Source: a virus | Taxonomy: Duplodnaviria > Heunggongvirae > Uroviricota > Caudoviricetes | Length of the DNA: 35,269 nt | Direction: 5' to 3' (one strand) | Virus record (IMG/VR): IMGVR_UViG_2563366848_000003 | Shown: piece after piece, positions 1 to 35,269 of the stretch | Numbering within the stretch: position 1 is the stretch's first letter | Layout: every line of letters starts with the position of its first letter | Made by a program: the position numbers and the translations under genes | The notes under the pieces: generated by a model | The model's database searches: none | Told to the model about the DNA's origin: nothing | What the model saw: the letters and a program-made list of their open reading frames with translations, nothing else

Positions 1-273
1 CGTTCAGCCCTGAAAGGTGGCGGCAGCGTGCTTGTGGTGGGAAACCGTCGTATTCCCGGCGCGTTTATTCAGCAACTGAAAAATGGCCGCTGGCATGTTA
101 TGCAGCGTGTGGCCGGGAAAAACCGTTACCCCATTGATGTGGTGAAAATCCCGATGGCGGTGCCGCTGACCACGGCGTTTAAACAGAATATTGAGCGGAT
201 ACGGCGTGAGCGTCTTCCGAAAGAGCTGGGCTATGCGCTGCAGCATCAACTGAGGATGGTAATAAAACGATGA
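1..273 (+). CDS. Z: tail completion protein Z (lambda gpZ-like); 5' end lies outside the window
   Basis: Frame 1 is open from position 1 to the stop at 271-273. The C-terminal sequence is recognised as lambda Z. The stop overlaps the U start (ATGA at 270-273). Confidence 0.8.
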   Translation, partial: RSALKGGGSVLVVGNRRIPGAFIQQLKNGRWHVMQRVAGKNRYPIDVVKIPMAVPLTTAFKQNIERIRRERLPKELGYALQHQLRMVIKR

Positions 274-665
274 AACATACTGAACTCCGTGCAGCCGTAC
301 TGGATGCACTGGAGAAGCATGACACCGGGGCGACGTTTTTTGATGGTCGCCCCGCTGTTTTTGATGAGGCGGATTTTCCGGCAGTTGCCGTTTATCTCAC
401 CGGCGCTGAATACACGGGCGAAGAGCTGGACAGCGATACCTGGCAGGCGGAGCTGCATATCGAAGTTTTCCTGCCTGCTCAGGTGCCGGATTCAGAGCTG
501 GATTCGTGGATGGAGTCCCGGATTTATCCGGTGATGAGCGATGTCCCGGCACTGTCAGATTTGATCACCAGTATGGTGGCCAGCGGCTATGACTACCGGC
601 GCGACGATGATGCGGGCCTGTGGAGTTCAGCCGATCTGACTTATGTCATTACCTATGAAATGTGA
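270..665 (+). CDS. U: tail tube terminator protein U
   Basis: 131-aa ORF ([31 protein letters not shown]...) matching lambda gpU in length and sequence; sits between Z and V as in lambda. Confidence 0.93.
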
Positions 666-672
666 GGACGAT

Positions 673-1413
673 ATGCCTGTACCAAATCCTACAATGCCGG
701 TGAAAGGGGCCGGGACCACACTGTGGGTTTATAAGGGGAACGGTGACCCTTATGCGAACCCGCTTTCAGACGTTGACTGGTCGCGTCTGGCAAAAGTTAA
801 AGACCTGACGCCCGGCGAACTGACCGCTGAGTCCTATGACGACAGTTATCTCGATGATGAGGATGCGGACTGGACTGCGACCGGGCAGGGGCAGAAATCA
901 GCCGGAGATACCAGCTTCACGCTGGCGTGGATGCCCGGAGAGCAGGGGCAGCAGGCGCTGCTGGCGTGGTTTAATGAAGGTGATACCCGTGCCTATAAAA
1001 TCCGCTTCCCGAACGGCACGGTCGATGTGTTCCGTGGCTGGGTCAGCAGTATCGGTAAGGCGGTGACGGCGAAGGAAGTGATCACCCGCACGGTGAAAGT
1101 CACCAATGTGGGACGTCCGTCGATGGCAGAAGATCGCAGCACGGTAACAGCGGCCACCGGCATGACGGTAACGCCAGCCAGTGCTTCCGTAGTGAAAGGG
1201 CAGAGCACCACGCTGACCGTGGCCTTCCAGCCGGAAGGCGCAACCGACAAGAGCTTCCGTGCGGTGTCAGCGGATAAAACAAAAGCCACCGTGTCGGTCA
1301 GTGGTATGACCATCACCGTGAACGGCGTTGCTGCAGGCAAGGTCAACATTCCGGTCGTATCCGGTAATGGTGAACTTGCTGCGGTTGCAGAAATCACCGT
1401 CACCGCCAGTTAA
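673..1413 (+). CDS. V: major tail tube protein V with C-terminal Ig-like domain
   Basis: ATG at 673 preceded by GAGGA; 246 aa beginning [22 protein letters not shown] as in lambda gpV. The tabulated ORF start at 643 is an in-frame upstream extension without a ribosome-binding site. Confidence 0.93.
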
Positions 1414-1428
1414 TCCGGGGAGTCAGCG

Positions 1429-1851
1429 ATGTTCCTGAAAACCGAATCATTTGAACATAACGGTGTGACCGTCACGCTTTCTGAACTGTCAGCCCTGCAG
1501 CGTATTGAGCATCTCGCCCTGATGAAACGGCAGGCAGAACAGGCGGAGTCAGACAGCAACCGGAAGTTTACTGTGGAAGACGCCATCAGAACCGGCGCGT
1601 TTCTGGTGGCGATGTCCCTGTGGCATAACCATCCGAAGAAGACAAAGCTGCCTTCCATGAATGAAGCCGTTAAACAGATTGAGCAGGAAGTGCTTACCAC
1701 CTGGCCCACAGAGGCAATTTCTCATGCTGAAAACGTGGTGTACCGGCTGTCCGGTATGTATGAGTTTGTGGTGAATGATGCTCCTGAACAGGCAGAGGAC
1801 GCCGGGCCTGCAGAGCCTGTTTCTGCGGGAAAGTGTTCGACGGTGAGCTGA
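1429..1851 (+). CDS. G: tail assembly chaperone G
   Basis: 140-aa ORF (MFLKTESFEHNGVTVTLSELSALQRIEHLALMKRQ...) matching lambda gpG; carries the slippery heptamer G GGA AAG near its 3' end. Confidence 0.93.
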   Translation: MFLKTESFEHNGVTVTLSELSALQRIEHLALMKRQAEQAESDSNRKFTVEDAIRTGAFLVAMSLWHNHPKKTKLPSMNEAVKQIEQEVLTTWPTEAISHAENVVYRLSGMYEFVVNDAPEQAEDAGPAEPVSAGKCSTVS

Positions 1852-2267
1852 GTTTTGCCCTGAAACTGGCGCGTGAGATGGGGCGACCCGACTGGCGCGC
1901 CATGCTTGCCGGGATGTCATCCACGGAGTATGCCGACTGGCACCGCTTTTACAGTACCCATTATTTTCATGATGTTCTGCTGGATATGCACTTTTCCGGG
2001 CTGACGTACACCGTGCTCAGCCTGTTTTTCAGCGATCCGGAGATGCATCCGCTGGATTTCAGTCTGCTGAACCGGCGCGAGGCTGACGAAGAGCCTGAAG
2101 ATGATGTGCTGATGCAGAAAGCGGCAGGGCTTGCCGGAGGCGTTCGTTTTGGCCCGGACGGGAATGAAGTTATCCCCGCTTCCCCGGATGTGGCGGACAT
2201 GACGGAGGATGACGTAATGCTGATGACAGTATCAGAAGGGATCGCAGGAGGAGTCCGGTATGGCTGA
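1429..2267 (+). CDS. T: tail assembly chaperone G-T fusion made by programmed -1 ribosomal frameshift
   Basis: The -1 frame downstream of the slippery site has no ATG but is open to 2267 (VFDGELSFALKLAREMGRPDWRAMLAGMSSTEYADWHRFY..., lambda gpT-like). The T frame overlaps the H start at 2260. Confidence 0.85.
1827..1833 (+). other. slippery heptamer G GGA AAG for the G/GT -1 frameshift
   Basis: GGGAAAG sits in the G reading frame as X XXG GGA AAG, 19 nt before the G stop. This is the canonical lambda G-T shift site. Confidence 0.85.
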
Positions 2268-4839
2268 ACCGGTAGGCGATCTGGTCGTTGATTTGAGTCT
2301 GGATGCGGCCAGATTTGACGAGCAGATGGCCAGAGTCAGGCGTCATTTTTCCGGTACGGAAAGTGATGCGAAAAAAACAGCGGCAGTCGTTGAACAGTCG
2401 CTGAGCCGACAGGCACTGGCTGCACAGAAAGCGGGGATTTCCGTCGGGCAGTATAAAGCCGCCATGCGTATGCTGCCTGCACAGTTCACCGACGTGGCCA
2501 CGCAGCTTGCAGGCGGGCAGAACCCGTGGCTGATCCTGCTGCAACAGGGTGGTCAGGTGAAGGACTCCTTCGGCGGGATGATCCCCATGTTCAGGGGGCT
2601 TGCCGGTGCGATCACCCTGCCGATGGTCGGGGCCACCTCGCTGGCGGTGGCGACCGGTGCGCTGGCGTATGCCTGGTATCAGGGCAACTCAACCCTGTCT
2701 GATTTCAACAAAACGCTGGTCCTTTCCGGTAATCAGGCAGGACTGACGGCAGATCGTATGCTGATCCTGTCCAGAGCCGGGCAGGCGGCAGGGCTGACGT
2801 TTAACCAGACCAGCGAGTCACTCAGTGCGCTGGTTAAGGCGGGGGTAAGCGGTGAGGCTCAGATTGCGTCCATCAGCCAGAGTGTGGCGCGTTTCTCCTC
2901 TGCATCCGGCGTGGAGGTGGACAAGGTCGCTGAAGCCTTCGGGAAGCTGACCACTGACCCGACGTCGGGGCTGACGGCGATGGCGCGCCAGTTCCATAAC
3001 GTGACGGCGGAGCAGATTGCGTATGTTGCTCAGTTGCAGCGTTCCGGCGATGAAGCCGGGGCATTGCAGGCGGCGAACGAGGCCGCAACGAAAGGGTTTG
3101 ATGACCAGACCCGTAAACTGAAAGATAACATGGGTACGCTGGAGACCTGGGCAGACAAGACTGCACAGGCATTCAAATCCATGTGGGATGCGGTGCTGGA
3201 TATTGGTCGCCCGGACTCCTCTGCAGATATGCTCGCCAAAGCTGAAAAGGCTTTTGATGAAGCGGATAAAAAATGGCAGTGGTATCAGAGCCGGAGCCAC
3301 CGGCGCGGTAAAACGTCAGCATTTCTTGCCAATCTCCGGGGGGCATGGGAGAAGAGAGAGAATGCGCGACTTGGGCTTTCAGCCGCCACGTTGCAGGCAG
3401 ATCTTGAAAAGGCCAGTGAGATGGCAGCAAAAGATCGGGCCGAGTCTGAGGCATCACGGCTGAAATATACCGAAGAGGCGCAGAAGGCTTACGAACGCCT
3501 GCAGACACCGCTGGAGAAATATACCGCCCGCCAGGAGGAACTGAATAAGGCTCTGAAAGACGGAAAAATCCTGCAGGCAGATTACAACACGCTGATGGCG
3601 GCGGCGAAAAAGGACTATGAAGCGACGCTGAAAAAGCCGAAGCAGTCCGGCGTGAAAGTGTCTGCGGGCGATCGTCAGGAAGACAGTGCTCATGCTGCCC
3701 TGCTGACGCTTCAGGCAGAACTCCGGATGCTGGAGAAGCATGCCGGAGCGAATGAGAAAATCAGCCAGCAGCGCCGGGATTTGTGGAAGGCAGAAAGTCA
3801 GTTCGCGGTACTGGAGGAGGCGGCGCAACGTCGCCAGCTGTCTGCACAGGAGAAATCCCTGCTGGCGCATAAAGATGAGACGCTGGAGTACAAACGCCAG
3901 CTGGCTGCACTTGGCGACAAGGTTACGTATCAGGAGCGCCTGAACGCGCTGGCGCAGCAGGCGGATAAATTCGCACAGCAGCAACGGGCAAAACGGGCCG
4001 CCATTGATGCGAAAAGCCGGGGGCTGACTGACCGGCAGGCAGAACGGGAAGCCACGGAACAGCGCCTGAAGGAACAGTATGGCGATAATCCGCTGGCGCT
4101 GAATAACGTCATGTCAGAGCAGAAAAAGACCTGGGCGGCTGAAGACCAGCTTCGCGGGAGCTGGATGGCAGGCCTGAAGTCCGGCTGGAGTGAGTGGGAA
4201 GAGAGCGCCACGGACAGTATGTCGCAGGTTAAAAGTGCAGCCACGCAGACCTTTGATGGTATTGCACAGAATATGGCAGCGATGCTGACCGGCAGTGAGC
4301 AGAACTGGCGCAGCTTCACCCGTTCCGTGCTGTCCATGATGACAGAAATTCTGCTTAAGCAGGCAATGGTGGGGATTGTCGGGAGTATCGGCAGCGCCAT
4401 TGGCGGGGCTGTTGGTGGCGGCGCATCCGCGTCAGGCGGTACAGCCATTCAGGCCGCTGCGGCGAAATTCCATTTTGCAACTGGAGGATTCACAGGAACC
4501 GGCGGCAAATATGAGCCAGCGGGGATTGTTCACCGTGGTGAATTTGTCTTCACGAAGGAGGCAACCAGCCGGATTGGCGTGGGGAATCTCTACCGGCTGA
4601 TGCGCGGCTATGCCACCGGTGGTTATGTCGGTACACCGGGCAGTCTGGCTGACAGCCGGTCGCAGGCGTCCGGGACGTTTGAGCAGAATAACCATGTGGT
4701 GATTAACAACGACGGCACGAACGGGCAGATAGGTCCGGCTGCTCTGAAGGCGGTGTATGACATGGCCCGCAAGGGTGCCATTGATGAAATTCCCACGCAG
4801 ATGCGTGATGGTGGCCTGTTCTCCGGAGGTGGACGATGA
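2260..4839 (+). CDS. H: tail tape measure protein H
   Basis: 859-aa ORF with a coiled-coil-rich centre and a Gly-rich C-terminal region; N-terminus MAEPVGDLVVDLSLDAARFDEQMARVRRHF as in lambda gpH (853 aa). Stop overlaps the M start. Confidence 0.95.
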   Translation: MAEPVGDLVVDLSLDAARFDEQMARVRRHFSGTESDAKKTAAVVEQSLSRQALAAQKAGISVGQYKAAMRMLPAQFTDVATQLAGGQNPWLILLQQGGQVKDSFGGMIPMFRGLAGAITLPMVGATSLAVATGALAYAWYQGNSTLSDFNKTLVLSGNQAGLTADRMLILSRAGQAAGLTFNQTSESLSALVKAGVSGEAQIASISQSVARFSSASGVEVDKVAEAFGKLTTDPTSGLTAMARQFHNVTAEQIAYVAQLQRSGDEAGALQAANEAATKGFDDQTRKLKDNMGTLETWADKTAQAFKSMWDAVLDIGRPDSSADMLAKAEKAFDEADKKWQWYQSRSHRRGKTSAFLANLRGAWEKRENARLGLSAATLQADLEKASEMAAKDRAESEASRLKYTEEAQKAYERLQTPLEKYTARQEELNKALKDGKILQADYNTLMAAAKKDYEATLKKPKQSGVKVSAGDRQEDSAHAALLTLQAELRMLEKHAGANEKISQQRRDLWKAESQFAVLEEAAQRRQLSAQEKSLLAHKDETLEYKRQLAALGDKVTYQERLNALAQQADKFAQQQRAKRAAIDAKSRGLTDRQAEREATEQRLKEQYGDNPLALNNVMSEQKKTWAAEDQLRGSWMAGLKSGWSEWEESATDSMSQVKSAATQTFDGIAQNMAAMLTGSEQNWRSFTRSVLSMMTEILLKQAMVGIVGSIGSAIGGAVGGGASASGGTAIQAAAAKFHFATGGFTGTGGKYEPAGIVHRGEFVFTKEATSRIGVGNLYRLMRGYATGGYVGTPGSLADSRSQASGTFEQNNHVVINNDGTNGQIGPAALKAVYDMARKGAIDEIPTQMRDGGLFSGGGR

Positions 4840-5165
4840 AAACCTTCCGCTGGAAAGTGAAACCCGGTATGGATGTGGCTTCGGCCCCTTCTGTAAGAAA
4901 GGTGCGTTTTGGTGATGGCTATTCCCAGCGAGCGCCTGCCGGGCTGAATGCCAACCTGAAAACGTACAGCGTGACGCTTTCTGTCCCCCGTGAGGAGGCC
5001 ACGGTACTGGAGTCGTTTCTGGAAGAGCACGGGGGCTGGAAATCCTTTCTGTGGACGCCGCCTTATGAGTGGCGGCAGATAAAGGTGACCTGCGCAAAAT
5101 GGTCGTCGCGGGTCAGTATGCTGCGTGTTGAGTTCAGCGCAGAGTTTGAACAGGTGGTGAACTGA
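4836..5165 (+). CDS. M: tail tip assembly protein M
   Basis: 109-aa ORF (MKTFRWKVKPGMDVASAPSVRKVRFGDGYSQRAPAGLNANLKTYSVTLSVP...) matching lambda gpM; ATGA overlap with H. Confidence 0.93.
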   Translation: MKTFRWKVKPGMDVASAPSVRKVRFGDGYSQRAPAGLNANLKTYSVTLSVPREEATVLESFLEEHGGWKSFLWTPPYEWRQIKVTCAKWSSRVSMLRVEFSAEFEQVVN

Positions 5166-5863
5166 TGCAGGATATCCGGCAGGAAACACTGAATGAATGC
5201 ACCCGTGCGGAGCAGTCGGCCAGCGTGGTGCTCTGGGAAATCGACCTGACAGAGGTCGGTGGAGAACGTTATTTTTTCTGTAATGAGCAGAACGAAAAAG
5301 GTGAGCCGGTCACCTGGCAGGGGCGACAGTATCAGCCGTATCCCATTCAGGGGAGTGGTTTTGAACTGAATGGCAAAGGCACCAGTACGCGCCCCACGCT
5401 GACGGTTTCTAACCTGTACGGTATGGTCACCGGGATGGCGGAAGATCTGCAGAGTCTGGTCGGCGGAACGGTGGTCCGGCGTAAGGTTTACGCCCGTTTT
5501 CTGGATGCGGTGAACTTCGTCAAAGGAAACAGCGATGCCGATCCGGAGCAGGAGGTGATCAGCCGCTGGCGCATCGAGCAGTGCAGCGAACTGAGCGCGG
5601 TGAGTGCCTCCTTTGTACTGTCCACGCCGACGGAAACGGATGGCGCTGTTTTTCCGGGACGTATCATGCTGGCCAACACCTGCACCTGGACCTATCGCGG
5701 TGACGAGTGCGGTTATAGCGGTCCGGCTGTCGCGGATGAATATGACCAGCCAACGTCCGATATCACGAAGGATAAATGCAGCAAATGCCTGAGCGGTTGT
5801 AAGTTCCGCAATAACGTCGGCAACTTTGGCGGCTTCCTTTCCATTAACAAACTTTCGCAGTAA
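5165..5863 (+). CDS. L: tail tip assembly protein L
   Basis: 232-aa ORF (MQDIRQETLNECTRAEQSASVVLWEIDLTEVGGERYFFCNEQNEKGE...) matching lambda gpL; C-terminal Cys cluster (CSKCLSGC). Confidence 0.93.
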   Translation: MQDIRQETLNECTRAEQSASVVLWEIDLTEVGGERYFFCNEQNEKGEPVTWQGRQYQPYPIQGSGFELNGKGTSTRPTLTVSNLYGMVTGMAEDLQSLVGGTVVRRKVYARFLDAVNFVKGNSDADPEQEVISRWRIEQCSELSAVSASFVLSTPTETDGAVFPGRIMLANTCTWTYRGDECGYSGPAVADEYDQPTSDITKDKCSKCLSGCKFRNNVGNFGGFLSINKLSQ

Positions 5864-5868
5864 ATCCC

Positions 5869-6612
5869 ATGACACAGACAGAATCAGCGATTCTGGCGCA
5901 CGCCCGGCGATGTGCGCCAGCGGAGTCGTGCGGCTTCGTGGTGAGAACGCCGGAGGAGGAAAGCTATTTTCCCTGCGTGAATATCTCCGGTGAGCCGGAG
6001 GCGTATTTCCGTATGTCGCCGGAAGACTGGCTGCAGGCAGAAATGCAGGGTGAGATTGTGGCGCTGGTCCACAGTCATCCCGGTGGTCTGCCCTGGCTGA
6101 GTGAGGCCGACCGGCGGCTGCAGGTGCAGAGTGATTTGCCGTGGTGGCTGGTCTGCCGGGGGACGATTCATAAGTTCCGCTGTGTGCCGCATCTCACCGG
6201 GCGGCGCTTTGAGCACGGTGTGACGGACTGTTACACACTGTTCCGGGATGCTTATCATCTGGCGGGGATTGAGATGCCGGACTTTCATCGTGAGGATGAC
6301 TGGTGGCGTAACGGCCAGAATCTCTATCTGGATAATCTGGAGGCGACGGGGCTGTATCAGGTGCCGTTGTCAGCGGCACAGCCGGGCGATGTGCTGCTGT
6401 GCTGTTTTGGTTCATCAGTGCCGAATCACGCCGCAATTTACTGCGGCGACGGCGAGCTGCTGCACCATATTCCTGAACAACTGAGCAAACGAGAGAGGTA
6501 CACCGACAAATGGCAGCGACGCACACACTCCCTCTGGCGTCACCGGGCATGGCGCGCATCTGCCTTTACGGGGATTTACAACGATTTGGTCGCCGCATCG
6601 ACCTTCGTGTGA
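5869..6612 (+). CDS. K: tail tip assembly protein K (JAMM/MPN + NlpC/P60 domains)
   Basis: 247-aa ORF with the JAMM metalloprotease motif HSHPGGLPWLSEAD (H-x-H-x7-S-x2-D) and a Cys/His pair in the C-terminal half consistent with NlpC/P60 (GVTDCYTLF ... HHIP). Its 3' end overlaps I by 103 nt. Confidence 0.88.
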   Translation: MTQTESAILAHARRCAPAESCGFVVRTPEEESYFPCVNISGEPEAYFRMSPEDWLQAEMQGEIVALVHSHPGGLPWLSEADRRLQVQSDLPWWLVCRGTIHKFRCVPHLTGRRFEHGVTDCYTLFRDAYHLAGIEMPDFHREDDWWRNGQNLYLDNLEATGLYQVPLSAAQPGDVLLCCFGSSVPNHAAIYCGDGELLHHIPEQLSKRERYTDKWQRRTHSLWRHRAWRASAFTGIYNDLVAASTFV

Positions 6613-7181
6613 AAACGGGGGCTGAAGCCATCCGGGCACTGGCCACACAGCTCCCGGCGTTTCGTCAGAAACTGAGCGACGGCTGGTATCAGGTACGGAT
6701 TGCCGGGCGGGACGTCAGCACGTCCGGGTTAACGGCGCAGTTACATGAGACTCTGCCTGATGGCGCTGTGATTCATATTGTTCCCAGAGTCGCCGGGGCC
6801 AAGTCAGGTGGCGTATTCCAGATTGTCCTGGGGGCTGCCGCCATTGCCGGATCATTCTTTACCGCCGGAGCCACCCTTGCAGCATGGGGGGCAGCCATTG
6901 GGGCCGGTGGTATGACCGGCATCCTGTTTTCTCTCGGTGCCAGTATGGTGCTCGGTGGTGTGGCGCAGATGCTGGCACCGAAAGCCAGAACTCCCCGTAC
7001 ACAGACAACGGATAACGGTAAGCAGAACACCTATTTCTCCTCACTGGATAACATGGTTGCCCAGGGCAATGTTCTGCCTGTTCTGTACGGGGAAATGCGC
7101 GTGGGGTCACGCGTGGTTTCTCAGGAGATCAGCACGGCAGACGAAGGGGACGGTGGTCAGGTTGTGGTGATTGGTCGCTGA
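6510..7181 (+). CDS. I: tail tip assembly protein I
   Basis: 223-aa ORF (MAATHTLPLASPGMARICLYGDLQRFGRRIDLRVKTGAEAIRALATQLPAF...) matching lambda gpI; Gly/Ala-rich hydrophobic C-terminal half. Confidence 0.9.
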   Translation: MAATHTLPLASPGMARICLYGDLQRFGRRIDLRVKTGAEAIRALATQLPAFRQKLSDGWYQVRIAGRDVSTSGLTAQLHETLPDGAVIHIVPRVAGAKSGGVFQIVLGAAAIAGSFFTAGATLAAWGAAIGAGGMTGILFSLGASMVLGGVAQMLAPKARTPRTQTTDNGKQNTYFSSLDNMVAQGNVLPVLYGEMRVGSRVVSQEISTADEGDGGQVVVIGR

Positions 7182-7198
7182 TGCAAAATGTTTTATGT

Positions 7199-7220
7199 GA
7201 AACCGCCTGCGGGCGGTTTT
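7199..7220 (+). terminator. GC stem-loop followed by a T-run between I and J
   Basis: aaCCGCCtgcGGGCGGtttt; may attenuate transcription or serve as an RNA processing site. Confidence 0.35.
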
Positions 7221-7241
7221 ATCGTTTATGGAGCATGACGA

Positions 7242-10200
7242 ATGGGTAAAGGCAGCAGTAAGGGGCATACCCCGCGCGAAGCGAAGGACAACCTGAAGTC
7301 CACGCAGCTGCTGAGTGTGATCGATGCCATCAGCGAAGGGCCGGTTGAAGGTCCGGTGGATGGATTAAAAAGCGTGCTGCTGAACAGTACGCCGGTGCTG
7401 GACAGTGAGGGGAATACCAATATATCCGGCGTCACGGTGGTGTTCCGGGCCGGTGAGCAGGAGCAGACACCGCCGGAGGGATTTGAATCCTCCGGCTCCG
7501 AGACGGTGCTCGGTACAGAAGTGAAATATGACACGCCGATCACCCGGACCATCACGTCGGCAAACATTGACCGTCTGCGTTTTACTTTCGGCGTGCAGGC
7601 ACTGGTGGAAACCACCTCAAAGGGGGACAGGAATCCATCGGAAGTCCGCCTGCTGGTTCAGATACAACGTAACGGTGGCTGGGTGACGGAAAAAGACATC
7701 ACCATTAAGGGCAAAACCACCTCGCAGTATCTGGCCTCGGTGGTGGTGGGTAACCTGCCGCCGCGCCCGTTCAATATCCGGATGCGCAGGATGACGCCGG
7801 ACAGCACCACAGACCAGCTGCAGAACAAAACGCTCTGGTCGTCATACACCGAAATCATCGATGTGAAACAGTGCTACCCGAACACGGCACTGGTCGGCGT
7901 GCAGGTGGATTCGGAGCAGTTCGGCAGCCAGCAGGTGAGCCGTAATTATCATCTGCGCGGGCGCATTCTGCAGGTGCCGTCGAACTATAACCCGCAGACG
8001 CGGCAATACAGCGGTATCTGGGACGGAACGTTTAAGCCAGCATACAGCAACAACATGGCCTGGTGTCTGTGGGATATGCTGACCCATCCGCGCTACGGCA
8101 TGGGGAAACGTCTTGGTGCGGCGGATGTGGACAAATGGGCGCTGTATGTCATCGGCCAGCATTGCGATCAGTCGGTGCCGGACGGTTTTGGCGGCACGGA
8201 GCCGCGCATCACCTGTAATGCGTACCTGACCACACAGCGCAAGGCGTGGGATGTGCTCAGTGATTTCTGCTCTGCGATGCGCTGTATGCCGGTATGGAAC
8301 GGGCAGACGCTGACGTTCGTGCAGGACCGACCGTCGGATAAGGTGTGGACCTATAACCGCAGTAATGTGGTGATGCCGGATGATGGTGCGCCGTTCCGCT
8401 ACAGCTTCAGCGCCCTGAAGGACCGCCATAATGCCGTTGAGGTGAACTGGATTGACCCGAATAACGGCTGGGAGACGGCGACAGAGCTTGTGGAGGACAC
8501 GCAGGCCATTGCCCGTTACGGTCGTAACGTCACGAAGATGGATGCTTTTGGCTGTACCAGCCGGGGGCAGGCACACCGCGCCGGGCTGTGGCTGATTAAA
8601 ACAGAACTGCTGGAAACGCAGACCGTGGACTTCAGCGTGGGTGCCGAAGGGCTTCGCCATGTACCGGGCGATGTCATTGAAATCTGCGATGATGACTATG
8701 CCGGTATCCGCACCGGCGGGCGCGTGCTGGCGGTAAACAGCCAGACCCGGACGCTGACGCTCGACCGTGAAATCACGCTGCCATCTTCCGGCACCACGCT
8801 GATAAGCCTGGTTGACGGGCAGGGGAGTCCGGTCAGCGTGGAGGTTCAGTCCGTCACCGACGGCGTGAAGGTGAAAGTGAGCCGTGTTCCTGACGGCGTT
8901 GCTGAATACAGCGTATGGGGGCTGAAGCTGCCGACGTTGCGCCAGCGCCTGTTCCGCTGCGTGAGTATCCGTGAGAACGACGACGGCACGTATGCCATCA
9001 CCGCCGTGCAGCATGTACCGGAAAAAGAGGCCATCGTGGATAACGGGGCGCACTTTGACGGCGACCAGAGCGGCACGGTAAATGGTGTCACGCCGCCAGC
9101 GGTGCAGCACCTGACCGCAGAAGTCACCGCAGACAGCGGGGAATACCAGGTGCTGGCCCGCTGGGACACGCCGAAGGTGGTGAAGGGCGTGAGCTTCCTG
9201 CTTCGCCTGACCGTGGCAGCGGATGACGGCCGTGAGCGGCTGGTCAGCACGGCCCGGACGACGGAAACCACTTACCGCTTCACACAACTGGCTCTGGGGA
9301 ACTACAGGCTGACAGTCCGGGCAGTAAATGCGTGGGGGCAGCAGGGCGATCCGGCGTCGGTATCGTTCCGGATTGCCGCACCGGCAGCGCCGTCGCGGAT
9401 TGAGCTGACGCCGGGCTATTTTCAGATAACCGCCACGCCGCATCTTGCGGTTTATGACCCGACGGTACAGTTTGAGTTCTGGTTCTCGGAAAAACGGATT
9501 GCGGATATCAGGCAGGTTGAAACCAGCGCGCGTTATCTTGGTACGGCACTGTACTGGATAGCCGCCAGTATCAATATCAAACCGGGCCATGATTATTATT
9601 TTTACGTTCGCAGTGTGAACACCGTTGGCAAATCGGCATTCGTGGAGGCTGTCGGTCAGCCGAGTGATGATGCATCAGGCTATCTGGATTTTTTCAAAGG
9701 CGAGATAGGGAAAACCCATCTGGCTCAGGAGCTGTGGACGCAGATTGATAACGGTCAGCTTGCGCCTGACCTGGCTGAAATCAGGACGTCCATTACGGAT
9801 GTCAGCAATGAAATCACACAGACCGTCAATAAGAAACTGGAAGACCAGAGTGCAGCGATCCAGCAGATACAGAAGGTTCAGGTTGATACAAATAATAATC
9901 TGAACAGCATGTGGGCTGTGAAGCTGCAACAGATGAAGGACGGACGCCTTTATATTGCGGGTATCGGTGCCGGTATTGAGAATACGCCAGCAGGAATGCA
10001 GAGTCAGGTGCTGCTGGCGGCAGACAGGATTGCGATGATTAATCCTGCGAATGGCAACACAAAACCGATGTTTGTTGGTCAGGGTGATCAGATATTCATG
10101 AATGAAGTGTTCCTGAAGCGCCTGACGGCCCCCACCATTACCAGCGGCGGCAATCCTCCGGCCTTTTCCCTGACACCGGACGGAAAGCTGACCGCTAAAA

Positions 10201-10724
10201 ATGCGGATATCAGTGGCAGTGTGAATGCGAACTCCGGGACGCTCAACAACGTCACGATTAATGAGAACTGTCAGATTAAGGGGAAACTGTCAGCCAATCA
10301 GATTGAAGGCGATATTGTCAAAACGGTCAGCAAGTCTTTCCCCCGCACGAGCACTTATGCCAGTGGCACCATCACGGTAAGAATCAGTGATGATCAGAAA
10401 TTTGACCGGCAGGTCATGATACCGCCAGTGTTATTCCGCGGTGGTAAGCATGAGAATTTCAACAGTAATAACCAACAGTCATACTGGTATTCAACCTGCC
10501 GGTTAAGAGTGACCCGCAATGGTCAGGAGATTTTTAATCAGTCCACGACGGATGCTCAGGGCGTATTTTCCTCCGTTATAGATATGCCTGCCGGACAGGG
10601 GACGCTGACACTGACATTCACCGTATCTTCATCAGGAGCGAATAACTGGACACCAACAACCAGTATCAGCGATCTGCTGGTTGTGGTGATGAAAAAATCC
10701 ACAGCAGGTATCAGTATCAGCTGA
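7242..10724 (+). CDS. J: tail tip central fibre / host specificity protein J
   Basis: 1160-aa ORF; N-terminal ~950 aa read as lambda gpJ ([54 protein letters not shown]...). The last ~250 aa carry the receptor-binding region. Confidence 0.95.
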
Positions 10725-10741
10725 ATTTTATAACCCAGAAC

Positions 10742-10767
10742 GGGCGTCAGAAATGACGCCTTTTTTA
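10742..10767 (+). terminator. rho-independent terminator after J
   Basis: GGCGTCAgaaaTGACGCC hairpin followed by TTTTTT. Confidence 0.6.
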
Positions 10768-10790
10768 TTGCAGAAAAGCGAGAGGTAATT

Positions 10791-11390
10791 ATGCGTAAAC
10801 TTTATGCCGCCATTTTGTCCGCAGCCATCTGTCTGGCCGTATCCGGTGCGCCTGCATGGGCGTCTGAACATCAGTCCACGCTGAGCGCGGGCTATCTTCA
10901 TGCCTCGACGAACGTTTCCGGCAGCGATGATCTGAACGGGATTAACGTGAAATACCGTTATGAGTTTACGGACACGCTGGGAATGGTGACGTCATTCAGC
11001 TATGCAGGAGACAAGAATCGCCAGCTTACCCGTTACAGCGATACCCGCTGGCATGAAGATTCCGTGCGTAACCGCTGGTTCAGCGTAATGGCGGGGCCGT
11101 CTGTGCGCGTGAATGAATGGTTCAGCGCGTATGCGATGGCGGGTGTGGCTTACAGCCGTGTGTCGACTTTCTCCGGGGATTATCTCCGCGTAATTGACAA
11201 CAAGGGGAAAACGCACGACGTGCTGACCGGAAGTGATGACGGTCGCCACAGCAACACGTCTCTGGCGTGGGGAGCTGGCGTGCAGTTTAACCCGACCGAA
11301 TCCGTGGCCATTGATATTGCTTATGAAGGCTCCGGCAGTGGTGACTGGCGCACTGACGGTTTCATCGTGGGTGTCGGTTATAAATTCTGA
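10791..11390 (+). CDS. lom: Lom outer-membrane beta-barrel protein (Ail/Lom family)
   Basis: 199-aa ORF with a signal peptide ([24 protein letters not shown]), alternating beta-strand pattern and C-terminal ...GVGYKF; located after J as in lambda. SD GAGAGG upstream. Confidence 0.9.
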
Positions 11391-11416
11391 TTAGCCAGGT
11401 AACACAGTGTTATGAC

Positions 11417-11443
11417 AGCCCGCCGGTTCAGGCGGGCTTTTTT
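11417..11443 (+). terminator. rho-independent terminator after lom
   Basis: AGCCCGCCggttcaGGCGGGCT followed by TTTTT. Confidence 0.6.
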
Positions 11444-11454
11444 GTGGGGGGAAT

Positions 11455-14349
11455 ATGGCAGTACGGATTTCAGGTGTACTGAAAGATGGCGCAGGTAAGC
11501 CGATACAAAACTGCACCATTCAGCTAAAGGCCAGGCGCAACAGCACCACGGTGGTGGTGAACACAGTGGCCTCAGAAAACCCGGATGAAGCCGGGCGTTA
11601 CACAATGGACGTCGAGTATGGTCAGTACAGCGTCAGTCTGTTGGTGGAGGGATTCCCGCCGTCACACGCCGGGATTATCACCGTATATGAGGACTCAAAG
11701 CCGGGCACACTGAATGATTTCCTCGGTGCAATGACGGAGGATGATGTCCGGCCAGAGGCACTGCGCCGTTTTGAACTGATGGTGGAAGAGGTGGCGCGTA
11801 ACGCGTCCGCAGTGGCACAGAACACGGCAGCCGCGAAGAAGTCAGCCGGCGATGCCGGCACATCTGCCCGTGAGGCGGCAACCCATGCGACTGATGCTGC
11901 AGGCTCAGCACGCGCAGCCAGCACGTCAGCCGGACAGGCCGCTTCGTCGGCTCAGTCAGCGTCTTCCAGCGCAGGAACGGCATCAGCAAAGGCCACTGAA
12001 GCATCAAAAAGTGCTGCCGCTGCAGAGTCCTCAAAAAGCGCGGCGGCCACCAGTGCCGCTGCGGCAAAAACGTCAGAAACGAATGCGGCAGCGTCACAAC
12101 AATCAGCAGCCACTTCAGCATCCACCGCAACCACGAAAGCGTCAGAAGCTGCCACCTCAGCCCGGGATGCGTCGGCTTCAAAAGAGGCGGCAAAATCATC
12201 AGAAACGAGCGCAGCCTCGAGCGCCAGCAGCGCAGCTTCCTCGGCAACGGCGACAGCAAATTCTGCGAAGGCGGCAAAAACGTCCGAGACGAACGCCAAG
12301 GCTTCTGAAACGGCAGCGGGACAGAGTGCCTCAGCTGCGGCAGGCTCAAAAACAGCGGCTGCGTCGTCTGCCAGTGCCGCGTCAACAAGTGCCGGGCAGG
12401 CCTCAGCCAGTGCCACCGCCGCCGGAAAATCGGCAGAAAGTGCTGCATCGTCCGCTTCAACAGCCACAACGAAGGCTGGCGAAGCCGCTGTACAGGCCAG
12501 CGCAGCAGCGAGGTCTGCTTCCGCAGCGAAGACATCCGAAACGAATGCGAAAGCGTCGGAAACCCGTGCAGAATCCTCAAAAACGGCAGCCGCATCGTCC
12601 GCCAGTTCGGCAGCGTCATCGGCATCATCTGCGTCTGCTTCAAAAGATGAGGCGACCAGACAGGCGTCAGCAGCGAAGGGCAGCGCCACGACGGCATCCA
12701 CGAAAGCAACAGAGGCGGCAGGCAGTGCGACGGCAGCATCTCAGAGCAAAACTGCTGCTGAATCCGCTGCGACCCGTGCGGAAGCTGCTGCTGATCGTGC
12801 TGAAGAGATTGCCGGTGCAGTTGCGATGGAAGACGCAAGCCTTACAACTAAAGGTGTTGTGAAACTTAGCAGTGCTGTTGATAGCACCAGTGAATCGCTG
12901 GCCGCAACGCCAAAAGCAGTTAAAGCAGCCAATGACAATGCGAATAGCAGGGTGCCATCTAACCGAAAAGTTAACGGAAAAGCACTGACTGCGGATATAA
13001 CATTAACGCCGAAAGATATTGGTACTTTAAATTCAGTAACGATGTCTTTCTCTGGCGGGGCTGGGTGGTTCAAACTGGCTACGGTTACCATGCCACAAGC
13101 GAGTTCCATCGTTTACATCGCATTGATTGGTGGCGCTGGTTACAACGTCGGTTCCCCACATCAGGCAGGCATTTCAGAACTGGTTCTACGAGCAGGCAAT
13201 GGAAACCCCAAAGGAATTACCGGGGCTTTGTGGAAGCGTACAGCCGTCGGATTAACGAATTTCGCCTGGATCAACACATCCGGCGATACATATGATATTT
13301 ACGTTGAGATTGGCAATTATGCGACTCGTGTAAATATCCATTGGGATTGTACTGCAAATGCGACAGTTTCTATTTATACATCGCCAACATATTCAGCGAG
13401 TAAGCCTTCCAGCGTTACCGATGGTGTTGTTTATACGATGTATAGCACACATCAGAAACCGACGCCGTTAGATATTGGAGCACTGCCAACAACCGGAGGA
13501 ACAGTTTCAGGTCCGTTGTCTGTTACAGGTGGATTAACTGGTTCATTGAATGGTAATGCAAGTACAGCCACGAAATTGCAGACGGCAAGATCTATCGGTG
13601 GAGTTGTTTTCGACGGTTCTGCAAATATTAACCTTCCAGGTGTAAACACTACGGGTAATCAGAACACCACTGGTAATGCTGCAACTGCCACAAAACTACA
13701 GACTGCACGGAATATCAACGGCGTTCCGTTTGACGGCACGAAGGATATTACGCTTACGCCTAAAGATCTGGATGCCTACAGCAAAAGCGAAGTACAGAGC
13801 GCACTGGCGGGCAAACAACCGCTGGACAATACGCTGACTAATTTGAGTGGAAAGGATGTAGCTGGTCTTCTCGCATACCTTGGTTTGGGCGAAACGATAA
13901 ATAAAGCCTCCGGAGCTATGCAGAAATCGGCTAATGGAGCTGATATTTCTGATGTATCAGCCTTCCGAAATGCGCTCCAGTTAGGGACCGCCGCAACACG
14001 AGATGTTGGAGCAGATAATGCCTCGAAGTTACTGGATTTAGACAGCTTCAGGTCAATGATGTCAGGGAATGGCTACATCTACATTCCATGCATTGCGACG
14101 ACAGGAAACCCGGTGAAACTTATGTTGCAGTGGGGAACGGTGGCAACACAAAAGGGAGCTGATGCTGGATATGCCTTACCATTTGCTTTTCCCTATGCAG
14201 GCTTATTTGCGACCGGAAACCGTGGAACATCTGGCTACAATGCCGCGATGAATGTGCGTATTGCCAGCAGAACGCATATCAGTATTCAGAACTGGTCGCC
14301 ATCCGGAGAGGGCACCGAAGATTGTTGTTTTATCGCGCTGGGGTATTAA
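11455..14349 (+). CDS. stf: side tail fibre protein Stf (extended, 964 aa)
   Basis: N-terminus MAVRISGVLKDGAGKPIQNCTIQLKARRNSTTVVVNTVASENPDEAGRY as in lambda Stf; ~300-aa Ala/Ser/Thr-rich region; two phage tail fibre repeat motifs (ATKLQTAR-x-I-x-GV-x-FDG); distinct C-terminal domain ending ...FIALGY. Confidence 0.9.
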   Translation: MAVRISGVLKDGAGKPIQNCTIQLKARRNSTTVVVNTVASENPDEAGRYTMDVEYGQYSVSLLVEGFPPSHAGIITVYEDSKPGTLNDFLGAMTEDDVRPEALRRFELMVEEVARNASAVAQNTAAAKKSAGDAGTSAREAATHATDAAGSARAASTSAGQAASSAQSASSSAGTASAKATEASKSAAAAESSKSAAATSAAAAKTSETNAAASQQSAATSASTATTKASEAATSARDASASKEAAKSSETSAASSASSAASSATATANSAKAAKTSETNAKASETAAGQSASAAAGSKTAAASSASAASTSAGQASASATAAGKSAESAASSASTATTKAGEAAVQASAAARSASAAKTSETNAKASETRAESSKTAAASSASSAASSASSASASKDEATRQASAAKGSATTASTKATEAAGSATAASQSKTAAESAATRAEAAADRAEEIAGAVAMEDASLTTKGVVKLSSAVDSTSESLAATPKAVKAANDNANSRVPSNRKVNGKALTADITLTPKDIGTLNSVTMSFSGGAGWFKLATVTMPQASSIVYIALIGGAGYNVGSPHQAGISELVLRAGNGNPKGITGALWKRTAVGLTNFAWINTSGDTYDIYVEIGNYATRVNIHWDCTANATVSIYTSPTYSASKPSSVTDGVVYTMYSTHQKPTPLDIGALPTTGGTVSGPLSVTGGLTGSLNGNASTATKLQTARSIGGVVFDGSANINLPGVNTTGNQNTTGNAATATKLQTARNINGVPFDGTKDITLTPKDLDAYSKSEVQSALAGKQPLDNTLTNLSGKDVAGLLAYLGLGETINKASGAMQKSANGADISDVSAFRNALQLGTAATRDVGADNASKLLDLDSFRSMMSGNGYIYIPCIATTGNPVKLMLQWGTVATQKGADAGYALPFAFPYAGLFATGNRGTSGYNAAMNVRIASRTHISIQNWSPSGEGTEDCCFIALGY
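11850..12800 (+). repeat. intragenic low-complexity Ala/Ser/Thr coding repeats within stf
   Basis: Reiterated peptide units (AAKTSETNAKASE, SAASSASSAASSA) and matching DNA motifs such as gcggcaaaaacgtc[ac]ga[ag]acgaa at ~12061 and ~12274; similar unit at ~12523. These drive the long shadow ORFs on both strands (11678-12838, 11852-12862, 11952-12701). Confidence 0.8.
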
Positions 14350-14351
14350 GA

Positions 14352-14762
14352 ATGAATAAATTTTATAAAGGCTCTTTCTATCCGAAAGCACTAAAAGAGG
14401 TATATATCAGCGCCGGTTCATGGCCTGAAAATGGCGTTGATGTTGATGATGAAACAATGGCAATTTACACAGGCGTAGCGCCACAAGGCAAAACGCTGGG
14501 GGCTGATAAAAATGGTAATCCTGCGTGGATTGATATCCCGCCACTCTCCGCTGAACAACAGATTATTCAGGCTGAACAGAAAAGAACGGTATTGCGTTCT
14601 ATGGCTGATAAGGAAATAGCCTGGAGACAGGATGCTTTTGATGCGGAAATCGCGACGGCAGAAGAAACCGCCGCGTTATCTGAATGGAAAAAATACCGGG
14701 TCTTGCTGATGCGCGTTGATACAGCAAAACCCGTATGGCCTGTCAATCCGCAGGATATTTAA
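14352..14762 (+). CDS. tfa: tail fibre assembly protein Tfa
   Basis: ATG at 14352 directly after the stf stop (MNKFYKGSFYPKALKEVY...); conserved Tfa C-terminal motif ETAALSEWKKYRVLLMRVDTAKPVWPVNP. The tabulated start at 14322 overlaps stf and is less likely. Confidence 0.85.
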   Translation: MNKFYKGSFYPKALKEVYISAGSWPENGVDVDDETMAIYTGVAPQGKTLGADKNGNPAWIDIPPLSAEQQIIQAEQKRTVLRSMADKEIAWRQDAFDAEIATAEETAALSEWKKYRVLLMRVDTAKPVWPVNPQDI

Positions 14763-14976
14763 CGGGGGCGTTGTAGGTGGTGACATATTCAAGCAGTTCT
14801 GTTGGATATGTCACCGTTGCTGCATCTCGCTCTACGTTAAATGTATCCGCTCCCCAGATAACACACTCCCTCAAAAATGCCTCCACCTCTGGCGAGACTT
14901 CAACCGCATCATCAGGTCGCTCTTGTTCAGAAACATAAAAACCAACGGTCGTTGGGCTGAAATACATATTCTCCAT
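14743..14976 (-). pseudogene. inverted alternative tail-fibre assembly gene tfa' (N-terminal 77 aa only)
   Basis: Minus-strand ORF MENMYFSPTTVGFYVSEQ... has a Tfa-type N-terminus (YFS...GFY) but lacks the conserved Tfa C-terminal domain; its 3' end overlaps tfa. Confidence 0.45.
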
Positions 14977-14978
14977 AT

Positions 14979-15452
14979 TTAGTATCCTATTGCTTCAAAA
15001 TGCAAAGTCGGAATTTCGCCGAGATTGGGTGTCGTATACGACACAGTGAATCGCGTTCTTGATACGTCAGTGCCAGAATCAGTATCGCGATGCGTTGCCA
15101 GTGATTTCCCAGCCATTGTTGCCTGGGTCGAAAAGCTGTAACTCGCTAGTGTTGCCAGCGTTGCTATTTGTGCATTTGGGAATTGTCTGGGGAAATTAAC
15201 CCTGTAGTAATGGGTGTAGTACAGCACTCCACCAAGAGTAATTGCGTTGAAATTACCAACAGGCGTCAGTGTCACAGTACCAACCTGTCGAATCATACCA
15301 TTTGGGAGAATATCCCAGGCAGTTTGTCCGTTTCGCGACATACCAAATGCGGACATGTCCGGGAGTTGATTATTACCGGTTCCGACATTACGTTTTGCCG
15401 CTTCTCCCAATTGAACGTTTATGAAAATGCAGAAATAGCGCGCAAATGGCAT
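14979..15452 (-). pseudogene. inverted alternative tail-fibre C-terminal segment (Sv'-like), no start of its own
   Basis: Minus-strand frame ending ...PTLHFEAIGY, paralleling the stf C-terminus ...CCFIALGY and sharing a D-x-SAF motif. Position and orientation (stf-tfa / tfa'-Sv' / pin) match Mu G, P1 C and e14 P invertible segments. Confidence 0.5.
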
Positions 15453-15481
15453 CGTTCCTGTTTTTGTCAGGAGGAGCTATC

Positions 15482-15610
15482 ATGCTTATTGGCTATGTTC
15501 GCGTATCAACAAATGACCAGAACACAGATCTACAACGTAATGCGCTGAACTGTGCAGGATGCGAGCTGATTTTTGAAGACAAGATAAGCGGTACAAAGTC
15601 CGAAACCTAG
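15482..15610 (+). pseudogene. pin: truncated serine DNA invertase (Pin/Gin/Hin family), first 42 codons only
   Basis: MLIGYVRVSTNDQNTDLQRNALNCAGCELIFEDKISGTKSET* matches the N-terminus of Pin/Gin including the catalytic Ser in VRVSTNDQ; the frame stops at TAG 15608-15610 and similarity is lost thereafter. Confidence 0.8.
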
Positions 15611-15657
15611 GGCTGACACTGCTGTTCTTGTTGCAAATTAAAGGATTTAATAGTGAG

Positions 15658-15685
15658 TAGCGGCCTTACTAATGTAAGGCCGCTA
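15658..15685. terminator. perfect 12-bp-stem hairpin at the pin'/cargo junction
   Basis: TAGCGGCCTTACtaatGTAAGGCCGCTA lies 21 nt downstream of the minus-strand DUF262 gene stop and 48 nt after the pin' stop. Confidence 0.4.
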
Positions 15686-15705
15686 TAATCATTTTATTAA
15701 TTGCA

Positions 15706-17595
15706 TTAATCGTGTTTTGGCCATACTTTCAATGCAATTTCCCCCAACTTTTTACCCCGCTCCAGGATTTCATCCTCATCCCATTTATCCTTAACTATAA
15801 GTGGAATGTTCAGTCGTAGATTGGTGTGGACGATGAGAGCATCACGTTTTTTCAGAAATACAGCATTCTGAACAGAACGGTTTACGCTAAGGTTAAGCAA
15901 AGTTAGATTTCCCAACGTAGCTATCGCTTGTTGCCGTTTCCTTACCAGTAGCTGTTCTGGGGTAAGATCGGTTCCAGACAGAACAATTTGGTTCAATACC
16001 GTAGCATCTGAATTTGTCACCATATGACCATTTTCGAGAGGCCAACAGGAATACCAACTTTGAGGCATAAGATGATCGATATCGAGGTTAGAAAGATTTG
16101 GAACATCAGGCTTCTCTGTCTTCACTTGGCGACAAAGTTCTCTTTCAAGTTCCGTTAACATTGAGCGCATTTTCGGTGCGTCGAGCCTGCCAGGATAAAG
16201 TGGAGCATTGATGCAAGCGTTGAGAAATTCTGAGTCCCCAGGCCAACGTGAGGCTTCGCCATTTAAGCTATTGAGGATATTACGTAACTCAACACTGGAA
16301 ATTTCTGTTTTAGACAAGTGCCGCAATACATTCATAAATACATTGTTGTAATTCTTTGGCGTCAGGCCACATACGGCTCTTCGTACTACGTAGGAGACAA
16401 GATCATTATACATGGCTGCTTTCTCATCATCGGCGATGTTAGCTATCGAAATGAACAAAGCAAGCGGATAAAGTGTCGTCACATCATAGGCTGCGATGCG
16501 ATGTCCAAAGTGTGAGATGGGGGTTGTGCCAAAACCACCAACCAATTCTTTATATTGTGATGCATATTGTTTGAGGCGCTTTACTTGCAGATCTGCTCGT
16601 TGTGAAGGCAAGTCCTTACTTACATAATCACGATACTCATTGTAAAGACGAGACAGATCGATTTCACGTTGCCTTTCTGATTGCAATGTTGCATGCACTA
16701 GCCACTCCATGCGTGGTTTATTAATACGACCACGACGTTGTCTTTCTGACCAGTACGTATCTTCAAAGATCTTCCACTCATTCTCATATAATTCAACAGC
16801 ATTAATATTTTCATGTTCAGCGCACATAAAAATATAATTGCGAATAAGATCTGTGGCATGAAGTTCCGCACCTCTGCCATTTAATGTTTCAAAAATTATT
16901 TGAGCGTCATCTTCAGCCTCGAGAAATATGCTTACTAGTTTCAGATCCGTCAAGACAGCCTCAATTAATGCTACAGCATTTTCTCGTGGTGAGTGATTTT
17001 CTATTTTAATCCACTTTATAAAGGCTTCAGTAAAAAAACATAATGCTTCTAGTGATGGCGGGTGATTAAAATGCTTACGCAACGTACCATGCTGCGTGAA
17101 ACTATCAGAGAATACATTCCGGATATCGTCAATATTTTCAACATTAAAACTTTGAATAAAATGAGTTTGATCCCGAAAAGTTGGCCACAGTTTGAAGCGC
17201 TCTACTTCTTTATTTCGCATTGTGTCTTCGTTTGAGTTTTTCAGGCAAGACGAAATGAGAGGCTCTAAGTTGGAAAGATCTGTCGCACGTAATGCTAATC
17301 GGATGGATGCCAGAACATATTGAAGAGTGGTCAATCGTTGCTGACCATCAATAATATGTATGGAATCTACACCGAATAATCCTTTTTTTGGTTGAGGTTC
17401 CAGTACCACTGCACCAAGGAAATGGGGAGTTGGTTTTGTACCCGAGAGCCGGGATTGTGCTTTCTCTAGGATATCCTCCAGTAGAGCTGACCATTGGTTT
17501 CGCTGAGTCCATACATAGGCACGTTGATAGAATGGAACACAGTATTGTCGGCGGTCTTGAAAAAGTTGTTGGACAGTTAGCGTCTCGGATTTCAT
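15706..17595 (-). CDS. DUF262 (ParB-like NTPase, DGQQR) + DUF1524 (His-Me finger nuclease) protein; GmrSD-family putative type IV restriction endonuclease
   Basis: N-terminal motifs PFYQRAYVWT and IIDGQQRLTTL; C-terminal LDIDHLMPQS...N; about 630 aa. Start chosen at the ATG (17595) preceded by AGG, giving MKSETLTVQQLF...; an upstream in-frame ATG at 17655 has no SD. AT-rich relative to the flanking phage genes. Confidence 0.8.
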   Translation of the reverse strand: MKSETLTVQQLFQDRRQYCVPFYQRAYVWTQRNQWSALLEDILEKAQSRLSGTKPTPHFLGAVVLEPQPKKGLFGVDSIHIIDGQQRLTTLQYVLASIRLALRATDLSNLEPLISSCLKNSNEDTMRNKEVERFKLWPTFRDQTHFIQSFNVENIDDIRNVFSDSFTQHGTLRKHFNHPPSLEALCFFTEAFIKWIKIENHSPRENAVALIEAVLTDLKLVSIFLEAEDDAQIIFETLNGRGAELHATDLIRNYIFMCAEHENINAVELYENEWKIFEDTYWSERQRRGRINKPRMEWLVHATLQSERQREIDLSRLYNEYRDYVSKDLPSQRADLQVKRLKQYASQYKELVGGFGTTPISHFGHRIAAYDVTTLYPLALFISIANIADDEKAAMYNDLVSYVVRRAVCGLTPKNYNNVFMNVLRHLSKTEISSVELRNILNSLNGEASRWPGDSEFLNACINAPLYPGRLDAPKMRSMLTELERELCRQVKTEKPDVPNLSNLDIDHLMPQSWYSCWPLENGHMVTNSDATVLNQIVLSGTDLTPEQLLVRKRQQAIATLGNLTLLNLSVNRSVQNAVFLKKRDALIVHTNLRLNIPLIVKDKWDEDEILERGKKLGEIALKVWPKHD

Positions 17596-18065
17596 GGTAT
17601 ACCTGTAAGCGACATTGTACAAAAGTGAGGAGTTAATCTGATTTAGAACAATCATTTTATGTTGCTATGATACAACGTATTTGTTACCGGTTAAGTAAAA
17701 AACGCGTCTGAACGCTGACGTTTTAGGGCTTTACTAGTTATTCTTTCTTATCTCTTCATCATCCCATCGGCATCCTGTCGAGGTTGTTGACTTGTTGTTA
17801 TTTATTTTGTTTAGGCGCTGTTTAATTATTATTGATGGGACTGGTGGTGAGAGGTGATTGAAACCGCAGACAGGTCGTATGCAAGACGTGCTGCGGTTGG
17901 CTGATGCACTTTTGATAGTGCAAGTATTGAATGATTGCCAGTCACAGCGGATTGTACTTAGGTAATATGACGGTTCAAGGCGTTTAAACTGAAACCATCC
18001 ACATATCAGTCTCTTCAAACATTTCCTAAATCGTTCGGCTTATCTGTTCTTTCTCACGTTTGCTG

Positions 18066-18460
18066 ACGTCAGTGCTGATTGCCGGCAGTGTCATCATCGG
18101 TTTTACACGATACCCTTTGCGTTGAACGAGTCGTACTACTGTAACAGCGCGTCGGTGAAGCTGCTCATCCCGACACAGGACAGTCGGGATATCATTGCAG
18201 TAGCAACGGGGAGTCTGGATGCAATATGGAAAGACGGACACCGATATCAGAAAGCCGGGGTAATGCTGGGGGACTTCTTCAGTCAGAGCATGCCCTAACC
18301 TATTCGACGATAACGCGCTGGGTCCTGGGAGCGAAAAGTTAATGAGCGTGCTGGAGCACCTCAATGCAAAAGACGGGAAGGAAACACTCTGTTTCGCTGG
18401 GCAGGGCATTCAGCAGCAGTGGCAGATGAAACGCGAGATATTTTCGCACCGGTATACAAC
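18066..18460 (+). pseudogene. umuC: 3' remnant of umuC-like Y-family polymerase gene, frameshifted
   Basis: Translation reads ...RFYTIPFALNESYYCNSASVKLLIPTQDSRDIIAVATGSLDAIWKDGHRYQKAGVMLGDFFSQ then, after a frame break, ...LMSVLEHLNAKDGKETLCFAGQGIQQQWQMKRE..., matching the C-terminal ~120 aa of UmuC. No N-terminal portion or umuD is present. Confidence 0.6.
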
Positions 18461-18525
18461 TAGATTTTCTGGCATTTTAGGTGGTTAGATAGATATTTAT
18501 GCTCTACGCAATGAATATGAGAGAA

Positions 18526-19191
18526 TTAATTGTCTAAGCTGGTATAATATGAATAAAGGCTTTTTCCCATTATTTTCTCTAAATCCTTTTTGTTTCTAAA
18601 GAAAATGTTTGAGATATGCTGATGATAATACTTTATAATGATTCTCATCAGCGCCGATACTACTTCATGAAGTTTTTTCACCATTTTATGCTGTGTTGAA
18701 TTACAATCTCCCTCCATAAGTGATATAAATGTTGATGTAACATTTAGGTTCGCTTGGGGGGAGGAGTGAACATAATAACAGGCGTTGATATAGACATTAT
18801 GTAAATAAGACCAGCCTTCATCGACTTGTTGGGCTTTTAAGAAGTCAAAGTCTCTACGACGTACAGTTTGGTCAAAATCCCCACCATTGTAGTTCTTATT
18901 GAGGCTTATTCTGGCCACATGCTCCACCATTGAGCGGAAGTTCAGTTGGAGATACCGTTCTCTTTTTTTTATAATGGCAATTAAGGAGTTTAAGGTATCA
19001 TATATAAAACCTTTTATATAAGAAGAGTGATTTAGATTAGGATTGTGACTTAAAATTGTATTACAAAGACTTATTTGCCTAAATATTGATACTGATTTGT
19101 TTATTTCATCAGTGGTTCTGAGGTGCTTTTGCACCTCCGCTCTAAAATAATTTACATCTCTTCCAATGTTGAAGGGATCCTGCGTGAGCAT
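18526..19191 (-). CDS. hypothetical protein (221 aa), third gene of the ParA-like operon
   Basis: AT-rich ORF; its start overlaps the stop of the upstream 132-aa gene (translational coupling). No family recognised by eye. Confidence 0.6.
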   Translation of the reverse strand: MLTQDPFNIGRDVNYFRAEVQKHLRTTDEINKSVSIFRQISLCNTILSHNPNLNHSSYIKGFIYDTLNSLIAIIKKRERYLQLNFRSMVEHVARISLNKNYNGGDFDQTVRRRDFDFLKAQQVDEGWSYLHNVYINACYYVHSSPQANLNVTSTFISLMEGDCNSTQHKMVKKLHEVVSALMRIIIKYYHQHISNIFFRNKKDLEKIMGKSLYSYYTSLDN

Positions 19192-19589
19192 TATTCTTCT
19201 TCCTTTTTATTTGCATTAATCCAAATATTTAAATTCCTTATAGCATGCTTGCTTTTAGATGTGGATTTTTGGCTTGTTTTATTTGCATCATTAAAAATAA
19301 TGTCTAATGTGTTAATGTTGTTTAAGAAATGCGTATAAGCCATCTTTATGTCATTCTCACTTAATTCATTAATATGTCTGCAAATTTTAGCGCACATCAA
19401 AGTTCTTGACCGTACAGCATAATTCAAAAAAGATATTTTGAAGGTTTTGTTAATAAATTTACTAACATCAAAATTTGATCTAAAAACCTCTTTTGAAAGA
19501 ATCAACATAATTACCAAGCCTAAGAAGTTTTCTTTGGTCATGGGCATATTATTAGCTTTATTGAGCGCTTTAATTAATTGTTTATTCAT
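19191..19589 (-). CDS. hypothetical small protein (132 aa), second gene of the ParA-like operon
   Basis: Start overlaps the ParA-like gene 3' end by 8 nt; Lys/Asn-rich; no family recognised. Could be a small centromere-binding or adaptor protein. Confidence 0.5.
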   Translation of the reverse strand: MNKQLIKALNKANNMPMTKENFLGLVIMLILSKEVFRSNFDVSKFINKTFKISFLNYAVRSRTLMCAKICRHINELSENDIKMAYTHFLNNINTLDIIFNDANKTSQKSTSKSKHAIRNLNIWINANKKEEE

Positions 19590-20427
19590 TTGTGTTACCT
19601 TCCAAGTGAGCCACTCTGTTAATAAATTCGTTACAGATCTTTTCTATATCTTGGCGTGACTTTGAATAACAAGAAGGAATATTTCCTTGATAACCTACCA
19701 TTAAATCACGCACGTAGGTTAATTGATTTTCAAAGAAATAAAAATTTGTAAATTGAGTATGGTTTTCGAATTGTTCTTTAATTTCCCTTGTTTTATTGGT
19801 CATTTCAGCATCAGTGTTTGTATAAATGTAACCGACTTGCTTGATTTCTTTCTCATGATGTGTGCGCATATTTCTTATAACGCTATTTAAACTGCTTGCT
19901 CCAAGCACCGAGTAGTGATCAATTTTAACCGGAGTAAGATAATAATCAGAAGCAAGGAGTGCGGTATCTGTAAATAATGAGATTGTTGGGGGGCTATCGA
20001 TAAAGATATAGTCGTAACTTTCTTTTAAGTCATTTTCGGTGATGAATTTACGCAACATTTTTATTCTAATACCCTCTTGGTTAGTATCAAAGATAATGTT
20101 TATATCACCTAAGATAATATCAAGATTGTCTGAAACTTTAGTAATGACCTGTTCTGGTGTCACTTTCTTTTCATCTTCCATTAATGAATTTGGAAGCTCA
20201 AAAATCTTTCGAATGGTTTGATTATTAGGGCGAAGGGCAGTCATATATTCTTCTACTCGATCATAATGCCCCATTAAGGACTGAGTGGCATTAAATTGAG
20301 GATCAATATCGATAACTAGAACCTTGCGCCCCATATGGTTGGCTAAAAACTCAGCAATCCCAACGCATAAAGTTGTTTTACCAACCCCACCTTTCATATT
20401 GATAAAACTAATTACTGGTGCAGTCAT
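19582..20427 (-). CDS. ParA/MinD-family P-loop ATPase (deviant Walker A)
   Basis: N-terminal FINMKGGVGKTTLCVGIAEFLA (KGGxGKT deviant Walker A), VIDIDPQ and downstream DSPP motifs typical of ParA/Soj; SD AAGGA 6-8 nt upstream of the ATG at 20427. Confidence 0.8.
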   Translation of the reverse strand: MTAPVISFINMKGGVGKTTLCVGIAEFLANHMGRKVLVIDIDPQFNATQSLMGHYDRVEEYMTALRPNNQTIRKIFELPNSLMEDEKKVTPEQVITKVSDNLDIILGDINIIFDTNQEGIRIKMLRKFITENDLKESYDYIFIDSPPTISLFTDTALLASDYYLTPVKIDHYSVLGASSLNSVIRNMRTHHEKEIKQVGYIYTNTDAEMTNKTREIKEQFENHTQFTNFYFFENQLTYVRDLMVGYQGNIPSCYSKSRQDIEKICNEFINRVAHLEGNTNE

Positions 20428-20450
20428 TTTTTCATCCTTAATTATGTAGT

Positions 20451-20465
20451 GTGAAATAGATTCAC
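20451..20465. promoter_or_regulatory. candidate operator palindrome upstream of the ParA-like gene
   Basis: GTGAA-ataga-TTCAC inverted repeat 24-38 nt upstream of the ParA-like start codon. Confidence 0.25.
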
Positions 20466-21175
20466 TATGCTGAAAGCATTTTTTAGCTTAATTTTTATAC
20501 TGCGCGTTGACTTATCACCCTATCATATATGATTTTTAGGTGTTGCATAGACTGGTTTTATATCAGGGGCTTAGGTTGTATGTGGCGTCACAGAATCACT
20601 AATCATTGAACTTTGTACATGTAACAGTCCGGTTAAATAATATATAATGGGTTGTTAAGTTGGCTCTCTGATTCCTGATGCCCCAAGGACGCGCGTCATT
20701 GCGTGCCAGATTAACTTTTCGTCGGGCACAGTGCTATCGGCAATTATTTCCTCAGCCTCTTTCCCGCATAGGTCTTGGCGCATCCATTTTCTTGCTATGA
20801 AATCTCCAGCCGGTCAGACTGAAAGTATAGAAGAGAATATGCGAATCGCTGTTCCGGTGTTTCTGGGAGAGCTTATGTCGGAGTAATTCCCCGGTAATTG
20901 AATCTCTTTTGCTCGCTCATAACAGACATTCACTACAGTTATGGTAGAAAGTATGTATGCTGATTGGGGAAAGTGTGAAAGAAAAGAAGACTGCTGCGCT
21001 GTTTGTCGTCACGTTTATCTTCATTGGCTATGCAAGTCATAATACAAGGTGGGACAAAACTGAGACACATAAGGCCTCACAATGGCTTGCAAGGCTTTAC
21101 ATGTTTTGATGTGGTGGGACGTGTGAGCACAGTGTTGATGGGGTAATACTTTGAATTAGAAGCGGATTCTTATAA

Positions 21176-21220
21176 TTCGTAATGCGAAGGTCGTAGGTTC
21201 GACTCCTATTATCGGCACCA
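21176..21220 (+). other. 45-bp 3' fragment of tRNA-Thr(CGU) (thrW-like): attachment-site remnant
   Basis: attcgtaatgcgaaggtcgtaggttcgactcctattatcggcacca contains the anticodon loop (CGT), T-arm GGTTCGACTCC and the 3' acceptor with CCA, but the preceding 30 nt do not form the D-arm or 5' acceptor, so it is not a complete tRNA gene. Confidence 0.75.
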
Positions 21221-21383
21221 TCTCAACTTCCTCAAACGTCCATATTTGTCCATAAATACCCTGATTTATAAAGACTTTTCTGCTTTTAAGTCCATCTTTG
21301 TCCGTAACCATCCAGTAGAATCCGATACGGAATGTGTATAGGATTGTGTATATGTTTCTGTTCTGTCCTGGATTCCTATACAC

Positions 21384-22553
21384 ATGCCTTTAAACGATAT
21401 GCAGATTCGTCGCGCTAAGCCTGAAGAGAAACCCTATACGCTTGGGGATGGTCAAGGCTTGTCATTACTTATAGAACCTAATGGGAGCAAGAGCTGGCGG
21501 TTTCGCTATCGCTATGCCGGTAAACCCAAAATGATCTCGCTTGGTGTTTACCCAACGATCACCCTTGCCGATGCTCGTTCCCGTCGTGACGAAGCCCGCA
21601 AATTGGTCGCCGAAGGAAAGAATCCGAGTGAGGTTCGAAAAGAGCAGAAGATTGCTTTGCAAACCGAGTCTGAAAGCGCGTTCGAAAAGATAGCGACAGA
21701 GTGGCACCAGATGAAATCTGCCAAATGGTCGGCCGGTTATGCATCAGACATCATGGAAGCTTTTCAGAACGATATTTTCCCTTATGTAGGTAAAAGGCCA
21801 ATTGGCGAAATAAAACCGCTAGAATTGCTTAATGTGCTGCGTAAAATTGAAAAACGAGGTGCGTTGGAGAAAATGCGGAAAGTGCGACAGCGTTGCTCGG
21901 AGGTTTTCCGTTATGCCATTGCTACAGGTAGAGCCGAGTTTAATCCTGCGGCAGATCTCTCAAGTGCCCTCGAAGTGCATCAATCCAATCATTTCCCGTT
22001 CCTTAAAGCTGATGAGTTACCTGATTTTTTGCGTGCTCTAGACAGTTACACAGGGAGTCGGCTTGTCCTTATTGCTACGAAGTTACTGATGATTACGGGC
22101 GTAAGAACCATTGAATTACGTGCAGCTTTATGGTCGGAATTTGATCTGGATAACGCTATTTGGGAAATACCAGCAGAAAGGATGAAAATGCGTAGGGCAC
22201 ACCTTGTGCCACTATCGACTCAAGCGTTAGATTTACTTAATGAACTCAAAGCGATGACAGGAAACTACCGTTATGTTTTTCCTGGACGAAATGATCCGAA
22301 TAAGCCAATGAGTGAGGCAAGTGTAAACCAAGTAATCAAACGCATTGGCTTTGGTGGCAAGGTTACAGGGCACGGATTCAGACATTCAATGTCTACTATT
22401 TTGCATGAGCAAGGATTTGAATCGAGTTGGATAGAGATGCAATTAGCTCATGTTGATAAAAACAGTATCCGAGGCACTTATAACCATGCTCAGTATTTTG
22501 ATAAACGCAGAGTTATGATGCAGTGGTATGCTGATTATGTACAGGGGAAATAA
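21384..22553 (+). CDS. int: P4-type tyrosine integrase
   Basis: 389-aa ORF with the P4-type N-terminal domain (IRRAKPEEKPYTLGDGQGLSLLIEPNGSKSWRFRYRYAGKPK) and a C-terminal catalytic domain (HGFRHSMSTILHEQGF ... HVDKNSIRGTYNHAQY); lies 164 bp downstream of the tRNA fragment. Confidence 0.95.
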   Translation: MPLNDMQIRRAKPEEKPYTLGDGQGLSLLIEPNGSKSWRFRYRYAGKPKMISLGVYPTITLADARSRRDEARKLVAEGKNPSEVRKEQKIALQTESESAFEKIATEWHQMKSAKWSAGYASDIMEAFQNDIFPYVGKRPIGEIKPLELLNVLRKIEKRGALEKMRKVRQRCSEVFRYAIATGRAEFNPAADLSSALEVHQSNHFPFLKADELPDFLRALDSYTGSRLVLIATKLLMITGVRTIELRAALWSEFDLDNAIWEIPAERMKMRRAHLVPLSTQALDLLNELKAMTGNYRYVFPGRNDPNKPMSEASVNQVIKRIGFGGKVTGHGFRHSMSTILHEQGFESSWIEMQLAHVDKNSIRGTYNHAQYFDKRRVMMQWYADYVQGK

Positions 22554-24053
22554 ATGCAAACTTCGAGAGCTATTAATAAAAATGTCGGGGGAAATGACTC
22601 TGAAAAATATCTTTCTAAGCTGTGTGAAAGAACTTTTTTAAGCTTGTGGAGTTATCCAAATGTTTATACTGATGAAGGAAAAAAAACGGCGTCGGGAGAT
22701 GGGAAGGAACTCTGTGATCTTCTAGTTGTATTTGAAAATCATGTCATAATATTTTCCGATAAAGATATTTCGTTTAAGGATTCAGGGGATTTAAAAGTTG
22801 ATTGGGGGCGTTGGGTTAAAAGGGCTGTTATTAAATCCGCAGTTCAACTTTATGGTGCCGAGTCATCATTAAAAGAGAGACCCGGTAGGTTATTTCTTGA
22901 TGCTAAGTGTAATGTCCCTTTTCCAATTAAAGTGCCAAAGTGTGACGAAATTATCGTTCACCGAATTGCTGTTGCAAAGAATGCATCAAAAAAATTCCAA
23001 GAGCATTCTGGCGGTTCTGGGAGTTTGATTATATGTCCGCGCATAGTGGGAAACCAACATTTTGATACTCCGTTTATGATCGGTCAGCCCATTGCTGACA
23101 AGCCTTATGTGCATGTTTTTGATGATATTGCTTTAGATATTATACTTTCTGAACTCGATACAATTGCTGATTTTATAGATTATCTTAGTAAGAAGGAAGA
23201 ATTTATTGCTTCAGGAGGACTAAACTCGGCAGCGGGAGAGGAAGAACTTTTAGCATGGTACTATATAAATGCTAAAGATGGGCGTGAGCCGGGGTTTTAT
23301 ATAGAGAAAGGAGTATCAGCTTTGATTGTTGAGGGGGCCTATGAATCTCTTAAAAACCTTCCTCAGTTTATTAGAGGGAAAGAACTAAATTCTAATTCTT
23401 ATTTTTGGGATGCCTGTATAGAAAATTTTGCGAAACATATGCTTAGTGGGACAATATTGTCCGAAGGGGATTTTTCATTTGATGAGATGACTCGTGGTCT
23501 AAGAATTATGGCATCCGAGACGAGATTTTCAAGGCGTATACTATCAAATGCAATAATTGAAAAAGTCACCTCCATCCCTCATGGGCAAAGAGGTGTTAGA
23601 GTTTTGGTCTCTCCCAGTAACAGCGATAATGGGTATGTTTGGCTAGTGGTTCCGGTGCCAGAATGTTGCACATCATATGATGACTATAGAAAATATCGTA
23701 AAGATACTCTCTCTGTTTACTGTGCTTCAGCAAAGCTACTTTTCCCGGATATGAAATATATAGTTGGAGTTGCCACAGAACCGATGGGGGGGAATGGAGG
23801 GGAAGATATGGTGTTTATTGATTCAACTCAGTGGACAGAGGATGACTACGAAAGAGCTCGAAAAGATAGAGATGAATTTAAAGCTTTACTTCCGGATAAT
23901 ATTAAAAGAACTGATGATCACGATTATCAATTCCCTATTCTTCCTGGAGACTATCCTGAAAAAGAAACTTTAAGGGTTGAAAAGAATAGTAAGGCTAGAA
24001 TAAAACGAATTAAAAAGGCGCAAAAAAAAGCCCGTAGAAATAACAGAAAATGA
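22554..24053 (+). CDS. hypothetical protein (499 aa), cargo at the integrase-proximal position; possible nuclease-like N-terminal region, basic C-terminal tail
   Basis: ATG immediately follows the int stop (TAAATG) with SD AGGGGA; AT-rich. N-terminal segment ELCDLLVVFENHVIIFSDKD is loosely reminiscent of a PD-(D/E)xK core (unverified); C-terminus KNSKARIKRIKKAQKKARRNNRK is highly basic. Confidence 0.7.
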   Translation: MQTSRAINKNVGGNDSEKYLSKLCERTFLSLWSYPNVYTDEGKKTASGDGKELCDLLVVFENHVIIFSDKDISFKDSGDLKVDWGRWVKRAVIKSAVQLYGAESSLKERPGRLFLDAKCNVPFPIKVPKCDEIIVHRIAVAKNASKKFQEHSGGSGSLIICPRIVGNQHFDTPFMIGQPIADKPYVHVFDDIALDIILSELDTIADFIDYLSKKEEFIASGGLNSAAGEEELLAWYYINAKDGREPGFYIEKGVSALIVEGAYESLKNLPQFIRGKELNSNSYFWDACIENFAKHMLSGTILSEGDFSFDEMTRGLRIMASETRFSRRILSNAIIEKVTSIPHGQRGVRVLVSPSNSDNGYVWLVVPVPECCTSYDDYRKYRKDTLSVYCASAKLLFPDMKYIVGVATEPMGGNGGEDMVFIDSTQWTEDDYERARKDRDEFKALLPDNIKRTDDHDYQFPILPGDYPEKETLRVEKNSKARIKRIKKAQKKARRNNRK

Positions 24054-24091
24054 GTTATGATCAAATCAAGGGCCTTTTTAAGGCCTTTGAA

Positions 24092-24874
24092 TCAATCTTT
24101 GGCGTGTGATTTAAATTTAAATGATATTTTTCTCTTGGTATTTCTTAAGGATTTTGAAATTCGCCATTTTAAATTGAATAAAGTATCCAATAGCTTTTCT
24201 GAGTTCTGCTTATTTAGTAGTCTGTGTTCTTGTCTTATCATAAGGAATATTTCAAGGTATGGGTCGTCAATTTTTTCTTCCAGTTCTTCACAAGAGTAGC
24301 TGTTGACACGTTCAAGAGCGATATATTCCATCCTTATCTCATTTGGTTCCCTTAAACTTGTTTTTTCCCATTCTAATCTAATTGGCTTACTAAAAAGGGA
24401 TATGTTCTCCTTAATATGTGCCATAACACGTCTAAAACGATTGTTAAATTCTTCATTATCAGTATGCATAACTGGTGATTGATTTCCTAATAATGTTGAA
24501 CTTTTTTCTCTTTGGAATTTGTAATATTCCTCTGATACTTTTTTGCTAAAGCTGGCTTGATCTGATTTATTCTTGAAGCTTATATGTTCATAACTATCCG
24601 GACCATATATTTGTTCCATCCAGTGCAACTGACTAAATTGATTGACGGCTTGTTCTAAATCTTTATCTTCTGATGTGTATGTTTTCTGTGATTTTATTTT
24701 GTAGTCGAAAAGTAGTAAGTCGCAAACATCGAAGTAGATTTTGTCATAAGTTCTTAGACGTTCTATTTTTCTATTGTATTTTGACTGGCGAATGGTATTT
24801 AAAAATCCTAGGCAGGATATGATAAAACCACCTATAGAAATATATAAAGAAATTGAAGTGTTATCCTGCACCAA
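24092..24874 (-). CDS. hypothetical membrane-anchored protein (260 aa) with an N-terminal transmembrane helix
   Basis: N-terminus MVQDNTSISLYISIGGFIISCLGFLNTI is a predicted TM helix followed by a charged domain of unknown function. Convergent with the 499-aa gene (38-bp gap); AT-rich. Confidence 0.65.
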   Translation of the reverse strand: MVQDNTSISLYISIGGFIISCLGFLNTIRQSKYNRKIERLRTYDKIYFDVCDLLLFDYKIKSQKTYTSEDKDLEQAVNQFSQLHWMEQIYGPDSYEHISFKNKSDQASFSKKVSEEYYKFQREKSSTLLGNQSPVMHTDNEEFNNRFRRVMAHIKENISLFSKPIRLEWEKTSLREPNEIRMEYIALERVNSYSCEELEEKIDDPYLEIFLMIRQEHRLLNKQNSEKLLDTLFNLKWRISKSLRNTKRKISFKFKSHAKD

Positions 24875-24980
24875 CTTTCTCCCCTCTGAAAAATAGAATT
24901 CTTAAACCTAAAATTAATTGCATCTTCGGATAAGCTTTTCTATCTCAAAAAATTTAAATGGTCAACTATATTGGTGCGCA

Positions 24981-24999
24981 ATGCTCTCCCCGCCACGCC
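24981..24999 (-). other. P2/P4-type cos-like site
   Basis: Reverse complement GGCGTGGCGGGGAGAGCAT matches the P2/P4 19-nt cohesive end GGCGAGGCGGGGAAAGCAC (recalled from memory) at 16 of 19 positions; located between the integrase-side cargo and psu, where cos sits in integrated P4. Confidence 0.5.
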
Positions 25000-25004
25000 T
25001 GCCC
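24987..25004. repeat. 18-bp direct repeat ccccgccacgcctgcccg, copy 1 (overlaps the cos-like site)
   Basis: Identical 18-mer found again at 25433-25450. Confidence 0.8.
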
Positions 25005-25432
25005 GTTTAAGAAGTCGCTTTTAATGCCGTTGCAACGGCGTACTCTGGCCGCGCCGCGAATGGCGCTAGCAGGGATTACAGCGACAGGAAAACACCTGCA
25101 AAACCATGCCTCGTTTGGATGCATTGCTTAAATCGGGAAAAATGACGGTATTTAGGAGGGGCAGGTTACTGAGCGGTAGTTCGGCGCGGTTATGGAGGTA
25201 AATTACACTCTATTCATTCGTGAAATTTTTAAAATTTTTTCACCCATCAAGCAGCGTCAAGCTTGGAATACTTGCTACCACGCTGTTCTGCACTAACCTG
25301 CTGATCTTCGCCCTTGTTCCTTATGTTTCAACAGCGCACCGCAGAGGCGAGATTCCCCCCGTCTTGACCATGCCAGCTCGTTGAAATTTGAAAAGATAAG
25401 CACCATTTAACATCTTAGCGCGCGCTCGTAGC

Positions 25433-25450
25433 CCCGCCACGCCTGCCCGC
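25433..25450. repeat. 18-bp direct repeat ccccgccacgcctgcccg, copy 2
   Basis: Identical to 24987-25004; the flanking sequence diverges from the cos consensus. Confidence 0.8.
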
Positions 25451-25602
25451 TTTATGTAGTGGTTTTCATGCAGGTGCATGAACGGTTCTCATCCATGCCG
25501 CGTGCGGTCTGAGAGGTAAAAATACCAGTACATAAAGTCATGCGGTTTCATGCAGCATAGCCATGCACTCTCAGCATCAACGGGAAAGTCAGAAAGTTGG
25601 CA

Positions 25603-25627
25603 TAAAAAACCGGCATAAAAGCCGGTT
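25603..25627 (-). terminator. rho-independent terminator downstream of the delta-like gene
   Basis: On the minus strand: AACCGGCttttatGCCGGTT followed by TTTTT, about 20 nt after the delta stop. Confidence 0.55.
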
Positions 25628-25646
25628 CGAGGATTGCTTTGAGCCG

Positions 25647-25922
25647 TCAGACAGGAATTTGCTGGCGGTTTGAGAGCCTGGAGGCTGCGCCATATTTTCC
25701 GAGTGTGTGAGCTGACTTCTCTGATTGCTCGCTTGCGGTTTCATCCTTGGTCTCAACCTTGTTAGGCCGGGCAATAATCGTGTCCACGCTCTCCAGTGCG
25801 GTGAATGTGCATGAGCACTCCAGGTTTTTGCACTGATAGTAAGTCCGCTTTATGGATGGGGCCTCATAAAAGCTTGAACGGGCATGTGAGATTGCGCCGC
25901 ACTCAGGACACTGTAAAGCCAT
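25647..25922 (-). CDS. Ogr/Delta-family zinc-finger late transcription activator
   Basis: MALQCPECGAISHARSSFYEAPSIKRTYYQCKNLECSCTFTALESV has the Ogr/Delta C-x2-C-x22-C-x4-C arrangement; start at 25922 with SD GGAGGA 6 nt upstream (the tabulated ORF begins 5 codons earlier). Confidence 0.85.
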   Translation of the reverse strand: MALQCPECGAISHARSSFYEAPSIKRTYYQCKNLECSCTFTALESVDTIIARPNKVETKDETASEQSEKSAHTLGKYGAASRLSNRQQIPV

Positions 25923-26475
25923 AGGCTTCCTCCGCAAGTTTCAGGCGCTTGAGCCTGTCCTGAAAAGTTTTATGCTTCGCCGGAGTGAATCTCTTCGAGG
26001 CATCCATGCGCATTGATGCATCAGGCGATAAACCTGATTCATCAAGGATTTCACGGCAGGACTCAAGCAGTTCTGGAGCATTGAGTTCCGAATAATGCGC
26101 CAGCGCCAAACGCAGCACACGTGCAGCAACATCAAGGCCAAAGGGGCCGTTCAGATAAGGTGCCAGCGCTGAGGTCAGCGCCTTGCCCGAATTTGCCATA
26201 AATTCACTCAAGGCATTATCAACACAGGCATCCACGACACTTCTCTGCGCGTAGAGACCATCATTTGCCGCACAGCTGATCTGCCATTCAAGCACTTCTA
26301 GCTTTTCTCTGAGAGTTTCAACCTGCCAGGCATAATTGTAAGGCTTATCTGCAGACAGCAACAATGCCTGCAGCCGTAGTTGGGCTGTACTTTGCTCGTT
26401 GCGAAGTGATAGCCAGCTCTGAGAAGCATCCCGGTAGTGATGCAGCGCTTCCTTAGGGGTAATTGTGGTGTCCAT
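25903..26475 (-). CDS. psu: Psu-like protein (polarity suppression / capsid decoration homologue)
   Basis: 190 aa, the same length as P4 Psu; recalled similarity in the C-terminal half (ALTSALAP..., KRFTPAKHKTF vs P4 ALAAALAP..., EKFTPAQNMIF). Confidence 0.65.
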   Translation of the reverse strand: MDTTITPKEALHHYRDASQSWLSLRNEQSTAQLRLQALLLSADKPYNYAWQVETLREKLEVLEWQISCAANDGLYAQRSVVDACVDNALSEFMANSGKALTSALAPYLNGPFGLDVAARVLRLALAHYSELNAPELLESCREILDESGLSPDASMRMDASKRFTPAKHKTFQDRLKRLKLAEEAYGFTVS

Positions 26476-26569
26476 CAGCTTTGCTGCGTATTACCGTGAA
26501 GGAGATCGGTGAGTAACATCGATGGAGATCGGTTCGTGTCACTTTCACAGAACCGTTTTTAAATTACCT

Positions 26570-27319
26570 TCACTGATCTCCTTCGGTCAACGGAGATTGT
26601 ATTTTCCGCATTGATTCTCCTTTAAGTTCGATCTTGATACTGCCATGAACCAGTCGATCTAGGATGGCATCCGCATGTGTGGAGTCTCCGATCATTTTGT
26701 ACCAGTTTTCCACCGGCAACTGGCTCACTACGATGATTGAGCCTCGTTGGTACATCAGATCCACTATTTCCAGCAGGTCGCTACGCTGTTCTGATGAGAG
26801 AGGTTCCAGCCCCCAGTCATCCAGAAGCAGCAGATCGCTATTATTCAGCCTGGTCAAAAGTTTGCTGTATCTTCCATCAGCATGCCCCTGATAGCACTGT
26901 TCCATCAGCGCTTTAAGGCGATAATAGTAGACCTTGTATCCCTGTCGGCAGGCATTATGACCAAGTGCACATGCCAGGAACGTTTTACCGCTGCCGGTGG
27001 CCCCGGTCAGTAAAATATTTTGTTTCAGGGTTAACCAGTTTCCCTGACTGAGTGAACGGATGAGGGCCCTGTCCAGCCCTCTATTGTTACGATAATCCAG
27101 CTTTGATAACTCAGCATTAAGTCTGAACCGTGCATGTTTGATCAGACGCTCTGCCTTCCTGTTTTCACGGCAGGTTAGTTCTTCTGCTGTCAGTAATGAC
27201 AGGCGTTCTTCGAAGCCCAGCTCCTGGTATGTGCCCGGCTGAGCAAGTTGCTTTTTAAGCGCATCACGGAAGCCGGTGAGTTTAAGTGCGGTCAGTTGTT
27301 CGTAAAGATGATTCATCAT
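26570..27319 (-). CDS. istB: IS21-family transposition helper ATPase IstB
   Basis: 249 aa with Walker A GATGSGKT and Walker B LLLLDDWG, IstB/DnaC-like. Confidence 0.93.
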   Translation of the reverse strand: MMNHLYEQLTALKLTGFRDALKKQLAQPGTYQELGFEERLSLLTAEELTCRENRKAERLIKHARFRLNAELSKLDYRNNRGLDRALIRSLSQGNWLTLKQNILLTGATGSGKTFLACALGHNACRQGYKVYYYRLKALMEQCYQGHADGRYSKLLTRLNNSDLLLLDDWGLEPLSSEQRSDLLEIVDLMYQRGSIIVVSQLPVENWYKMIGDSTHADAILDRLVHGSIKIELKGESMRKIQSPLTEGDQ

Positions 27320-27330
27320 TGGATCCCGTA

Positions 27331-28872
27331 TCAGTGGTAATACTCACTGCCGCGTACGTTTTCGTGTTCCATCGTGGATAACAGATCTGGTTTTGGATCC
27401 TGAACAGGTTGTTTATCCAGACCTTTTTCCAGGATCGATTTAATACCTGACAGACGCCATACCTTTGTTTTCAGAGCTCTTGCACATGCTGCATTAAGTC
27501 TGGCTTTACTGTATTTTTTATGAAGGTTCAGGAGTCCAAGGCAGAAGCGATAGCTTTGTTCCGGATGTGGACGAGAGTTCAGTATATGAAGCACATAACT
27601 ATGAGTTTCACTGCCTATGTGCCCCGCCCATTCCAGAAGACGCTCTGGCGTCCAGGTGGCATGCTGTCGATGAGCTTCAGGCATGTGCTCGTTGCGGGTA
27701 CTGTAGCCATAAGTACGCTTGCGCGGGTGCACAGCAACCTCCTGCCCCTGATTGAAGAGTCTTACCAGTTCTCCGGAGATCCATGCTTCCAGTTGCTGGC
27801 CTAACAGCGAACATGGAACCGAGTAGTAATGTTTGTCGATTTCCACGTGGTAATCGGCATGAACTCTGACTTTCTTCACCAGGGTGTAACTGTAACTGGC
27901 TTCAGGAAGAGGCTTCAGTGCGGGTTTATCAAGCTGGATGAAGAGTTCTGCACGTGAATAACCCAACTTCTGCATTATTTTGTTATTCAGTCTTTCCAGC
28001 AACTCCCGAATGCGCTGATTAAGCGATGCAAGGCTGTAGAAGATCTCATGCCTGATTCGGGCCATGATCCAGCGTTCAACAACCTGAACGCCAACTTCAG
28101 CTTTGGCTTTATCTTTCGGTTTACGTGGCCGCGCAGGCAAAACTGCGACATTATAATGCTCAAGCATCTGCTGGTAGGTAGGGTTAACGTCAGGATCATA
28201 CTTACATGCCCTGGATGTGGCGCTTTTCAGATTGTCCGGAACAACAAGTTCAGGAACGCCACCCAACCACTGGAAGCAGCGAACATGACTCATCACCCAG
28301 TCTTCAAGCTGCTGAGACCAGGTGGCCTCTGCCCATGTGTAACTTGATGCCCCGAGAACAGCTACGATGACCTGAGCAGTTCTTATTTCTCCGGTCTCAG
28401 GGTCGGTAACGCCAACGGTAGGTCCACAGTAATCAACGAAAAGTTTTTCGCCAGCTTTATGTACCTGACGCATTGATGGTGAAGTGGTTTTGAGCCATTC
28501 ACGGTACATCCGGCAGTAATGGTTATAGCTGTAAAAACCGCCTGGATTACGCTCACAGTATTCTTCCCAGAGTAGCTGCAGCGTCACGCATTTATTACGC
28601 AGTTCCCGGTGTACTGTAGCCCAGTCAGGCAGAGAGTGCTTCTTCATCTTAACCTGGGTCTGAAGGAACGCATGTTTTAGTTTTGTATCATCCCATCCTG
28701 TAGGTAAGGGCCACTGCTTTATGCCAAGTTGAGCCGCCCGATTAGCATATCTGGATACAACGGAAGGGGAGATTGCAAGACTACGACCAATTTGTCGATG
28801 GCTGAGTCCAACACCGTATTTAAGCCTAAGAATTTCTTTAAGTTTTCTCATAGAAATTGGAACTGTTGGCAT
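27331..28872 (-). CDS. istA: IS21-family transposase IstA
   Basis: 513 aa with an N-terminal HTH (LKYGVGLSHRQIGRSLAISPSVVSRY) and a DDE core; located 11 nt upstream of istB. Confidence 0.93.
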   Translation of the reverse strand: MPTVPISMRKLKEILRLKYGVGLSHRQIGRSLAISPSVVSRYANRAAQLGIKQWPLPTGWDDTKLKHAFLQTQVKMKKHSLPDWATVHRELRNKCVTLQLLWEEYCERNPGGFYSYNHYCRMYREWLKTTSPSMRQVHKAGEKLFVDYCGPTVGVTDPETGEIRTAQVIVAVLGASSYTWAEATWSQQLEDWVMSHVRCFQWLGGVPELVVPDNLKSATSRACKYDPDVNPTYQQMLEHYNVAVLPARPRKPKDKAKAEVGVQVVERWIMARIRHEIFYSLASLNQRIRELLERLNNKIMQKLGYSRAELFIQLDKPALKPLPEASYSYTLVKKVRVHADYHVEIDKHYYSVPCSLLGQQLEAWISGELVRLFNQGQEVAVHPRKRTYGYSTRNEHMPEAHRQHATWTPERLLEWAGHIGSETHSYVLHILNSRPHPEQSYRFCLGLLNLHKKYSKARLNAACARALKTKVWRLSGIKSILEKGLDKQPVQDPKPDLLSTMEHENVRGSEYYH

Positions 28873-29050
28873 AGGTATCCTTTACCGGAATGGCAAAAGA
28901 TACAGATCAACACACCTGTGAAGTTCCAATAACATTGATGGAGATCACTGAATAACAAAATGAGTCAAAAGTGATCTCCATCGATGTTATTCAGCGATCT
29001 GTTCAAATGTTATTACCCGATCTCGATGGAAGTTATTGAGTGATCTCCTT

Positions 29051-29812
29051 TCATGAAAATACGCAGCTTTGCCCCTTCTTCGCTTTTTCACGCTGTTTTT
29101 GTATGCGGATTTGCGCCGCCGGGCTGGGGGCGTTCTGAATATCCTGATAGGCACTATTATCAGCAAGTACACCAATTTTATTCAGGAAAGGGTCACTCTG
29201 CAGAGAGGCATTCTGTTTCAACGCCGGATTAGTGATTGAAGAAGTAATGAAATCCCGCAATAGCGTTTCAGGATCATTCACAGAATGGACAACACCAATT
29301 ACAGAGCTGGCACTTCTCCCTTTTGTCACTTTGAGAAGGCTTAAAAGCTGGATAAGGGTTTGACCATGCTGCTTCATAAAATCATGCCAAAGCTGGTTAA
29401 CATGGGTTTCGATAAGATTATCATGTGCCTGAATGTAACCACGGGCCAGTTCCGCCGTTTTCCATGGGAGATACTCATTCTCTCCGGCATGGGCCGCAAG
29501 CAGATCATCAAACTCGTCGAGTGTTTCACGCCCCAGGGCAATCTCAGCCCTTAGTTTTTTCATTTTCGGCGTTACCTGTCCCTGGTTTTCATGAAACATC
29601 TGACGCCATTCTTCATTTTGCGCCTTTGCCTCCGTTTCCGTTTCTACACGGCGTTTACGGATTGTTGCGAGCATCGCAGCAGCATCAATTTGTTTGCGAC
29701 GGGCTTCCGTCCAGGCTGATTTGGCAGCATTCACTTTTTCAAGCGCCTGTTGTGTCGCAGCAGGGATAGAAATATCAGCAGTCGATTTATTGCTCTGGTC
29801 TGGGATAGTCAT
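29051..29812 (-). CDS. sid: Sid-like capsid size determination protein, C-terminus altered by the IS21 insertion
   Basis: N-terminus MTIPDQSNKSTADISIPAATQQALEKVNAAKSAW resembles P4 Sid; about 250 aa, coiled-coil rich. The last 4 codons and stop (CVFS*) are read from the IS end. Confidence 0.6.
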   Translation of the reverse strand: MTIPDQSNKSTADISIPAATQQALEKVNAAKSAWTEARRKQIDAAAMLATIRKRRVETETEAKAQNEEWRQMFHENQGQVTPKMKKLRAEIALGRETLDEFDDLLAAHAGENEYLPWKTAELARGYIQAHDNLIETHVNQLWHDFMKQHGQTLIQLLSLLKVTKGRSASSVIGVVHSVNDPETLLRDFITSSITNPALKQNASLQSDPFLNKIGVLADNSAYQDIQNAPSPAAQIRIQKQREKAKKGQSCVFS

Positions 29813-30049
29813 GTCAGCACCTTGTTGTTTGTGTTGGTGTCAATTGTGCTGTGATGCATACAAAGCCGCCATTGAACGCCATTGTGCGAGCGACAAGACA
29901 AAGACCTCTTTTGGCTAGCCAAGAAAGGCCTCGTTTAACTGAGTCAGTTTCAGACTTACATTAACTGTTCACTACTATTCACTTAGGTAAAAAAATAGAT
30001 AATACAGTAGGTTATAAGGTGAAGGGTTGGCATGGCAGTATTCATCGAC

Positions 30050-30067
30050 TGTTCATAACTGTTCACA
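30050..30067. promoter_or_regulatory. TGT-N12-ACA motif (Ogr/Delta-type activator site) upstream of sid
   Basis: TGTtcataactgttcACA, ~240 bp upstream of the sid start in an AT-rich divergent intergenic region that also holds repeated ctgttca / ctattcac motifs (29943-29968, 30046-30070, 30131-30170). Confidence 0.3.
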
Positions 30068-30729
30068 TGGGAATAAAATTATTTATGGTATTTTTTCATA
30101 ATGGATGGTTTTTTATTCCTCGTAGCTATTTGTTTTTTGCTCCTCACCACTATTCACCCTTATTCAGTAGTATTCGACAGGCGCTGAAATAGACTGCCTG
30201 TTATTGCCGGGAAATAACATTTTCGCCTCTGACCATGGTGTTGCATTTCATACTGATTTTTATAAAACTAGAACTGTCCGGTTCTTTATGGATTCATGCG
30301 GATATATTTTAAGATTTAAGATGAAATTATTTAATATCAAGGTTTTTATGCAGACCCAATGTTTATAAGTTGGATGCGATTCAAAAATATGCCCGGAAAT
30401 TGGGGCCTGCAATGCAAGGCCTCGTGTAGAAGTTGTACTGCCTTGCTGTATTGGCGGTGGGGTCAGCACTATCAGGTGCAATGACCCATGGGGTAGTTAA
30501 CTCATTGATGAATGGTAGTTCCTATTAATGCTCCTATATTTATAGCCCGCAGGCATAGTATTTATTATGTTGTTTTATATGGTTTGATCGGGTTTTAAGT
30601 TTCATGAAATCAATATGTGACGCTAAATAAATAATGCGTGCGCAGGCGGTTTATATACACATAATAAGGAACTACCTGAACCCGGATAAATTCATCAGGT
30701 CTGTTGTGGAAATTAAAGAGGGTAGATAA

Positions 30730-30990
30730 ATGCGTAATATTTCTGTGTCTGCGCCAGCTCCGGCTGCGCCATTATTTCCTGTACCGAACCAGCATGAACG
30801 ATTTTTACGCCTGCCTGAGGTGATGCACTTATGCGGGTTGTCCCGTTCGACCATTTACGACCTGATCAGTCGCGATGCGTTTCCGAAGCAGATCCCGCTT
30901 GGCGGTAAAAATGTTGCCTGGGCACAGTCTGAGGTCAGCGCATGGATGGCGGACCGTATCAGCGCCCGTGGGCGGGGATGTGATGCATGA
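30730..30990 (+). CDS. alpA: AlpA/Vis-family DNA-binding regulator (phage-island excisionase-like)
   Basis: [53 protein letters not shown] is the AlpA helix-turn-helix signature; SD AGAGGG 8 nt upstream of the ATG at 30730. Confidence 0.8.
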
Positions 30991-31117
30991 TGATACCTGA
31001 ATACAATAAATACCTTTTTTCAGGCTTGCTTACTGTCGTCATTTCCAGGTATAGTTTTTCCGCTGTCGCAAAATCGGCAGCCGGAATTGGCGTTCCGCGA
31101 AACTCAATGGCGACACC

Positions 31118-31141
31118 AGACGCGCCAGGCGTCTTTTTTTT
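31118..31141 (+). terminator. rho-independent terminator after alpA
   Basis: AGACGCgccagGCGTCT followed by TTTTTTTT. Confidence 0.55.
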
Positions 31142-31349
31142 CGTCGTAGCTCAGGCACACCCATTTTCCGGGCTGTGGTGTTTGTGTGTACACCGTAGTT
31201 CTTTCGAGATAATGGCAGTCCGGGCGGGGCAGCCTTCGGGCTGGCCGGTATCCATTGAGGCCGGTTACGCCAACCCCGTTCGGGCTGCCACCAGTGAAAT
31301 TGGCGTTTCCGGTGGTAGCAATAACCGCTACTCAATGGAGGCTGCCATC

Positions 31350-31544
31350 ATGGCTACAATCCTCACCCCGTCATATCCGCAATATGTCTTTGTGTTTGCC
31401 GCAATCCGCCGTGCTGACACTCAACCCCGCATTTGTATGCTTCGCACTGTCGCCTGCGATGAGCGTTCCGCGCGCCGTTCGCTGGTCCGTGATTATGTGC
31501 TCTCCCTTTCTGCACGCCTGCCTGCCGGGGAGGTGACGCTATGA
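31350..31544 (+). CDS. small hypothetical protein (64 aa)
   Basis: ATG with SD GGAGG 8 nt upstream ([64 protein letters not shown]). The tabulated 185-aa ORF (30987-31544) spans the alpA terminator, so only this 3' portion is taken as coding. Confidence 0.5.
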
Positions 31545-31762
31545 ACCAGTTTGAGATTTCTTACGACGATGTTGTAAGGCTGAAACATTTACGCAATGTG
31601 GGTGAGTATGTAACTGGCATGGCAGCCCTGCAGGACTGTTATGAAAAGCCAGCAGGTGCCCAATGCGAACAACTGGTTTCCCTCATTTATCTGATGACAG
31701 AGCAACTGGATGGAGTGGTGCAACGCTGCCATGACGACCTGATGAATGCGGAGGTGGCCTGA
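31541..31762 (+). CDS. small hypothetical protein (73 aa)
   Basis: ATGA overlap with the preceding ORF (translational coupling); no family recognised. Confidence 0.5.
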
Positions 31763-32085
31763 TGAAATGCTGTGAATCTCATCTGGTACTTCGTGCCGCT
31801 CTGTATCGCCGTGCCGTAGCCTGTGCCTGGCTGACTATCAGTTGTCAGCAGGAACGTTATTCCGGCCTGACGCTCGCTGAACTTGAAGATGCCATAGCCC
31901 GCGAGCTGGAAGGGTTCTATCTGCGCCAGCATGGGCAGCAAAGAGGACTGGAAATTGCCTGCGCGTTGCTTTCGGATCTGATGGAGTCGGGGCCGCTTAA
32001 AGCCTGTCCGGTTCTCTCACTGCTCGGAATGACGGTCATGGATGAACTTTGTTCCCGTCACCTCAACAAACCAGCGCTGCACTGA
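31762..32085 (+). CDS. hypothetical protein (107 aa)
   Basis: Start overlaps the stop of the preceding ORF; ends 13 nt before the primase start; no family recognised. Confidence 0.5.
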
Positions 32086-32098
32086 GGAGGGCCGCACA

Positions 32099-34432
32099 AT
32101 GTCAGGAATGAAAGTTAGCCAGGCAGAGAAAGCAGCTCGTGGTCACTGGTCAAGAATTTTACCTGCACTGGGTGTAACCGTACTGAAAAATCGGCACCAG
32201 CCCTGCCCGGTCTGTGCCGGGAAAGACCGCTTTCGATTTGATGACCAGGAAGGGCGGGGAACGTGGTTCTGTAACCAGTGCGGGGCAGGTGATGGCCTGG
32301 CGCTAGTAAGTAAAGTACTGGATGTAGGCATTAGTGAAGCGGCAGACAGAATAAACGGTATTACCGGAAACCTGCCGCCAGTATCTCAGGAAATGCATGA
32401 ATCTGGTTCTCCTGAAAAAGAGGACGGGAAAAAAGCTGCAGCAGTGCTGGCTGCCCGTTTGTTTGATAAGTCCCGTCAGACCACAGGCAATGCCTATCTG
32501 ACGAGTAAAGGGTTTCCTGCACTGCCTTGCCGGGAATTAACCGCCATGCATAAAGTCGGTGGTGTGGCATTTCGCGCGGGAGATCTTATCGTTCCATTGT
32601 ATGCAGATGGAGAGCTGGTAAATCTGCAGTTAATCAACGCTGATGGGGGCAAATGCTTCCTTAAAGGCGGTCAGGTTAAGAATGCCTTTTACCTGATTGA
32701 AGGTACTGCCAAAGCAGCCAAACGGCTCTGGATAGCGGAAGGATATGCCACCGCACTCACTATCAACCATCTGACTGGCGATGCTGTCATGGTGGCCTTT
32801 TCATCCGTCAATTTCCTTTCCCTGGCGAGCATTGCCTGCAGTCAGTACCCAACGCGCCAGATAATTATTGCTGCTGACCGCGATCTCAACGGTGCGGGGC
32901 AAACAAGGGGCGAAGCTGCTGCCAGGGCCTGCAATTGCACAATGGCGCTCCCACCTGTGTATGGTGACTGGAACGATGCATTCACGCAGAACGGCGAAGA
33001 AGCCACCCGGCTGGCAATTTATGAAGTAATAAAACCAGTTGTTGCCAGCCCTTTCGACACAATGAGCGAAGCTGAATTTACCGCTCTGAGTGTCAGCGAA
33101 AAAGCGCAGAGGGTAGTGGATCACTATAAAAATTCACTGGCAGTAGACCCGAACGGGCAGCTCCTTTCACGCTATGAGGCGGGGGCCTGGAAAGTTATCT
33201 ATTACGCCGATTTTGCCCGTGATGTCGCTGCGCTGTTTCAGCGCCTCGACGCACCTTTTTCATCCGCGAAAATTGCGTCTCTCGTGGAAACCCTCAAACT
33301 GATCGTTCCGCAACAGCAGAATCCGGCGCGGCAACTTATCGGATTTCGCAACGGTGTGCTCGATACCCGGACAGGATTGTTCAGCCCGCACGATAAGAAG
33401 CACTGGTTACGTACGCTGTGCGAGGTGGATTACACGCAGCCCGTTGACGGCGAGTCACTGGAAACCCATGCCCCGGCATTCTGGCGCTGGCTGGATCGTG
33501 CCGCAGGTTTTAATCCTGAAAAGCGGGACATTATTCTGGCTGCATTGTTTATGGTGCTGGCTAACCGTTATGACTGGCAGCTTTTTCTGGAGGTCACTGG
33601 CCCTGGCGGAAGTGGAAAGAGTATTCTTGCTGAAATAGCAACCATGCTGGCGGGTGAAGATAACGCTACCTCGGCAACCATTGAAATGCTTGAGTCGCCA
33701 AGAGAACGAGCTGCGTTAATAGGTTTTTCACTGATTCGACTTCCCGACCAGGAAAAGTGGAGCGGTGACGGGGCCGGACTAAAAGCCATCACTGGCGGCG
33801 ATGCGGTATCCGTTGATCCCAAATATCAGAACGCCTATTCAACTCACATCCCGGCGGTCATCCTGGCTGTGAACAATAACCCGATGCGTTTCACTGATCG
33901 TAGTGGTGGAGTTTCACGCCGAAGGGTGATCCTGCATTTCCCCGACCAGATAGCACCGGAGGAACGAGATACTCAGCTCAAAGAGAAGATTGCCAGCGAG
34001 CTGGCGGTAATTGTTCGCCAGCTTATGCAGCGTTTCAGTGATCCAATGAGCGCAAGAGCATTACTTCAGTCGCAGCAGAATTCCGATGAAGCACTCACCA
34101 TCAAACGTGATGCTGATTCAGCGTTTGATTTTTGCGGCTACCTTGAAGTCCTGCCTGACACCACGGGCATGTTTATGGGTAATGCTAACATTGTCCCACG
34201 TCAGCCTCGTACATACCTTTACCATGCCTATCTGGTCTATATGGAGGCTAACGGCTATAAAAACACGCTCAGTCTGACCATGTTTGGCAAGGGGCTGCCG
34301 TTAATGCTGAAAGAGTATGGGCTGCAGTACGAGAAGCGGCGGACCAATCAGGGAATGCAGACTAACCTGGCCCTCAGGGAGGAAAGCAATGCTGACTGGC
34401 TACCTAAATGCGATGATCCTGTATCTACTTAA
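32099..34432 (+). CDS. P4 alpha-type primase-helicase (zinc-binding, TOPRIM primase and P-loop helicase domains)
   Basis: 777 aa from the ATG at 32099 (SD GAGGAGG 8 nt upstream), the same length as P4 alpha. Zinc-binding motif HQPCPVCAGKDRFRFDDQEGRGTWFCNQCG; TOPRIM-like segment; Walker A GPGGSGKS. The tabulated ORF starts 19 codons earlier. Confidence 0.9.
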   Translation: MSGMKVSQAEKAARGHWSRILPALGVTVLKNRHQPCPVCAGKDRFRFDDQEGRGTWFCNQCGAGDGLALVSKVLDVGISEAADRINGITGNLPPVSQEMHESGSPEKEDGKKAAAVLAARLFDKSRQTTGNAYLTSKGFPALPCRELTAMHKVGGVAFRAGDLIVPLYADGELVNLQLINADGGKCFLKGGQVKNAFYLIEGTAKAAKRLWIAEGYATALTINHLTGDAVMVAFSSVNFLSLASIACSQYPTRQIIIAADRDLNGAGQTRGEAAARACNCTMALPPVYGDWNDAFTQNGEEATRLAIYEVIKPVVASPFDTMSEAEFTALSVSEKAQRVVDHYKNSLAVDPNGQLLSRYEAGAWKVIYYADFARDVAALFQRLDAPFSSAKIASLVETLKLIVPQQQNPARQLIGFRNGVLDTRTGLFSPHDKKHWLRTLCEVDYTQPVDGESLETHAPAFWRWLDRAAGFNPEKRDIILAALFMVLANRYDWQLFLEVTGPGGSGKSILAEIATMLAGEDNATSATIEMLESPRERAALIGFSLIRLPDQEKWSGDGAGLKAITGGDAVSVDPKYQNAYSTHIPAVILAVNNNPMRFTDRSGGVSRRRVILHFPDQIAPEERDTQLKEKIASELAVIVRQLMQRFSDPMSARALLQSQQNSDEALTIKRDADSAFDFCGYLEVLPDTTGMFMGNANIVPRQPRTYLYHAYLVYMEANGYKNTLSLTMFGKGLPLMLKEYGLQYEKRRTNQGMQTNLALREESNADWLPKCDDPVST

Positions 34433-34443
34433 CGATTCATCGA

Positions 34444-34466
34444 CCCGGCGAATGCCGGGTTTTTTT
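34444..34466 (+). terminator. rho-independent terminator after the primase gene
   Basis: CCCGGCgaatGCCGGG followed by TTTTTTT. Confidence 0.65.
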
Positions 34467-34716
34467 ATGCCTCAAGGCTAAATGTAGAGTTTGGTGTTCA
34501 CTCTACACTATATTGTTAACTTCTATTTTATTGATATTAATAGTAATAATCTGGTGGTGAACAGTATGAATGGTTTGCTCAAGAAAAAGTATTTTGTTGG
34601 ATATTGAGATGAGTGATTTTTGAACGCCTTTGCCAGTGTGTATAGCTATGTGTATAGGATTATTTTTCGATAAAAATAAATAATTTAAAAACAATGCCTT
34701 GACATCTATTTTTCAT

Positions 34717-34732
34717 TCCTATTATCGCACCA
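34717..34732 (+). repeat. imperfect direct repeat of the tRNA-Thr 3' end (putative right att core of the P4-like element)
   Basis: tcctattatcgcacca versus tcctattatcggcacca at 21204-21220 (one-base deletion); lies between the primase terminator and the host LysR gene in an AT-rich stretch. Confidence 0.55.
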
Positions 34733-34858
34733 TTAAAATCAAAGAGTTACCCCATATTTAAATACACCACGTTTCCTCCTGTGCCGTATTTGTGCCATTG
34801 TAACCTTGGCAATTCATCAAAATACTGTTCTGACATCAGGCAGTGCAGGTGCAGACAT

Positions 34859-35269
34859 TTAAGCCAATTGCTGCCGCCATTCTTTGACGTAGTCAATCAG
34901 GGCGCGGAGCTTTGGTGCAATATTGCGACGCTGTGGGAAATACAGATAGAAGCCCGGAAATTGTGGAAGAAAGTCATCAAGCAGCGATACAAGCTTACCG
35001 CTTTCAATATATGGCCTGAAAGTTTCCTGAGTGGCAATTGTTATTCCTCCGCCGGCAAGAGCCAGCCTCAACATCAGACGCAGATCATTAGTCGTAATCT
35101 GCGGTTCAATCGCAAGGTCGAAAGTTCTCCCGTTTTCTTCAAATGGCCAGCGATAAGGCGCAACCTCCGGGGACTGACGCCAGCCGATACACTTATGGGT
35201 ATTTCCCCCGGAGGCGAGAAAGCGCTCTCCACGCCCGGCCGCAAGGATCAGGACGACGGGGGCAGGCAT
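34859..35269 (-). CDS. LysR-family transcriptional regulator, C-terminal substrate-binding part (N-terminus outside the window)
   Basis: Minus-strand frame is open to the window edge; the sequence (...LMLRLALAGGGITIATQETFRPYIESGKLVSLLDDFLPQFPGFYLYFPQRRNIAPKLRALIDYV) is typical of LysR effector-binding domains; ~50% GC, host-like. Confidence 0.8.
   Translation of the reverse strand: MPAPVVLILAAGRGERFLASGGNTHKCIGWRQSPEVAPYRWPFEENGRTFDLAIEPQITTNDLRLMLRLALAGGGITIATQETFRPYIESGKLVSLLDDFLPQFPGFYLYFPQRRNIAPKLRALIDYVKEWRQQLA

Follow-up and report, generated by a model that had tools for sequence, protein, structure and literature searches.

An ISEc12 insertion between sid and psu in a P4-like phage satellite

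Introduction

An insertion sequence that sits exactly where the stop codon of one late gene meets the start codon of the next raises three questions: whether it got there by transposition, whether it chose the place, and what it does to the satellite that carries it. The window analysed here is a stretch of 35,269 nucleotides (IMG/VR record IMGVR_UViG_2563366848_000003). An earlier note, made from its sequence, had described an IS21-family element at the junction of the satellite genes sid and psu and suggested that the late genes were impaired. The analysis below indicates that this is very probably a recent transposition of ISEc12 into a P4-like satellite prophage integrated at a thrW-type attachment site, that the site was hit by chance, and that the output of psu and delta is probably lowered.

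The inserted element

The IS21-family assignment was correct, and the element could be named from its sequence. It is a complete ISEc12 of 2,581 bp (26485..29065, minus strand), with ends 5'-TG...CA-3' and 100% full-length identity to annotated E. coli copies. Copies at 100% over the full length are present in many E. coli records, on chromosomes as well as plasmids, and 1,366 of 5,426 E. coli genomes have an ISEc12 copy with at least 80% of the element covered. Both genes are intact and stand in the order typical of the family, istA (HTH and DDE/rve) followed by istB (AAA+ ATPase). The istA gene (27331..28872, minus strand) encodes a 513-aa DDE transposase with Pfam rve and Mu-transpos_C_2 domains, which scores 310.5 bits against NF033546, the NCBIfam equivalog for IS21 family transposases (cut-off 160). 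The istB gene (26570..27319, minus strand) encodes a 249-aa AAA+ helper ATPase (Pfam IstB_IS21, E = 2.2e-67), which scores 270 bits against the NCBIfam equivalog NF038214 (cut-off 200); in RefSeq the protein has 248 aa, with the second Met as start.

The ends of the element read TGCGTATT...AATACGCA, as expected of IS21-family terminal repeats; the first 8 nt, TGCGTATT, are common to both ends, and the same ends were found in six further ISEc12 copies. The terminal inverted repeats had been called imperfect, and on alignment 22 of the first 30 columns and 52 of all 76 aligned columns are identical. The istA-side (left) terminal region (28929..29065, minus strand) holds three direct, 23-nt-spaced repeats at 28973-29046 and one inverted copy at 28929-28957, and the istB-side (right) region (26485..26588, minus strand) holds two direct repeats at 26490-26541 and one inverted copy at 26572-26588. 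At both ends the repeats contain GGAGATC with 23-nt spacing, at positions 18/41 and 19/42 from the two termini.

ISEc12 resembles IS21 and IS5376 (PMC10122671) in its istA-istB operon, its terminal repeats built of repeated units (L1/L2 and R1/R2 in the prototypes), its terminal CA, its short target duplications and its lack of strong target specificity, and differs from them in two additions, a third direct repeat on the left and, at either end, one more inverted repeat copy. Compared with RefSeq E. coli ISEc12, the copy in the window has the same 2,581-bp sequence, istA/istB and ends, without any difference in the element itself; only the place of insertion is new, none of the 5,426 complete E. 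coli genomes searched having it. It is identical to active-looking copies elsewhere, has both open reading frames intact, and may be competent for transposition.

Target duplication and empty site

The element is flanked by two copies of the 7-bp sequence GCTTTGC, one on the psu side (26478..26484) and one on the sid side (29066..29072), and eight IS-free loci have this sequence just once. The earlier note had seen this duplication; the span that it gave, 26477-29072, agrees with the duplication at its end, but its start should be one base further right. Duplications of 7 bp are usual for ISEc12: they lie within the IS21-family range of 4-8 bp, and other ISEc12 copies have duplications of 5-8 bp, with 7 bp in 5 of the 17 sites that have one, compared with the 5-bp duplications of IS5376 in vitro (PMC10122671). 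There is also an apparent 9-bp repeat, CAGCTTTGC, in which the right-side copy takes in the terminal CA of the IS, a dinucleotide present in every ISEc12 copy.

When the IS and one duplicate were removed in silico, the result matched the IS-free locus L011, which is the same satellite in a different assembly, at 100.000% over 10,301 bp with 0 mismatches or gaps. The earlier note had predicted that this removal would restore a compact junction, and comparison with IS-free relatives confirmed it: eight loci carry the predicted junction GGGGCAAAGCTGATGGAC, in which the sid TGA overlaps the psu ATG, and read ...GAAGGGGCAAAGCTGATGGACACC... in single copy. An IS-free relative at 91% identity is likewise collinear across the insertion site. 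The reconstruction of the empty site is proven and not just plausible.

The window comes from a draft scaffold (KB733130.1; assembly GCA_000352725.1), and short-read assemblies often misplace IS copies, which brings up the idea that a repeated IS was placed here by mistake. Both junctions carry a perfect 7-bp duplication of a sequence that the eight IS-free relatives have once; transposition leaves such a mark, and a misjoin does not. In addition, an independent Logan assembly of SRR639973 encodes the same chimeric Sid of 253 aa, on a contig that ends just inside the IS. An assembly artefact is therefore barely credible, and the insertion is a real, cleanly documented event of an ordinary kind.

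Choice of the target site

The exactness of the position had been taken to be significant, and one explanation would be that ISEc12 targets the sequence of the sid/psu boundary, in which case the position is no accident and should recur. The best BLAST matches to the psu-IS junction seemed to point this way, as they ran 10-12 nt into flanks like CATCAGCTTT. These matches were ranked by flank extension, which is a selection bias. The CATCAG..CTTT flank that seemed to be shared, from the junction BLAST and five fetched copies, proved to be an artefact of that ranking and was gone in 88 distinct ISEc12 sites, an unselected and independent sample from metagenome contigs: in none of the 88 does CATCAG occur within 20 nt of the end, or CTTT within 8 nt. 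The sites have only a mild bias, with G at -2 (50%) and G or C at -1 (75%). The sid/psu-ISEc12 junction, and ISEc12 next to any psu, is absent from all complete E. coli genomes searched (n=5,426), and IS21-family elements integrate in vitro without strong target specificity (PMC10122671). Targeting of the boundary is thus very improbable and, with no target motif in the 88 sites, the exact position at the junction is due to chance. A scan of genome contigs with the IS end returned one contig end, which is uninformative.

The host satellite

The element interrupts a P4-like satellite. Pfam matches identify the core set of integrase, psu, delta, sid, alpA, epsilon/ash and the alpha primase-helicase, and both the set and its order are the same in relatives. 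A CI RNA of the C4 family was found (Rfam C4, 84.6 bits against a gathering score of 45), together with a P2/P4-type cos-like site that matches 16 of the 19 nt of the P4 cohesive end and has 170 nt of flanking similarity; terminase may cut there. The attL core TCCTATTATCGGCACCAT (21204..21221) is the 3' terminus of a tRNA-Thr fragment of thrW type; in the relative L001 a tRNA-Thr adjoins the integrase. The attR core TCCTATTATCG-CACCAT lies at 34717..34733.

Like P4 (NC_001609), the satellite encodes homologous Sid, Psu and Ogr/Delta zinc-finger activator proteins, with 23-39% identity to their P4 counterparts, in a compact overlapping operon downstream of a TGT-N12-ACA region and next to cos. 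The gene order differs: P4 has sid-delta-psu (sid 9583-10317, delta 10314-10814, psu 10888-11460), whereas this satellite and all its close relatives have sid-psu-delta. The delta protein here is a single domain of 91 aa, and that of P4 a double domain of 166 aa.

With the IS the satellite is 13,512 bp long, and without it 10,924 bp, so that the insertion has made it 24% longer. The small P4 capsid fits a genome of 11.6 kb (PMC7552001), and the median of P4-like satellites is 10 kb (PMC8628076).

The neighbourhood gave some further observations. The prophage at 1-14.7 kb looks lambdoid, judged solely by ORF sizes and by tail-protein names under BLAST matches. There is no helper within the window. 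Two uncharacterised hotspot ORFs had no match in PADLOC, Pfam or NCBIfam.

Consequences for sid, psu and delta

ISEc12 appears to have entered at the 1-nt overlap of the sid stop and psu start codons, duplicating the 7 bp GCTTTGC. The earlier note had given Sid four IS-encoded residues, and this is borne out when the protein is aligned with Sid from an IS-free relative: sid (29051..29812, minus strand) now encodes 253 aa, the native 249 aa of the IS-free copies followed by CVFS, and its stop codon lies inside the IS. The added codons, TGC GTA TTT TCA TGA, are supplied by the istA-side IS end. The protein matches phrog_6165 (E = 1.4e-78) and has 23% identity to P4 Sid (E = 4e-12). The C-terminal helix of Sid binds gpN (PMC7552001), and CVFS adds four residues after this helix. 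An annotation of the 253-aa Sid should make clear that the protein proper has 249 aa and that the tail comes from the IS.

On the other side, the istB-side IS end abuts psu, with 9 nt left to the psu ATG. The psu gene (25903..26475, minus strand) keeps its ATG and an intact open reading frame of 190 aa (Pfam Psu, E = 2.2e-38; 28% identity to P4 Psu). Its Shine-Dalgarno sequence, GAAGGGG, which is 8 nt upstream in the IS-free form, is now beyond the far side of the IS, and the overlap of its start with the sid stop is lost. The delta gene (25647..25922, minus strand; Pfam Ogr_Delta, E = 4.4e-16; 91 aa in relatives also) shares 20 nt with the 3' end of psu. A strong Shine-Dalgarno sequence, GGAGG, belongs to delta itself and lies 6 nt upstream of the delta ATG.

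The presumed sid promoter region (29845..29900, minus strand) was located by a pattern search and contains two TGT-N12-ACA motifs, at 29845-29862 and 29883-29900. From what is known of P2/P4 late promoters, we take these putative sites to be of the kind bound by Ogr/Delta activators. The IS has moved psu and delta 2,588 bp further from this region. The earlier note had said that they were cut off from the promoter; the physical separation stands, and the functional reading was worded too strongly. Immobilisation, which it had also raised, is no more than a possibility; int, alpA, ash/epsilon, the CI RNA, alpha, cos-like sites and both att cores are in place. It had also missed two points that favour impairment, namely the lost psu ribosome-binding site and the growth of the satellite to 13.5 kb.

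Transcription through and out of the IS was then considered on the strand of the operon. An intrinsic terminator inside the IS was looked for and not found: a consensus scan of the minus strand from 25400 to 30800 found no terminator-like site, and the hairpins at both IS ends have no U-tracts after them. There is one minus-strand promoter-like match in the IS, which is weak (9/12) and within chance expectation. A hybrid promoter reading outward from the istB-side end, which would have counted against impairment, was rejected: the best -35-like hexamer, TTCACG, lies 10 nt from the end without an acceptable -10 at 16-18 nt, and since the IS ends just 9 nt from the psu ATG, transcription would start inside psu. 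In IS21 itself the right end carries only a -35 box, and a single copy has a weak promoter (PMC10122671). Because the IS is on the minus strand, in the same orientation as sid, psu and delta, and no terminator-like site was found on that strand, read-through is possible, and transcripts that start at the sid promoter, or at the istAB promoter of the IS, may extend into psu and delta.

In an alternative reading, the insertion is nearly neutral. The sid promoter, with a weak istAB promoter, would read through to psu and delta, and the satellite would still redirect capsids, activate late genes and transfer with the IS as a passenger. All five genes lie on one strand with no terminator-like site in the IS, the psu frame is intact, as is the delta frame with its Shine-Dalgarno sequence, and the satellite still has every other core component and both att cores. 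Set against this are the loss of the psu ribosome-binding site and of the coupling to sid, and some 180 nt plus 95 nt of untranslated RNA at the IS ends that would be open to Rho. The genome of 13.5 kb is 116% of that of P4, an argument that is weak, as P4-like elements of more than 13 kb are on record (PMC13612085, PMC8628076). Distribution also speaks against near-neutrality. The chimeric 253-aa Sid is on 3 contigs only in the public collection, and the IS-bearing allele has been seen in just a single strain lineage, while the index has the identical Psu in 193 blocks, and in those contigs that were read it belongs to IS-free satellites with at least 4 different left flanks. Restriction to one lineage is the pattern expected of an allele that does not spread, and recency alone could also explain it: there are zero substitutions relative to the IS-free L011, and the insertion is probably recent. 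Taken together, a near-neutral insertion is possible but doubtful.

In the preferred reading, a chance insertion that lowers late-gene output, psu output would drop strongly because the ribosome-binding site and translational coupling are lost, and delta output would fall to the level of transcription that survives passage through the IS. P4 late promoters can respond to the Ogr of a helper (PMC7552001), so the satellite may in part manage without delta. Activation of helper late genes, capsid decoration and perhaps small-capsid packaging would be weakened, leaving a satellite with poor transfer, though not one that can be called dead.

Since the IS is co-oriented and directly behind sid, the sid promoter may drive istA-istB. 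If so, an Ogr/Delta-dependent promoter could make transposition inducible by a helper and let the IS exit in particles; or the insertion could be a first step of domestication, which would leave the two hotspot genes frozen in the chromosome with transfer disabled. Either version is improbable.

Precedents and use

Classical IS1 and IS2 insertions in the gal and lac operons are polar, and there too an IS lies between cistrons, so that the genes behind it lose both the promoter and translational coupling; in the case here polarity is a prediction. IS elements have been described in otherwise complete P4-like satellites of Enterobacter cloacae, with IS3, IS5 and IS903B in 5 of 16 satellites (PMC13612085); those lie next to accessory regions, and ISEc12 lies inside the late operon. 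A large survey called transposable elements "almost nonexistent" in P4 and P2 elements (PMC13586616). An IS inside a P4-like satellite is thus uncommon and not new in kind, and both the IS and the kind of satellite are known.

The locus has little importance beyond annotation, and is a clean, datable IS disruption of a P4-like late operon, where transposable elements are reported to be rare. It also comes with a natural isogenic partner in public assemblies, an IS-free copy without a single difference in the 10,301 bases compared; the identical IS-free satellite is carried by GCA_040341215.1, for example. This pair could be used to gauge how much psu/delta expression and genome size weigh in satellite transfer.

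An ISEc12 copy between sid and psu

Five ORFs lie on the minus strand at 25.6-29.8 kb, in transcriptional order 253, 513, 249, 190 and 91-96 aa long. The first (29812-29051) is Sid of a P4-like satellite; its Psu-fold match in Pfam is weaker than that of the 190-aa ORF, as expected because Sid is a known homologue of Psu (PMC7552001). The 513-aa ORF (28872-27331) matches Pfam rve/Mu-transposase-C and the 249-aa ORF (27319-26570) Pfam IstB_IS21, and the NCBIfam equivalogs for IS21 transposase and IS21 helper ATPase both passed their cut-offs. Psu (26475-25903; Pfam, E = 2.2e-38) and delta (25922/25937-25647; Pfam Ogr_Delta) follow.

The IS21-family element that the earlier note had seen at the sid/psu junction, and proposed to name from databases, is ISEc12 itself: 26485-29065 (2,581 bp) is 100% identical over its full length to E. 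coli sequences that carry the annotation "IS21-like element ISEc12", found on many chromosomes and plasmids. A copy with at least 80% coverage is present in 1,366 of 5,426 complete E. coli genomes. The ends, TGCGTATT... and ...AATACGCA, are common to six further copies compared. The terminal inverted repeats are imperfect, as had been noted, with 22 of the first 30 aligned columns identical and 52 of 76 overall. Repeat units containing GGAGATC recur at a 23-nt spacing; the istA end has three of them and the istB end two, and each end has one additional inverted unit, a layout like the multi-repeat one reported in the IS21 family (PMC10122671).

Target-site duplication and reconstructed empty site

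A copy of GCTTTGC lies on either side of the IS, at 26478-26484 and 29066-29072, which bears out the 7-bp duplication described earlier. The span first given, 26477-29072, is right at its right edge and one base out at its left, which should be 26478. An apparent 9-bp repeat, CAGCTTTGC, arises where the right-side copy takes in the terminal CA of the IS.

The exact Psu of the window was looked up in a public collection, where it is indexed in 193 blocks. Nine places were listed from 24 contigs: one is the window's own record, and eight are IS-free satellites with a common gene set (int 389 aa, 499 aa, 259 aa, delta 91 aa, psu 190 aa, sid 249 aa, alpA, ash, 73 aa, DUF5375 and alpha). An empty site was built in silico, by deleting the IS together with one copy of GCTTTGC, and compared with these eight loci. 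It matched L011, the IS-free locus of the same satellite in another assembly (GCA_040341215.1), at 100.000% identity over 10,301 bp with 0 mismatches and 0 gaps, and the other seven at 99.88-99.98%. The compact sid-psu junction predicted by excision, caaagcTGATGgac, is the one found in 8/8 IS-free loci (...GAAGAAGGGGCAAAGCTGATGGACACC...). CP070914, which is IS-free and less closely related (91% identity), is collinear over the insertion site. The comparison with IS-free relatives suggested earlier thus confirms the structural interpretation of the insertion to the limit of sequence evidence.

Position, age and spread

Among BLAST junction matches the targets seemed to share a CATCAG..CTTT flank. 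Because such matches are ranked by extension into the flank, metagenome contigs were instead scanned with the IS end, giving an unselected sample of 120 loci with 88 distinct flanks. The shared flank was gone: none of the 88 had CATCAG within 20 nt of the end, and none had CTTT within 8 nt. The sole bias was mild, at the istB-side end (G at -2 in 50%, G or C at -1 in 75%). Full-length copies with both flanks had duplications of 5 bp (n=9), 6 bp (n=2), 7 bp (n=5) and 8 bp (n=1), so a 7-bp duplication is ordinary for ISEc12. The other 13/30 full-length copies lack one, probably because copies recombined or contigs are chimeric. The exact position at the sid/psu junction is best read as chance.

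The IS-bearing element shows no substitution relative to L011, and its IS is identical to other copies; both point to a recent insertion. In the public collection just three contigs encode the chimeric 253-aa Sid: scaffold KB733130.1 of GCA_000352725.1, evidently where the window comes from, and contigs in Logan assemblies of SRR639973. BLAST with the ISEc12-psu junction found it in no complete E. coli genome. The IS-free satellite has at least four kinds of left flank (a proA-type aldehyde dehydrogenase, two different integrases and a PEMT-family gene), and in the window the left flank is a prophage; these varied flanks indicate that the IS-free satellite is recently mobile.

IS elements within P4-like satellites of Enterobacter cloacae are on record (PMC13612085), and a large survey describes P4 and P2 elements as almost free of transposable elements, which it attributes to packaging constraints (PMC13586616). 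ISEc12 in this satellite is therefore an uncommon case of a known kind.

Consequences for Sid, Psu and delta

The Sid reading frame runs into the IS (TGC GTA TTT TCA TGA), adding CVFS to a protein that in IS-free relatives is 249 aa long and stops at the junction; four IS-encoded residues had been expected. They come after the C-terminal helix, which binds gpN (PMC7552001).

The duplication puts GCAAAGCTG back in front of the psu ATG and so preserves it. The psu Shine-Dalgarno, GAAGGGG, which in the empty site stands 8 nt ahead of the start, now lies past the IS, and nothing comparable is present in the sequence that replaces it, ...CACGGTAATACGCAGCAAAGCTG. The sid/psu stop/start overlap is gone as well. 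Delta retains its own GGAGG, 6 nt ahead of the ATG.

The earlier note held that psu and delta are cut off from the sid promoter. Physically they are: the insertion adds 2,588 bp between them and the sid upstream region. That region holds two TGT-N12-ACA motifs, which from P2/P4 late promoters we presume to be Ogr/Delta activator sites. As a transcriptional block the claim is somewhat overstated: ISEc12 is oriented with the operon, a consensus scan of the minus strand found no terminator-like site in all of 25400-30800, and neither IS-end hairpin is followed by a U-tract. Read-through to psu-delta, from the sid promoter or an IS promoter, is thus possible; the scan gave one weak promoter-like match (9/12), in istB, within the chance number. 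The IS21 right end is known to bear only a -35 box (PMC10122671). An outward hybrid promoter serving psu is ruled out, since the IS ends 9 nt before the psu ATG and any start would fall inside psu.

Our best estimate from these features is that Psu synthesis would be strongly reduced and delta output reduced to some extent, leaving the satellite handicapped, not dead. The functional interpretation made earlier is plausible, if somewhat overstated. Two speculative ideas have no support yet: that a helper might induce the transposase through the sid promoter, and that the insertion might be a first move towards locking the satellite's cargo genes into the chromosome.

RNA folding of the two IS ends gave strong hairpins from inverted repeat units (z = -4.8 and -3.9). 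In the istA leader (28873-29065, minus strand; z = -4.8) units 28928-28949 and 28970-28991 can form a hairpin of ~22 bp, and a further possible hairpin, of 12 bp, buries the istA Shine-Dalgarno (GUAUCUUUUGCC...GGUAAAGGAUAC). Such folding could shield transposase from translation on read-through transcripts. GATC occurs in every terminal repeat unit (26485-26590, 28929-29065), 8 times in the terminal 250 nt and 23 times in 2,581 bp against ~10 expected, so Dam methylation may modulate IstA binding.

The satellite and its surroundings

The satellite is of the P4-like family and distant from phage P4 (NC_001609), with protein identities of 23-39%. Its lineage has the late order sid-psu-delta and a single-domain delta of 91 aa overlapping psu by 20 nt, whereas P4 has sid-delta-psu and a double-domain delta of 166 aa. 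The attL core (21204-21221) is a thrW-type tRNA-Thr 3' fragment; from there to the end of the attR core at 34717-34733 the satellite measures 13,512 bp as it stands and would be 10,924 bp with the IS removed. P4's 11.6 kb is what its small capsid fits (PMC7552001), and the P4-like median is 10 kb (PMC8628076). The attR core is one G short of attL (TCCTATTATCG-CACCAT versus TCCTATTATCGGCACCAT).

The remaining needed parts are present: int, alpA, ash/epsilon, C4-family CI RNA, isrK, DUF5375, alpha and cos-like sites. Rfam places isrK at 31062-31139 (plus, 72.6 bits) and the C4 antisense RNA, the P4 CI-type immunity RNA, at 31208-31295 (plus, 84.6 bits), both within a 185-aa ORF (Pfam Phage_ASH; RefSeq Icd-like).

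The interval from delta to the cargo genes holds two cos-like sequences spaced by 444 bp, both in a stretch 100% identical to L011; P4 itself has a single cos. That at 24981-24999 matches 16/19 nt of the P4 cohesive end, and its surroundings are 71% similar to the P4 cos flank over 170 nt; that at 25425-25443 is weaker.

The cargo ORFs of 499 aa (22554-24053, plus; sole match phrog_18195, "unknown function") and 260 aa (24092-24874, minus; no profile match) had no Pfam, PADLOC or NCBIfam match. Both occupy the int-to-cos position, known in P4-like satellites as a hotspot for defence genes (PMC9122126), and the two are candidate uncharacterised defence genes.

The window contains no intact tRNA. 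In 1-21221 the satellite is preceded in tandem by a lambdoid-looking prophage, with only the tRNA-Thr 3' fragment (~21185-21221) between them. The prophage's large ORFs of tail type (2260-4839, 7242-10724, 11455-14349) are followed by an accessory region with DUF262, ParA and DUF4113 genes.

Follow-up and report, generated by a model that had tools for sequence, protein, structure and literature searches.

The single-G copy of the thrW 3' end as the probable attR core of a P4-like satellite

Introduction

Does an imperfect direct repeat at the far end of a tRNA-associated island mark a damaged attachment site, or is it the form in which the element carried that site? The question is raised by a stretch of DNA of 35,269 nucleotides (IMG/VR virus record IMGVR_UViG_2563366848_000003, Caudoviricetes; hereafter the window, meaning the whole stretch analysed), in which positions 34717-34732 (TCCTATTATCGCACCA) repeat positions 21204-21220 (TCCTATTATCGGCACCA) with one G of a GG pair as the sole difference. 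A preliminary description, made from the sequence alone, had taken the shorter copy to be a degenerate version of the tRNA 3' end at the right boundary of a P4-like element, and had suggested that the one-base deletion may weaken excision. Our study places the probability at about 0.9 that 34717-34732 is the core of the attR of a 13.5-kb P4-like satellite at the 3' end of thrW, in which the missing G is native to the element-side core rather than damage and the crossover lies 3' of it. In general terms the site is an ordinary one, as attachment sites of P4-like satellites at tRNA hotspots are thoroughly known as a class.

Results

The two repeats and the left end of the satellite

Alignment of 21204-21220 with 34717-34732 revealed identity save for the single G, and so upheld the earlier account of a 16-bp near-copy of the last 17 nt of a tRNA-Thr fragment. 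By pattern search, TCCTATTATCGCACCA and TCCTATTATCGGCACCA are each present once in the window; 2.2e-4 exact matches to any one-deletion variant of the 17-mer would be expected in 35 kb on both strands, and none of 2000 shuffles gave such a variant. The identity runs one base further, to a T at 21221 and at 34733 (alignment A1). The two copies of the putative 7-bp overlap region, GCACCAT, are found at 21215-21221 (plus strand; the invariant columns G71-T77 of A1) and at 34727-34733 (plus strand), where the junction between island and host would fall inside the right copy or at its end. The attR core itself (34717-34732, plus strand), assigned by alignment and genome counts as the single-G form of the thrW 3' end, is sited where it had first been described, between the primase terminator (hairpin at 34442-34461) and a LysR-type open reading frame (34859, minus strand).

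The left repeat belongs to a 46-nt 3' fragment of thrW (21175-21220, plus strand) that extends from the anticodon loop to CCA and is identical to the thrW of BL21 and F404 from ATTCGTAATG onward. Its last 17 nt, with GG, serve as the attL core of the satellite. No complete tRNA was found by ARAGORN anywhere in the window, so the left repeat is a fragment and not the true thrW; a true thrW elsewhere in the window was considered and rejected on the same result. The same 46-nt fragment with the same upstream flank was seen in O157:H7 (L006 3209). The fragment at 21175-21220 is the attR of an upstream lambdoid prophage, and the P4-like element therefore stands second in a tandem array. The previous reading of 21204-21220 as part of a tRNA-Thr fragment was thus right in identifying thrW, but the fragment is itself the attachment site of the neighbouring prophage.

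Positions 1-14349 of the window hold a lambdoid tail module (major tail protein, tape measure, L, K, J, Lom and side tail fibre). The right end of this prophage is a low-GC (0.31-0.44) accessory block at 15706-20427 (minus strand), which encodes a GmrSD-type type IV restriction enzyme at 15706-17655 (PADLOC mREase_IV, 1439 bits), a ParA/AAA_31 ATPase at 19582-20427 and three open reading frames without a family (18026-18409, 18526-19191 and 19191-19589); it is possibly a prophage-borne defence cluster.

Gene content of the satellite

P4-like satellites have been described by seven core components, int, psu, delta, sid, alpA, epsilon and alpha (PMC8628076). Judged by its gene content, the element at 21221-34716 (13,496 bp, GC 0.459) is a P4-like satellite: it carries an integrase and alpA, its psu, delta and sid are clustered, with an insertion sequence between sid and psu, and in the circular form alpha would be parted from int only by the attachment site. 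From alpha to the end of the island there are only a terminator, the P arm and the core, and from the core to int there is only the P' arm. The order of int, delta, psu, the sid-like gene, the AlpA/Vis homologue, orf106 and alpha is that of P4. The position of epsilon is taken by an Ash-family gene, and comparison by BLASTP with P4 epsilon and orf151 gave no match at E <= 1e-3.

The integrase (21384-22553, plus strand, 389 aa) is a P4-type tyrosine integrase with the Pfam domains Arm-DNA-bind_3, Phage_int_M and Phage_integrase, and is 39.6% identical to P4 Int by BLASTP. Its catalytic domain is full-length, with the residues R...HGFRH...LAH...GTY visible in the translation, and its DNA is matched at 100% identity in strain B379, whose annotation gives the integrase as intact. 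Between int and delta, in the cargo hotspot, lies a gene for an uncharacterised protein of 499 aa with a predicted PD-(D/E)xK nuclease-like fold and a conserved D55/D69/K70 block (22554-24053, plus strand), for which sequence searches of Pfam, NCBIfam, PADLOC and PDB returned no match. A second cargo open reading frame of 260 aa (24092-24874, minus strand, GC about 0.33), annotated as a hypothetical protein in B379, likewise had no match in Pfam, NCBIfam, PADLOC or PHROGs; beside it lies an alternative open reading frame at 24057-24299 (plus strand). The 260-aa frame is missing from a Yersinia satellite that has the 499-aa gene, and is therefore probably independent cargo. The module of int plus cargo is rare, and was found in one complete E. 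coli genome, B379, at 100% identity. In B379 (L010 14001-18092 and 12581-13858) the satellite is truncated by an IS26-bounded resistance region carrying TEM-1, mer, sul3, cmlA1 and aadA1, and it stands behind a different phage, whose integrase adjoins the junction and whose element-side core is GG.

The remaining genes were assigned as follows: delta, an Ogr/Delta zinc finger, at 25647-25937 (minus strand; Pfam PF04606 and BLASTP to P4 delta); psu at 25903-26475 (minus strand; Pfam PF07455 and BLASTP to P4 psu); a sid-like gene of 253 aa in the Psu-like fold family at 29051-29812 (minus strand; Pfam Psu, and 23% identity to P4 Sid by BLASTP, E 3.5e-11); an AlpA/Vis homologue of 86 aa at 30730-30990 (plus strand; Pfam Phage_AlpA, PF05930), a candidate excisionase and late regulator that is 65% identical to P4 ORF88, itself annotated as 'excisionase and transcriptional regulator'; the Ash-family gene (PF10554) at 30987-31544 (plus strand); a DUF5375 homologue of P4 orf106 at 31762-32085 (plus strand; Pfam, 73% identity); and the alpha primase-helicase at 32042-34432 (plus strand; Pfam, 73% identity to P4 alpha). 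The primase gene is followed by an intrinsic terminator-like hairpin (34442-34461) with a T run (34442-34468 in all, plus strand). The satellite backbone is 92% identical to that of the O157:H7 thrW satellite and 87% identical to that of F404.

The insertion sequence is an IS21-family element (26499-29050, minus strand, ends approximate; Pfam IstB_IS21 and rve, NCBIfam transpos_IS21) with istB at 26570-27319 and istA at 27331-28872 (both minus strand) and terminal inverted repeats at 26499-26551 and 28998-29050. It was inserted at the sid/psu junction, where the two genes adjoin or overlap in F404 and O157:H7, and may disturb their expression and packaging. With it the satellite reaches 13.5 kb, compared to 11.6 kb for P4. 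The insertion left int, vis and both attachment sites intact; together with the tandem context it could affect the satellite life cycle, and not obviously recombination.

Architecture of the attachment site

The element has at both ends a direct repeat of the tRNA 3' end, with ends that coincide with the empty site, and both cores are accompanied by arm-type repeats whose positions are conserved among relatives. Four copies of the motif TGTGTATAG are present in the window where 0.29 would be expected, and each lies within 130 bp of a core. The P' arm (21221-21383, plus strand) holds two direct arm-type repeats, at 21332-21343 (ATGTGTATAGGA) and 21344-21355 (TTGTGTATATGT) on the plus strand, and one inverted copy at 21373-21385 that overlaps the int start codon; the direct pair lies 113 nt after the left core, and one of its members is a near copy, TGTGTATAT. 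The P arm (34469-34716, plus strand, GC 0.32) holds ori-like repeats and two adjacent arm-type repeats, at 34636-34647 (GTGTGTATAGCT) and 34648-34659 (ATGTGTATAGGA) on the plus strand. The ori-like repeats resemble P4 ori type-I repeats and were seen as GTGTTCAC at 34495 and TGTTCACC at 34556 (minus strand).

The right pair stands at -80/-68 from the core, and the left-arm offsets from the core are +129 and +171/172; F404 and O157:H7 share both sets of offsets, even though identity across the arms is only about 85%. The right pair was also found in nine species-representative genomes and at many IMG/VR loci. Based upon the layout of the P4 attP and the Arm-DNA-bind_3 domain of the integrase, the five repeats would be arm-type Int-binding sites. 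Other thrW elements (L007, L008 and L094) have the single-G core, but with a paired arm repeat GGGGGTAC x2 upstream, like the P4 motif GGGGGCA and at the same distance from the core as the pair in the window. As the arms differ and the core is shared, one core appears to be used by integrases of differing arm specificity.

Distribution of the single-G core

Exact-word searches for the core plus thrW flank were made across 5,426 complete E. coli genomes. The single-G core was found with the thrW flank in 676 + 388 = 1,064 of these (about a fifth), and the GG form with the flank in 1,636 + 372 genomes (empty sites and 46-nt-type attR). The same 16-mer is the right core of the F404 satellite (Drt3), of the unrelated Ag43/CbtA island of AR_0151 and of the O157:H7 satellite, and its element-side neighbour differs in all three. 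Further afield, the 18-mer TTCCTATTATCGCACCAT was carried by about 32 species representatives of enterobacteria, drawn from at least 15 genera, with another 15 or so matches in unrelated taxa, about the number expected by chance, and the single-G core was present at 49 genuine IMG/VR loci. In tandem arrays (L007, L008, L009 and L073) it forms the internal junction and is followed by the int-proximal arm of the next element; in L073 arms of the window type stand on both sides of it, a junction equivalent to attP.

The two forms are not distributed at random with respect to the ends. In every element with both ends visible (12/12: the window, F404, O157:H7 and nine IMG/VR loci) the upstream, tRNA-side core is GG and the downstream core is G, which points to strand exchange 3' of the G position. 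Across the loci examined, about 83% of element-side cores are G and 17% GG, whereas tRNA-side cores are GG in 18 cases and G in 1. At ten IMG/VR loci GG is found with a left flank of element type; two of these loci have TGTGTATA arms, and one is the apparently circular contig L120.

Two records extend this picture. An IMG/VR record of 12,914 bp (L120) has the same 77 nt at 1-77 and 12838-12914, including TCCTATTATCGGCACCA and the element arm. From this terminal repeat it is apparently a circular, excised thrW-specific element (~12.8 kb) with GG in its attP core, and as such would indicate that a GG attP also exists in a related element family. The sole single-G case among the 19 tRNA-side cores comes from a Buttiauxella metagenome-assembled genome (L019 2064-2139), in which a full-length thrW orthologue at attL has the single G and is followed by an element-type arm; ARAGORN called it as tRNA-Thr CGT of 74 nt, and its acceptor stem would be one base short. 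This could reflect an integration in which strands were exchanged left of the indel, a gene conversion or a faulty assembly; exchange or conversion on that side of the indel may thus happen occasionally, or the Buttiauxella assembly may be wrong. The G/GG polymorphism is compatible with a base that lies beyond the overlap region, and it speaks against a heavy cost of either form.

These distributions bear directly upon the suggestion that the 16-mer is a decayed attR, in which a G was lost after integration, excision was reduced or abolished and the island became fixed. Such a history would account for the one-base difference between attL and attR, and the minority of element-side cores with GG elsewhere does make GG a viable form as well. 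However, an identical single-G core follows a variety of elements whose neighbouring sequences differ, and it is present in 1,064 complete E. coli genomes and about 32 other enterobacterial species; repeated identical deletions are implausible, and at the internal junctions of tandem arrays the single G cannot be a host-side scar. We therefore regard decay as very unlikely. The 16-mer is the standard attR at this locus, shared by unrelated islands and other genera, and the term degenerate does not hold; with a post-integration deletion unlikely in view of so widespread an identical 16-mer, our data also lend no support to weakened excision.

More improbable still is that the single-G 16-mer is chromosomal, an old scar inherited with the thrW-yagP flank beside which the islands landed. 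In E. coli the 16-mer does always come with the same host flank, which in turn is a relic of an older integrase gene. Against this, in L007, L008, L009 and L073 the 16-mer is followed by another element's int-proximal arm rather than by the host flank, quite different flanks follow it in other genera, and empty sites have no extra 16-mer after thrW.

The island/host boundary and the right flank

The boundary was examined with an 810-bp query across the site, which matched 3,882 of the 5,426 complete E. coli genomes, with most of the query covered in only 23. Most of the alignments listed (the best place per record) start at query base 257/258, which is window position 34716/34717. In BL21 the full thrW is followed directly by the sequence found here after 34732, and in CFS3313, B-1109 and similar genomes a full tRNA-Thr is followed by a flank 100% identical to that of the window. 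These empty thrW loci put the junction exactly after 34732, at 34732/34733, and so confirm the right boundary of the P4-like element as first described. They are at odds with the accompanying statement that base composition is host-like only from ~34860: the host resumes at 34733, and 34733-34858 is a conserved host flank that stands directly after thrW in empty sites. For the same reason this stretch, despite its low GC, was rejected as island DNA. A boundary elsewhere, such as near 34860 where GC rises from 0.405 (34733-34858) to 0.528 (34859-35269), with the 16-mer a chance similarity, is hardly credible given the chance expectation of 2.2e-4, the start of most listed host alignments at 34716/34717 and the empty sites that join thrW directly to 34733 onward.

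Homology to the final codons of an old integrase pseudogene (minus strand) covers the first ~70 bp of the flank, so that even the 'empty' thrW site of E. coli is a relic of an earlier integration. The homology was seen at 34733-34800 (minus strand), and the pseudogene is longer in ST131 (L003 3032-3235); the translation NGTNTAQEE is common to the flank in the window and to ST131, where the remnant reads ...LEMVRR*AHLS.... Beyond the flank, the gene earlier described as a host LysR gene is indeed of LysR type, but it is not intact: 34859-35197 (minus strand) is a C-terminal remnant with the substrate-binding domain only (Pfam LysR_substrate positions 103-207 of 209). In this backbone type, as annotated in BL21, F404 and K-12, it is a pseudogene without its N-terminus, whereas it is full-length in O157:H7. 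The gene paoD starts at ~35248.

Discussion

Our study suggests how a one-base difference between the two ends of an island could arise without any decay. Integration would split the satellite attP such that the P arm (34469-34716) and the core form attR, and the thrW 3' end and the P' arm (21221-21383) form attL. The integrase (21384-22553), through its N-terminal arm-binding domain, would bridge arm and core sites and, with the AlpA/Vis homologue (30730-30990), would recombine attL with attR and excise the satellite. In most thrW-specific elements with an integrase of this family, the single G would be native to the half of the core on the element side; as the G state goes together with the P arm, the attP of the element would itself be single-G and exchange would take place 3' of the G. 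The candidate region is the 7-bp GCACCAT, which comprises the discriminator base, CCA and one flanking T, and which is the only sequence 3' of the indel that is common to, and invariant in, the attP-like junctions, the empty attB, attL and attR. Overlap regions of tyrosine recombinases are usually 7 bp in size, and partner sites of an arm-binding integrase are expected to agree over 6-8 bp. Exchange inside GCACCAT would mean that integration leaves the tRNA sequence unaltered. The attP junction of the satellite is predicted to read ...TTTTCATTCCTATTATCGCACCATCTCAACTTCC... (single G), and excision would restore the 46-nt fragment (GG, the lambdoid prophage attR) joined to the host flank TTAAAATCAAAG.

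From these comparisons we infer where exactly the overlap lies, the parts played by Int and Vis and the present competence for excision. A contiguous attP with both arms of the satellite was not found in the phage collection or in the complete E. coli genomes, where only the left-arm half was matched, so the satellite attP is reconstructed rather than observed. Two short 'phage' records that matched the attP query proved to be ordinary attL junctions with a full thrW, and the three exact matches to the predicted junction in IMG/VR were all internal junctions of tandem prophage arrays, none of them an excised circle. Searches of the literature for the thrW attR core or for P4 Int cleavage positions returned only general statements that thrW is an integration hotspot.

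It is tempting, if doubtful, to see the one-base offset as a selected design of thrW-specific P4-type integrases rather than a neutral polymorphism. Were it so, the heterology just 5' of the overlap would restrict exchange to the final bases of the tRNA. No integration would then alter the tRNA, neither branch migration nor homologous exchange could proceed into its body, and recombination of attL with attR might differ kinetically from that of attP with attB.

The limits of the satellite are now fixed to the base, with the element at 21221-34716 and the cores at 21204-21220 and 34717-34732. Because int, the Vis homologue, the five arm repeats and both cores appear intact from their sequences, the island should be treated as potentially mobile and not as fixed. 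Imperfection in the direct repeat of a tRNA-associated island does not on its own show that the site has decayed. What is mildly new here is only the placement of the crossover in the last 7 bp by a conserved indel. The rule of GG on the left and G on the right offers a cheap, sequence-only marker of the position of strand exchange for this integrase family, and also marks the order of elements in tandem arrays at thrW.

Among known systems, the O157:H7 thrW satellite has the same locus, the same 46-nt fragment and upstream flank at attL and the same single-G 16-mer at attR. It too stands in tandem behind a lambdoid prophage remnant, a tandem that presumably corresponds to Sp1/Sp2 of Sakai and CP-933H/CP-933I of EDL933, and its backbone is 92% identical over 29246-34416. 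The two differ in the cargo of the hotspot, which is a set of the ABC-three-component type in O157:H7 and the 499-aa predicted nuclease in the window. O157:H7 also has an extra gene between primase and attR, no IS21 and an intact LysR gene, and the upstream prophage is much larger in the window than in O157:H7.

At the attR of CP4-6 in K-12 the same 46-nt fragment, with GG, stands directly before the same host flank as in the window. This fragment belongs to lambdoid integrases of the P22/Sf type, which are of another family and have a longer core than the P4-like site; the core of P22 we take to be 46 bp long. In CP4-6 (L005 959-2545) intF lies beside attR. Its start codon is ~110 bp from a 46-49-nt thrW fragment and its transcription runs into the prophage, which mirrors what is seen at attL in the P4-type arrangement.

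The closest parallel in architecture is the attP of P4 at leuX, which has the same order of alpha, terminator, ori-type repeats, P arm, core, P' arm and int. The annotated P4 terminator occupies the same place after alpha as the hairpin in the window, and the crr of P4 contains ori type-I repeats like TGTTCACC in the P arm here. The arm repeats of the P4 attP, as annotated in GenBank, have the same layout, with two adjacent copies on the alpha side, two adjacent copies on the int side and one inverted copy; in P4 as in the window there are 113 nt from the core to the int-side pair, and the inverted copy lies over the int ATG. The two systems differ in their tRNA target (leuX, tRNA-Leu, for P4 and thrW for the satellite of the window), in the arm motif (GGGGGCA compared to TGTGTATAG) and in their integrases, which are only 39.6% identical. 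In the window the element-side core lacks one base of the tRNA sequence, whereas the core annotated in P4 spans 20 bp and is presumably identical to leuX. In both P4 and the satellite of the window, the core is the 3' end of a tRNA gene with the terminal GCACCA.
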